From NCBI GenBank assembly GCA_964549685.1, contig CAZJVE010000009.1, positions 2,484 through 54,811 on the forward strand: 52,328 bases of DNA, in the 5' to 3' direction. Source of the DNA: an uncultured archaeon. GTDB lineage: Archaea > Altiarchaeota > Altiarchaeia > IMC4 > QMZM01. Made by a program: the position numbers and the translations under genes. Below are positions 1-52,328 of the stretch, in pieces. The stretch's first letter is position 1; the number at the start of each line of letters is the position of its first letter. Under the pieces are notes generated by a model, which was not told where the DNA came from, made no database searches, and saw only the letters and a list, made by a program, of their open reading frames with translations.

Positions 1-195
1 TTTCCCTTTACCATCAACAAAAACAGACTCTATGCCATGCTTTCTGGCCCTCTCCAGCGCAGGGGCGTTCTCCTTGTTGCTGATAACCACCTCTATGCTG
101 GCATCCAGTTTCCCTGCTTCAATCTCATCGATTATCGCCTGCATGTCAGTCCCTCTTGTCGAGGCCAGCACACCGAGTTTTATTTTTTCCATCAT
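1..195 (-). CDS. purN: Phosphoribosylglycinamide formyltransferase, 5' part (runs off the window)
   Basis: Not in ORF track; hand translation of minus strand from CAT at 193-195: MMEKIKLGVLASTRGTDMQAIIDEIEAGKLDASIEVVISNKENAPALERARKHGIESVFVDGKGK, matching the PurN N-terminus (SGxGSN-like loop, VVISN, ALERA). Downstream of folD/glyA. Confidence 0.9.
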   Translation of the reverse strand, partial: MMEKIKLGVLASTRGTDMQAIIDEIEAGKLDASIEVVISNKENAPALERARKHGIESVFVDGKGK

Positions 196-199
196 ACTA

Positions 200-258
200 G
201 AATTTATACGCGTTGCGTATAAATTCGTCGACAACAAATTTCGCCTACGGCGAAATTT
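200..258. repeat. Two adjacent perfect inverted repeats (hairpins with 3-nt loops)
   Basis: GAATTTATACGC-GTT-GCGTATAAATTC (200-226, 12-bp stem) and AAATTTCGCC-TAC-GGCGAAATTT (236-258, 10-bp stem, overlaps the folD stop). Confidence 0.85.
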
Positions 259-1081
259 CTTGTTTCGCAGCCATCACTGTATTCTCAAGCAGCATCGCAA
301 TCGTCATCGGGCCCACGCCGCCGGGAACCGGCGTAATCAGCGAGGCCTTCTCCTTCACAGCCTCGAAGTCCACGTCCCCAACAATGCCCTTCTCGGTCTT
401 GTTGATTCCAACATCTATGACAACAGCCCCATCCTTCACCATATCGGCCTTAATGAGTCCTGCCACCCCTGCAGCAACAATCAGAATATCCGCCTCCCTG
501 GTGAATTTCCCAAGGTCCTTCGTTTTGACATGACAGACAGAGACCGTCGCCTCCCTGTTCAGCAGCAGCATCGCCAGGGGCTTGCCCACGACAGGACTAT
601 GATTAACAATAACGCAGTCCTTCCCCTCAACATCCACTCCCTCATGCTCGAGCATTCCTATAATGCCCCTGGGCGTCGCCGGCACAAACCCTTCATCGCC
701 TATCATCAGGTTGCCCATGCTAACCGGATTGAAGCCGTCAACATCCTTTTCCGGCGCAATCTCCGCCATGATTTTCTGGGAATTCAGATGTTTTGGTAAT
801 GGAAGCTGCACAAGAATCCCATGAACCGAGGGATTCGAGTTTAATTCCTTAATTATTTTTATAATTTCCCCCTCCTTCGCGTCGCCTGGGAATTCATATT
901 TCTCCGATTTAATCCCTGCATCCTCGCAGGCCCTGCCCTTCAGCTTAACATAAATCTGCGAGGCTGGGTCATCCCCGACGAGGACAGTAGCAAGCCCCGG
1001 CTTGGTCTCCATGCTCTCGACCTCCTCCCTGATCTTGTCCTTTATCTCAGCCGCAATCTTTTTCCCATCGATTATTGCCAT
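245..1081 (-). CDS. folD: Bifunctional methylenetetrahydrofolate dehydrogenase/cyclohydrolase
   Basis: Motifs [57 protein letters not shown]. Confidence 0.97.
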
Positions 1082-2346
1082 TTCAAATCTTCATATATCG
1101 GAAATCTGCTGCACAGCTCCTCGACCTCCTTCTTGACCTCTTCCCCGACCTCCTTCCCAGCGTCTTCCCCACCCTTTGAATCCTCCATATCCCCGATAAC
1201 CCTCGCAATAAACCCCGCAACCTGCTCCATCTCGGGCTCCTTCATCCCCCTCGTCGTAACGGCAGGGGTTCCAATCCTGATTCCGGATGTAATGAAAGGA
1301 CTCCTCGTCTCGAAGGGAATCGTATTCTTGTTCAGTGTAATCCCTGCCTCCTCCAGAGCGCCCTCGGCGTCCTTGCCTGTAATATTTTTATTATTCAAAT
1401 CCACCAGGATGAGATGATTGTCAGTCCCCCCAGAAACAAGGTTGAATTCATTATTTATTAAAATTTCTGCAATCTTTTTGCAATTCTTCACAACCTGACT
1501 CTGATACTCCTTGAATTCCGGTTCCATCGCCTCCTTGAAACAGACGGCCTTCGCTGCAATCGCATGCATCAGGGGCCCTCCCTGAGTCCCTGGAAAGACC
1601 ATCTTATCAATCTGCTTTGCAAACTCCTCTTTGCACATTATCATCCCGCCCCTCGGGCCCCTCAGCGTCTTGTGAGTAGTTGTAGTGATGAAATCAGCAT
1701 GGCCAACAGGGCTCTGATGCACTCCCCCCGCAATCAGCCCCGCAATATGCGCGATATCCGCCATCAGATAGGCATCCACCGAATCGGCAGCCTCCCTGAA
1801 GGCCCTGAAATCAATCTCCCTTGGATAGGCCGATGCTCCGCAGACAATCAGCTTCGGCTTAAATTTCCTTGCAATCCTCTCAACCTCGGCGTAGTCAATC
1901 CTCCCGGTCTCCTTGCCGACACCATACTGAGCCACCTCGAAATACTTCCCTGAAAAGCTGACCTTCGCCCCATGGCTGAGATGCCCGCCATGGTTCAAAT
2001 CCATGCTGAGAATCCTATCCCCCATCTCAAGGCAGGAGAAATACACAGCCATATTGGCGCCAGAACCGGAATGGACCTGAACATTGACGTGCTCAGCCTT
2101 AAAAATCTTCTTTGCACGCTCTATTGCAAGCGCCTCGGCAACATCAACGAACTCGCAGCCCCCGTAATACCTCTTATACGGATAGCCCTCCGCATACTTG
2201 TTCGTCATTACAGAACCCTGCGCACGCATAACAGCCTCGCTGGCATAATTCTCAGAAGCAATCAGCTGGAGTCTGGTCTGAAGCCTATTCACCTCATTTT
2301 CGATGGCCTCAGCAATCTCCGGGTCAGTCTCTCCAAGTCCAGCCAT
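1072..2346 (-). CDS. glyA: Serine hydroxymethyltransferase
   Basis: [36 protein letters not shown] (PLP lysine), [15 protein letters not shown]. Confidence 0.98.
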
Positions 2347-2469
2347 ATTTCAAGCTTTAACTTATCAGATTGGTTCATAATAAATAGAGCAAAAATTCAT
2401 CTATTTTCCTCCAATGATGAACGGAATCGCTATTTATGGGGACAATTCACAGATTAATACTAGTTGGAA

Positions 2470-5400
2470 ATGAAAAATAAGGTTTTGATATCCGGGTTTC
2501 TATTACTAATTTTCGTATGTAGCCTTGCAGAGATTGCTGGGGCGTGGCAGGGATATAACAACAATATGTCCATCAATTGCACCCACATGACTGACAGAGT
2601 TCCATTAGTAATCAACGGCTCTAGTGGTTTTCATAACCTTCAAGGCGAGTGTGGAAAGCAGATAGTATGGACTTACTGCTCTGGAACGGGGACGGCCCTC
2701 TACTATAATGCAACTGCATCGGGGGTAGCTTATTATGTCGTTGCAAACGACACAGACCAGTTGCCTATGGAGGTCGAATTGGGGAACGGAACGGACTATA
2801 ATCCTACCGGAATTTGGTCCAACAGGTCTCTTGGAGTTTATCATCTTAAGGGAAGTCTTAGTGCCGTAGATAGCTCTCCTGGAGGATGGACATTTACGGA
2901 GACTGAGTCTACAATGAAAAATGTAAGTGATGGATATTTTGATGGTAGTGTGAACTTCACAGCTAGCGGAAGTTTTAAGAGAGACCCCCTTATATGGGAG
3001 GGAATGAACGATTATTCTATGGAAGTTTGGTTCAGGACAACATCTACAGGTGGTATGCAAAGAATGGCGGGTTCTGGAGATGCTGGAGTTCTTTCAAATA
3101 TAGGTTGTGTGCTATTAGCAGACGGAACTATAAGGTGTTCTGGTGGTGGAACATATCACGCCAGCGGCGGTAATTTTGCTGATGCTCAATGGCATTATCT
3201 GGTGGTTACAAGCACCAATGGCGGTAGCCTCATCTTATACAATAATAGTAGATTGCTTGCTTCTAAAGGCGGAGTGGGAGCTTGCGGAACGATAGATGGT
3301 AAAGAGCAGATAGGTGGAATGATACTTGATGGTGGTTCTACAGCTCAAAACTTCGGTGGAGATTTGGATGAAATAAGAGTATGGAACAGGACACTAACTA
3401 CGGCGGAAATCAACCAGACCTACCAGAACGCAATCGTAACTGCAGGATATGGGGACTTAGGGGTAGGTGGTGAGGATACAACAACAACCACAACCACAAC
3501 AAGCACTAGTACCTCCACGACCACAACAGTGTGGAATCCATCCTCTTATAACAACAATATGTCCATCAATTGCACCCACATGACTGACAGAGTTCCATTA
3601 GTAATCAACGGCTCTAGTGGTTTTCATAACCTTCAAGGCGAGTGTGGAAAGCAGATAGTATGGACTTACTGCTCTGGAACGGGGACGGCCCTCTACTATA
3701 ATGCAACTGCATCGGGGGTAGCTTATTATGTCGTTGCAAACGACACAGACCAGTTGCCTATGGAGGTCGAATTGGGGAACGGAACGGACTATAATCCTAC
3801 CGGAATTTGGTCCAACAGGTCTCTTGGAGTTTATCATCTTAAGGGAAGTCTTAGTGCCGTAGATAGCTCTCCTGGAGGATGGACATTTACGGAGACTGAG
3901 TCTACAATGAAAAATGTAAGTGATGGATATTTTGATGGTAGTGTGAACTTCACAGCTAGCGGAAGTTTTAAGAGAGACCCCCTTATATGGGAGGGAATGA
4001 ACGATTATTCTATGGAAGTTTGGTTCAGGACAACATCTACAGGTGGTATGCAAAGAATGGCGGGTTCTGGAGATGCTGGAGTTCTTTCAAATATAGGTTG
4101 TGTGCTATTAGCAGACGGAACTATAAGGTGTTCTGGTGGTGGAACATATCACGCCAGCGGCGGTAATTTTGCTGATGCTCAATGGCATTATCTGGTGGTT
4201 ACAAGCACCAATGGCGGTAGCCTCATCTTATACAATAATAGTAGATTGCTTGCTTCTAAAGGCGGAGTGGGAGCTTGCGGAACGATAGATGGTAAAGAGC
4301 AGATAGGTGGAATGATACTTGATGGTGGTTCTACAGCTCAAAACTTCGGTGGAGATTTGGATGAAATAAGAGTATGGAACAGGACACTAACTACGGCGGA
4401 AATCAACCAGACCTACCAGAACGCAATCGTAACTGCAGGATATGGGGACTTAGGGGTAGGTGGTGAGGATACAACAACAACCACCTCCACGACATCAACT
4501 ACAACCACGACATCAACAACAACCACGATAAGACCGGGTGGTGAGGTTATCTGCAACTCCTGCTCCGACTGCACCTCGAAGCTGAACGGCGACTACGATA
4601 TGGTGAAACTTTCCGCTGACATCACGGACCAGAGCGGGAGCTGCATCACCCTCGGAACCAGCAACGTGGAGTTCAACTGCCAAGGCCATACAATAGATGG
4701 AAACGGCCCCACATCTTACGCATATGGAATCGAAATAGACGAAAAACTCAATAACACAATAAGGAACTGCACAATCACTGACTTTTTCCACGGAATTCAT
4801 ATTGAGCAGTCATCTAACAACACCATCGTGAACAACACTCTAAATTCAAATAAAGTCGGCGTTAACATGCGTTCCTCCTCATCCGAAAACACCTTAACCA
4901 ACAACATCGCAAATTCAAACGATGCTGGAATCAACATAGGCTATAATTCCCCCTACAACACCATCACCAACAACGACCTCAGAAACAACATAAACTATTC
5001 TATCGCTATTTCACGTGAGCTGAGCTGTAACCAGTCCATAGACACCACCAACATAGGGGGCAATGACGGAAAGCCAATCCTTTACCGCCATGACGCCAAA
5101 GAAATAACAATATCCAACACAGACGCATACTCCGAGATACTGCTGTGCGGAGTGAACAACTCGGTGATAAACAACGTTACCATCAACAACGGGGAGTCGA
5201 AGAGCGACGGACTCGCACTATGCAAATCATATAACAACACCATCAGCAACAGCAGCCTTTCGAGCAACTGGATTGGGATTTATCTTCGTTACTCAGACGG
5301 TAACACACTTATCAACAACGAGGCAGGCTCAAACAATCTCTCTGGAATCCACCTCGCTCGTGCCGAGAGCAACATTCTTACTGATAATCTGGCGAACACA

Positions 5401-7095
5401 AATAATCGATACGGAATTTATTTAAATTTTCAATCCAGTGGCAATAACCTAACCAACAACACCGCAGATTCAAATGACATTTACGGAATCTACTTACCCT
5501 ATAGTAGTAACACCCTGAACTCCAACCGCGTCTGCTCCAATACAAATTCAGATTTCTATCTATCTAGCAGTCCAGAGAGTACCGGAGATAACAACTACTG
5601 CGACAACCCCGGCAACTGGAATGATGAAGGGACTACCGGATGCAGGTACAATTGCGCCGGGGTAAGTACTACATCAACAACTACGACCACAACAACCTCA
5701 ACCTCAACAACCACAACAACCTCAACCTCAACAACCTCAACAACTTTAACCACCCTGCCTTCATTAGTAGCACTATGGCACTTTGACGAGAATAGTGGTT
5801 CGACAGCATCTGACTCCTCCGGCAATAACAATGATGGAACAATCCAGGGCGATGTATCTTGGACTGATGGTCTGGTTAATTCCGCCTTGCATTTCACTGG
5901 CTCAGGTTCCTCAGGAGTCAGAATAAATCCGGATATACATTTTACCTCTAGCTTTACCATCATGGTGTGGACTAGGTACGTGGAAGGTGTCAGCTACATT
6001 GTTCGGAAGGGCTATAGTGCAGGGACGAGGGAGTATGGACTTGTGATCTCATCTAATAAACTCCGTTTCCTCAAGAGTAGTGACTGTCACACCAATAACA
6101 TTCTGGATAGCACTGAAACAGTTGCAGAAAACGAATGGACACACGTAGCAGCAGTATGGAACTCTTCATCCAGCCTTATGATGGTATATATAAATGGACG
6201 GCTTAATAACACTGCTTCTGTTTCATCGTCACAATGCAACAGCAGTGGTGCCTATCTTGGTATAGGTGCAGAATATGATACAACCGGAAATCAAGAAGGC
6301 GCCTCTTTTAAGGGGGACATAGATGAGGTATACCTATACGAGAGAGCCTTATCGGCGAGTGAAATAAACCAGAGATATTCGGATGATTTTACCGCTACGA
6401 CAACCACTACCACAAGCACCACAACGACATCAACCACCACAATTAACGTTACTACTACGACAACTACATCATCAACAACCACAACCCTGCCAACAACCAC
6501 AACCAGCACAACCTCAACAATCACATCAACTACCACCACTCCCACAACCTCAACCACTATGACCTCAACAACCACAACTACTACATCATTGCCGGGAACA
6601 CACCCGCTGACCGTGACCCGGTCTCTGCCCGACAGCGCGAGTGAAGGCACGCAGCTGACGGTAAGGCTGGTAATGGACGTAAATGAGTCAGACATTCCCG
6701 AAACTGCAGGTATCACAGAGACCCCTCCCGATGGATGGGAAGTCGTCTCAATGGACCCCACGGGGAGTACGGTATCGAATCCCGGCTCGATAGAATGGCT
6801 GTTCTGGGAGCTTGGTGACCCCGTGCAAGACACCAACATTACATACACGCTGAGTATCCCATTAAATTCCAGCGGGACCTACTACTTCACTGGCTTCATT
6901 GACTACGGCGAGGTCACAACACCTCCCATCACCGGAGATTCTTCGATAACAGTATCGTGCCAGTTGACTGGCAATTATCCGCCATGCGATGACGTAACTC
7001 TCGCAGAGGTGATTGATTTCATAGTCCTCTGGTCCAATGAGCAGGCAGACCTCGCAGATGTGATAGACCTTATCACTGCATGGGCATCCGGCTGA
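2470..7095 (+). CDS. Large secreted surface (glyco)protein: 2x [N-terminal module + LamG/ConA-like], right-handed beta-helix (NosD/PbH1-like), LamG, Thr-rich linkers, C-terminal Ig-like and short dockerin-like domain
   Basis: Signal peptide MKNKVLISGFLLLIFVCSLAEIAGA; LamG motifs QWHYLVVT / FGGDLDEIRVWNRTLT and WHFDENSG...FKGDIDEVYLYERALS; Asn-rich repeats GIxLxxSxNNTxxNN; poly-Thr linkers; many NxS/T sequons. ATG 2470 preferred over TTG 2464. Confidence 0.85.
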   Translation: MKNKVLISGFLLLIFVCSLAEIAGAWQGYNNNMSINCTHMTDRVPLVINGSSGFHNLQGECGKQIVWTYCSGTGTALYYNATASGVAYYVVANDTDQLPMEVELGNGTDYNPTGIWSNRSLGVYHLKGSLSAVDSSPGGWTFTETESTMKNVSDGYFDGSVNFTASGSFKRDPLIWEGMNDYSMEVWFRTTSTGGMQRMAGSGDAGVLSNIGCVLLADGTIRCSGGGTYHASGGNFADAQWHYLVVTSTNGGSLILYNNSRLLASKGGVGACGTIDGKEQIGGMILDGGSTAQNFGGDLDEIRVWNRTLTTAEINQTYQNAIVTAGYGDLGVGGEDTTTTTTTTSTSTSTTTTVWNPSSYNNNMSINCTHMTDRVPLVINGSSGFHNLQGECGKQIVWTYCSGTGTALYYNATASGVAYYVVANDTDQLPMEVELGNGTDYNPTGIWSNRSLGVYHLKGSLSAVDSSPGGWTFTETESTMKNVSDGYFDGSVNFTASGSFKRDPLIWEGMNDYSMEVWFRTTSTGGMQRMAGSGDAGVLSNIGCVLLADGTIRCSGGGTYHASGGNFADAQWHYLVVTSTNGGSLILYNNSRLLASKGGVGACGTIDGKEQIGGMILDGGSTAQNFGGDLDEIRVWNRTLTTAEINQTYQNAIVTAGYGDLGVGGEDTTTTTSTTSTTTTTSTTTTIRPGGEVICNSCSDCTSKLNGDYDMVKLSADITDQSGSCITLGTSNVEFNCQGHTIDGNGPTSYAYGIEIDEKLNNTIRNCTITDFFHGIHIEQSSNNTIVNNTLNSNKVGVNMRSSSSENTLTNNIANSNDAGINIGYNSPYNTITNNDLRNNINYSIAISRELSCNQSIDTTNIGGNDGKPILYRHDAKEITISNTDAYSEILLCGVNNSVINNVTINNGESKSDGLALCKSYNNTISNSSLSSNWIGIYLRYSDGNTLINNEAGSNNLSGIHLARAESNILTDNLANTNNRYGIYLNFQSSGNNLTNNTADSNDIYGIYLPYSSNTLNSNRVCSNTNSDFYLSSSPESTGDNNYCDNPGNWNDEGTTGCRYNCAGVSTTSTTTTTTTSTSTTTTTSTSTTSTTLTTLPSLVALWHFDENSGSTASDSSGNNNDGTIQGDVSWTDGLVNSALHFTGSGSSGVRINPDIHFTSSFTIMVWTRYVEGVSYIVRKGYSAGTREYGLVISSNKLRFLKSSDCHTNNILDSTETVAENEWTHVAAVWNSSSSLMMVYINGRLNNTASVSSSQCNSSGAYLGIGAEYDTTGNQEGASFKGDIDEVYLYERALSASEINQRYSDDFTATTTTTTSTTTTSTTTINVTTTTTTSSTTTTLPTTTTSTTSTITSTTTTPTTSTTMTSTTTTTTSLPGTHPLTVTRSLPDSASEGTQLTVRLVMDVNESDIPETAGITETPPDGWEVVSMDPTGSTVSNPGSIEWLFWELGDPVQDTNITYTLSIPLNSSGTYYFTGFIDYGEVTTPPITGDSSITVSCQLTGNYPPCDDVTLAEVIDFIVLWSNEQADLADVIDLITAWASG
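2554..4484 (+). repeat. Intragenic tandem duplication: 2554-3491 and 3547-4484 (938 bp, period 993 bp)
   Basis: No mismatch seen by eye; antisense ORFs 2605..3060 and 3598..4053 are identical and offset by 993. Confidence 0.95.
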
Positions 7096-7117
7096 TTTTA
7101 CAATTCCTTCCAAGTAT

Positions 7118-8101
7118 ATGATAATGGAGTTCTTCGATTCCTACAGCAAGGGCCTGATAGTCCACCACTGGGACACCGACGGAATCTGCTCAGCAGGGAT
7201 GCTGCTGTCGGAGCTTAAGGGAAAGGAGGTCGACAACATCAGCCCCGAGATAGGGAACTACCACCTCACAGATGGGGAGATAGAGTCTATAAAGGACAGG
7301 GGCTATGAATTCATAGTGATTGCTGACGTCTGCATTCCCAAGGATGAGATTCTCAAGATAAAGGATTCTACAGGAGCGAAAATCCTCATCTTCGACCACC
7401 ATCTCCAAGAGAGGATAGCTGAGGTCGAGCACATCAATCCAATCAGCGAGGGAAAAAGCCAGGAGAGCTTTCCCTCGACCAGCTGGGTTCTTTCGCAGTG
7501 GCTCGGCGTAAATCTCCTGGTGGTCCTCGGCGCCGTCGGCAACCTGGAGGCGAGAACTAAGGAGAACGAAATCATCTACCCCGAGATAGAGAAATTCATG
7601 GGCGCCCATTCGGTGGACTTCAAGCAGCTCCTGAGGATGGTCAAGCTGATTGATTCGAGCTACAAGGTGATGGACAAGGAGGGGGTCGAGACTGCAGCCC
7701 GCTTTGTGACAGAAAACCGCAACAACCCTGGGAAGATTATCGGGCATCGGCCATGGCACAAGAACTCGGTAAGGATAAAGGCGGAGATTGACAGACAGAT
7801 GTCAAAGGAGATTATCGAGGACGGCAATTTTCTATTGCTAAACATCATTACGCCGCTCAACATAATATCTACCATAACGAGAAAGATTGCCTGGAAAAAT
7901 CCGCAGAAGACGGTAGTCGTTGTCAACAGGGGATTCTTCTGGGACAGGAGCCAGATATACGTGAGGGGCACCAAGGCCCAGAGCCTCATAAAAATCGCAA
8001 GGGAAAGGGGCTATTCGGCAGGAGGAAAGAGAGGCGTTGCCGGAATCGTGCTCCCAAACACGGAGACGGACGATTTCCTGAGTATAATAAAAAACATCTG
8101 A
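7118..8101 (+). CDS. DHH-family phosphoesterase (RecJ/NrnA-like)
   Basis: HHWDTDGICS motif I, IVIAD motif II, FDHH motif III, C-terminal AGGKRGVAG (DHHA1-like). Confidence 0.85.
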   Translation: MIMEFFDSYSKGLIVHHWDTDGICSAGMLLSELKGKEVDNISPEIGNYHLTDGEIESIKDRGYEFIVIADVCIPKDEILKIKDSTGAKILIFDHHLQERIAEVEHINPISEGKSQESFPSTSWVLSQWLGVNLLVVLGAVGNLEARTKENEIIYPEIEKFMGAHSVDFKQLLRMVKLIDSSYKVMDKEGVETAARFVTENRNNPGKIIGHRPWHKNSVRIKAEIDRQMSKEIIEDGNFLLLNIITPLNIISTITRKIAWKNPQKTVVVVNRGFFWDRSQIYVRGTKAQSLIKIARERGYSAGGKRGVAGIVLPNTETDDFLSIIKNI

Positions 8102-8156
8102 TTTTTTGGGGCGATATTTGGGTGGATTTTACTATTCCTTCTCAATAAATACCATA

Positions 8157-8816
8157 ATGATTATAACCCTGAAGAAGCCAGTCAAAGAGATTCTGCAGAT
8201 GTTAAAAGGCCATGAAAAGGTAGCAATCATCGGCTGCGGCCAGTGCGCGACAATCTGCAGAACAGGCGGAGAGCAGCAGGTCGAAGAGCTTGCTGAAGCC
8301 CTGGAAAAGGAGGGCAAGGAGATAGTCTTCAGGGAGGTTATAGAGGCGGGGGTCTGCTACCTCCCCGAGTCCAGAAAGGTTTTGGAGAAGATACCCGAGG
8401 CCGATGCCGTCATAGTCCTGGCCTGCGGCTCCGGGGCCCAGGCAGTAGTCGAATTCAATGATTCTCTCAATGTTTTTCCAGGAGTGGATACAAAATTTTT
8501 AGGAATAACGAAGAAATTCGGCGAATTCTATCGCAAATGCTCTCTCTGCGGGGACTGCACCCTTCATCTCACAGGGGGGCTCTGTCCAATCGCCCTCTGC
8601 CCAAAGGAAAAGGCCAACGGCCCCTGCTCCGATTCCATAGACGGCAAATGCCCCACTCTGGAGCTGGCTGGGGTCGAGGATGCCGACTGCGTATGGGAGC
8701 TGATTTACGAGAAGACCGGAAAGCTACCAAAGATAGGGAGAGACTGGTCAAAGTTCTCCCTCCCTGAGAAAATAACACTTCAAAATGTCGCTAAAAGAAA
8801 AGCTAGAGAGGGATGA
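8157..8816 (+). CDS. metV: Methylenetetrahydrofolate reductase small Cys-rich subunit (MetV / MTHFR_C-like)
   Basis: GCGQCATICRTGG, LACGSGAQ, CSLCGDC...GGLCPIALCPK...NGPC, CVW; overlaps the metF start. ATG 8157 preferred over TTG 8106. Confidence 0.8.
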   Translation: MIITLKKPVKEILQMLKGHEKVAIIGCGQCATICRTGGEQQVEELAEALEKEGKEIVFREVIEAGVCYLPESRKVLEKIPEADAVIVLACGSGAQAVVEFNDSLNVFPGVDTKFLGITKKFGEFYRKCSLCGDCTLHLTGGLCPIALCPKEKANGPCSDSIDGKCPTLELAGVEDADCVWELIYEKTGKLPKIGRDWSKFSLPEKITLQNVAKRKAREG

Positions 8817-9600
8817 CTTCGTCATAACCATCGAGATTTCACCCCCAAGGGATTCAGAGATGAAGGAATTCATCCAGACAGCAAAGGAGAATGAGGTGGA
8901 TGCCATCAACGTCCCTGACAACCAGCGGGGGACTCCACACATCTCTTCAATGGCAGCATCAAAGATACTTCTCGATAATAAAATAGAACCCATCATGCAC
9001 CTGTCCTGCGCGAACAGGAACCGGATAGAGATGGAGTCCCTCATCCTGGGGGCAGAGGCACTGAGGATTCCAAATCTCCTTATGATAACGGGGGACCATC
9101 CCCTGGTTGCGGAGAACAGGGAGGCAAAGCCGGTCTTCGACATAGATTCAATAGAGACGCTGAGACTGGCGAAGGAAAAATCAGGACTCTACCTCGGCGC
9201 AGTAGCAAACCAGATGGCTAACCTGGAATTACAGGCCGAGCTAATCAATAGAAAGGTGGATGCAGGAGCAGAATTCATCCAGACCCAGCCGGTCTTTGAG
9301 ATAGAAAGGCTTGAGAAGCTCATTGATGCTGCCGCTGTAAAAACCAAATGGATTGCGGGAGTCATGCCCATTCACTCACCAGAGAGTGCGGAATTCATAA
9401 GCAAGAGAATTCCCGGTATTCAGATTCCAGAGGAGATTATAGAGGGGCTGAAGAATTCCAAAAATCCTGAGAAGGAGGGAATTCAAATAATGAAGAACAT
9501 CCTCGATGAGCTTAAATCCGCTAAAATCTCCGGAGTGAGCTTAATGAGTTTATCAGGAATAGACATCAGCGAGTATAGAGACTCATTATCTTCTCAATAA
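8785..9600 (+). CDS. metF: Methylenetetrahydrofolate reductase
   Basis: ITIEISPP, DAINVPDN, EPIMHLSCANRN, LLMITGD, KVDAGAEFIQTQPVF, GVMP. Confidence 0.92.
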   Translation: MSLKEKLERDDFVITIEISPPRDSEMKEFIQTAKENEVDAINVPDNQRGTPHISSMAASKILLDNKIEPIMHLSCANRNRIEMESLILGAEALRIPNLLMITGDHPLVAENREAKPVFDIDSIETLRLAKEKSGLYLGAVANQMANLELQAELINRKVDAGAEFIQTQPVFEIERLEKLIDAAAVKTKWIAGVMPIHSPESAEFISKRIPGIQIPEEIIEGLKNSKNPEKEGIQIMKNILDELKSAKISGVSLMSLSGIDISEYRDSLSSQ

Positions 9601-10798
9601 CGCTGTTACTCTCGAACCTCTTGTCATACAACCTTCTGCTTTCCCTGCTCATCTTCTCGCGAAGCTCCGGGTCAGAGATTAATCTCTCAAGCCTTTCCTT
9701 CAGCTCCTCAACATCGGGCTTTACCAGGAACCCGTTCTTCCCATTCCTGATACACTCCCTATTCCCGCCGGAGTCCGTTGCAATCAATGGCTTGCTGAAG
9801 CAGAGCGCCTCTATCAACACCCTGGAAAGCGGCTCCGGCCACCTTGATGGAAGAACCACAATATCCGACTGCCTGTAGATGGATGGCATATACTTGTACT
9901 TCACCCTCCCGAGGAATTTCACCCTGCTGCCCGCAATATTCTCTAGTCTCTCCCTTTCAGGCCCATCGCCGACTATCACCAGCTTGCCCATCCCAATCCC
10001 GTTAAAGACATCCATCAGCAAATCCACGCCCTTTATCCTGTTCAGTGTCCCGACATAGGTTACTATAGGGCCTTCAAGGTCCAGAGGATACTCATTACCG
10101 GACTCCCCCACCGTGCCGGAGTCCTTTATTGAAATTACATTAGGAATCCTGTGAATCCTCTCCTCCGGAACCCCGTTCTTCAGCAGCAACTCCCTGATAA
10201 AATCCGAGATAGCAATGAAATCATCTACCCTGGCCAGGGCCCGGTTCCGCCTCATGAAGTTCCAGTAGGCCAGGTCCCAGAACAACGGGTTGTACCTCAG
10301 CCATGGCCTCATCCTGACCTTCCCGGCATAGCCTGAGCTCAGCATGCACAGCGGATACTTCAGGATGCCGCAGCCGCTGCATTCTCCTTTCTCCCTGTAG
10401 AACATATTACCCTTCGGACAGAAGTTGCCGTAGCTGTTTATGGTCGCTATGCTCCTCTTTTCGTAGTGAGTGATGCTGGTAGTATTCAGAAAATGCACGA
10501 CATCGAAGTTCTCCGTTTCATCCAGTTTCTTCAGTTCCTTCCTTATGGAGCGGGGAAAGAGCAGTTTCCTTTTCAGCATGGAGGCGGGGCCTTTCCCGGT
10601 GCTGAGCCTCCTGTGAATCCTTACTCCATTCTTCTCCTCGTATTCCGGCAGCCCCCGGAATTTCGATGTCAGGACGGAAACGTCAACCCCTCTCTTCGCA
10701 AGGCCCTTCGCTAGGTGTTCCGCTGAGATTTCGCCACCGCCGAATACCTTCGGAGGGTAGTACTCGGATACGAGAAGGACCCTCGGATTTTCAATCAT
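9566..10798 (-). CDS. Glycosyltransferase family 4
   Basis: YYPPKVFGGGE, YVGTLNRIKGV, VVLPSRWPEPLSRVLIEA, ATDSGG; carries a Cys-rich insert (FCPKG...CSGC...C). Confidence 0.92.
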   Translation of the reverse strand: MIENPRVLLVSEYYPPKVFGGGEISAEHLAKGLAKRGVDVSVLTSKFRGLPEYEEKNGVRIHRRLSTGKGPASMLKRKLLFPRSIRKELKKLDETENFDVVHFLNTTSITHYEKRSIATINSYGNFCPKGNMFYREKGECSGCGILKYPLCMLSSGYAGKVRMRPWLRYNPLFWDLAYWNFMRRNRALARVDDFIAISDFIRELLLKNGVPEERIHRIPNVISIKDSGTVGESGNEYPLDLEGPIVTYVGTLNRIKGVDLLMDVFNGIGMGKLVIVGDGPERERLENIAGSRVKFLGRVKYKYMPSIYRQSDIVVLPSRWPEPLSRVLIEALCFSKPLIATDSGGNRECIRNGKNGFLVKPDVEELKERLERLISDPELREKMSRESRRLYDKRFESNSVIEKIMSLYTR

Positions 10799-10818
10799 CT
10801 TAATATGATTAGATTTAG

Positions 10819-12412
10819 AGTTGAATAGAGCTAGAACCCCCGTGACTTTAGCCGAGGGATGAATGGCGACTACGTGTTCTTTCTAACTACTTTTTGAGCA
10901 TTTAATTTCCTAACTGAAGGGTTTCTGGGGATACATCCACGTGTACCCTCCATTAATCAAACTATTTAGTTAGCTATCCTCACTTCTCACTTTTCTCGTG
11001 CTCTCTAGGATAAAGTAATTAGCTAATACTGATCTAAGTTAAAACATGAGCTCATTCATTACTGCCACGAAAACAGTTAGGGTTTCCCTACACTATAAAA
11101 CTACGCAGACAAAGCTCAGAAAACTGGAAAAGCTCATTGCAAGGCATACCTATGCTGTCAGACTCTTCTGCGAAAAAATCAATGCTAAGGAGGATGTTCC
11201 AACGACTAGATATGATGTTCGTAAATACACTCCAGAGGTCACTGCTGAGATAAATCTATCCTCCGGCTTTATCCAGCAGGCTGAGGACAAGACTCTGTGG
11301 ATGTACAGGCAATATCGAATAGCATACAATGCTTGGAAAAGAAAACTATCAAAGGCAAAGAAAGGAACGAAGTGGTATAGCAAACTACTGACAAGAGAAC
11401 CCTCTAGACCCTGTACCTCCAAGAGAAGCAAGCTCAGGAGGATACCTATCAGACTAGATTATAGAACCGGAAACGTCAAGGAAGTAGGCCTAAAACTGAC
11501 TAACCTACTTGCAGAGGTTTCCACTCTCAGGAAGCATGAACGGATGGCTTTACTGCTAAATCCATCTCAGTATCATATCCAACAGCTTGAATCTGGCAAG
11601 ATAAAAGACCTCGAACTCGTCAAAAAAGGCAGGAAATATTACGCTCACATCTCAGTTAAATATGAAGTTCCCACTCAACCTATTCAAACTATTCAGGGGG
11701 TTGATCTTGGCGTGAGTCGAGATATAACCTCGGTGAGGTTGCCTCTCACACCAAACAACTTCCAGATAGTCCGAAAGGTTAAGAAGAAATCTGAACTAAA
11801 GAAACTGAATGACCGGATAAGCCACCTGCGAAGGGAACAACGATGGGAAGTCCTGAAGAAGCTGAGGAACAAGCGGAGGAATCTAGCGATAGACCACGAC
11901 ATAAAGCTCGCCAAGGAGTTTGCTGCAACCTGCCATAACTGTCTGGTTGTGGTAGGGAACCCAGAGTATATAGCTTATAACCACTTCAAGGGCAATGGAG
12001 ACAAAGTGGGTAGAAGACTCCTCAGAAGCTGGTCCTTCTCACGGACGGCAGGCTGGATAATCCATCAGTGCAGTAAGCAGGGCATACCGGCAGCAAAGCT
12101 GAACGAGTGGTGGACTTCCTCAAAGTGCCATAAGTGCGATGGCAAGGTTCAGAGAACAAAAACCAGAATCGTTTGCAAGAAGTGTGGTATGAAATACGAT
12201 GCCGACTTCAACGCATCGATAAACATTCTCCAGAGGGGCAAAGCCCAACTGGAGAGTAAGTCCAGTGAGCTTCACAAAACCTTGGAGCAAAACCTGGCGG
12301 GGGCTACGGATGAACTAGCCCGCAAACTGGAGATGATTTCCTACACATGGAATGAGTCCAGAAACTCCAAGTCGGGGTTAGACGCCCCGACATTTATGTC
12401 GGGGTAGTTCAC
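10819..12412 (+). mobile_element. IS200/IS605-family (IS1341-type, tnpB-only) element 1
   Basis: Left hairpin AACC-CCCGTGAC-TTTA-GCCGAGGG (10835-10858, imperfect) downstream of TTAG (10815-10818); right hairpin GACG-CCCCGACA-TTTA-TGTCGGGG-TAGT-TCAC (12381-12412). No tnpA. Left boundary less certain than right. Confidence 0.8.
11046..12407 (+). CDS. tnpB: TnpB RNA-guided nuclease, RuvC-II-rearranged type
   Basis: RuvC-I GVDLG, WSF, Zn finger CHKC...CKKC, RuvC-III DADFNASINI; canonical RuvC-II Glu replaced (VVVGNP) with Glu in LNEWWTS. Confidence 0.92.
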   Translation: MSSFITATKTVRVSLHYKTTQTKLRKLEKLIARHTYAVRLFCEKINAKEDVPTTRYDVRKYTPEVTAEINLSSGFIQQAEDKTLWMYRQYRIAYNAWKRKLSKAKKGTKWYSKLLTREPSRPCTSKRSKLRRIPIRLDYRTGNVKEVGLKLTNLLAEVSTLRKHERMALLLNPSQYHIQQLESGKIKDLELVKKGRKYYAHISVKYEVPTQPIQTIQGVDLGVSRDITSVRLPLTPNNFQIVRKVKKKSELKKLNDRISHLRREQRWEVLKKLRNKRRNLAIDHDIKLAKEFAATCHNCLVVVGNPEYIAYNHFKGNGDKVGRRLLRSWSFSRTAGWIIHQCSKQGIPAAKLNEWWTSSKCHKCDGKVQRTKTRIVCKKCGMKYDADFNASINILQRGKAQLESKSSELHKTLEQNLAGATDELARKLEMISYTWNESRNSKSGLDAPTFMSG

Positions 12413-12445
12413 TTTTCTTAGTTAAATCAAATATCCAATTCCAAT

Positions 12446-13564
12446 ATGGGCAAAAAGATTCTTGTTACCGGGGGGGCAGGATTTATTGGCTCCTTTCTCG
12501 TGGACAAGCTGATTGAGGAGGGCAATGAAGTAAGAATCTTCGACAACCTCGAGGAGCAGGTCCACCAGGGCAGCACTCCCGACTACCTGAACGAAAAGGC
12601 GGAGTTCATCAACGGCGACGTCTGCAACTACGATGAGCTGAAGAAGGCGGTCGAGGACGTGGAGGTGGTCTCCCATCAGGCAGCCATGGTCGGAGTCGGC
12701 CAGTCCCAGTATCAGCCAAAGAGATACGTCGACGTCAATACAGGCGGAACAGCGAACCTCCTGGAAATTCTCGTCAATGAAGAGCACGACGTCAAGAAAC
12801 TCATAGTCGCCTCGTCTATGAGCATCTATGGTGAGGGCGCCTACCAGTGCGAGTCCTGCGGAGAGCTCAGCCCGGAGCTCAGGAGCGACGAGCAGATGGG
12901 CAGGCAGGAGTGGGAGGTCCAGTGCCCAAGCTGCGGCAAGGCACTCAAACCCGTTCCCACAACAGAAGAAAAGAAACTGCAGAGTAATTCTATTTATGCA
13001 ATAACCAAGAAAGACCAGGAAGAAATGTGTTTAAACATAGGTAAAAGCTATGGAATCCCCGTCGTTGCCCTGCGCTACTTCAACGTCTTCGGCCCGAGAC
13101 AGAGCCTGAGCAACCCCTACACTGGCGTAGTTGCAATATTCCTGAGCAGGATAAAGAACAACAACCCGCCCCTAATCTTCGAGGATGGATTACAGAGCAG
13201 GGACTTCATTTCCGTGCATGACATAGTCCACGCAAACCTCCTTGCAATGAATTCCAATGCCGCTGATTACGACTACTTTAATGTTGGGGCTGGAAGGCAG
13301 ATAACCATCCTGGATATTGCCGAAATCCTTGCAAAGCTCCAGAACTCTGATGTAAAACCGGAGATAGTCGGGAAGTTCAGGAAGGGGGACGTAAGGCACT
13401 GCTTCTCCGACAGCTCAAAGATTAAGAGCAAGCTCGGATTCGAGCCGGGGGTGGAATTCGAGCAGGGCATAAAGGAGCTCATGGAATGGTCGGCGGGAGT
13501 TGAAGCAGAGGACAAGGTAGAGGCAGCAACCGAGGAGCTGAGGGAGAAGGGGCTTCTGGAATAA
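12446..13564 (+). CDS. NAD-dependent nucleotide-sugar epimerase/dehydratase (extended SDR) with CxxC insert
   Basis: LVTGGAGFIGS, ASSMSIYG, YAITK, LRYFNVFGPRQ, RDFISVHD; CESC...CPSC insert. Confidence 0.93.
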   Translation: MGKKILVTGGAGFIGSFLVDKLIEEGNEVRIFDNLEEQVHQGSTPDYLNEKAEFINGDVCNYDELKKAVEDVEVVSHQAAMVGVGQSQYQPKRYVDVNTGGTANLLEILVNEEHDVKKLIVASSMSIYGEGAYQCESCGELSPELRSDEQMGRQEWEVQCPSCGKALKPVPTTEEKKLQSNSIYAITKKDQEEMCLNIGKSYGIPVVALRYFNVFGPRQSLSNPYTGVVAIFLSRIKNNNPPLIFEDGLQSRDFISVHDIVHANLLAMNSNAADYDYFNVGAGRQITILDIAEILAKLQNSDVKPEIVGKFRKGDVRHCFSDSSKIKSKLGFEPGVEFEQGIKELMEWSAGVEAEDKVEAATEELREKGLLE

Positions 13565-13569
13565 TCAAT

Positions 13570-15378
13570 ATGGACCGAGACGAGATTCTTCAGGCTCTGG
13601 AGGAGAGGAAGACCCCAGACGAGCTGAGGTCTGAACTGGATGCAGACAGAAAGGAGCTGAAGAGGGAGCTGAAGTCCATGAGGAACTCCGGCCTGGTCGA
13701 GACCGACGGAAACCATTACTGGAAGGCCGAGAGTAAGTCAACAGAACTTAACTACGCGGCAGTCATTCTCGTCATCGGTTGCATACTACTGGGCTTCTAT
13801 CTCCGAAGCTATCACATGGACTATCCGGTTGTCGGCTATCACAACTGGAAGGAGACCCACTACCTCAGCGAGGCGAGGAATTTCGTAAGGGACGGTTTCT
13901 TCAAATACGGCGTCTTTGTCCCTGTATGGGACTATCCCTCCATGGAGAGCGACCCATCCGGAGTGCATTCAGACACCCTCCCGACAATATCCATTCTTGT
14001 CTCAATAGCGTTCATGCTCTTCGGCTACGAGCTCTGGGTCGCAAGGCTTATCGGTATTCTCATGAATACCGGAACCATTCTTTTGATATATCTCATCGTC
14101 AAGAAGATATTCGAGAGGGAGGACATAGCGGTGGTATCTGCCTTTCTCATGGCCATAAACCCCATGCTCGTGTTCTTCAGCCACAACGTCCAGCTGATGA
14201 ACGTAGGGATATTCTGCGCCCTCCTCTCATTATACATGTTCCTGCTCTGGAGGGATTCCAACAATGGAATGCATCTAATCCTGACGGCAATATTCCTTGC
14301 CCTGGCAGGCCTGACAAAGTATCCCTTCCTCGCAATAACCGCTCCGATGTTCTTCCTGTTTCCATTTGGGAGGCTGAAGGAGATAGGAAAGAATCCCATG
14401 CCGTACATAGTCTCTGCAATAATCCTCCTCTCAATCCCCGCGTGGATATACTACTCATCCGTTGTTATAATAGACCAGTACGATACCACGGCATCGGCAA
14501 ATCTTGGAGCAATCCAGCCAGACAAGCTTCTCACGGACAAATTCTGGAAGACCACCGAGAGCTACCTGGCCGACTCGTTCACCATGCTCGGGGTCGGCGT
14601 TGCGGTCCTTGGCATTCTTGCAGCAGCCCTCTCCTACCTCCTGGACAGGAAATTCACTCCTGCAAGGAGATTCATGCTCGGCTCCCTGATTGGAACAATC
14701 CTCTTTGCCATTGTAGTGTCCAGCAAGCTGATGGGCCACGCATACTACTACTACGTCATTGCAGCCTTTGTCGTAATCTTCATGGCCTATTTCATGGTTA
14801 CGATGGCAGATTTAGCAAGACGGCTCAAGGTCGAGGGCAAGGGCATTGGCAATGCAAGCCTTATCATAGTAATAATCCTGGCCGCAATCCTGGTTCCCAC
14901 ATCGCAGGAGTCGGCATCCAGACAGTTCAATACACAGTTCCACGGCCTTGACGTCGCTGGAGAATACATAAACCAGCACAAGTCCCCCGGCGAGAGGGTG
15001 ATGCATTCTTCTCATCAGGCCTACGGAATTCTCTGGCATGCCGATATGAAAGGCACGAGAGGAATCCCCAAAACCCTCGAGAAGATAAAGTTCGCGGAGG
15101 ATAACCTGAACGCAACCTGGCTCTTCATCTACAACTGGGACTTCGACATCCTGCAGGACGAGGAGAGATGGCCCTACATCCGGGAGAACTACCGTCTTGT
15201 TCAAATAGGATTCATGCAGACCAACCAGGGCAGCCAGCCCTTCTATTTCCTGCTCAGAAAGGGCGGCTCGTTCGATGAAACCAAGCTCAACGACATGCTG
15301 GCAGGAAAGACAATCCAGAACAGGGACTACGAGCTGACCTCCGGCATCGCAAGGATGAACTACATAAACCTGGAATAA
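13570..15378 (+). CDS. GT-C fold membrane glycosyltransferase (ArnT/PMT-like, family 39/83) with N-terminal winged-helix-like extension
   Basis: About 11-12 hydrophobic segments, GFYLR..., WKETHYLSEARNF, ARLI, LAGLTKYP; N-terminal ~55 aa with helix-helix-helix-GLV-wing pattern. Confidence 0.8.
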   Translation: MDRDEILQALEERKTPDELRSELDADRKELKRELKSMRNSGLVETDGNHYWKAESKSTELNYAAVILVIGCILLGFYLRSYHMDYPVVGYHNWKETHYLSEARNFVRDGFFKYGVFVPVWDYPSMESDPSGVHSDTLPTISILVSIAFMLFGYELWVARLIGILMNTGTILLIYLIVKKIFEREDIAVVSAFLMAINPMLVFFSHNVQLMNVGIFCALLSLYMFLLWRDSNNGMHLILTAIFLALAGLTKYPFLAITAPMFFLFPFGRLKEIGKNPMPYIVSAIILLSIPAWIYYSSVVIIDQYDTTASANLGAIQPDKLLTDKFWKTTESYLADSFTMLGVGVAVLGILAAALSYLLDRKFTPARRFMLGSLIGTILFAIVVSSKLMGHAYYYYVIAAFVVIFMAYFMVTMADLARRLKVEGKGIGNASLIIVIILAAILVPTSQESASRQFNTQFHGLDVAGEYINQHKSPGERVMHSSHQAYGILWHADMKGTRGIPKTLEKIKFAEDNLNATWLFIYNWDFDILQDEERWPYIRENYRLVQIGFMQTNQGSQPFYFLLRKGGSFDETKLNDMLAGKTIQNRDYELTSGIARMNYINLE

Positions 15379-15380
15379 TC

Positions 15381-16355
15381 ATGAAAAAGAAAATAATTTC
15401 CCTCTTTGTAACGGCTGCTTTAATCCTCATTCTCCTCTCCCAGATTTCCCTGGACAGGTTTCTCGAGGTTATACTGACGATATCCCCCTTCTGGGTGGCT
15501 GTCGGTTTCGTGATGTATTCTCTTGGCTATCTGTTCAGGGCCATAAGGTTCAGGATGCTCCTCGGCGACAAGGTATCGCTCAGGGAGATGTACCCCCTCG
15601 TATGCCTCCATTACATGGCCAACAACATTCTCCCGGCAAGGCTCGGCGAGCTCTCCTACATCTATCTCGTGAAGAAGCTACACCAGATTCCAACGGCCGA
15701 GGGAATCGCAAGCCTTACAATAGCAAGAGTATTTGACCTGATTGCGCTGTCGAGCCTTCTGTTCTTCTCGGCAGTATTCGTTGAGAACGTTCCCCCACTG
15801 ATAGCGCAAAGTTTCGTGGTGGCGGGCGCCCTCATGCTGCTCCCAGTCATATTCGTCTTCTTCGTTGTCCATGGAGGGCGCAGGTTTGTTGCCCTGATAG
15901 AAAAAATCCTCATTGCCCTCAACCTCAGGAGATTCCAAAAGAGCGAGCTTATCCTGAAAAAATCTATCGAAATAATCGACTGTTTCCATGTCGTCAAATC
16001 AAAGAAGGTCATCTTTTACACACTGCTGAATTCCTTTGCCGTCTGGCTGTTCATTTACCTAATGAATTTCTCGCTGCTGAGGGGAATAGGCATGAACCTT
16101 GCTCTTCCAATCGTCATCCTTGGTTCGACATTCTCTGTTCTAACAAACATAGCCCCCGTTCCCTCGGTTGCAAGCATCGGAATCTACGAGGGCGTGTGGG
16201 CACTGGCGTTTATCTCTCTTGGCATACCGAAAGAAGCAGCAATATTCTCGGGTTTTGTGGCGCACATCATGATGCTCGTATACGTTGCCATTCTCAGCGG
16301 CATGGCCATGTTTGCGCTCAGGGGCAAAAGCATCAATCCTTTTCACACAGGATGA
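15381..16355 (+). CDS. Lysylphosphatidylglycerol synthase TM-like / UPF0104 flippase-like membrane protein
   Basis: RAIRF, NNILPARLGE, RVFD, PSVASIGIYE motifs; polytopic. Confidence 0.85.
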   Translation: MKKKIISLFVTAALILILLSQISLDRFLEVILTISPFWVAVGFVMYSLGYLFRAIRFRMLLGDKVSLREMYPLVCLHYMANNILPARLGELSYIYLVKKLHQIPTAEGIASLTIARVFDLIALSSLLFFSAVFVENVPPLIAQSFVVAGALMLLPVIFVFFVVHGGRRFVALIEKILIALNLRRFQKSELILKKSIEIIDCFHVVKSKKVIFYTLLNSFAVWLFIYLMNFSLLRGIGMNLALPIVILGSTFSVLTNIAPVPSVASIGIYEGVWALAFISLGIPKEAAIFSGFVAHIMMLVYVAILSGMAMFALRGKSINPFHTG

Positions 16356-17031
16356 CGTTCAGAAAGGAGTAGTTCGGGTAGGCAAGGAACCTGTTGAGAA
16401 TTCTATGCAATGGATAAACCCTCGACGGAAAGAAATACGTCAGGACCGAGATGGCAGGAAACGTCGGAAAGATTCCATTCCTCCATTTTAGTTCAAACCC
16501 ATTTCTCTTGAGCATGGAAAGGTACTCCTTTATCGGCCTGTCTCCGGGATGCCGCTCTATCTCCGAGGTTCGAAGCAGCTTTCCTGTAAAGAGGAAGGAA
16601 ACCCGTGAGGCGAAGTGGGCCAGGTTTGGGATAGTCAGTAGCAGCCTCCCGTCCTCCTTCAGGACCCTCTTTATATCCGTAATGGCCTTCTCTTGGTCAT
16701 GGAAATTCAAATGCTCAATTATATCAAGACATAGAACCAGGTCGAACTCCCCGTCCTTGAAGGGCATCTTGGTGATATCCCCTTTCTTCACATGCTTCGA
16801 TGAGTAGTTCAGGTCCATTCCAATGATGTCGTAGCCCCTCTTCCTGAACTCCTCCACGAGAACCCCCTCGCCGCAGCCCGCGTCCAGAATCTTTGCACTC
16901 TTCGGAATCTTGGCAAGGAACCCTCTGATGAATTCGAGCTTCGCCCTGTAGATTGGATAGTATTTCCAGTTCTTGTCGACCTCGCGATGATAGTCGCCCT
17001 TCTCCAGATATTCTCCAGCCCTCTTTTTCAT
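16333..17031 (-). CDS. Class I SAM-dependent methyltransferase
   Basis: ILDAGCGEG, GDITKMPFKDGEFDLVLCLDIIEH, RVLKEDG, TIPN. True start ATG 17031; the ORF-track extension to 17058 lies inside the IS left end. Confidence 0.9.
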   Translation of the reverse strand: MKKRAGEYLEKGDYHREVDKNWKYYPIYRAKLEFIRGFLAKIPKSAKILDAGCGEGVLVEEFRKRGYDIIGMDLNYSSKHVKKGDITKMPFKDGEFDLVLCLDIIEHLNFHDQEKAITDIKRVLKEDGRLLLTIPNLAHFASRVSFLFTGKLLRTSEIERHPGDRPIKEYLSMLKRNGFELKWRNGIFPTFPAISVLTYFFPSRVYPLHRILNRFLAYPNYSFLNVILCEKD

Positions 17032-17157
17032 GATAAACTGGCAAAGGAAACTCCCCACTTTAGTGGGGAGAGGAATTTGCTCTCTTCACCCCCTTGTTTT
17101 CCACTTTTCCTGTGCTCTCCCACAAGGTATTTGGAGTGCTTGGTTAGATAGTTAATC

Positions 17158-18288
17158 ATGGTAGGCCTTACTAAAACGATACGAATACCGTTACATGAAC
17201 CTAACAAAGGGAAATATGATTCCCTCATCAACACCCTCAATCGCTATTCTGATTGCATCAACTTCCATCTTGATGGTGCTTTCTTTTACGCCGATTCCAA
17301 GCAGGAGTTGCATCAACTCTGCTACCGCTCCTCAAGATTGGACGGCCTGTCTGCCAACCTCGTCCAGTCGGCTCGTGACAGAGCAATTGAAATGCATCGG
17401 AGGGGATGCACCCATACTAGTGATGTCCCCCTCCGTCTGAACCAGCGAATCTTTAAGCTCGTTCTTCGCGATGATGGTCTTAATCTTATTGGTATCACAA
17501 CCATTAATGGTAGGATATATGTACCTCTACCGCCTTATCTTCGGCCTTACCAAAAGCGACACCTAAAGGACATAACTTCCGGGAAGGCAACCTGCAACTG
17601 TGCCGAACTTGTCGACAGAGATGGTGACTTATGGATCCATCTCTTCGTCAAATATGAACTTGACAAGCCTCACTATCAACCCAAAACCATTATCGGAGTC
17701 GACTTGGGAATATCCAAGATAGCAACGGCGTCCGCCCTATCTGAGGATGTGATGAGCAGACCAACCTTCTTTGATGGCTCCAGGTTGAGATTTAAGCGGA
17801 AGTGCTACAAGCGAAAGCTGAGCGAGTGGCAATCCAATGGAAATGATGCAATGGTCAAGAGGTCGAAAGGCAAAATATCAAACCTTTCAATCTATCTGAA
17901 CCACTGCATCAGCAAGGAGATTGTCTCCTTAGCGGAACAATATCCTAATCCAGTGATTGTCATGGAAAAGCTCACCCACATAAGGAAGCGAAACTTGGGC
18001 AAGCGAATGAACTACGAACTTAACTCTTGGTCTTTCGCCCAGCTCCAGAGCTTTATTGAATATAAGGCCATGGAAAAGGGCATTCGAATTGAATATGTCG
18101 GGGCCAAACATACCTCACACAGGTGCAGCAACTGTGGCCACCTCAACAAATCGAATCGTAAAGACCAAGCACATTTCAAGTGCTTGGAGTGCGGTTATGA
18201 AGCGAACGCCGACTTTAACGCTTCCGTTAATATAGCCAAAGTCTTCCGTGAGGGAGCGCCCTCTCAGCCTACATGGTTGGGTGGATAG
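17158..18288 (+). CDS. tnpB: TnpB RNA-guided nuclease, canonical D-E-D RuvC
   Basis: IGVDLGI, IVMEKL, WSFAQLQSFIEYKA, HTSHRCSNCG...FKCLECG, NADFNASVNIA. Confidence 0.95.
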   Translation: MVGLTKTIRIPLHEPNKGKYDSLINTLNRYSDCINFHLDGAFFYADSKQELHQLCYRSSRLDGLSANLVQSARDRAIEMHRRGCTHTSDVPLRLNQRIFKLVLRDDGLNLIGITTINGRIYVPLPPYLRPYQKRHLKDITSGKATCNCAELVDRDGDLWIHLFVKYELDKPHYQPKTIIGVDLGISKIATASALSEDVMSRPTFFDGSRLRFKRKCYKRKLSEWQSNGNDAMVKRSKGKISNLSIYLNHCISKEIVSLAEQYPNPVIVMEKLTHIRKRNLGKRMNYELNSWSFAQLQSFIEYKAMEKGIRIEYVGAKHTSHRCSNCGHLNKSNRKDQAHFKCLECGYEANADFNASVNIAKVFREGAPSQPTWLGG

Positions 18289-18389
18289 GGCGAACTAAAC
18301 CGCCCTTGCTCTGACTTATGCCTGAGCCACAAGCGTTGACGGATAAGCCGGACTAAAAACGCCAACCCATTTATGGGCTGGTAGTTTAC
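18240..18389 (+). ncRNA. Putative omegaRNA/reRNA scaffold of element 2 (5' boundary approximate)
   Basis: TnpB reRNAs derive from the tnpB 3' end and right end (established); hairpin GGGCG-AACTAAAC-CGCCC right after the stop plus the terminal hairpin are visible. Confidence 0.6.
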
Positions 18390-18437
18390 AGGATATATCC
18401 TATTATTCTTCTACACAGAAATATAAATTTATTTAGG

Positions 18438-19934
18438 ATGTCAAACTACACGAAAAAGGCGGTAAAGGGAACGAGCATAGTATTCCTGATGGCCCTGCTG
18501 ACTGCATTCCTTTCCTATCTCTGGAGGGTTCTCCTGGAAGGCAGCCTCACGAAGAGCGACTACGGCCTTGTCTTTGCCCTCATTGCCTTCTTCCAGATAA
18601 TCCTGGTCTTCAAGGACCTCGGGATGAATTCCGCGCTTGTCAAATACATCGCCGAATTCAGGGCAGAGGGGAAGCTGGACCAGATAAAGGGCACCATCCA
18701 TATAGCCTTTGTTGTCGAGTTTCTTATCGGCCTTATAATCGGCATTACTGCAATAGCGTTCTCAGATTCCATAGCAGCGGTTCTCTTCCACGATTATGCA
18801 GATACCGCCCTGGCGTCCCTCCTGATAAAGCTCTATGCAGTTGCAATGATTCTCGTCCCGGGAGCATCCGTAATCAGGTCATCCTTTCAGGGGTTCCAGA
18901 GGATGGAGTATTATTCGCTCGTGCCCTTCATCAGGACATGTTCGCTCCTCTTCTTCACCTACATACTGCTTGACCAGGGCCTGCTCGTAATCGCACCGAT
19001 TCTGGCATATGTGCTGTACTACATGCTGCCGCCACTCATATACTTCCCCATATTCATAAGGAAGGTATTCCCTGACTTCTTCAGGGTAAGGGCGTTCCTC
19101 GACAGGAACCTCACAAAGAAACTCTTCCGTTTCGGAATCCCGGTGATTCTCACGGGATTCGGGGGGATAATATTCACCACCACCGATACTGCAATTCTCA
19201 CACTGTTCAGGCCTCTAAGCGAGGTAGGGCTCTACAACATCGGAATGCCCACCTCCAGGATACTGTGGAAGCTGAGCGCCGCGCTCACCGTGGTTCTTCT
19301 TCCCCTGTCCTCGGAGCTCTGGGTATCAAAGAGCGCTGACAGGATAGGCAAGGGAATGGAAATGCTCTACAAATACGCCTTCATGCTCATCCTACCGCTG
19401 TCGATAGTCATGTTCATGTTCCCGGAGATAATCCTCCGGCTTATATTCGGCGGCGATTCCATTGGAGCTGCAAACGTCATAAGAATCCTCTCCATAGGGG
19501 CAGTAGCAAGGGTTCTCGGGACCGCCAATAATACCATTCTTTCCGGAATAGGCAAGCCGGGGGAGGTCAGCAGGATAACCCTCGCCGGGGCAGGGGTTAA
19601 CCTGGTTCTCAACATCCTCCTCATCCCGGTCTATGGGATGGAGGGAGCGGCTGCCACAACGACTCTGACCTTTATCCTCATGTTCCTTTTGGCCATGAAA
19701 AAGCTCCGTGAATCAATAGACATGAGATTGCCCTGGATGGACTTCCTCAGCATCGCAATGGCGGGAATCCTCGTCTCGGCATTCATCCTGCTGATAACAG
19801 CACTGCCCTTCGACATCTGGACAAAGCTCGCAATCTCGCTGCTCTTTGGCTCGATGCTATATGTTATGGCCCTGCTGGGGCTGAGAACCATCAGCATAGA
19901 GGAAGTGAGAAAGACCGCAAGGCGGATACTCTGA
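18438..19934 (+). CDS. Oligosaccharide flippase (Wzx/MOP superfamily)
   Basis: KKAVKGT, DYGL, DLGMNSALVKYI, FQGFQRM, TDTAIL, EVGLYN, LNILLIPVYGMEGAAA; about 14 TM segments. Confidence 0.92.
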   Translation: MSNYTKKAVKGTSIVFLMALLTAFLSYLWRVLLEGSLTKSDYGLVFALIAFFQIILVFKDLGMNSALVKYIAEFRAEGKLDQIKGTIHIAFVVEFLIGLIIGITAIAFSDSIAAVLFHDYADTALASLLIKLYAVAMILVPGASVIRSSFQGFQRMEYYSLVPFIRTCSLLFFTYILLDQGLLVIAPILAYVLYYMLPPLIYFPIFIRKVFPDFFRVRAFLDRNLTKKLFRFGIPVILTGFGGIIFTTTDTAILTLFRPLSEVGLYNIGMPTSRILWKLSAALTVVLLPLSSELWVSKSADRIGKGMEMLYKYAFMLILPLSIVMFMFPEIILRLIFGGDSIGAANVIRILSIGAVARVLGTANNTILSGIGKPGEVSRITLAGAGVNLVLNILLIPVYGMEGAAATTTLTFILMFLLAMKKLRESIDMRLPWMDFLSIAMAGILVSAFILLITALPFDIWTKLAISLLFGSMLYVMALLGLRTISIEEVRKTARRIL

Positions 19935-20046
19935 TTTCTAAGACCAAGGCATTTATTTCCAAAAGCAAGAGTATTTATATAAGTAATGCTATTATAAATA
20001 TATATTTATATATCTTAAATTAAATAAATATATAAATGATGATAAA
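19935..20046 (+). promoter_or_regulatory. Very AT-rich promoter region of the phn-like operon with 18-bp palindrome
   Basis: TATAAATATATATTTATA (19993-20010) is a perfect palindrome; several TATA-like boxes (TTTATATA, TATATAAA). Confidence 0.5.
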
Positions 20047-20961
20047 ATGAAAACAAAAATCTTGACGGGCTTGGCAATAATTGCCATGGTATTTTTGCTT
20101 GGCTGCACCAGCCAGCAGGAGCCAACAGGAGGGACAACTGGAGGAACAACGGGAGGAACAACGCCAGAGATAACGGTTTTGAAGATGGGACTTATCCCGG
20201 CGGATGACGCCGAGGAGATGGTCAGAAACTATCAGCCGGTAGCAGAGTATCTTGAGGGAAAGCTTGGCATTCCGATTGAGATTCAGGTTACATCCGACTA
20301 TACTGCCGCGATAGAGGCGATGAGGTCGAAGCACATAGACCTGGCGTGGTTCGGACCCTTTTCCTATGTACTTGCAGCACAGGAGGCGAACGCCGAGGCC
20401 ATCGTGAATGGAGTACGGAGGGACACCGGACTCTCGACATACAAGAGCGTAATCATTACAAGAGCTGATAGTGGCATAGAAACCCTGGATGATTTGAAGG
20501 GGCGCTCATTCGCCTTCGTAGACCCGGCATCGACATCAGGAAACCTGATACCCAGGAAGATGCTCATCGAGAACAACATAGACCCCGACAACGACTTCTC
20601 CACAATGTATTATGCAGGAACCCACAATGCTGTTGAGCTCGCAGTTGCAAATGGAAAAGTGGATGCCGGTGCAAATAGCGATACCACCTACTACCGGATG
20701 ATAGATGCAGGGGAGATAGATCCTGAGGTTAACATAATACTGCATGAATCCGAGCCGATTCCAGGGTCCCCAATAGTCGTCAGGGGAGATTTGCCCGAAG
20801 ACCTCAAGAGGAACATCCAGGATGCGTTGGTTAACATGGACGAACAGACCATACACAAGGTAGCCGGATGGGGCAATATTGCAAGTTATGTTGAAGTGGA
20901 AGACAGTGATTATGACGTTATCAGGGAGACCGCAAAGGTACTAGACATGGACCTGACCTAG
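20047..20961 (+). CDS. phnD: Phosphonate/phosphite/phosphate-ester ABC transporter substrate-binding lipoprotein
   Basis: Lipobox FLLGC, (GGTT)3 linker, DYTAAIEAM, GPFSY, DPASTSG, AGTH. Confidence 0.9.
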   Translation: MKTKILTGLAIIAMVFLLGCTSQQEPTGGTTGGTTGGTTPEITVLKMGLIPADDAEEMVRNYQPVAEYLEGKLGIPIEIQVTSDYTAAIEAMRSKHIDLAWFGPFSYVLAAQEANAEAIVNGVRRDTGLSTYKSVIITRADSGIETLDDLKGRSFAFVDPASTSGNLIPRKMLIENNIDPDNDFSTMYYAGTHNAVELAVANGKVDAGANSDTTYYRMIDAGEIDPEVNIILHESEPIPGSPIVVRGDLPEDLKRNIQDALVNMDEQTIHKVAGWGNIASYVEVEDSDYDVIRETAKVLDMDLT

Positions 20962-20963
20962 AG

Positions 20964-21689
20964 ATGAACGAGAGAATAGCAGTAATGGGCGACATCCACA
21001 GCAATTATCTTGCCTTGGATGCCGTTCTAAGGGACATAAAGGAAAAGGGGATTCGGGAGATATTTTGCCTTGGAGATTTGACAGGATACGCTCCCAATCC
21101 CGACAAGGTCTTTCCCATACTGAAGGGGATAAAGACCGTGATGGGCAACTATGAGGATGCAGTCGCATTCGAAAAGGAGGACTGCGGCTGCAACTACATA
21201 GACCCGGAGGCAATCCGGCTCTCGAAGATAAGCCTTGAATGGACCATCGAGCATACATCCAAAGAAAACAAGGAATGGATGAAGAATTTGCCAAAAGAGC
21301 TAAGGATGGAATTTGATGGAAGAAGGGTCGTTATAATTCATGGCCACCAGGGGAACATAGGCGAGAGGCTTCAGCCTAATTCCCCGGATGATTTGTTTCT
21401 CGAGACCCTGGACAAATACAATGCCGATATTCTTTTCTGCGCACATTCGCATATACCTTTCCATAAGGCGTTGGGCAGGAGGCATTTCATAAACCCAGGC
21501 TCCGTTGGGCGGCCCAGGACTGGCGACCCCAGGGCCTCCTATGCAATAGTCGACCTCGGGAAGGAGATAAAGACGGACTTCAGACTCGTCGAATATAATC
21601 ACGAGGAATTCGCCCGCGAGATAGAGAACTCAGACATGCCTGAAAACAACTTTGCTGATGTAATAAGAAAGGGCCACTGGAAGATGTAA
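20964..21689 (+). CDS. Calcineurin-like metallophosphoesterase (YfcE-like) with DCGC insert
   Basis: GDIHSN, LGDLTGY, GNYE, IHG, AHSH, NPGSVG. Confidence 0.9.
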   Translation: MNERIAVMGDIHSNYLALDAVLRDIKEKGIREIFCLGDLTGYAPNPDKVFPILKGIKTVMGNYEDAVAFEKEDCGCNYIDPEAIRLSKISLEWTIEHTSKENKEWMKNLPKELRMEFDGRRVVIIHGHQGNIGERLQPNSPDDLFLETLDKYNADILFCAHSHIPFHKALGRRHFINPGSVGRPRTGDPRASYAIVDLGKEIKTDFRLVEYNHEEFAREIENSDMPENNFADVIRKGHWKM

Positions 21690-21690
21690 G

Positions 21691-22464
21691 ATGATAGAGG
21701 TAAAAAATCTAACCCACCGGTACAAGACGAGGGAGGAGAAGGCAGTCCAGGACGTAAGCCTCAATGTAGATAAGGGAGAGATTCTCATAATCCTCGGCTC
21801 AAGCGGTGCTGGAAAGTCAACCCTTCTCAAGTGCATGAACAGGATTATAGAGCCGGATGCGGGAGAGATACACATAGAAGGCAGGGACATCCTCAGTGCC
21901 CCTGTTGCTGAGGCAGAAAAAATCAGGAGGAACATGGGTATGATATTCCAGCAGTTCAACCTGGTGGAGAGGAACACAGTTCTCGATAACGTCATAACCG
22001 GGAGGCTGGGCTATACCTCCACCCTCAAGAGCGCGCTCGGCCGTTTTTCCAGGGAGGATAGGAACATAGCCATGGACTGCATCGAGAGGGTCACTCTACA
22101 GGACTATGCCCACGAAAGAGTAAGCAACCTGAGCGGTGGGCAGAAGCAGAGGGTCGGAATCGCAAGGGCCCTGACACAGAAACCCAAGATAATCCTGGCT
22201 GATGAGCCTGTATCGGCATTAGACCCGAAGCTGATGAAGGAGATAATGGACCTGCTCCAGAGCATATGCACCGAGGACTGCATAACCTTGATAGTCAGCC
22301 TTCACTTCCTTGAGCTTGCGAAGAAATACGCCACAAGGCTCGTGGGAATGAAAGACGGCAGGATTGTCTTCGACGGCAAACCGGACGAGCTCAACGAGAA
22401 AAACATAATAGATATCTATGGCGAGAGCAGGGACTGGAGGCTCTACGGCAAGGTGGGATACTAA
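21691..22464 (+). CDS. phnC: Phosphonate ABC transporter ATP-binding protein
   Basis: GSSGAGKST, GMIFQQFNLV, LSGGQKQRVGIARAL, ILADEPVSALDP, SLH. Confidence 0.93.
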   Translation: MIEVKNLTHRYKTREEKAVQDVSLNVDKGEILIILGSSGAGKSTLLKCMNRIIEPDAGEIHIEGRDILSAPVAEAEKIRRNMGMIFQQFNLVERNTVLDNVITGRLGYTSTLKSALGRFSREDRNIAMDCIERVTLQDYAHERVSNLSGGQKQRVGIARALTQKPKIILADEPVSALDPKLMKEIMDLLQSICTEDCITLIVSLHFLELAKKYATRLVGMKDGRIVFDGKPDELNEKNIIDIYGESRDWRLYGKVGY

Positions 22465-22465
22465 G

Positions 22466-23266
22466 ATGAAAATAGGCAAGAGAGCAAAGCTAGGCAAGAG
22501 GGCAAAGCACGGCATTTTCCTTCTAGTCACGGTTCTGGTATACTGGTGGGCCATCCAGGGCACCAACACGAGTCCCGGGGAATTCATCGAGGGAATTCCC
22601 TTCATGGTCAAATTCACCCTGAGGATGTTCCCCCCAGACACGGAAATCCTCGGCCTTCTCATAGAGAGGATGGAGGAGACCCTGCAGATAGCTGTGATGG
22701 GCACAACCCTGGGGGCGCTGATTGCCTTCCCGCTTTCGTTCCTTGCCGCAAGGAACATAATGCCCAACAGGTTCGTATATCAGTCAGTAAGGTCAATCTT
22801 CGACATATGCAGGGGGATTAACGAGATAGTATGGGCCCTCATATTCGTCTCCATGGTCGGCCTCGGAGCCTTTCCGGGAGTCCTTGCACTTGCTGTTCAT
22901 CTCACCGGAGCGCTGGGTAGATACTTCTCAGAATCAATAGAGACCGTAAACCCGGAGACCGTAAAGGCGATAGTTGCAACAGGAGCGAACAAAATCCAGG
23001 TGATAATCTACGGCATAATCCCCGAGGTAAAGCCCCTATTTATAAACTATATCCTCTATTATTTTGAGCACAGCGTAAGGGCAGCCACCATCCTCGGTCT
23101 TGTAGGGGCTGGAGGTATAGGGATGGAATTGATAACGAGCATGAGGCTGTTCAAAACCCATGAAGTTCTGACAATCCTGATAATGATGGTTGCCATGGTT
23201 ATTTCCATTGACAGGATAAGCGCATACATAAGGAACAAAATCATCAAGGTGGAGATTGTTGAATGA
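22466..23266 (+). CDS. phnE: Phosphonate ABC transporter permease
   Basis: MFPPD, ETLQIA, FLAARN, VGLGAFPGVLAL, VRAATILGLVGAGGIG. ATG 22466 directly after the phnC stop. Confidence 0.93.
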   Translation: MKIGKRAKLGKRAKHGIFLLVTVLVYWWAIQGTNTSPGEFIEGIPFMVKFTLRMFPPDTEILGLLIERMEETLQIAVMGTTLGALIAFPLSFLAARNIMPNRFVYQSVRSIFDICRGINEIVWALIFVSMVGLGAFPGVLALAVHLTGALGRYFSESIETVNPETVKAIVATGANKIQVIIYGIIPEVKPLFINYILYYFEHSVRAATILGLVGAGGIGMELITSMRLFKTHEVLTILIMMVAMVISIDRISAYIRNKIIKVEIVE

Positions 23267-24039
23267 AAGCAATAATTATAGCAGCGGGGCCAGCAACAAG
23301 AATGAGGCCCTTGACCAAGGAATTGCCGAAGTGCATGCTGCCCATCAACGGAAAGCCGATAATACAGAACACCATCGAACTGTTCAGGGGGAACGGAATC
23401 GATGACATCTCCATTATCCGGGGCTACAAGAAGGAGAAGATAGAATTCCCTGACATAACCTATTTTGAAAATGAGGATTTCTGGAATAACAACATACTGC
23501 ACTCCCTCCTGTGCGCGAGGCCCAAGCTTGAGGAGGCAATGAAGACAGGAGAGGACGTCGTAGTAACCTACTCAGACATCTGGTACAACGACTCCGTTGT
23601 CAAGGCACTGCTTGAGTCCAAGGAGGACATCGCATCCATAGTCGATACTGACTGGGAGAGCTATTACGATGGCAGGACGGACCACCCAATCTCGGAGGCC
23701 GAGAACGTCATCATGGATGGCGATAACAGGATGGCGAAGATAGGCAAGCACATCTTCACCGACAAAACGCCAAAGGACAAGCAGGGGGAATTCATTGGGT
23801 TGTGGAAATTTACACCAAAGGGGATAAGGATATTCCTGAGGCATTTCGACAGACTGAACTCAAACCTGAAGAAGATTGACCCCTACCAGAATACAAAGGA
23901 ATGGCAGAAGTCCTATATCACCGACATGTTCCAGGAGATGATTGACACGGGTGAGAGGCTTTACTGCGTTCCGATACAAAAGAACTGGGCGGAGTTCGAC
24001 ACGGTCCAGGACTATGAAAAATTGCAGGAGGGCCTTTGA
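23263..24039 (+). CDS. Phosphocholine/phosphonate cytidylyltransferase family protein (LicC/PntC-like) 1
   Basis: KAIIIAAGPATRMRPLT..PKC, GYKKE, NNILHSL, YSDI, GEFIGL, WAEFDT. Confidence 0.85.
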   Translation: MKAIIIAAGPATRMRPLTKELPKCMLPINGKPIIQNTIELFRGNGIDDISIIRGYKKEKIEFPDITYFENEDFWNNNILHSLLCARPKLEEAMKTGEDVVVTYSDIWYNDSVVKALLESKEDIASIVDTDWESYYDGRTDHPISEAENVIMDGDNRMAKIGKHIFTDKTPKDKQGEFIGLWKFTPKGIRIFLRHFDRLNSNLKKIDPYQNTKEWQKSYITDMFQEMIDTGERLYCVPIQKNWAEFDTVQDYEKLQEGL

Positions 24040-24735
24040 ATGAAAGCCATAATCATAGCATCCGGCAGGGGAACCAGACTCTTGCCTTTAACGGAAAACA
24101 AGGCTCAGTGCCTCCTCGAGGTGGGCAATGAGACCATCCTCGAGCACCAGATAAAAATCCTTGAAGGCTCTGGAATCAAGGACATTTTTGTCATTACAGG
24201 CCACTGCGCGCAGCAGGTGGAGGAGAAATACAAAGGAAAAGCAGAGTTCATCTACAACCCCTTTTACAGGCATACCGGAATCGCGATGTCGCTCTGGTTC
24301 GCAAAGGAGAGAGCAAAGGACGACTTCGTATTCCTGTATTCGGACATCCTGTTCGACAGGAACATACTCAAGAATCTCCTGGCTACCAAGGGGGACATAT
24401 GCATCGCCGTTGACAGGAAAAAGGGCGGGGAGGAGGACGAGAAGGTGGTTCTCAAAGACGGGCTGGTCAGGGACATGGGCAAGGTCAACATAAAGCCGGA
24501 GGACTCCGACGGAATCTTCATAGGGCTTGCGAAATTCTCGAAAAAGGGCGCGGAAACCCTATTCGATGAAATTGACAGGGCCTCAAGAGAGAGGCTGGAC
24601 GCCTATCTTACCGACGCAATAGACAACCTAATCAAGGCCGGACAGAAGGTGAATTTCTCAGAGGCCAAAGGAAACTGGATAGACATAGACTTCGCCGAGG
24701 ACCTGGAAAGGGCGGGGGGCGTGGAATGGCACTGA
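24040..24735 (+). CDS. LicC/PntC-like cytidylyltransferase 2
   Basis: KAIIIASGRGTRLLPLT, YNPFY, YSDILF, EKV, FIGLAKFS, WIDIDFAEDL. Confidence 0.85.
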   Translation: MKAIIIASGRGTRLLPLTENKAQCLLEVGNETILEHQIKILEGSGIKDIFVITGHCAQQVEEKYKGKAEFIYNPFYRHTGIAMSLWFAKERAKDDFVFLYSDILFDRNILKNLLATKGDICIAVDRKKGGEEDEKVVLKDGLVRDMGKVNIKPEDSDGIFIGLAKFSKKGAETLFDEIDRASRERLDAYLTDAIDNLIKAGQKVNFSEAKGNWIDIDFAEDLERAGGVEWH

Positions 24736-25622
24736 CCCAGAGGAACATAGAGGTCGATACAGAGGTATGGAATTCCCTGAAATCTGAGGCAATGAGCAGC
24801 AACAAGAACGTCCGCGAATTTGCGGGGGAGATTCTTGCGGACCATGTCAATGGCAAAGGGAAGAGAGAAAGGACCGGAATCAGGGCGATAATCCTTGCGG
24901 CAGGCCCTGGAACCCGGCTGAGGCCATTAACGGACGACAAGCCGAAGTGCATGCTGGAGATAAACGGAAAGACCCTCATCGAGAGGCAGATAGAGGTCTT
25001 CAGGAACTGCGGCATAGACGACATAACCGTCGTAAAGGGCTACAAGAAGAACATGATAAACTATCCCGGCATCAAATACTACATCAACAGGAATTACAAG
25101 AACAACAACATCCTCGAATCCCTGATGCATGCTGAGAAGGAGATGGACTCGGAATTCATAGCATCCTATTCAGACATCCTGTATGATGAAGGCATCATAA
25201 AGAAGCTGATGAAGAGCGGGGGCGACGTCTCCATAGTCACGGACACGGACTGGACCTCCCATTACAAAGACAGATACCAGCATCCAATAGAAGAGGCCGA
25301 GAAGGTAGCGGTCAAGGATGGAAAGGTCACAAGGATAACCAAGATTATAAACCCCAACGAAGCATATGGGGAATTCATTGGCCTTATAAAATTTTCAAAT
25401 AAGGGAGCAGAAATTCTGAAGAAGGAATTCAGCAGGGTAAGGAAGGAATTCCGAGCAAAGCCGTTCCAGACGGCGGCCTCCATAGAGAAAGCCTATCTGA
25501 CAGACATGATTCAGGAGCTCATAGACCGGGGCCACAGGGTCGAGAGTGTCGACATACAGGGCAAATGGCTTGAGATAGACACGCTGGAGGACTACGAGCG
25601 CGCGAAGAAACTGATAAGGTAG
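24726..25622 (+). CDS. LicC/PntC-like cytidylyltransferase 3 with N-terminal ribbon-helix-helix-like extension
   Basis: Catalytic domain starts at RAIILAAGPGTRLRPLT after ~50 aa (RNIEVDTEVWNSLKSEA...VREFAGEIL). Confidence 0.85.
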   Translation: MALTQRNIEVDTEVWNSLKSEAMSSNKNVREFAGEILADHVNGKGKRERTGIRAIILAAGPGTRLRPLTDDKPKCMLEINGKTLIERQIEVFRNCGIDDITVVKGYKKNMINYPGIKYYINRNYKNNNILESLMHAEKEMDSEFIASYSDILYDEGIIKKLMKSGGDVSIVTDTDWTSHYKDRYQHPIEEAEKVAVKDGKVTRITKIINPNEAYGEFIGLIKFSNKGAEILKKEFSRVRKEFRAKPFQTAASIEKAYLTDMIQELIDRGHRVESVDIQGKWLEIDTLEDYERAKKLIR

Positions 25623-25625
25623 ACG

Positions 25626-26495
25626 ATGGAGTCCTACGCAGTCTTACTGGTCCTTACCTCCGCCTTTCTGCACTCGATATGGAACTTCCTGCTGAAGGAT
25701 AGCGGGAACAAGCTTGCATTTGTTTACATACTTAACATTCTCATTGGTATAATATTTCTCCCCGTAGTCTTGCTATCCCTAGGTTCCATCTCCCTGTCTG
25801 AGACTGGAATCCTCTTCGCAATTCTCAGCGGACTGATTCATGCCATCTACTTCATCCTTTTGTCGAAGGCATACTCCCACGGCCACCTCTCCATCGTCTA
25901 CCCCCTGGCAAGGTCCTCGCTCCTTTTCGTTCCAGTCTGGGCCTTCTTCCTCCTGGGAGAGAAACTATCGCTTGAGGGAATTCTCGGCATCCTTCTCATA
26001 ATCCTGGGAATCTACATCCTCCATCTCAGGAGGCTGTCTGTGGATTCCCTGGCCGAGCCCTTCCGGTACATCAGGGAAAAGGGCTCCTTCTTCGCCATCC
26101 TGACTGCGCTGAGCATATCCTTCTACTCCGTGGTTGACAAGGTCGGCGTGGCATTCCTTAACCCAGTGCCATACATCTACATCATGTTCTTCTTCATAAT
26201 GGTGTTCATGACACCCTACGTTCTCCCGGGACACAGGGATAAAATACAGAGCGAGTGGGATAGCAACAAGAAAAGGATACTCGCAAGCTCAGTCCTCTGC
26301 GTAACGAGCTACCTCATGATTCTATTCGCCTTCCAGCTCAGCAAGGTCAGCTACATAATCTCCCTGAGGCAGATAAGCGTTATCATCGGCGTTCTTCTCG
26401 GGACCACGCTCCTGAAAGAGAAATACGGCAGAATAAGGCTCGTTGCTTCGGCCGTAATGTTCATAGGCTTCTTCCTAGTCAGCATAGCAAACTAG
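25626..26495 (+). CDS. EamA/DMT family transporter
   Basis: LHSIWN, AYSHGHLSIVYPLARS, LGEKLS, YSVVDK, LRQISV, LLKE; 10 TM. Confidence 0.9.
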   Translation: MESYAVLLVLTSAFLHSIWNFLLKDSGNKLAFVYILNILIGIIFLPVVLLSLGSISLSETGILFAILSGLIHAIYFILLSKAYSHGHLSIVYPLARSSLLFVPVWAFFLLGEKLSLEGILGILLIILGIYILHLRRLSVDSLAEPFRYIREKGSFFAILTALSISFYSVVDKVGVAFLNPVPYIYIMFFFIMVFMTPYVLPGHRDKIQSEWDSNKKRILASSVLCVTSYLMILFAFQLSKVSYIISLRQISVIIGVLLGTTLLKEKYGRIRLVASAVMFIGFFLVSIAN

Positions 26496-26555
26496 ATATC
26501 CAGGGAGTCTATAACGCCGTCAATCTAAAAACCCCTAGCAGAACAAACTCATCTC

Positions 26556-26765
26556 TCAGTCCAGATACCCAAGCGCCTTCAGCCTCTCCCTTACCTTTTC
26601 CTCGTCCTCATCGGAGGCCTTTTCCTCCTTTCCTTCAGAAACAACCTCCTTCAGAACATAGGTGACGTAATCGGAAAGCGACTCGAATTCGGTGCCCTTC
26701 ATCCTCTCTTCAATCTTCCCGGCTATGGATTTCGGAATCTCCACGTCCACGGTTTCTTCTGCCAT
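26556..26765 (-). CDS. Small CopG/ribbon-helix-helix protein with C-terminal EEKVRERLKALGYLD tail
   Basis: VEIPKSIAGKI...FESLSDYVTYVLKE RHH pattern; acidic linker and LKALGYL tail. Confidence 0.8.
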   Translation of the reverse strand: MAEETVDVEIPKSIAGKIEERMKGTEFESLSDYVTYVLKEVVSEGKEEKASDEDEEKVRERLKALGYLD

Positions 26766-26901
26766 CTTACTAATAGATGTAGGTTGAAATGACTAAAAAT
26801 CAAATGCATATTTTAGTGGCATTTTTGCTTTCGATGTTTAATAGATGACACACATTCTCTCTGAGAATTCACCAAAATCGGGGAGGGGGCATTTAAACAA
26901 G

Positions 26902-28296
26902 ATGGCAAAAGTATTTGTCCTTGGTATCGACGGCGCGCCGCCGCAATTTGTCTTCGATAAATGGATAGACGAGCTGCCCAATCTGAAGAAGCTGATGGAC
27001 AACGGCGCCTTTGGCAGGATTAAGAGCACCATCCCGCCATCCACCTGCATCGCATGGAATTCCTTTTTTTCAGGGAGGGACGCCTCGGATTTCGGGGTAT
27101 ACAGCTATACCAAGAGGGACGACTTTTCCTATTCCCCGAGCCAGCTAATCAGCTCCCATGACATAAAAGCGGACATGGTCTGGGAAGTCCTGACCGAAGC
27201 CGGGAAGAAGAGCTACGTTATCGGCGTGCCCATAACCTATCCCGTAAGGAAGGCGATAAACGGGGCGATGGTAACGGGTTTTATGACCCCCGAGTTCAAT
27301 GACAAGAGCGTTCATCCTTCCGAATTCAGGGAAGAGATAAAATCCCTGCTCGGTAAGGACTACATGTTCGACGTCAGTGTCGGATTAGCATCATACAAAA
27401 AAATAGACTTGGACGTCCTTCTCGAGAAGGTCTATGAAATGACGAGGCAGCAGTTCATGGTACTCAGGCACCTCATAGAAAGGAAGGACTGGGACTTCGC
27501 GGCCCTGGTATTAATCGGCTCCGACCGGCTCCAGCATACCCTTTGGGCGCACATCGACGAGACCCACAGGAATTATAAGGACTCGGAGCACAGGGACTCC
27601 CTGAAGGACTACTTCATATACATCGACAGGGAGCTGGGGAAGATTATCGAAATGTTGGATGATGATACGACCATCATTGTCTCATCAGACCACGGGATGG
27701 ACAAGATGAATTTCAGGTTCAACCTGAACGACTGGCTGATAAAGGAAGGTTACTTAGTGCTGAAGGAAAAGGTAGACGGCCCTGTGAGGTTCAGCCCCGA
27801 CCTAATCGACTGGAAAAAAACCAGGGCCTATTCGTCTGGGGCCTACTTCGCAAGGATTCAGATAAACCTCAAGGGACGGGAGCCGGAGGGGATTGTGGCT
27901 GCCGAAGATTACGACTCCATCCAGCAGGAATTAGCACAAAAATTCATGAAGATAAAGGGTGACCAGAACCAGGAGATGGACAACAAGGTCTATCTGACCA
28001 AGGACATCTACCACGGAAAATATGCAAAATACGCCCCGGACATGATTGTCTACCTCGACAACCTCCTGACTGGAACTAGTGCAGATGTTGGCAACCCCTT
28101 GCTGTATTCGACCGAAACACAAGTCGGCAAGGACGACGCGGGCCATGCCCCAGTCGGCATGTTCGTCATCAGCGGCGGAAACGCCCCCAAGTCATGCAAT
28201 CTGGGCACCGTGGACATCTATGACGTTGCCCCTACCATTTTTTCAATACTGAATGTAGATATTCCTAATACCCTGCGCGGAAAGAAGATACTATGA
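26902..28296 (+). CDS. Alkaline phosphatase superfamily protein (type I phosphodiesterase/NPP-like)
   Basis: VLGIDGA, STIPPSTCIAW (Thr nucleophile), DRLQH, SSDHG, INLKGREPEG, AGHAPVG, YDVAPT. Start ATG 26902 preferred. Confidence 0.88.
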   Translation: MAKVFVLGIDGAPPQFVFDKWIDELPNLKKLMDNGAFGRIKSTIPPSTCIAWNSFFSGRDASDFGVYSYTKRDDFSYSPSQLISSHDIKADMVWEVLTEAGKKSYVIGVPITYPVRKAINGAMVTGFMTPEFNDKSVHPSEFREEIKSLLGKDYMFDVSVGLASYKKIDLDVLLEKVYEMTRQQFMVLRHLIERKDWDFAALVLIGSDRLQHTLWAHIDETHRNYKDSEHRDSLKDYFIYIDRELGKIIEMLDDDTTIIVSSDHGMDKMNFRFNLNDWLIKEGYLVLKEKVDGPVRFSPDLIDWKKTRAYSSGAYFARIQINLKGREPEGIVAAEDYDSIQQELAQKFMKIKGDQNQEMDNKVYLTKDIYHGKYAKYAPDMIVYLDNLLTGTSADVGNPLLYSTETQVGKDDAGHAPVGMFVISGGNAPKSCNLGTVDIYDVAPTIFSILNVDIPNTLRGKKIL

Positions 28297-30542
28297 AAGA
28301 GGTCAAGATAATCGTTACCCTGGGCCCGGCAACAGACTCGGAAGAAATGATAAAGAGGATAAGGGAATCCAGGGTCGACTTTGTAAGGCTGAACATGTCC
28401 CATTCATCCCTTGAGGATTTGAAGAGGGTTCTGAAGACTACAGAGAAACTGGGCGCGCCCTTCATCCTTGACACCGAGGGGCCCCAGATAAGGACGGGCG
28501 GGTTAAAGAAGAGCGTCATTGTCCTTGACGAAAACGACGAAATCAAGATTCATGAAAAGGAAACCGAGGGCGACGAGAAGAACATCTGTCTCAGGCCCAG
28601 CTCCGTTGTATCGTTTCTGCACGAGGGGGATTTGATAGCCGTTGACTTCGACACCCTGCTGTTAAGGGTTTCGGATGTCTCGACGCTGAAAGACGAGGGC
28701 TACGTAAAGGCCAGGGTCATAACCGGGGGCGTATTAGGGAGGGCCAAGTCCGCGGTCATCGACCAGCCGGTCCAGTCTCTGTCGAGACTTCCTATTCTAT
28801 CAGAAAAAGATTTAGGTGCCCTAGAAATAGCCCTCAAGCACGGCGTCGGGCACATAGCGGCCTCGTTTGTCAGAAACGGCGACGACATCGACGAGGTAAG
28901 AAAACTGACACAGGACAGGATGGAGGTCATCTCCAAGATAGAAACCAAGGAGGCCATGAACCATCTCGATTCCATAATCCAGAAGTCGGACTACGTCCTC
29001 ATCGACAGGGGGGACCTGGGCAAGGAGATATCCCTTGAGAAGGTACCCCTGACACAGAAGATAATACTCAACAAGGCAAAGCAACTGGAAACACCGGCCT
29101 TCATTGCAACCAACCTGCTGGAGTCGATGATAGAGAAACCAAAACCCACCAGGGCGGAACTAAACGACATCATGAATTCATTGCTTGATGGTGCATCCGG
29201 GCTCGTGCTCTGCGCGGAAACCGCAATAGGAAAATACCCCCTCGAGTGCATCGGCATACTGCACAGGATGATAAACCAGGCCGACTTGGCTATCGATTAT
29301 GAAACAGAGGATACCTCCACGAACGACATTGCCAAACGGCTTGAGGAACTGGGTTACATCCAGAGCGGTTTCATCGGGGGCTCGCTGATTGAACCCCACG
29401 GCGGAAGGCTGGTCGACAGGATATTGAAAAAACCGATTGACAAGAAATACCTGGCCAAGCTCCCGGGAATTGAAATAGATACGAACAAGCAGATGGACGT
29501 TGAGCAGATAGCCATAGGCACCTTCAGTCCTTTGGAGGGGTTCATGTGCGAGGCCGATTTTAATTCAGTCCTGGATAACATGCGCCTGGCAAGCGGGGTT
29601 GTCTGGACAATCCCGATTGTTTTCGACGTTACGAAGAAACAGGCAAAGGACATCAACCCAGGGCAGAGCGTAACCCTTATCGGCGACGACGGCCCCATGG
29701 CCCTGCTCCACGTTGAGGAAAAATACGCCTACGACAAGACCGAGACGGTGAAAAAATGGTACGGCACCGATGATAAGTCACACCCCGGAGTGGCGGCGGT
29801 GCACGCCATGGGCGACGTGCTCCTCGGCGGAAAAATTGATTTAATCAAGAGAAGGAAATCAGAGTTCAAGGAATACGAGCTCACGCCCGCCCAGGTAAGG
29901 AAGATATTTGAAGAACGTGGCTGGAGCAGGGTAGTTGGCTTCCATACGCGCAACGTAATCCACGGAGGTCATGAATTCATCCAGCTCGATGCACTTGACA
30001 AAACCTCCTGTGATGGATTATTCGTGCATCCAATCATCGGCAAGAAAAAGAAGGGGGACTTCAGCACAAAATTTATCGTGAAGGCATACGAAAAGATGAT
30101 GGAATTATTCTATCCGAAGAACAAGGTAGTCTTTACCCTCTTCTCTACTTTTTCGAGATATGCGGGCCCCAGGGAGGCCATCTTTACGGCAATATGCCGG
30201 AAGAACTTCGGGTGCAGTCATTTTATCACCGGGAGAGACCATACAGGGGTTGGCGAATTCTATCATCCCCACGCATCCCACCAGATATTCGACAAGTTTC
30301 CGAACCTGGGCATAAAGCCCGTCAAGTACGATACGGTATACTACTCAGAGACTCATAAGAAATATCTTCATGAGCCCGATGCATCCGACCATCCGGAGGA
30401 CAAGAAGCTCCACATCTCAGGCACGGAGACAAGAAAAATGCTGAAGGAGGGAAAGATGCCCCCCGAATGGGTCATGCGCCCGGAGATTGCAAGAGTAATC
30501 ATCGATGCCATAAAGAATAAAGAAGAGGTGTTCGTAGAATGA
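28293..30542 (+). CDS. Pyruvate kinase-like domain fused to sulfate adenylyltransferase (ATP sulfurylase)
   Basis: N-half: KIIVTLGPA, RLNMSH, LDTEGPQIRTG, SKIET, DRGDLG, ATNLLESM, PTRAE, AETAIGKYP. C-half: PHGGRLV, FSPLEGFM, HPGV, HTRNVIHGGHE, RYAGPREA, GRDHTGVG, ISGT, MRPEI. Confidence 0.92.
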   Translation: MKEVKIIVTLGPATDSEEMIKRIRESRVDFVRLNMSHSSLEDLKRVLKTTEKLGAPFILDTEGPQIRTGGLKKSVIVLDENDEIKIHEKETEGDEKNICLRPSSVVSFLHEGDLIAVDFDTLLLRVSDVSTLKDEGYVKARVITGGVLGRAKSAVIDQPVQSLSRLPILSEKDLGALEIALKHGVGHIAASFVRNGDDIDEVRKLTQDRMEVISKIETKEAMNHLDSIIQKSDYVLIDRGDLGKEISLEKVPLTQKIILNKAKQLETPAFIATNLLESMIEKPKPTRAELNDIMNSLLDGASGLVLCAETAIGKYPLECIGILHRMINQADLAIDYETEDTSTNDIAKRLEELGYIQSGFIGGSLIEPHGGRLVDRILKKPIDKKYLAKLPGIEIDTNKQMDVEQIAIGTFSPLEGFMCEADFNSVLDNMRLASGVVWTIPIVFDVTKKQAKDINPGQSVTLIGDDGPMALLHVEEKYAYDKTETVKKWYGTDDKSHPGVAAVHAMGDVLLGGKIDLIKRRKSEFKEYELTPAQVRKIFEERGWSRVVGFHTRNVIHGGHEFIQLDALDKTSCDGLFVHPIIGKKKKGDFSTKFIVKAYEKMMELFYPKNKVVFTLFSTFSRYAGPREAIFTAICRKNFGCSHFITGRDHTGVGEFYHPHASHQIFDKFPNLGIKPVKYDTVYYSETHKKYLHEPDASDHPEDKKLHISGTETRKMLKEGKMPPEWVMRPEIARVIIDAIKNKEEVFVE

Positions 30543-31141
30543 TAGAATGTAAAAACGGCAAACCGCTAATCATTGCCTGCGGCCTGTCCGGCTCCGGCAA
30601 GACCTTTAATTCATTGCACCTGGAAAAAAACCTGAAGGACTATGTCAGGCTGAACCCCGAGATTGTCCGGGAGGAGATGAATATAACCACGTACTCAAGG
30701 AAGGACACGCCCGGGATTCTTGCGCACATCATCGACAGGATTGAGGAGCTGCACAACGGGAACAAGGGCGCCATCGTGGACGCCAATCTCAAGTCCAATG
30801 ATTTACGGCAATCCTTCTATGACCTGGCAAAGCACCTCAATGAAGATGTAATCGTTATCGAGTTTACCTGCCCGACGGAAGAGTGCAAGAAGAGAATGAC
30901 CGAGAGAACGCCGCTGGACGGAAAGATACACCACCCCGTCGATCCAAAGATATTCGATACCCAGAAAAAAACCTGGCAGGACATCGCCCCGGACCTGGAG
31001 CTGAAGGGCAACGACCACGTTCTGTTGATAAGGTACGATTCATCCTCCTGCAGGGCGGAGGTAGTCAGAACCAACGACAGGCACAACGAATTCATAAATG
31101 AAATCATCTCGCTTCTTGAACAGAAAGAGACCGATATCTGA
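30539..31141 (+). CDS. P-loop small-molecule kinase (AAA_33 / APS-kinase-like fold)
   Basis: CGLSGSGKT Walker A, IVDAN, CPTEECKKR lid motif. Confidence 0.75.
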   Translation: MIECKNGKPLIIACGLSGSGKTFNSLHLEKNLKDYVRLNPEIVREEMNITTYSRKDTPGILAHIIDRIEELHNGNKGAIVDANLKSNDLRQSFYDLAKHLNEDVIVIEFTCPTEECKKRMTERTPLDGKIHHPVDPKIFDTQKKTWQDIAPDLELKGNDHVLLIRYDSSSCRAEVVRTNDRHNEFINEIISLLEQKETDI

Positions 31142-31143
31142 AA

Positions 31144-32013
31144 ATGAAAGACCTGGTGGATTTGCACTTGCATACCAATGCCTCGGATGGTGACCTTTCT
31201 TCGGAAGGGCTTGTTGACCTGGCCATCAGCCGGGGCCTGAAGGCCATGGCCATCACCGACCACGACACGGTCGACGGAATCCGGACAGCCCTTGATTATT
31301 CTGCTAAAAATGACATCGAGGTCATACCTGGAATAGAGATAAGCTGCAAGGAGAAGGAGCGCGGATTCGACGAGGTGCACGTGCTGGGCCTGTTCATAGA
31401 TTCCAAAAACAAGAGCCTGCTGGAGATGACCCAGCGAATAAAGCAGAACAGGATAGAGCAGAAGAAACAGATAATAGGGAAGCTGAACGAACTGGGGTTC
31501 GACATCGACTTCTCAGAGGTCAAGGATTCAGTAAAGTTCTCCTTCGGCCGGCCCCACATAGCCGCCGTGCTGCTGAAGAATTACCCTGACAGGTTCGACT
31601 CGATTCAGGACGTATTCGACCAGTACCTCAAGGTCGGGAAGCCGGCATACATTGGAATAAGGGAAATCACCCGGATTGCTGATGCGATAAAAATAATAAA
31701 GGAGTCGGGGGGCATTCCCATCCTCGCCCACCCCGGCGTCTTCAGGCAAGAGGATTCCCTCGAGCTGATTGACTACTTCCTGGGCCTGGGGGGCAAAGGA
31801 ATCGAAACTTATTATCCCTACGATAAAGTTTATTCGATAAGCCCTGAGGATTCTAATAAAAGAATTAATTTTTACAATAAAGTGGCCAAGGAAAAGAATC
31901 TTCTTGTATCCGGCGGCAGCGACTACCACGGCTCTATCAGGCCGACCGACCTGGGGGAGATTGAGATACCCTACTCAGTCGTTGAGAAGCTGAGGGAAGC
32001 GTCACAGTCCTAA
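31144..32013 (+). CDS. PHP-domain phosphatase (TrpH/YciV-like, possible 3',5'-nucleoside bisphosphate phosphatase)
   Basis: DLHLHTNASDG, AITDHDT, PGIEIS, HVLG, GRPHIA, LAHP, GGSDYHG. Confidence 0.9.
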   Translation: MKDLVDLHLHTNASDGDLSSEGLVDLAISRGLKAMAITDHDTVDGIRTALDYSAKNDIEVIPGIEISCKEKERGFDEVHVLGLFIDSKNKSLLEMTQRIKQNRIEQKKQIIGKLNELGFDIDFSEVKDSVKFSFGRPHIAAVLLKNYPDRFDSIQDVFDQYLKVGKPAYIGIREITRIADAIKIIKESGGIPILAHPGVFRQEDSLELIDYFLGLGGKGIETYYPYDKVYSISPEDSNKRINFYNKVAKEKNLLVSGGSDYHGSIRPTDLGEIEIPYSVVEKLREASQS

Positions 32014-33540
32014 CTTCCTTATCCTGCTCCTAATCCACCCCTTCTCGTCCGCCTTCTTGTGGACCACCTCTCTCCTGGCAAGCTCCGAGTCCTCCCTGAA
32101 TATCTCCTTCAGCACCTTTCCATCCATGTCCTTTGGGACGGAAAGGCCGAACGTATGCAGGACGGTTGGAGTAATATCATAGATTACCGGGTCGACCTTT
32201 ACCTTCCTGAACTCCTTTCCATAGGTCAGGAACATCCCCTGGAGGCTGTGGTTCGACATCACGCCCTTCCCCGGGACCGGCTCCTTGAACAACGCCCCTG
32301 ATGGACTGTAGCTCCCGGAGGTCCTTATCGAGCCCCCATCAATAACAAACATAATGTCAGCCGCCGAGTCCACATACGGACCGTCATACACGTCCTCTCT
32401 CCGGAATATCTCTATCCCCTTGAAGTCCTCCTTCAGATCCTTTATGATTGCCTCTCTCACCTTCTCATATTCCTTTTTCGATACGCTCCCGTATACCTCC
32501 CTGTCCTTGAGGTTGAGGTATATGCTCCCCTCGCCTCCAAAAGCGTGCGCCCTGGTGTTCTCCCAGTCAATCTGGTCGACCAGCTCCTTTGCGGTAACCT
32601 CGTCGTTCAACAGGAGGCGGTGCCCCCTGAATTTCCTGAACGACTCTATAACCTGCCGCGGGATGAATCTCTTGAGGCCGAGCTTTGCTATAATGGATAT
32701 TACCGGATTGCTGACCGATTCCAGGCTGTCCGTGTTTATGCCCGCCCTGGCAATCCTGGACGACTTTATCTCTCCCTTGAACCTGAGATAGCCCTTCTCC
32801 GCCAGCCAGTTGTTGACCCTGAGCCATTTCTCGAGCCCTATCATCCCGTGGTCCGAGATGATGAAGAGCATGATCTCATTGTCCAGCTTCTTTAGGAGCT
32901 GGTCAAGCCTTGAGTCTATCCTCTTGAACGTCCCCTTTAGAAACTCCTTATCATGCCATTTAAAGTGCTGTAGCGGGTCCAGGCTGCATATGTCCATTCC
33001 AAAGAAGTCAAACTCTCTCTTCTCCAGCACGTGCTCCAGCTGGTCGAAGCGCAGTTCGATTATCTCGTTTACCCTCTTGCCGAAATTCTTGTTCGAGGGC
33101 AGAAGCCCGACCCTGGTGTCCTCCTTCCACTCGAAGTTCATCCAGTCCTTCCTCCATTTATCGCCCTCACCGAAAGAAATCTCGGACCTGAACGGTGAGG
33201 AGAGAGGGATGTTTATTATCCCGCACTTCAGACCGTTCTTTTCCAGAATCTCCCAGAGAAAATCCGACTTGACGTCCTTGGCGCAGTTGAAGTGGCTGAA
33301 CCCGTATATCTTCTTGCTGAATTCGCCGATGCAGACTATGCCGTGCTTCCCTGGGTTCTTGCCCGTGAACATCGACGGCCAGGCCAGGAAGGTCAGCGGG
33401 ATGACGACGCTCTTCAGCGTTCCGTGGGCATATCCGTCCCTCAGCCTCCTGAAAGTCGGGAGCTCGCCCCCATCAATCCATCCGCCAATCAGGTCCCAGC
33501 ACACCCCATCCAAACCAAGAACTATTACCCTTCTGGACAT
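32002..33540 (-). CDS. Alkaline phosphatase superfamily protein (type I phosphodiesterase/NPP-like)
   Basis: LGLDG, PLTFLAWPSMFTGKNPGKHG, DPLQH, ISDHG, SNHSLQG, YDITPT, DMDGKVL; C-terminal IRSRIRKLGL. Confidence 0.88.
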   Translation of the reverse strand: MSRRVIVLGLDGVCWDLIGGWIDGGELPTFRRLRDGYAHGTLKSVVIPLTFLAWPSMFTGKNPGKHGIVCIGEFSKKIYGFSHFNCAKDVKSDFLWEILEKNGLKCGIINIPLSSPFRSEISFGEGDKWRKDWMNFEWKEDTRVGLLPSNKNFGKRVNEIIELRFDQLEHVLEKREFDFFGMDICSLDPLQHFKWHDKEFLKGTFKRIDSRLDQLLKKLDNEIMLFIISDHGMIGLEKWLRVNNWLAEKGYLRFKGEIKSSRIARAGINTDSLESVSNPVISIIAKLGLKRFIPRQVIESFRKFRGHRLLLNDEVTAKELVDQIDWENTRAHAFGGEGSIYLNLKDREVYGSVSKKEYEKVREAIIKDLKEDFKGIEIFRREDVYDGPYVDSAADIMFVIDGGSIRTSGSYSPSGALFKEPVPGKGVMSNHSLQGMFLTYGKEFRKVKVDPVIYDITPTVLHTFGLSVPKDMDGKVLKEIFREDSELARREVVHKKADEKGWIRSRIRKLGL

Positions 33541-33595
33541 TTTAACGATACGACTATATATGAAGTTATATGACTAAATATTCTGTAGCTTTAAG

Positions 33596-34123
33596 ATGAA
33601 GAAACTGAATCTGGGCTGTGGGAGCGATATCAAAAAGGGCTACGTAAACCTGGACCGGGCGGAGCTCGAGGGAGTCGACGTAGTCCACGACCTCGACAAA
33701 TTCCCCTACCCCTTCAAGGACAACGAATTCGATGAAATCTACTGCAAGCACGTTCTTGAGCACGTTGATGACCTCCTCAGGGTCATGGAGGAAATAATCC
33801 GAATCTCAAAGCCCGGGGCAAGGATAGAGGTAATAGCCCCGTACTTCGCGGGACAGGGCGCCTATAACGACCCAACCCACAAGAAATTCTTCACCTACAA
33901 GACGTTCGATTATTTCTCACCTGGAGGATACTATTCAAAGGCGGTCATGAAGACCGTCAAGAGAAGGATATTCTTTTTCTCATCGAGGGGATTCATGAAG
34001 AGCAAGCCGTATTCCATGCTCCCCAACTTTCTGATAAACCTGAAACCAATGCTCTACCAGAGATACCTGTGCTGGTTTCTTCCTGCAGCAGAGGTGCACT
34101 ATCTGCTGGAAGTAGTGAAATAG
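33596..34123 (+). CDS. SAM-dependent methyltransferase (type 11-like)
   Basis: LNLGCG, VNLD, DVVHDL, HVLEH, DPTH. Confidence 0.85.
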   Translation: MKKLNLGCGSDIKKGYVNLDRAELEGVDVVHDLDKFPYPFKDNEFDEIYCKHVLEHVDDLLRVMEEIIRISKPGARIEVIAPYFAGQGAYNDPTHKKFFTYKTFDYFSPGGYYSKAVMKTVKRRIFFFSSRGFMKSKPYSMLPNFLINLKPMLYQRYLCWFLPAAEVHYLLEVVK

Positions 34124-34134
34124 AATAACTCAAG

Positions 34135-35673
34135 ATGGAGCAGGAAATCATTACCTTTTTAGAAAAGCTGGACGAGGACAAGAGCGAAAACGGCATCAAC
34201 GCCATTAAGTATAACGGATGGCCCGTGTGGTGGTTCTTCAAGCAGCGATTCCTGAGAGACCGGTTGCTCCCTCCCCTGTCGACGCACAAGGAAATCATGG
34301 ATTCGGTCAAGAACAAAAGGAAGCCCGCCGGCAGACTGACCTCGCTGAGGATGAGGAAATTCATCTCGTACAACGAGAGGTGCAAGTTCCTCATGTCGCG
34401 ATTTAACAGGATACCTGAAAAGACCCCGGACGAGAAGATAATGTTCATCGTGCATACCAATGGCGTAGTGCCCGACAAGGAATACGGGTTTACCGTCGAC
34501 AGGTCCGGGAGCGTGGTCAATGAGATAAGAAGGGACCCCAAGATGAAGGAATACGTGGCAGTGGTGAAACCAATGTCGCATAAACCATCTCTAGACCTCT
34601 TCAGCTGGAACAGGGGGCACCTGGTCTACCCGTTTGTCGATGCCGAAATCAGGAGGAAGGCAAGTAAAGAATCCAAACGGCTGCATGCGGAGTGCTCGAA
34701 TTTCCTGGAACGACACCCCACCTCGCCCATCTGGGAGCAGCTTCAGCCGGCGTTCAGGGTTTTCTTCTCAAGGGAGATTCTGTACCTCCTTGTACTCTAC
34801 TATGAGCTATACAAGAAAATCATCCGGCACGGGAACATACGCCTCGTCTGCTTCTACAGCATCGGCTTCCTTGGAAACTGCGCGATGGCCGCGGCTCACG
34901 ATTCCAAAATCAAGTCCCTCTTCATATACCATGCGCTGGGGATCGAGGTGGTAAGGCACGACTATCCGCCCAGCGTTTATATTGCACTGCTCAGCAAGAT
35001 GCACAAGGAGTTCGAGGTAGGTTCAAGCAACGTGGACCCCGAAAAGATATTCATAACCGGCCCGGTTTTCATGGACGACATCGTCCCCCACATCGACAGG
35101 AAAACAAACAACAGCCCCAGGAAAATACTGCTGTTCTCCGACCCCTGGGACGTAAGCCAGCTGGGGAGCGTCATCGGCGACAAGTCGGTCTATGAGAGGT
35201 ACCTATCTAAATTCATAAAGGAAGTAAATAAAATCAGTGATGTAGAGATAATCCTGAAGATACACCCCCGCGACAACGTCGATTTTTATAAACCATTTAC
35301 CAATACCAGTAATGTTCGTATTGCGACCGGGCAGTCGAAGGAGGAACTCTATACCCTGATGAGCGAGTGCGATATAGCCTTTGGATTTAACTCCTCCGCC
35401 AACGGTGAAGCAATGGTCATGCGCAAGCCCTCCGTGATAATAAACCTGATGCCCGAACTGACCGACCCCATCCTGGATGATTCGCGGGCCCAACATCTCG
35501 CCCCGAATGACGACGTATCCGAGCTCGTTGGAAAGCTGCTGGACGATAAGAAATTCCGGGCGGCCGTCATAGACAACCAGGACAAGATAATCTCCGATTA
35601 CCTCTACAAGATAGACGGCAAGGCAAAGAACAGAGTGAAGGACATAATCTCCGATTTACTGAAATCAAAATGA
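34135..35673 (+). CDS. GT-B surface-polysaccharide protein, possible sialyl/nonulosonyl or glycerophosphotransferase
   Basis: C-terminal ITGP, KIHPRD, FNSSANGEAM, IDGKAKNRV motifs typical of CDP-glycerol transferase/capsule biosynthesis-like proteins. Confidence 0.55.
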   Translation: MEQEIITFLEKLDEDKSENGINAIKYNGWPVWWFFKQRFLRDRLLPPLSTHKEIMDSVKNKRKPAGRLTSLRMRKFISYNERCKFLMSRFNRIPEKTPDEKIMFIVHTNGVVPDKEYGFTVDRSGSVVNEIRRDPKMKEYVAVVKPMSHKPSLDLFSWNRGHLVYPFVDAEIRRKASKESKRLHAECSNFLERHPTSPIWEQLQPAFRVFFSREILYLLVLYYELYKKIIRHGNIRLVCFYSIGFLGNCAMAAAHDSKIKSLFIYHALGIEVVRHDYPPSVYIALLSKMHKEFEVGSSNVDPEKIFITGPVFMDDIVPHIDRKTNNSPRKILLFSDPWDVSQLGSVIGDKSVYERYLSKFIKEVNKISDVEIILKIHPRDNVDFYKPFTNTSNVRIATGQSKEELYTLMSECDIAFGFNSSANGEAMVMRKPSVIINLMPELTDPILDDSRAQHLAPNDDVSELVGKLLDDKKFRAAVIDNQDKIISDYLYKIDGKAKNRVKDIISDLLKSK

Positions 35674-36560
35674 CGAATCCCATACCCTGCAAACTGTGCA
35701 AGAGCACGGACAAAAAACTGCTGTTTGAAGACAAGCACAGGTTCGTGAAGTGCAAGAAGTGCGGCTTTATATTCATTGACCATGCATTCAGCCCGGAGGA
35801 AATAGACAAGATGTATTCCAAGGACTATTTCCATCAGAACGAATACATCGAAAACATAACGGGCAGGACATACATCGCCAACAAATACCTCACCGTGGTC
35901 GAGCAGTATATCAAGAAGGGAAGGTTGCTGGACGTGGGCTGCGCCGGCGGGGTCATGTTAAAGCTGGCCAAAGAGCATGGATTCGAGGTCCAGGGCGTCG
36001 AGATATCGGAATACGCCACCAATGTTGCAAAGGAGATGGGCCTGGACGTGAAGAATTCCACGCTGGAGGATGCACACTTTGACCCGAAGTCTTTTGACGC
36101 CATCGTCATGCTTCACGTGCTGGAACACCTGACCGACCCGCTGGAAACATTAAAGGAAGCGAACAGGATACTCAAGGACGACGGAATCATGGTCTTGGAC
36201 GTGCCCAACGCAAACATGCTCGGCCCAAAGGTCCGGGAGCTGTTCTACAACGACGTCACAAAGTCCTATGACGAGGGATTTTTTAAGCTTCCACACCTAA
36301 ATTTCTTCTCCCCTGACACCCTTACAAGGATGTGCAAGGAGGCGGGGTTCGAGGTTGTTTCGTTAAAATCACGCCTGATAGTCAAATACCTTGCGAAGAT
36401 TCTAAAGGCCGGCAAGGCAGACAGGCAGATGTCAAACAGCATACGAAAGGCGGAACTGGAAAACAAAAAAAGCGCAACGAAGCCAATCTACAACCTGATA
36501 AAAGCGCTGGACAGGACAAAGATGGGGAACAATCTGACAGCCGTCCTAAGGAAACGATAA
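35670..36560 (+). CDS. SAM-dependent methyltransferase with N-terminal CxxC...CxxC
   Basis: CKLC...CKKCG, LLDVGCAGG, GVEIS, HVLEHL, DVPN, HLNFFS. Confidence 0.9.
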   Translation: MTNPIPCKLCKSTDKKLLFEDKHRFVKCKKCGFIFIDHAFSPEEIDKMYSKDYFHQNEYIENITGRTYIANKYLTVVEQYIKKGRLLDVGCAGGVMLKLAKEHGFEVQGVEISEYATNVAKEMGLDVKNSTLEDAHFDPKSFDAIVMLHVLEHLTDPLETLKEANRILKDDGIMVLDVPNANMLGPKVRELFYNDVTKSYDEGFFKLPHLNFFSPDTLTRMCKEAGFEVVSLKSRLIVKYLAKILKAGKADRQMSNSIRKAELENKKSATKPIYNLIKALDRTKMGNNLTAVLRKR

Positions 36561-36579
36561 TACACGAGGTGTTTCACAG

Positions 36580-37320
36580 ATGGAAAGCAAATCAAATATG
36601 CTGGGGGGCAAGCGCCTGGCCGATGAGGGAATCTATCTAAACGAGGACAGATACGAGAAGCCCAAGGAGCTGTTCAAGTTTATCGCTGACATACTCGGCG
36701 ATGATGAAAAGATGGAAGGCACTCTCCTTGACGTCGGCTGCGCCACCGGGGAGCTAGTATATTATCTAAAGAACAAGCGGTTCGGCAACCTGTCCTACAC
36801 CGGCATAGACGTCTCCCAGAAGATGATAGAGCAGGCACAGGTACACATTCCCGGAGTGCGGTTTCTGGTCCAGTCAATCCTGGACGAGCAGTTCTTCCAG
36901 GAGGAAAAGTTCGATTACGTGATATGCAGCGGGGTGCTGAGCATTTTTGATGACTTAGAACCACCGCTTCTGAATCTCCTGTCCTGCACCAAACCCGGCG
37001 GGAAGCTCATCATCCACACCAACTTCAACGAGCACCCCATAGACCTGCTCATGAGATACAAGCCCTCTTTAGACAAGGAATGGCAAACAGGCTGGAACAT
37101 CTTTTCAAAGGCGACCTACGAGGATATCCTGTCCAGTTCCGGGCGTGAATCGTCCGTTGAGTGGCACGATTTCAGAATGCCCTTCGACATTCCCGAAACG
37201 GATGACCCAATGAGATGCTGGACCATCAAGACCGAGAAGAACCCGCACCAGGAGATAAACGGGGCCTGCCAGATTCTCGACAAGAAGGTGTTGGAGATAA
37301 AGATGGGGAATTGTATCTAA
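36580..37320 (+). CDS. SAM-dependent methyltransferase
   Basis: LLDVGCATGE, GIDVS, FDYVICSGVL. Confidence 0.88.
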   Translation: MESKSNMLGGKRLADEGIYLNEDRYEKPKELFKFIADILGDDEKMEGTLLDVGCATGELVYYLKNKRFGNLSYTGIDVSQKMIEQAQVHIPGVRFLVQSILDEQFFQEEKFDYVICSGVLSIFDDLEPPLLNLLSCTKPGGKLIIHTNFNEHPIDLLMRYKPSLDKEWQTGWNIFSKATYEDILSSSGRESSVEWHDFRMPFDIPETDDPMRCWTIKTEKNPHQEINGACQILDKKVLEIKMGNCI

Positions 37321-38816
37321 AATGAAAATCCTTGGAATAATTATACCTAGCTCAGATAGACATGGTGATAAGCATTTTCATTTGCCACTTGGCATGCTAT
37401 CTATTTTGGCTTCCATACGTGATGCTTTTCCCGATGCAAATCTCAAGGTCTTGGATTTTGCCATTTCACAAATTGATGAGACTGCTGCAAAAAGTGAGAT
37501 TGATAAAATCAATGACTTCAAACCGGACTACATCTGTTTTGGAGGGATGGTAACTCGTTATCGCTATATCAAGAAGCTAAGCAAATTATGCAGAAGCCAC
37601 TTCCCAAACGCTGTTCAAATCTGTGGAGGGACTGTTTCTTGGACTGGTAGCAAATCATTGAGTGCGAATTCCACTATCGATATCTTTGTTGTGGGGGAAG
37701 GAGAAGAGACGATTGTCGAAATTTTACAGAAGAAAAAACTTCAGGAGATTAGCGGCATTTGCATCAACTCACCTTATGGTGCTCTTACACAAACTTCAGC
37801 CCGTACCAGAAATAAAGATTTGGATGCAATCCCTCGACCAGCCTATGATTTGGTTGATACTCAAAAGTATATAACATTATATCAGAACCAAACAGGGTGG
37901 AGGTATCTTCCTCTGGTTGTTACGAGAGGCTGCCCTTTTAATTGTAATTTTTGTTTTCTTAATTTTGGACATGAGATGACTTATCGAAGTCCAAAATCCG
38001 TGATTGAAGAGTTAAACTACTTGAAAACCAACTATGGTATTGATTCATTTACATTATGGGATGATATTCAGTTTGTTAATAAAAAATGGGTAAAAGAATT
38101 TGCTGAAGGATTAATTGAAGAAAAACTAAATTTGAAATGGTCTTGTGTCAGCAGAGTGTCGCTGTTTCCTGAAAAAGCCCATGATGAGGACTTGGAGCTG
38201 TTAAAGCTCTGTAAGAAATCTGGTCTTTTGAGGGTATCTCTGGGAATTGAGTCCGGTAATCAAAAGATGCTAGATGCTATGAACAAAAGAATTACGGTTC
38301 CTCAAACCGAATATTGTATGCGTTTGTTGAGAGAAGCAGGGATTAAGGCATCGGGTTCAATGTTGGTGGGCTATCCCGGTGAAAACAAAAAAACAATTCA
38401 GGATTCAGTTGATTTTGCAAGAAGAAACCTTTTAAACACATCCTTCTACAAATTAATTGTACTTCCGGGTACTTCGCTTTACCGTGAGGTTCTAAGAGAC
38501 GGTTTAATCAAGGACGAAGGAGCTTATTTAGAAAAGATTAGTCTTCATGGGGATGCATCTCACATTACAATAAATCTTACGGAAATGTCTGATGAAGACT
38601 ACACTAACACAGTTGAGTGGGCAGACAGACAGGTTTCCAATCTATCCTTTTGGAGTACACTAAAATACTGGGGTCTGATAAAAGGACTTTATGAGTTTAT
38701 TCGGTATAAGGTGAAAGGGTTTCAATTGTCTTTTAAGGGACAAAAGTTCGAAACCCCATAGGTGGATAAATGGGGCCTGCCAGATCCTCGACAAGAAGGT
38801 CCTGGAGATAAATATG
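37254..38816 (+). repeat. 52-bp imperfect direct repeat (37254-37305 and 38765-38816) flanking the radical SAM gene
   Basis: GATAAACGGGGCCTGCCAGATTCTCGACAAGAAGGTGTTGGAGATAAAGATG vs GATAAATGGGGCCTGCCAGATCCTCGACAAGAAGGTCCTGGAGATAAATATG; 5 mismatches. Confidence 0.92.
37322..38761 (+). CDS. Cobalamin-binding radical SAM protein (class B methyltransferase-like); AT-rich codon usage
   Basis: PLGML, CGG, VVGEGE, RGCPFNCNFC, GIESGNQ, VGYPGE, LPGT. Confidence 0.9.
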   Translation: MKILGIIIPSSDRHGDKHFHLPLGMLSILASIRDAFPDANLKVLDFAISQIDETAAKSEIDKINDFKPDYICFGGMVTRYRYIKKLSKLCRSHFPNAVQICGGTVSWTGSKSLSANSTIDIFVVGEGEETIVEILQKKKLQEISGICINSPYGALTQTSARTRNKDLDAIPRPAYDLVDTQKYITLYQNQTGWRYLPLVVTRGCPFNCNFCFLNFGHEMTYRSPKSVIEELNYLKTNYGIDSFTLWDDIQFVNKKWVKEFAEGLIEEKLNLKWSCVSRVSLFPEKAHDEDLELLKLCKKSGLLRVSLGIESGNQKMLDAMNKRITVPQTEYCMRLLREAGIKASGSMLVGYPGENKKTIQDSVDFARRNLLNTSFYKLIVLPGTSLYREVLRDGLIKDEGAYLEKISLHGDASHITINLTEMSDEDYTNTVEWADRQVSNLSFWSTLKYWGLIKGLYEFIRYKVKGFQLSFKGQKFETP

Positions 38817-38923
38817 AAATAATCCCCCATTGTTGATTTGTTCAAAAACCAATCCTTTTTTAAAGGATTACTACAATAATATATTCAATAGTTAAAGAAT
38901 TCAATAACATTTGGTGAAATGAA

Positions 38924-40033
38924 ATGAGACACTGCAAAAAATGCGTAATGCCGGATACGCGGCCCGGCATAGTTTTCAATGAAGAGGGAGTATGCTCGGC
39001 CTGCGTCAACTACGAGAAGAAGAAGACCATCGACTGGGACGCCCGCTGGAAGGAGCTCGAGAAGCTTTGTGACAAGTACCGGGGCTCTAACGGAGATTCA
39101 TACGACTGCGCCATTGCGGTATCGGGCGGAAAGGACTCCCATACGCAGGTTCACATAATGAAGGACAAGCTGGAAATGAACCCCCTGCCCCTTACGGTCA
39201 ACAATGCCAGCTGGACGCAAACAGGCAGGAGAAACCTCGCCAACATATCTGCGGCATTTGGTTGCGACATAATCTCGCTCTCGGTCAACGGGCGCGCCTT
39301 CAAGATAATGGGGAGGAAGGCGCTCATCGAACTCGGCTCCCCCATGTGGTATGCTGATGCTGCAATATACGCCTTCCCCTACAAGATGGCGATTAAGATG
39401 GGCCTGAAGCTGCTGGTCTATGGCGAAAACGTCAACTACGAATACGGCGGGAGCCAGAAGGAGGAGACCTACAGCGCCAAGAAACAGTTTGAAAATGATG
39501 TTGTCAAGCCAATCGATTTCTCGAAGTGGCTCGGGGACGGCATAACGATGAAGGACCTGGAGTGCGCCACGAACCCGACTTACGAAGAGCTTGAGGCCGC
39601 GGAACTAGAGCCAATATACATGTCATACTTCGTGCCCTGGGACAGCCAGCGCAACTATGAGATTGCCAAGCGCTTCGGTTTCCATCACCTGGGCCACGAG
39701 TGGGTTCGGGAGGGGACCATAGAGCAGTACAATCAGATTGACAGCCCCGGATATCTCATAAACCAGTGGTTCAAGTATCCCAAGTTCGGTCACGCAAGCG
39801 CAACGGAAATGGCGTCCCGCTGGATACGCGGGGGCACGATGACCCGGGAGGAGGCGATTCCGCTTGTTAAGAAACACGACAAAATCCTTGACCAGCGCAT
39901 CCTGGACGACTTCCTTGGCTATGTGGGCATGTCGCACCGCGAGTTCTGGGAGATTGCCGACAAGTGGTACAATCCCGACCTCTTTGAAAAGGACAGGTCT
40001 GGCATCTGGAGGGAGAAGTTCGAGCTGAAGTAA
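38924..40033 (+). CDS. N-acetyl sugar amidotransferase (WbpG-like, PP-loop)
   Basis: CKKCVMPDTRPGI...CSAC, AVSGGKDS, YGEN, KYPKFG, TREEA. Confidence 0.88.
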   Translation: MRHCKKCVMPDTRPGIVFNEEGVCSACVNYEKKKTIDWDARWKELEKLCDKYRGSNGDSYDCAIAVSGGKDSHTQVHIMKDKLEMNPLPLTVNNASWTQTGRRNLANISAAFGCDIISLSVNGRAFKIMGRKALIELGSPMWYADAAIYAFPYKMAIKMGLKLLVYGENVNYEYGGSQKEETYSAKKQFENDVVKPIDFSKWLGDGITMKDLECATNPTYEELEAAELEPIYMSYFVPWDSQRNYEIAKRFGFHHLGHEWVREGTIEQYNQIDSPGYLINQWFKYPKFGHASATEMASRWIRGGTMTREEAIPLVKKHDKILDQRILDDFLGYVGMSHREFWEIADKWYNPDLFEKDRSGIWREKFELK

Positions 40034-41161
40034 TCAGGAATCAACGAACTGCTTCTGGTGCGGGATATCCCACACCTCCTTTCTCTTCAGGACTTCATAG
40101 AACTTTTTGGTGCTGTCACCCTTCACGAACTCGTAGCATTCCTTTATCTCCATATCTTCAGCCTTTGAGATTGCCTCCAGGATTTTCTCCTTTTCATTGG
40201 CTACGTTTATGATACTCTCGTTCTTGCTCCTGTTCTTCTGCCTGCTACCGATGTTGATTGTTGGCGTTCCAAAGATGCTCGCCTCCTTTATCCCTGAGCT
40301 CGAGTTCCCGATGATGAATTCCGAGTTCTTCAGCAGGGTCAGGAAGTATTCATACCTCAGGGAGGTAAACAGCCTGAAGTGCTTGTTTTCTTTCAGGGAC
40401 ATTATCGCCTCCATTATGATGTCGGAACCCGGGTCGTTGTTGGGATATACTACAAGATAATTTTTCCCGGACTCGGTCACGGCGGAAATCACCTCCTTTA
40501 TGTTCCTCCTCTGCTTCTCCCCCTCGATTGTCGTTACCGGGTGATAGATGAACAGGGCATACCTGTCGAACTCTATGTCGTAGTGCTTCTTGGTCTTCTC
40601 AAGCGGGGGCATGTTTTCTTCCCTCATGGCATCGAGGTCGAAGGAGCCTATTATGAAGATGTTCGATTCCCTTTCCCCCATGCTCACCAGCCTCTTCTTG
40701 GCCTCTTCGTTCGAAACAAAATGTATGTGGCTGAGCTTTGTTATGGCGTGCCTTATCAGCTCATCGATGGTGCCCGATATCTCGCCGCCCTCGATATGCA
40801 GGACCAGGATATTGTTGAGTGAGCCCACAAGGGCCCCGGCCAGCGCCTCGATTCTGTCCCCATGTACTATTATCATGTCCGGCTTCGTCTCCTTCACGTA
40901 GTTGGCAAAACCTATGATTGTGTTTGATAACACGGTGTCCATCTCGTCGAAGTCCCTCTGGTTTATGAACTTGTAGATTTTCTTGTAGCCCGACCTCTCG
41001 ACCTCCACGTAGGTGTCGCCGTATTTGGAAAGGGTATGCATCCCAGTCACAAATACATAACAGTCAAACGATTCAGAATTCTCCACCTCGGTAATCAGCG
41101 ATTTCAACTTGCCGAAATCCGCTCTCGTGCCGGTCAGGAATACTATCTTCTTCTTATCCAT
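40034..41161 (-). CDS. neuC: UDP-N-acetylglucosamine 2-epimerase (hydrolysing)
   Basis: TGTRADFG, TGMH, HGDRIE, HIEGGE, RHAITKL, HPVT, YPNND, GNSSSG, GSRQ. Confidence 0.93.
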   Translation of the reverse strand: MDKKKIVFLTGTRADFGKLKSLITEVENSESFDCYVFVTGMHTLSKYGDTYVEVERSGYKKIYKFINQRDFDEMDTVLSNTIIGFANYVKETKPDMIIVHGDRIEALAGALVGSLNNILVLHIEGGEISGTIDELIRHAITKLSHIHFVSNEEAKKRLVSMGERESNIFIIGSFDLDAMREENMPPLEKTKKHYDIEFDRYALFIYHPVTTIEGEKQRRNIKEVISAVTESGKNYLVVYPNNDPGSDIIMEAIMSLKENKHFRLFTSLRYEYFLTLLKNSEFIIGNSSSGIKEASIFGTPTINIGSRQKNRSKNESIINVANEKEKILEAISKAEDMEIKECYEFVKGDSTKKFYEVLKRKEVWDIPHQKQFVDS

Positions 41162-42191
41162 TCTCAATCATGCCCCGCTCAAGCTGGGTGTCCTTTTCTA
41201 TATCCTCTTTGGATTTCTTGCCTAAAATATCCTCGTAGTGCTCTGCCTTTATTTCCCCGGTGCCGGGCCTCTTCACCCATATGTTCTCCATGCTGAATTC
41301 CTCCCCCTTCCCGATTTTCCTTGTGGTTACGACACAGGCGTATGCAAAGTCTATGGTCGGTTTCTCTTCCTTGAGAATATTCTTCGAGCCGCCCAGCGCC
41401 TGGTGGATTGCCTTACTCCCCTTAACCAGGTCCTCCAGCCCTGCCGGGTCTATGGATATGGGCACATCCGGGCCGTCCCAGCTCATGTCCGAGGTAAAAT
41501 GCTTCTCCAGGATTGAGGCCCCCAGCGGAATTGCTCCAAAAGCCGTGTAATTCCCAACCGAGTGGTCGCTCAGCCCAACGACCGCATTGGGGAAACCCTT
41601 CATCAACTCAGCCAGCGCCCCGAGCCTCACCTTCTCGTATGGTGTTGGATACATGGAGGTGCAGTGCAGCAGGGCATAGCCCACTCCCTTATCCTCAAGA
41701 ATCTCAACACTCTTTGATACGCTCTTTATGTCGTTCATCCCCGTGCTCAGTATCACGGGCTTGCCGAAGGAGGCAATGTGCTTGACGAGGGGATAGTTGT
41801 TGCATTCCCCCGAGCCTATCTTGTAGGCCTCAACATCCATCTCCTCCAGCCGGTTGGCGGCCTCTCTCGAGAAGGGCGTGCACAGGTAGAGCATTCCCAG
41901 CTCCTCGGCATACCCCTTCAGCTTCCTGTGCTCCTCGTCGCTAAGTGAGCATCTATCCATGATGTCCCATATGGACTCGTCCGCATTGGCTGGAACGACG
42001 TCGTTCCTTATCATCTCGTCGTTGATTACGTGATACTGAAACTTCACGCACTCGGCGCCGCTCTTCCCCGCGTCCTTCACCATCCTCCTGGCCTTCTCGA
42101 ACTCCCCATTATGGTTAATCCCTATCTCCGGTATGACGAAGGGGGGGTGTTCCCTGCCTATCTCCCTGCTGCCTATCTTAATGCTCTTCAT
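41154..42191 (-). CDS. neuB: N-acetylneuraminate (nonulosonic acid) synthase
   Basis: PEIGINHNG, KFQ, TPFS, KIGSGE, LSTGM, LHCTSMYP, GLSDH, EKHFT, C-terminal SAF domain KRPGTG. Confidence 0.95.
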   Translation of the reverse strand: MKSIKIGSREIGREHPPFVIPEIGINHNGEFEKARRMVKDAGKSGAECVKFQYHVINDEMIRNDVVPANADESIWDIMDRCSLSDEEHRKLKGYAEELGMLYLCTPFSREAANRLEEMDVEAYKIGSGECNNYPLVKHIASFGKPVILSTGMNDIKSVSKSVEILEDKGVGYALLHCTSMYPTPYEKVRLGALAELMKGFPNAVVGLSDHSVGNYTAFGAIPLGASILEKHFTSDMSWDGPDVPISIDPAGLEDLVKGSKAIHQALGGSKNILKEEKPTIDFAYACVVTTRKIGKGEEFSMENIWVKRPGTGEIKAEHYEDILGKKSKEDIEKDTQLERGMIENG

Positions 42192-42879
42192 TCTGAATCA
42201 GGAATTCTGCGAACCTGAGGTCCAAGTCGGTATCTATGTCAACGGACCTCTCCGGGGGCATTACCACGCCGCCCATGTTGTCGGACAGTATCCTGGATTC
42301 CTTCATTATAAGGTCCCTGCTCATGACATAAACTGCCCCGTTTGACCGGTAGAGTTCAGGTAAATCCTGACTTCTTACCGCCTTGTTGGCCCCCTTGACA
42401 AAGGGCTCAAGTTTCCCGTCCCTGAGCTCGTACATCCAGTGCGGCGGGCACTGTGCCCTGCTCACGGTCAATACCGGGTCGTAGTCAGAGTCTAGGAATT
42501 TCTCAACCGCCTTGTCTATGTCCTCCCTCTTCCTGAGGGGAGAGGTCGGCTGGAGCAGGACCACCAGCTCCGGGTGATAATCCTCGTTCTCTTCAAGATA
42601 CTGTATAGCATGCTGAATAACCGGAAGGGACGGCGTCTCGTCCTTCGATAGTTCAGCCGGCCTCATGAATGGCACCTCGGCCCCGTGCTCCCTGGAGACC
42701 CCGGCTATCTCCTCATCATCGGTTGAAACCACCAGCCTGTCAATATGCTCTGACCTCAGGGCCTCCTCTATGGTATGGGCAATCAGCGGCTTTCCAGCCA
42801 GTGCTTTGACGTTCTTTCCGGGCAGTCTCCTGGAGCCGCCCCTTGCTGTGATGATTGCAAGAACCTTCCTTTTAGGCAT
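42178..42879 (-). CDS. neuA: CMP-nonulosonic acid synthetase (acylneuraminate cytidylyltransferase)
   Basis: ARGGSRRLPGKN, VSTD, RPAEL, LQPTSPLR, NGAVY, SVDIDT. Confidence 0.95.
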   Translation of the reverse strand: MPKRKVLAIITARGGSRRLPGKNVKALAGKPLIAHTIEEALRSEHIDRLVVSTDDEEIAGVSREHGAEVPFMRPAELSKDETPSLPVIQHAIQYLEENEDYHPELVVLLQPTSPLRKREDIDKAVEKFLDSDYDPVLTVSRAQCPPHWMYELRDGKLEPFVKGANKAVRSQDLPELYRSNGAVYVMSRDLIMKESRILSDNMGGVVMPPERSVDIDTDLDLRFAEFLIQNEEH

Positions 42880-42914
42880 AACTTACCTATTAGAATCAAT
42901 CCCTATATTTTAAA

Positions 42915-44000
42915 ATGCAGCCAAAGGTATCTGTAATAATCCTGAACTGGAACCAGCCCGAATTCACCGTGAACTGCATAAAGTCCGTCCTGAAGCAGGA
43001 CTACAAGGACTTCGAGATTCTCCTGGTAGATAATGGCAGCAGGGACGATTCCGTTAAGACATTCCGGAAGGAATTCGCAGATAACAAAAAAATCCGAATC
43101 CTTGCAAACCCGGATAACCTGGGCTATGCGGGGGGCAACAACGAGGGGGTCAAAAATGCCGGGGGAGAGTACGCAGTAATCCTGAACAACGACACAACGG
43201 TCGAGAGGGACTGGCTGGGAGAACTGGTACGGGCCATGGAGGGGGACGAGAAAATCGCCGCCGTTTCAGCCACCGAGATAAGGGAGGGTGAGGCGGAGGA
43301 GGGAAGGAACAAAGTCGACCTGAAAAAGATGAAACCGGTGCAGACCCTGCTCGGATATTCCGCCTACTACAAACTCAAGAAACCGCTCAAGAGCGCAGAG
43401 CTGGTCGACGTCTTCGGCATCGACGGCTGTTCGTTCATCTACCGAAAAGAGCTAGCCAACCCGCCATTCGACCCTGACTACTTCATTTATGCTGAAGATG
43501 CATATCTCGGCTGGCTCCTGAGGCTGAAGGGCTACAGGACCATGCTCTCAACGACTGCCATAGTCCATCACTTTCATAACGTCGTGAAGAAGAAGGAGGG
43601 CGGAAAGATAAACAAGTACTTCGTCTATCTGGGAGAGAGGAACAGGATACTCAACATACTCACCCTCTTCGGGCTGGGTACCCTGCTCAGAGTAATGCCG
43701 CTTCTCATCATCAATGTCATACTGCTGAACGCCCTCGAGCCGAGGAAGGCCCCCCACAGAGCAAAATCCTACCTGTGGCTCCTGACCCACCCCTGGCTCA
43801 TCCTGAAAAAGAGGAAGAGGATACAGGCCCAGAGAACGGTTCCCGACTCGGCAATAATAGCCGAGAACAGTTGCAAGATGATGGAGGGAGCCAAGGCCAA
43901 GAGCCTCGCCTCCAGGATTATGTTGACCCTTCTGAACGGGCTCTTCCGCATCTATTGCCGGTTCGTCAATCTAAAGACCGGAGAAATCAGACAACTTTAA
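42915..44000 (+). CDS. Glycosyltransferase family 2
   Basis: VSVIILNWN, VDNGSRD, NLGYAGGNN, LNNDT, YAED. Confidence 0.93.
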   Translation: MQPKVSVIILNWNQPEFTVNCIKSVLKQDYKDFEILLVDNGSRDDSVKTFRKEFADNKKIRILANPDNLGYAGGNNEGVKNAGGEYAVILNNDTTVERDWLGELVRAMEGDEKIAAVSATEIREGEAEEGRNKVDLKKMKPVQTLLGYSAYYKLKKPLKSAELVDVFGIDGCSFIYRKELANPPFDPDYFIYAEDAYLGWLLRLKGYRTMLSTTAIVHHFHNVVKKKEGGKINKYFVYLGERNRILNILTLFGLGTLLRVMPLLIINVILLNALEPRKAPHRAKSYLWLLTHPWLILKKRKRIQAQRTVPDSAIIAENSCKMMEGAKAKSLASRIMLTLLNGLFRIYCRFVNLKTGEIRQL

Positions 44001-44033
44001 ATAATCAATTCGAAATCAATACATATTCAAAAA

Positions 44034-45203
44034 ATGAACGTTTACATGTTCTGTCTGGACGCCCTCGGCACGAATCCTTTGAAGACCCCGGACGCGTGCC
44101 CGCAGCTGACGGACTACATAGACAACAGCGACCTGCTGTACAAGAACACCATCGCGCCGTGCCCGTTCACGGACTGCTCCATCGTGAGCATGTTCACCGG
44201 ACTCTACGGAACGCTGCACAGGGCCGACAGCTGGGGGATGGTGGAGAAGACGTTCAAAAGAGATGAGGTGGTAACCCTGCCCCAGATACTCACCAACCTC
44301 GGATACAAGAGCTTCTACATCGGATATGACTGCCTGACCACCGAGGCGAGCTTTTTTGACGATACCCATCTGATGGACCTTGTCCAGAACATGAAGAGGG
44401 TCGGGCAGCACACGGTCGGTTTTTCCGATGCCGAGTACAGGAAAAAGCACAACAAGAAATACGCCGAGCTCGTGAACAAGACGGAAGGAGACAAAATTGT
44501 TTTCGTCCATGACATGAATTATCACGATGTTAACAGATGCCTTGGTATCGATGTTCCATTATTCTCGTGGTGCGACGAAACAAACGCAGAATACGAGCGG
44601 TGCATGAGGTTCATGGACGACCAGCTGCCCATCAAATACTACGACATAGATTTCGACGAGGACATAGTCATCATATTCCCGGACCACGGCGGCAAGACCT
44701 GGGACGAAATCTACCTGGACGAGAGGTTCGTCAAGACGTTCTGGGCAATCTATGCGCCCAATGCCAAGAAGAGAGTCACAGAGAAGTTCTACAGCTTTGT
44801 GGACTTCCTCTCCATCTTCCTCGAGCTGCTGGGTATAACTGATACTGACATCTGCCAGGGCAAGAGAGATGGGGGAGAGTATTGCGTGTCCTTCGGCGGG
44901 ATAGGCAACCCGAAGTTCAGCAAGTGGGCATCCCCTGACAAGCCGAACCAGTTCATGATAACGGACGGCGACCGGTACTACTACCGCCACGACAAGATCG
45001 GGGAGATAGTAACAGATGAATGGGACTTCTCGGACGTCGGCAAGGTGGAATCAGATGAAAAGCTGATAGAGTTCTACAAGAACAAGATGGATGAGATTCT
45101 GTATCCTGATAAAAAGATACAGGATTTCTATTCACCTGAATTACTTACTAAATTTGGATTGGACGAGAAGCAGGTACTTGCCCTGTCCGGGGAAAAGAAA
45201 TAG
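44034..45203 (+). CDS. Sulfatase-like/alkaline phosphatase superfamily protein lacking the CxPxR motif
   Basis: CLDAL, APCPFTDCSIVSMFTGLY, TLPQIL, PDHG. Confidence 0.7.
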   Translation: MNVYMFCLDALGTNPLKTPDACPQLTDYIDNSDLLYKNTIAPCPFTDCSIVSMFTGLYGTLHRADSWGMVEKTFKRDEVVTLPQILTNLGYKSFYIGYDCLTTEASFFDDTHLMDLVQNMKRVGQHTVGFSDAEYRKKHNKKYAELVNKTEGDKIVFVHDMNYHDVNRCLGIDVPLFSWCDETNAEYERCMRFMDDQLPIKYYDIDFDEDIVIIFPDHGGKTWDEIYLDERFVKTFWAIYAPNAKKRVTEKFYSFVDFLSIFLELLGITDTDICQGKRDGGEYCVSFGGIGNPKFSKWASPDKPNQFMITDGDRYYYRHDKIGEIVTDEWDFSDVGKVESDEKLIEFYKNKMDEILYPDKKIQDFYSPELLTKFGLDEKQVLALSGEKK

Positions 45204-45258
45204 GGCCTTCTGGCCAATGGGGAGTTCGATTTTAATTAACCGATTCCAAATCTAATAC

Positions 45259-46023
45259 ATGCTAAGAAACATCCCCCGAAAAGTCTCAAACGTTTTAACC
45301 CGCCCCAGCTTCAGGGTCAAGTTCATCGAGCCCATGGCGTACGTTCTGAAGTCAAAGAATCCCGCAGTGAAACTGTTCATGGGCGCCATACAGGTCGTCT
45401 CAGCAGTACCCTATTTCTTCAGGGGCATGTTCGTCATAGAGATGAACGAGCGGATAGTCGAGAGGCCCTTCCTCTACCAGAACCTCGACCTCAAGAAGGG
45501 CTCGAAGATACTGGAGTTCGGCTGCTGCATGAGCCGGCTCGCGGTCGAGCTCGCGTCACTGGGCTACAAGGTCACGGGCATAGACCTGAACGACTACGAG
45601 TTCAAGCACCCGAACCTCACCTTCATCCATGGAGATTTTTTCGACAGCGAATTCAAGGACAATGAATTCGACGCGGTCCTTGCAGTTTCCAGTGTTGAAC
45701 ATGCAGGCCTCGGGCACTACCGCGAGAAGGAGAGGGAGGGAGGCGACTTCAGAATCGTCGATGAGATACGCAGGATACTGAAGCCTGGAGGAAGATTCAT
45801 AATCACGGTCCCCTTCGGCTCCGGCGGACAGACGAAGTCCTACCGGATATACGACCCCGGCAGGATGGACCGGCTTCTGGAGGGCTTCAAGATAGACGCC
45901 GAGGAGCACTGCATAAAGAAGGGGCGCACCTGGATTCCGGCATCCAGGAAAACCGCCGCAGGGATTGACTCATCAAAGGGAGCGAGGGCAGTAGCCATGG
46001 TCTCCTGCAGGAAGAAGGGCTGA
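45259..46023 (+). CDS. SAM-dependent methyltransferase
   Basis: ERIVERPF, LEFGC, GIDL, SSVEHAGLG, LKPGG, TVPFG. Confidence 0.85.
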   Translation: MLRNIPRKVSNVLTRPSFRVKFIEPMAYVLKSKNPAVKLFMGAIQVVSAVPYFFRGMFVIEMNERIVERPFLYQNLDLKKGSKILEFGCCMSRLAVELASLGYKVTGIDLNDYEFKHPNLTFIHGDFFDSEFKDNEFDAVLAVSSVEHAGLGHYREKEREGGDFRIVDEIRRILKPGGRFIITVPFGSGGQTKSYRIYDPGRMDRLLEGFKIDAEEHCIKKGRTWIPASRKTAAGIDSSKGARAVAMVSCRKKG

Positions 46024-46082
46024 TTTCCCCCCTATATATAAAAGAAATATTAATCTATACAAACAGGGTTATTTGAATCACA

Positions 46083-47135
46083 ATGAAAAAGGCGCTAATC
46101 ACCGGAGTAACTGGGCAGGACGGGGCGTACCTGGCAAAGTTCCTCCTGGAAAAGGGCTACGAGGTCTACGGCACCTACCGGAGGCTGTCGACCCCGAACC
46201 TCTGGAGGCTGCAGTACCTCGACATCTTCGAGAAGATTAACCTGATTCCCGCGGACCTGCTGGATTCCGCCTCGATATCCGAGGCGATAAAACTATCGGA
46301 GCCTGACGAGGTCTATAACATAGCAGCACAGAGCTTCGTTGGAGCAAGCTTCGAGCAGCCCATAGGGACTGGAGAAATAACCGGCCTCGGAGTCACAAGG
46401 GTCCTGGAGTCCATAAGGGAGATAAACCCGGATATAAAATTCTACCAGGCATCGACCAGCGAGCAGTTCGGCGACGGCAACAGGGAGTCGCAGAACGAGA
46501 ATACTCCTTTCCACCCGGCATCTCCTTATGCCGCCGCGAAGCTCTACGGCTACTGGATAACCCGGACATACAGGGACGGCTACGGAATCTTTGCCTGCAA
46601 CGGAATCCTCTTCAACCACGAATCTCCCATAAGGGGGCTCGAGTTCGTGACAAGGAAGATATCCAATTCCGTTGCAAAAATATCCCTCGGCCTGGAGAAG
46701 GAGCTGCATCTTGGAAACGTTGATGCAAAGAGGGACTGGGGCTATGCCCCGGAATACGTGGAGTCCATGTGGCTCATGCTGCAGCAGAAGGAGCCCGACG
46801 ACTATGTTGTTGCAACAAACGAGGCGCACTCCGTAAAGGAATTCGCCGAGCTCGCGTTCGACCTGGCCGGCCTGAACTGGGAGGACCACGTCAAGAGGGA
46901 CAAGACATTCCTGAGACCATTGGACGTTAATTTCCTGCACGGCGACCACTCGAAGGCCAGGAAGAAGATTGGCTGGGAGCCGAAGGTAAAGTTCAAGGAG
47001 CTCGTGAAGATAATGGTTGAAGCCGATGTAGACAGATGGATCCGGTGGCAGAACGGGGAGAGGTTTCCATGGGATGCTTCCAACTATCCCAACGAGAACC
47101 AGATACTTTCGAGAAAATTAAGATTCGACAGGTGA
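46083..47135 (+). CDS. gmd: GDP-mannose 4,6-dehydratase
   Basis: ALITGVTGQDGAYL, AAQSFV, YQASTSE, SPYAAAK, ILFNHESP, FVTRKI, RDWG. Confidence 0.96.
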   Translation: MKKALITGVTGQDGAYLAKFLLEKGYEVYGTYRRLSTPNLWRLQYLDIFEKINLIPADLLDSASISEAIKLSEPDEVYNIAAQSFVGASFEQPIGTGEITGLGVTRVLESIREINPDIKFYQASTSEQFGDGNRESQNENTPFHPASPYAAAKLYGYWITRTYRDGYGIFACNGILFNHESPIRGLEFVTRKISNSVAKISLGLEKELHLGNVDAKRDWGYAPEYVESMWLMLQQKEPDDYVVATNEAHSVKEFAELAFDLAGLNWEDHVKRDKTFLRPLDVNFLHGDHSKARKKIGWEPKVKFKELVKIMVEADVDRWIRWQNGERFPWDASNYPNENQILSRKLRFDR

Positions 47136-47139
47136 GTCA

Positions 47140-47538
47140 ATGCCGGAGAGAGTAGAATTCAACGGAAAACTGTTCGCATTAATTCTTCGCAGGGAGTTTG
47201 AGCAAGAGGGTGCGAATTTTTTTACCTCCAAGGAAAGCACGCTGCAGCTCGGAGTCCTCGGACATAAACAGGGTGCCGAGATAAAGCCCCACATCCACGA
47301 GAGCGTTCCAAGGACCATAGACCGGGTGCAGGAGGTTCTGCACCTGGCGCACGGAAAGGTCCAGGTCGATTTCTATGACGAGGGGGGAAAGCCCCTGGGC
47401 AGCAGCACACTCAACACCGGGGACACCATACTGCTCACGGAGGGCGGCCACGGGTTCAGGATGCTGGAGGACTCGAAGATGATAGAAGTAAAGCAGGGAC
47501 CCTACATCGACAGGGAGACTGACAAGAGGCACTTTTAG
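47140..47538 (+). CDS. Cupin-fold protein (WbuC-like)
   Basis: PHIH...QEVL...GGHGF...EVKQGPY. Confidence 0.75.
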   Translation: MPERVEFNGKLFALILRREFEQEGANFFTSKESTLQLGVLGHKQGAEIKPHIHESVPRTIDRVQEVLHLAHGKVQVDFYDEGGKPLGSSTLNTGDTILLTEGGHGFRMLEDSKMIEVKQGPYIDRETDKRHF

Positions 47539-47541
47539 AAA

Positions 47542-48648
47542 ATGATTCCCGTTTGCGAGCCGCTACTCACAGGAAAGGAGATTGAATACGTTACCGATTG
47601 TTTGAAAACCAACTGGATATCCTCCAAGGGAAAGTACATCGAGAAGTTTGAGAACGGTTTTGCGGAGTACTGCGGCGCGAAGCACGGAATCTCCGCATCC
47701 AACGGAACTACTGCATTACATCTGGCCCTCGCCTCCCTGGGAATAGGGAAGGGCGACGAGGTCATCATTCCGACCTTTACCATGATAGCTACTGCCTTCT
47801 CGGTTGCCTACTGTGATGCAACTCCAGTCGTCGTGGATTCAGAGCCGGGGACCTGGAACATGGACGTCGGGCAGATAGAGGGCAGGATTACCGACAGGAC
47901 GAAGGCGATAATGCCGGTCCACATCTATGGACATCCGTGCGACATGGACAGAATAAACGAGATTGCTAAGAAACATAACCTCCTTGTCGTTGAAGACGCC
48001 GCCGAGGCCCACGGAGGGGAGTACAAGGGCAGGAAGGCGGGCAACCTCAGCGATGTGGGCTGCTTCAGCTTCTATGCCAACAAGATTATAACCACGGGGG
48101 AGGGGGGAATGGTTGTAACCAATGATGATGCGATAGCCGAAAGAGCAAGAAGTCTCAAGGACCTTTCTCACATGAAGAACAAGAGATTTCTGCACGACAT
48201 GGTTGGCTACAACTACAGGATGACGAACATCCAGGCGGCCATCGGTTTAGCGCAACTGGAGAAGCTTGACGAATTCGCAGAGATGAGGAGAAAGAATGCC
48301 CGGCTCTACAACGAGCTTCTCTCAGATGTCAGGGGAATAACCACGCCGGTGGAAAAGGACTACGCAAAGAACGTCTACTGGATGTACTCCATCACCGTCG
48401 GCAAGGAGTTCGGAATGACCAGGGACGAGCTCATGAAAAAGCTGGCGGAGAAGGGCATAGAGACCAGGGCGTTTTTCATCCCTGTCCACAGGCAGCCGGC
48501 CTTCCTGGAGATGGGCCTGTTCAAGGGGGAGTCGTATCCCGTCTCAGAAGAGATATCCGGAACCGGACTATACCTTCCATCAAGCAGCGGACTCAAGGAA
48601 GATGAGATTAACACGGTCTGCAATGCAATCAAAGACATCCAAAAATGA
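47542..48648 (+). CDS. per: DegT/DnrJ aminotransferase, probable GDP-perosamine synthase
   Basis: WISSKG, NGTTALHL, PVHIYG, EDAAEA, SFYANKIITTGEGG, GYNYRM, LPSS; adjacent to gmd. Confidence 0.85.
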   Translation: MIPVCEPLLTGKEIEYVTDCLKTNWISSKGKYIEKFENGFAEYCGAKHGISASNGTTALHLALASLGIGKGDEVIIPTFTMIATAFSVAYCDATPVVVDSEPGTWNMDVGQIEGRITDRTKAIMPVHIYGHPCDMDRINEIAKKHNLLVVEDAAEAHGGEYKGRKAGNLSDVGCFSFYANKIITTGEGGMVVTNDDAIAERARSLKDLSHMKNKRFLHDMVGYNYRMTNIQAAIGLAQLEKLDEFAEMRRKNARLYNELLSDVRGITTPVEKDYAKNVYWMYSITVGKEFGMTRDELMKKLAEKGIETRAFFIPVHRQPAFLEMGLFKGESYPVSEEISGTGLYLPSSSGLKEDEINTVCNAIKDIQK

Positions 48649-48667
48649 AGGTCAAGGAGATTCAAAA

Positions 48668-49852
48668 ATGAAGGCGATACTCACCCACAGAAGCGTTTTC
48701 CCGTTCCACAGGTCAGAGGACGTGAGATGTGGAGGAGGAAACAAATACGTCTACGGCCTTGCCAGGAACCTGGTCAAGGAGGGGGTCGACGTTGAAATCA
48801 TCACATCCCTGGACAGGAACTTCCATGGCAAGGAGAAGACATACGATGGTATTAATTATACTTTTATATATCCTAACGTTAACTGGAGGAAGAAAAAAGC
48901 CCCATGGAACGTCCTGTTCAGCCTGAACATACCCCGCTACCTCAGGAAAAAGGAGTTCGACGTGCTGCACACCTACGAGATATCGTCCTATTTCTATCTC
49001 CACAAGAAGAAGAGGAAGCCCGTCATAGCACAGCCCTTCGGCTTCGAGCCCTTCATGGACCCCAAAACTCATGAGATGAGAAAGTCATTGTTCAAGCGGA
49101 CCTACATCGACCTGCTCCTGAGGCACACCTACCGATACTGCCTTACTCATGCGGACAAGGTCGCCCTGGAGGGGACCTTTCAGCACGACATAGCAGAGGA
49201 ACTGTCCCTGAAAAGGGAGAAGCTCTTTGTGCTTCCAGTGGCAATCGATATCGGACTGATGAAACAGAGGCTGGAGAAGAGCGACATCTCGCGGAAGGAC
49301 TTGGACATAGGCGATGATGACTTCGTTCTGATTTCCGTAACCCGGCTGGACCCGAACAAGGGCCTGGACTATCTCATCAAGGCATTTGCCCTGCTCAAGA
49401 AGGAGGTGCCCGATGCAAAGCTCATCTTTGTCGGCAAGGGCCCGGAGGAGCATAACTTCCTGAACGACCTGAGGAAATTCGGGCTGATGGACGACGTCCG
49501 TCATCTAAAGGACGTTCCCGAGGATTCGTTGTATTCCTACTACGACCTCGCTGATGTCTATGTTTCTCCAACACTGCAGGAGGACTTCATGATGAGCATC
49601 CTCGAGGGGATGGCCTCCGGCCTGCCTGTGATAAGCACAGGGCAGGAGTTCCTGGTTGAGCATGGAGCCAACGGTTATGTTGTCGAGAAGGAGAACCCCG
49701 AGGCCATGGCAGAGAGGATGATTGAGCTCGCCGACAAGAAGGACCTGCGCAAGAAGATGTCCGCCGAGTCGCTAAGGGCGGTCGAGAAGTTCGACTCCAG
49801 AAACGTTGCCAAGGTCGCAATCAGAAACTACGAGGAGCTGATAAATGGATGA
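48668..49852 (+). CDS. Glycosyltransferase family 4
   Basis: GGGNKY, TRLDPNKG, VGKGP, EDFMMSILEGMASGLPVI, GANGYVV. Start ATG 48668 preferred. Confidence 0.9.
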   Translation: MKAILTHRSVFPFHRSEDVRCGGGNKYVYGLARNLVKEGVDVEIITSLDRNFHGKEKTYDGINYTFIYPNVNWRKKKAPWNVLFSLNIPRYLRKKEFDVLHTYEISSYFYLHKKKRKPVIAQPFGFEPFMDPKTHEMRKSLFKRTYIDLLLRHTYRYCLTHADKVALEGTFQHDIAEELSLKREKLFVLPVAIDIGLMKQRLEKSDISRKDLDIGDDDFVLISVTRLDPNKGLDYLIKAFALLKKEVPDAKLIFVGKGPEEHNFLNDLRKFGLMDDVRHLKDVPEDSLYSYYDLADVYVSPTLQEDFMMSILEGMASGLPVISTGQEFLVEHGANGYVVEKENPEAMAERMIELADKKDLRKKMSAESLRAVEKFDSRNVAKVAIRNYEELING

Positions 49853-50536
49853 GAAAAAGGCCATCGAGTGCCTCCGGGATTTGAAGCAAATCATGGACGA
49901 TGCGGGGGCCGAATTCTGGCTCGACCAGGGAACCCTACTTGGGGCCGTCAGAGACGGCAAGATAATCCCCTGGGACGACGACATAGACCTGTCGGCGATA
50001 GACACCGAGAGGACAAAGGTACTGGAGCAGATACCCAGGTTCGTGGACAAGGGCTTCCATGTTGTAGCATCGGACTTCAACATAACGCTCATGAGAGACT
50101 CCGTACCCATAAACCTCAGGATGGTGAGAATCAAGGGGGACGATGCATGGTCCCTCTTCTGGAAGGAATAAAAATGTATCCCCGGCATATCGTAAGGAAA
50201 ACGTACATATATCTGTTCAGCAACAGGAGGGTCATGATTGCTAACAGGCTCTTCGAGAGAAGCCCCGGGATTGTAAAGGAGATTATCAGAAGGCTGACCT
50301 GGAAGGTGAGAAAGCACTGGGGCAAGCACTACATCCCACTCGTCGTGCCGAAGCACTACTACGAGAAGCTGGGCTCCACACACCTGTACGACATGGAGTT
50401 CAGGACCCCCTCAAGCGTCGAGAAATACCTCGCACTGAAGTACGGCGATGACTGGAAGAAACCAAAGAAGGAGTGGATATACTGGAGGGACGACGGGGCG
50501 AGGGACCATGACTTTGACATTGGTGAGGACATATGA
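49845..50536 (+). pseudogene. licD: LicD-family nucleotidyltransferase-fold phosphotransferase split by a frameshift (49845-50171 and 50174-50536)
   Basis: N-part WLDQGTLLGAVRDGKIIPWDDDIDL; C-part in the -1 frame PSSVEKYLALKYGDDWKKP. Break at TGG AAG GAA TAA / ATA AAA ATG. Confidence 0.8.
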
Positions 50537-51972
50537 AAAACAATTCCGTAACGCTGGTCAAGTTTGACTCGAAGTATGCAACGAAATACAGCTATCCCCT
50601 GTCGATAGTGACAATAGGCAGCGCCCTGAAGAGGGCAGGCTTCGACGTGGAGCTGATTCACTGCTGCGATGACGACCTGGAAGGGCTCGTAAAAAAGGTC
50701 CTGGAGAAGAAACCGCTATTCGTCGGCTTCTCGGTGATTACATCGGCATCCATAAAACCCACGGCCGAGGTATCGAGAACCATCAAGGAGAAGAGCAAAA
50801 TCCCGGTAGTCTGGGGCGGAATCCACCCCACGCTCCTCCCGGAGCAGTGCATCAGCGAGGACTACATCGACATAATCACCCTGGGCGAGGGCGAGGAAAC
50901 GGCCATTGAGCTTGCGCAGAGACTCAGGGACGGCAAATCCCTGAAGGGGCTCAAGGGCGTCTGGTACAAGGATAAGGGAAAGGTCGTGAAGGAATCCCGC
51001 CGCGAATACATAAAGGACTTCAGCGACTACAGGATAGACTTCACGCTGCTCAACCCCGAGGACTACTATCACGAGCTCCACGGCTCCCCCAAGGGCTTCG
51101 ACTACATGGCGAGCAGGGGATGCCCGCACCACTGCGGCTTCTGTTATAACGCCGTTTTCAACAAAAGGACGTGGCGGCCAATCTCCGAGAAGTTCGTCAT
51201 AGAGGACATAGAATACCTGAAAAAGAATCACGGCGTCGACGCGGTCTATTTCCTTGATGATAACTTCTATGTTGACAAGAAAAGGGCCCTGAGCATCCTG
51301 GAGAAGGTCAATCTACCCACCTACACCGAGATAAGGATAGACTACATCGACGAGAATTTCATCAGGAAGCTGAAGGAGGTCGACCCGAAGCTGATTCTGG
51401 TTGGAGCGGAATCAGGAAGCGACAGGATTCTGAAGCTAATCGGCAAGGGATTTACTGTCGAGGAGATGAAGGAGGGGGTAAAGCTCTTTGCAAAGTATCA
51501 CATCCCCGCTCATTATTCGTTCATCCTGGGGCTGCCGACCGAGACAAAAGAAGAAACCGGGGAGAGCATCGACCTCATGTTATGGATACACAAAAACCAC
51601 CCGGAGGCGCTCTTTACCGTTGGACAGTATATGCCCTATCCCGGCTCGGACCTCTATGACTTTGCGGTCAAGTGCGGGTTCAAGGAGCCGAAGGATACAG
51701 AGGACTGGCACAGGATAGACCGGTTCAAGCACACCTTTGAATTGCCCTGGATAGACCAGAAGCTGACCTATTTCGTGAGAGAATACTTCTTTTTCTTCTC
51801 GACGAGGATAAAAATCATACAAAAGGTATGTGCGCTGAGGCTGAAATACAGGTTTTTCCTCTTCCCAGTGGACCTCTGGGTGCTGCATTTCCTCTACAAC
51901 ACGATAAAGCACAAGGACAATATCATAACCAAGGCCGGGAAGAAACTAATCAGAATCCTCCAGAAGGTTTAG
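50533..51972 (+). CDS. Cobalamin-binding radical SAM protein
   Basis: YPLSI, VWGGIHPT, GEGEET, SRGCPHHCGFC, DDNF, GAESGSD, GLPTET, PYPGS. Confidence 0.92.
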   Translation: MKNNSVTLVKFDSKYATKYSYPLSIVTIGSALKRAGFDVELIHCCDDDLEGLVKKVLEKKPLFVGFSVITSASIKPTAEVSRTIKEKSKIPVVWGGIHPTLLPEQCISEDYIDIITLGEGEETAIELAQRLRDGKSLKGLKGVWYKDKGKVVKESRREYIKDFSDYRIDFTLLNPEDYYHELHGSPKGFDYMASRGCPHHCGFCYNAVFNKRTWRPISEKFVIEDIEYLKKNHGVDAVYFLDDNFYVDKKRALSILEKVNLPTYTEIRIDYIDENFIRKLKEVDPKLILVGAESGSDRILKLIGKGFTVEEMKEGVKLFAKYHIPAHYSFILGLPTETKEETGESIDLMLWIHKNHPEALFTVGQYMPYPGSDLYDFAVKCGFKEPKDTEDWHRIDRFKHTFELPWIDQKLTYFVREYFFFFSTRIKIIQKVCALRLKYRFFLFPVDLWVLHFLYNTIKHKDNIITKAGKKLIRILQKV

Positions 51973-52240
51973 CTTGGCAGAAACGAAACCTTTTTAAAGG
52001 GGGAGCGATAAATAAATAAATCCAACAAATAGATGAAATTCTCCGGAAACCGAAACCCGGAGGGCAAAAAAACGACAAGTATTTAAATGGGAAAATGGTA
52101 AAATCTAATAACGGTGAGGGCTATTTATATAGGAGAAAAACTAATTGTTAAGGAAAATGGAAAAGGTATCTAATTTTGGGAGGAGTAGAACGTTAATCGA
52201 TACAATCAAAACAAATTCTAAAGAAGGAGGAAAACTAAAA

Positions 52241-52328
52241 ATGGATAAAAAACTATTAATGTTTGGACTGGTATTATTTGGTATAATTGGAATGAGCGGA
52301 ATGGCAAGCGCCGGATTCAATATAAATA
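52241..52328 (+). CDS. 5' end of a secreted protein (signal peptide), truncated by the window
   Basis: AGGAGG at 52225-52230, then MDKKLLMFGLVLFGIIGMSGMASA-GFNIN with AxA cleavage site. Confidence 0.7.
   Translation, partial: MDKKLLMFGLVLFGIIGMSGMASAGFNIN

Follow-up and report, generated by a model that had tools for sequence, protein, structure and literature searches.

Layout of the operon

The stretch of DNA analysed here, referred to as the window, comprises 52,328 nt of a contig from an uncultured archaeon of the Altiarchaeota. It carries an operon of eight co-oriented, tightly packed ORFs, as the initial annotation had described, preceded by a probable promoter and followed by a convergent ORF:

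19935..20046, + strand: upstream region of phnD; AT-rich 112-nt intergenic stretch that includes several TATA-like segments; probable archaeal promoter
20047..20961, + strand: PhnD-family substrate-binding lipoprotein (TIGR03431)
20964..21689, + strand: calcineurin-like metallophosphoesterase, cytoplasmic, YfcE/MJ0936 type (PF12850)
21691..22464, + strand: PhnC, ABC ATPase (TIGR02315)
22418..23266, + strand: PhnE permease (TIGR01097)
23263..24039, + strand: NT1, LicC/PntC-like nucleotidyltransferase (NTP_transferase/NTP_transf_3; LicC 1jyk match)
24040..24735, + strand: NT2, LicC/PntC-like nucleotidyltransferase (same domains and match)
24726..25622, + strand: NT3, LicC/PntC-like nucleotidyltransferase (same domains and match)
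25626..26495, + strand: EamA/DMT membrane transporter (PF00892)
26556..26765, - strand: convergent 69-aa ORF (sub-threshold Pfam matches only), 3' boundary of the operon

The ORF coordinates give gaps of 2, 1, 0 and 3 nt and overlaps of 4 and 10 nt. A further overlap of 47 nt, between PhnC and PhnE, shrinks to a 1-nt gap if PhnE begins at its second Met, and the ATG at 22466 is likely to be the true start. The operon region is flanked by TnpB genes.

The importer and its binding pocket

In profile searches, PhnD (TIGR03431, 288.8 bits, cut-off 261), PhnC (TIGR02315, 325.8 bits, cut-off 266) and PhnE (TIGR01097, 289.6 bits, cut-off 217) all passed the NCBIfam equivalog cut-offs, in which they resemble PhnCDE of the E. 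coli C-P lyase operon. The transporter differs from both E. coli PhnCDE and PtxABC in having one phnE gene rather than two and in lacking any linkage to ptxD-type or C-P lyase genes; where a close PhnD relative occurs, the locus instead always includes a nucleotidyltransferase (see below). The N-terminus of PhnD has a signal peptide, an LLGC lipobox-like motif and a Thr/Gly linker.

PhnD was aligned with E. coli PhnD and with PtxB (PMC5700983). Tyr, STS and His, which bind the phosphonate head, are conserved with those of the E. coli and Ptx systems, whereas the surroundings of the tail are not: the Glu177/Asp205 amine pair of E. coli PhnD is absent, and Ser241 occupies the position of the capping Tyr of phosphite binders, so that a PtxB-type phosphite binder was rejected. 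The family also includes GpxB, a glycerol-1/3-phosphate binder, in which an Arg/Thr pair is said to replace the E. coli pair (PMC12718374); that pair is not evident here, the equivalent positions being Thr213 and Ser241. The resulting tail pocket (A52, T213 and S241, with D53, D54 and D212 nearby) matches no solved specificity. Residues A52, D53, D54, D212 and S241 are identical in 26 of 26 close-relative PhnD rows, three of which are duplicate contigs. Ser241 is also present in most distant bacterial PhnDs that lack transferases.

Nucleotidyltransferases of types found in phosphonate biosynthesis clusters

LicC (1jyk) is the best solved relative of NT1, NT2 and NT3 (E 8.8e-15, 4.6e-17 and 9e-18, respectively), and the transferases also match the PntC fusion 6pd1. 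The initial annotation had named them LicC/PntC-like cytidylyltransferases; CTP is their putative substrate. Only the nucleotide-binding half resembles LicC strongly; the NT2 match spans the full length.

Each transferase represents a distinct type. NT1, in a clade of 20 rows (SH-aLRT 100), is a highly conserved stand-alone type that importer cassettes share with PEP-mutase/MpnS clusters; it has 2359 relatives at E<=1e-10, the best 120 of which are 68-94% identical, and reaches 81% identity with distant relatives. NT2 falls in a clade of 19 rows (SH-aLRT 91) of the type found after phnE in relatives; 13 of the 15 loci that could be evaluated have such a gene at <=1 kb downstream. NT3 belongs to a type that in relatives is fused with PEP mutase, and is 48% identical to the nucleotidyltransferase domain of the NT::Ppm protein of one such locus, L012. 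A Foldseek search with the NT3 model (pLDDT 91.8) gave LicC 1jyk and PntC 6pd2 (PntC-AEPT) as top matches, both at E 1.1e-17. The protein has an N-terminal two-helix extension of ~50 residues (helices 12-24 and 29-41) that is conserved in the L004 orthologue and has no Pfam match; judged by eye, the modelled extension looks like a ribbon-helix-helix.

Elsewhere, orthologues of these transferases lie in phosphonate biosynthesis clusters with PEP mutase (Ppm), phosphonopyruvate decarboxylase (Ppd), Fe-alcohol dehydrogenase (Fe-ADH) and a methylphosphonate-synthase (MpnS) homologue. The L012 cluster contains PhnC, PhnE, NT2, NT::PEP-mutase (TIGR02320, 356 bits), a cupin, a radical SAM protein, phosphonopyruvate decarboxylase (TIGR03297, 500.6 bits), EamA, Fe-ADH and NT1, and the clusters of L007, L014 and L015 resemble it. 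The L007 cupin scored 204.7 bits against methylphosphonate synthase (6b9s) and 124.4 bits against HEPD (6b9r). The PEP-mutase motif EDKx5NS was present in all four enzymes of relatives that were tested.

The other two operon products are less specific. The phosphoesterase, encoded between phnD and phnC (Metallophos_2, PF12850, 92.9 bits; best solved relative 3rqz, E 4.5e-19), had no close relatives in the species genomes searched; PF12850 proteins are among those reported in archaeal ppm/ppd neighbourhoods (PMC8942020). Its putative substrate is a phosphonate ester or a conjugate of the CMP-phosphonate/CDP-alcohol type. EamA (PF00892, 86.6 bits) is closest in NCBIfam to TIGR03340, 'phosphonate utilization associated membrane protein' (157.9 bits, below the cut-off of 288), and has an orthologue, 41% identical, inside the L012 biosynthesis cluster. 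The parallel previously drawn with LicB holds in that a DMT-family gene is present, but EamA had no sequence match to LicB among solved structures.

As LicC is a phosphocholine enzyme, the cassette might instead import and activate a phosphoester (phosphocholine, phosphoethanolamine, glycerol phosphate or similar) in a kinase-free Lic/Kennedy-type route. No choline kinase was found in the genome, so this route would need a pre-phosphorylated substrate; the PhnD family does include the glycerol phosphate binder GpxB. In addition, CDP-alcohol phosphatidyltransferase genes adjoin the L008 cassette, and tblastn matches to the L008 protein occur in L105 and L110. However, the NT1 and NT3 types are embedded among, or fused to, PEP-mutase/Ppd/MpnS-type genes in relatives, the pocket does not show the GpxB pair, and the complementarity of importer and PEP mutase described below fits a shared phosphonate substrate. 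We therefore consider a phosphoester route improbable; the evidence from sequence comparison favours a phosphonate.

The importer is linked to nucleotidyltransferases, and no synthesis or catabolism genes were found in the own genome

In a reciprocal PhnD search covering 58 loci, a nucleotidyltransferase was scored within 7 kb. Where PhnD was close (63-79% identity), all 19 loci had one, LicC-like in 17 and solely of PF01467 type in two, as against none of the 39 loci with a distant PhnD (23-49% identity; bacterial PhnD-C-E-E operons). The objection that phn genes might mostly occur without transferases in relatives therefore fails.

The initial annotation had noted that the window lacks C-P lyase, phnWX, pepM and a LicA-type kinase, and had proposed a genome search for pepM/ppd, phnJ and phnX. 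Searches of the whole 85%-complete genome, rather than the window alone, extended this result. PEP mutase was not found by HMM in that genome, nor were the C-P lyase PhnJ, the phosphonatase PhnX, PhnW (best score 27.9 bits, cut-off 400.8), a PhnZ-type HD protein or choline kinase (LicA). When the relatives' Ppm, Ppd, Fe-ADH, MpnS-like and radical SAM proteins were used in tblastn, only their NT domains and EamA had matches in the genome.

Could PhnDCE be mainly a phosphorus importer, for phosphate or for nutrient phosphonate or phosphite, with the transferases serving the glycan locus independently? The Phn system of Mycobacterium smegmatis is a phosphate transporter, and the E. coli K-12 record calls PhnCDE a phosphonate/phosphate transporter. 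In the own genome, searches for PstS and PHO4/Pit gave no match, whereas PstS is present in 17 of 21 genomes of its family; among 24 cassette relatives, PstS occurs in three and PHO4 in two. PhnDCE could therefore also, or instead, supply phosphorus. Yet these transporters are as scarce in relatives without PhnD (PstS in 0/5, PHO4 in 1/5), so their lack is not tied to the importer. A general phosphorus importer does not predict the linkage to nucleotidyltransferases seen in close but not distant loci, nor does it account for the same transferases in PEP-mutase clusters, and no C-P cleaving enzyme that could free phosphonate phosphorus was found in the genome. We regard this explanation as unlikely.

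Across genomes, importer and PEP mutase are largely complementary. Among 25 cassette genomes (own included), eight had a strong PEP mutase and 17 did not; the relatives' MAGs are given without completeness, and gaps in their assemblies may explain some of the negatives. Genomes with NT1 and without PhnD had PEP mutase in five of five cases, and none had neither. For the first set plus the own genome (3/7 versus 5/0), a one-sided Fisher test gave p 0.019, a value that can serve only as description, since related genomes are not independent data points.

As eight of the 25 have PEP mutase, which shares a contig with the phn genes in L005, L012 and L108, import is not simply a substitute for synthesis. 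The cassette may thus be a device with which phosphonate producers recapture or exchange shed surface phosphonate, present here as the leftover of a decayed cluster with little function. The flanking TnpB genes and a split licD-like gene (see below) would suit such decay. We think this very unlikely: the eight operon genes all have intact frames and remain tightly coupled, the residues of the PhnD pocket do not vary, NT1 is strongly conserved even towards distant relatives, and the majority of cassette genomes lack PEP mutase.

Candidate attaching enzymes in the glycan locus

The operon lies in a surface-glycan island with a flippase, GT1, GT2, GT4, PMT_2, nonulosonic-acid genes and a sulfation module, and relatives' cassettes lie amid the same kinds of genes. 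Three further features of the window are of note:

34135..35673, + strand: 512-aa GT-B-like 'surface carbohydrate biosynthesis' protein (NF046086, TIGR04396, tblastn)
44034..45203, + strand: sulfatase/alkaline-phosphatase-superfamily protein (PF00884, 37.5 bits)
49845..50536, + strand: licD-like phosphotransferase gene, broken at an A5 run into two ORFs of different frames (49845-50171, 50174-50536)

The licD-like gene reported at 49845 does begin there, and its first ORF matches LicD (PF04991, 46 bits), but it is not intact; the second part weakly matches an Mf1 cholinephosphotransferase. The split sequence recurs, gapless, in the X4 contig of a run not marked as a possible source. This is the genome's only LicD-type gene, and it is a candidate attaching enzyme, possibly inactive. 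The sulfatase-superfamily protein is an alternative candidate because such genes recur in relatives' phosphonate clusters (L005, L007 and L014); it shares 32% identity with the L005 cluster sulfatase across 109 residues, and L153 also matches that sulfatase. The GT-B-like protein scored below cut-off with NF046086 (53.8 bits) and TIGR04396 (37.6 bits) and was matched in tblastn by a 520-aa protein of L008 (E 4e-23), where its homologue is the second gene after an NT2-type gene, behind a CDP-alcohol transferase gene.

A proposed route from import to surface decoration

We propose, with moderate confidence, that the operon is an importer-fed version of a phosphonyl-tailoring (Pnt/Lic-type) pathway. 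The salvage route first suggested, in which import and nucleotidyl activation serve decoration and not phosphorus supply, is supported by comparative genomics. PhnDCE would import a small, ready-made phosphonate from seawater, with methylphosphonate or 2-hydroxyethylphosphonate the most likely candidates because relatives' clusters are built for making them. One or more of NT1-3 would then couple it to CMP, using CTP, and a transferase of the glycan locus would pass the phosphonyl group to a surface glycan or glycoprotein. The metallophosphoesterase would probably trim an imported ester or hydrolyse wrong or surplus nucleotide conjugates, and EamA may carry the compound, free or activated, through the membrane. 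If so, phosphonate is taken up for surface decoration and not as food.

The Lic pathway (LicA, LicB, LicC, LicD) of Streptococcus pneumoniae and Haemophilus influenzae performs phosphocholine decoration. The proposed route would share its logic, in which an environmental head group is imported, CTP-activated by a LicC-type enzyme and placed on glycans, and both gene sets include a DMT-family transporter and a LicD-type gene. The operon differs in that no LicA kinase was found, EamA does not match solved LicB, licD is split, and import would run through an ABC transporter with PhnD as its binding protein, which implies a substrate that already carries phosphorus.

In the Pnt pathway, the cytidylyltransferase PntC activates phosphonate as a CMP conjugate for glycans or lipids (Rice et al., 2019, PMC6697681), and the clusters described have several PntC copies each, one type being fused to PEP mutase (PMC6697681, PMC8942020). 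The operon likewise has several LicC-like transferases, one of a type fused to PEP mutase in relatives, and LicC and PntC-AEPT are the solved folds closest to the NT3 model. Unlike Pnt genomes, however, this archaeal one had no detectable PEP mutase, phosphonopyruvate decarboxylase or transaminase, and PhnDCE occupies the place of the biosynthetic genes. As the clusters of relatives belong to the Fe-ADH/MpnS type, 2-aminoethylphosphonate is probably not the substrate. Methylphosphonate clusters with an MpnS neighbourhood are described from Nitrosopumilus maritimus and other marine microbes (PMC9381506); relatives resemble these in having Ppm, Ppd, Fe-ADH and an MpnS homologue beside LicC-like transferases and arylsulfatase-like genes, whereas the own genome has only the activation part and the importer, the four biosynthetic genes not having been found in it.

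The cassette was probably acquired laterally, since it is present in only one of 49 genomes of the host's order (the own genome) and is most closely related to cassettes in MAGs of Woesearchaeota, Pacearchaeota and Nanoarchaeota. Compared with DPANN genomes read in the same way, the Altiarchaeota host and the phosphoesterase insert are new. Among the sequencing runs searched, no RNA run contained the stretch; the metagenome runs with the operon came from four studies and were labelled marine or seawater.

An importer operon with three nucleotidyltransferase genes

The eight co-oriented ORFs that the initial annotation had placed at 20047-26495 were confirmed exactly there, with gaps of 0-3 nt or short overlaps at their junctions. 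The single long overlap, 47 nt between PhnC and PhnE, becomes a 1-nt gap if PhnE begins at its second Met (nt 22466). The operon and its flanks are as follows.

Directly before phnD: 112-nt AT-rich gap with TATA-like runs (by inspection)
20047-26495, + strand: phnD, metallophosphoesterase gene, phnC, phnE, NT1, NT2 and NT3 (LicC/PntC-like nucleotidyltransferases, NTs), eamA
26556-26765, - strand: 69-aa acidic ORF, convergent to eamA and 3' of it, no significant family match

As in the PhnCDE phosphonate ABC transporter, PhnD (TIGR03431, 288.8 bits, cut-off 261), PhnC (TIGR02315, 325.8 bits, cut-off 266) and PhnE (TIGR01097, 289.6 bits, cut-off 217) all exceeded the NCBIfam equivalog cut-offs. 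The phosphoesterase matched Metallophos_2 (PF12850, 92.9 bits, Pfam), NT1-3 were three NTP_transferase proteins (Pfam/NCBIfam), and EamA was a DMT protein (PF00892) whose nearest NCBIfam model, TIGR03340 ('phosphonate utilization associated membrane protein'), scored 157.9 bits, below its cut-off. The host genome amounted to 1.17 Mb in 27 contigs and was 85% complete. In the 90%-identity cluster of a neighbouring gene's product, the members bear the names Candidatus Altiarchaeota or Altiarchaeales; serine hydroxymethyltransferase, also tried for the taxon, gave mostly bacterial matches that were uninformative. The operon was present in metagenome runs from four studies, labelled marine or seawater and none of them RNA.

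HMM searches of this genome found no PEP mutase (Ppm), no PhnJ, no phosphonatase (PhnX), no PhnW, no PhnZ-type HD protein and no LicA-type choline kinase (PF01633), so that the absence of C-P lyase, phnWX, pepM and choline kinase first remarked for the window holds across the 85%-complete genome. The genome was also searched by tblastn with relatives' proteins, including PEP-mutase fusions, decarboxylase (Ppd), Fe-ADH, MpnS-like cupin and radical SAM enzyme. Ppm, Ppd, Fe-ADH and MpnS were not found by this search. Apart from the NT domains and EamA, the only matches were a 512-aa protein and weak ones obtained with the PF01467::PEP-mutase fusion, sulfatase and methyltransferase queries. What the genome has is thus an importer and the activation half of a phosphonate pathway, with no gene found for forming or breaking the C-P bond. 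The favoured reading is that a ready-made phosphonate would be imported, CMP-activated and put on surface glycans, and not used as a phosphorus source.

Nucleotidyltransferase orthologues stand in phosphonate biosynthesis clusters

A search of species genomes with NT1 gave 14 loci, in assemblies titled Woesearchaeota, Nanoarchaeota, 'archaeon' or Methanosarcinales, the last probably a wrong label. In nine of them phnD, phnC or phnE adjoined the NT genes, in an order unlike that of the window: NT1-PhnD-(methyltransferase)-PhnC-PhnE-NT2. Of the 176 ORFs from 11 NT1 loci, 82 were scanned with Pfam, tblastn-matched genes and ORFs far from the cassette (importer plus NT genes) being excluded; the scan revealed that genuine phosphonate biosynthesis genes surround the NT1 orthologues. 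Locus L012 reads PhnC-PhnE-NT2-[NT::PEP mutase]-cupin-radical SAM-TPP enzyme-EamA-Fe-ADH-NT1; L014 and L015 carry NT/PEP-mutase fusions and Fe-ADH, with a decarboxylase in L015; in L007 the PEP mutase is fused to a PF01467 domain, and a cupin is present. The L012 PEP mutase scored 356 bits (NCBIfam cut-off 320) and its phosphonopyruvate decarboxylase 500.6 bits (cut-off 312). All four relatives' PEP mutases tested carry EDKx5NS, given in a preprint as the motif by which authentic PEP mutases are recognised.

The L007 cupin scored 204.7 bits against methylphosphonate synthase (MpnS, 6b9s) as compared with 124.4 bits against hydroxyethylphosphonate dioxygenase (HEPD, 6b9r). In the same alignment it has Phe and Ile at two positions that are said, in work by Born et al. 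from 2017, to separate MpnS from HEPD. Genes for MpnS have been described in the same type of neighbourhood as the relatives' clusters (PMC9381506). Because its orthologues stand in such clusters, we assign the NT family to phosphonate tailoring, in clusters of methylphosphonate/2-hydroxyethylphosphonate type. An NT gene lies next to ppm, or is fused with it, in L007, L012, L014, L015 and L108 (the last from a search with PhnD), as in PntC/tailoring clusters; this is not so in the window's own genome, where no PEP mutase was found.

MpnS homologues were seen in Ppm-type clusters of Woesearchaeota-type MAGs at L007:10899-12134, L012:3826-5046 and L108:12438-13616, so that ultra-small archaea may be methylphosphonate producers.

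Importer and nucleotidyltransferase genes are linked across genomes

The reciprocal search with PhnD gave 58 loci, onto which genes of the window and biosynthesis genes of its relatives were mapped by tblastn (E<=1e-8). A close group of 19 loci, four on contigs of the NT1 search, had PhnD 63-79% identical in full-length alignments. All 19 carried a nucleotidyltransferase within 7 kb: a LicC-like NT in 17, and a PF01467-type enzyme alone in two (L107 and L114). Of the 15 close loci in which the region was present, 13 had an NT2-type gene no more than 1 kb downstream of phnE. The remaining 39 loci were bacterial, mostly PhnD-PhnC-PhnE-PhnE, with PhnD 23-49% identical, and none had such a gene. 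The proposed coupling withstands the objection that phn genes might usually occur without the transferases in relatives, because a nucleotidyltransferase gene accompanied phnD in 19/19 close as against 0/39 distant loci.

Cassettes with 69-74% identical PhnD also occurred in MAGs titled Nealsonbacteria, Chloroflexi and Anaerolineales (L112, L113 and L116), which points to binning errors or else to a transfer into bacteria.

PEP mutase and PhnD were then scored in the genomes behind the loci, a strong PEP mutase being one of at least 150 bits. One relative, G059, was counted as a cassette genome as its phnD is cut off by the contig start.

Table. Strong PEP mutase in genomes with and without the importer
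Genome set; n; strong PEP mutase; none
Cassette genomes, first set (8 with PhnD match + G059); 9; 3; 6
Cassette genomes new from PhnD search; 15; 5; 10
Own genome; 1; 0; 1
All cassette genomes; 25; 8; 17
NT1 genomes without PhnD; 5; 5; 0

There was no genome with neither importer nor PEP mutase. For the first set plus the own genome, the comparison of 3 with and 7 without PEP mutase against 5 and 0 gave a one-sided Fisher p of 0.019, a descriptive value because the relatives are not independent and MAG completeness is not given.

Among 49 species genomes of its order, the own genome was the only one with an NT1 orthologue (three others had matches of 35-45% identity) and the only one with a true PhnD (all other matches <=42 bits); a PEP-mutase-like gene was present in one. 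Lateral acquisition of the cassette would be the simplest reading, as NT1 is up to 81% identical to genes in Woesearchaeota and Nanoarchaeota MAGs and the cassette is unique in the order. The GC content was unremarkable.

PhnDCE could also be a phosphorus importer of these cells, since neither PstS nor PHO4/Pit was found in the own genome, whereas PstS occurs in 17 of 21 genomes of its family, and since the cassette relatives are likewise poor in PstS (3/24) and PHO4 (2/24). Relatives without PhnD, however, were equally poor (PstS 0/5, PHO4 1/5), so the lack does not track the importer. Moreover, phosphorus could be released from a phosphonate only by a C-P cleaving enzyme, of which none was found in the own genome. 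Over all 29 relatives' genomes (DPANN), PstS and PHO4 were each found in three.

The binding protein and the transferases

The nearest solved relatives of PhnD are the phosphite binders PtxB 5o2j (167.7 bits) and 5jvb (165 bits), and E. coli PhnD matched it at 96.2 bits. The residues that bind the head group are kept: Tyr85, the Tyr of STYKS, Ser-Thr-Ser 162-164 and His193. According to PMC5700983, the capping Tyr208 of Te_PtxB and its partner Asp22 confer phosphite specificity, whereas Ser241 and Ala52 align with them here. Glu177 and Asp205, the pair by which E. coli PhnD holds the amine of 2-aminoethylphosphonate, are replaced by Thr213 and Ser241, although an amine ligand may still be accommodated given the invariant Asp212 next to Thr213. 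The glycerol-phosphate binder GpxB has Arg and Thr at the same two positions (PMC12718374). Ala52, Asp53, Asp54, Asp212 and Ser241 were identical in 26/26 close-relative rows, three of which are duplicate contigs. The tail-pocket positions are unlike every solved specificity, which predicts a pocket larger than that for phosphite and of uncharacterised specificity. Naming a ligand from the pocket residues was rejected, as Ser241 is also found in most distant bacterial PhnDs; it marks only 'not phosphite type' and does not name a ligand.

The best solved relative of NT1, NT2 and NT3 is the phosphocholine cytidylyltransferase LicC (1jyk), and all three also match the phosphonate enzyme PntC (6pd1). 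For NT1 and NT3 the similarity to LicC is strong in the nucleotide-binding half only. A model of NT3 (built with high confidence, pLDDT 91.8, on a 28-sequence alignment) had LicC 1jyk and PntC-AEPT 6pd2 as top Foldseek matches, both at E 1.1e-17, followed by inositol-phosphate cytidylyltransferases. The LicC-like sequence and fold of PntC/phosphonyl tailoring enzymes are thus features of the window's NTs too. NT3 is also the closest copy in its genome (48%) of the NT domain fused to PEP mutase in L012. In a quick maximum-likelihood tree of 51 NT sequences, with HSPs of <150 residues and three duplicate contigs excluded, NT1 (20 rows, SH-aLRT 100) and NT2 (19 rows, SH-aLRT 91) formed clades, the latter drawn exclusively from loci with phnE, and NT3-like and PEP-mutase-fused domains formed an unresolved grade.

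The first ~50 residues of NT3 (24726-24880) form two helices in the model and are kept in the L004 orthologue (L004:5722-5860), which suggests a conserved domain common to the two. From these two predicted helices and inspection, since Pfam gave nothing significant on the extension (nor on the 69-aa ORF), it looks like a ribbon-helix-helix DNA-binding module, and a transferase of PEP-mutase type may have a second role as a DNA-binding regulator. A leftover Ppm::NT fusion linker was rejected as an explanation, the alignment to the L015 fusion being too weak there. At L113:5874-6150 a paralogue instead has a C2H2-zinc-finger-like motif in its N-terminal stretch.

Phosphoesterase, EamA and candidates for attachment

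The phosphoesterase gene stands between phnD and phnC, an interval that holds a methyltransferase gene in L008, L010, L103 and L109 and nothing in others. Its best relatives were distant (29-31% identity in species genomes; 32-37% across most of its length within the order), so there was no informative synteny. The usual metal-binding motifs are visible in its sequence. Among solved structures, its relatives are phosphoesterases that are uncharacterised or resemble nucleotide hydrolases; proteins of PF12850 are noted in archaeal ppm/ppd neighbourhoods in PMC8942020. The relatives instead carry HIT or CwfJ-type genes close to NT1. We infer that the enzyme hydrolyses nucleotide conjugates or imported esters. 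EamA has a 41% identical orthologue within the L012 cluster; against solved structures it matched no LicB chain at E<=1, and NIPA2 and EmrE alone with weak scores.

A licD-like gene had been reported at 49845. A LicD match was indeed obtained (46 bits), but the gene is not intact: the sole LicD-type sequence of the genome (49845-50536) is broken at an A5 run into two ORFs in different frames, with the LicD motif in a 108-aa ORF. A contig from a second sequencing run, X4, one without a possible-source flag, has the identical sequence. The split could represent a pseudogene, a split gene or programmed frameshifting. Two other candidate attachment enzymes have homologues that recur beside relatives' cassettes.

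44034-45203: alkaline-phosphatase-superfamily protein
34135-35673: GT-B-like 512-aa protein

In some relatives, such as L008, a CDP-alcohol phosphatidyltransferase gene adjoins NT2, and a lipid acceptor is therefore possible in those relatives; no homologue was found in the own genome by tblastn.

Relation to known phosphonate systems

The proposed logic is that of the Lic pathway (import, CTP activation, transfer), with activation by enzymes of the Pnt type and an ABC importer that stands in for the kinase of the former as well as the PEP-mutase branch of the latter. Neither the LicA choline kinase nor an intact LicD of the Lic pathway was found in the own genome. Of the C-P cleavage pathways that PhnCDE otherwise feeds (C-P lyase, PhnWX, PhnYZ), PhnJ, PhnX, PhnW and PhnZ-type HD protein were not found there, nor was any of the Ppm, Ppd, Fe-ADH and MpnS genes that make up MpnS clusters in relatives. 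No description of PhnCDE-fed phosphonate tailoring was found in the literature covered, which leaves out most subscription journals. The importer-fed tailoring cassette is a proposal supported by comparative genomics. We further suggest, tentatively and at somewhat below even probability, that ultra-small archaea and an Altiarchaeota lineage laterally share a self-contained import-activate-attach module by which PEP-mutase-free cells would be coated with methylphosphonate or 2-hydroxyethylphosphonate made by others.

Phosphonate surveys recognise producers by pepM and consumers by C-P lyase, PhnWX or PhnYZ. Coupling an importer to activation enzymes would add a third category, that of cells displaying phosphonates made by others. 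This would alter the reading of pepM-based surveys, which would undercount phosphonate-displaying organisms, and the known fates of dissolved methylphosphonate and 2-hydroxyethylphosphonate, by adding a sink that is hidden and non-catabolic, through which a marine methane precursor would also be cross-fed. It would also alter the view of genome-reduced archaea, whose protective or host-mimicking surfaces would be built from scavenged parts. The cassette offers a defined protein set, one binding protein and three transferases, with PhnD an unexplored specificity class within its family.

The surrounding glycan island

Downstream of the operon (28293-32013), a 749-aa pyruvate-kinase-barrel::PUA::ATP-sulfurylase fusion precedes an AAA_33 kinase and a PHP-family gene resembling 3',5'-nucleoside bisphosphate phosphatase (NF041577, 163 bits, below cut-off). 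As a set they resemble a module that makes and recycles PAPS for sulfating glycans. In L105, phnD directly adjoins a homologue of the fusion with 46% identity (L105:4500-6752). A WbuX-type N-acetyl sugar amidotransferase gene (TIGR03573, 359.9 bits) adjoins NeuB, CTP_transf_3 (a CMP-sugar synthetase) and UDP-GlcNAc 2-epimerase genes at 38924-42879, a set that constitutes a nonulosonic-acid pathway in the same island. Upstream of the operon stand two TnpB-like genes with a Cas12f1-like TNB domain (11046-12407 and 17158-18288), consistent with a mobile or variable glycan island. The island also holds two B12-binding radical SAM enzymes (37322-38761 and 50533-51972), with similar genes near the L008 and L009 cassettes; we take them to be of the same class as the fosfomycin methyltransferase Fom3, the substrate of which is a cytidylylated phosphonate.
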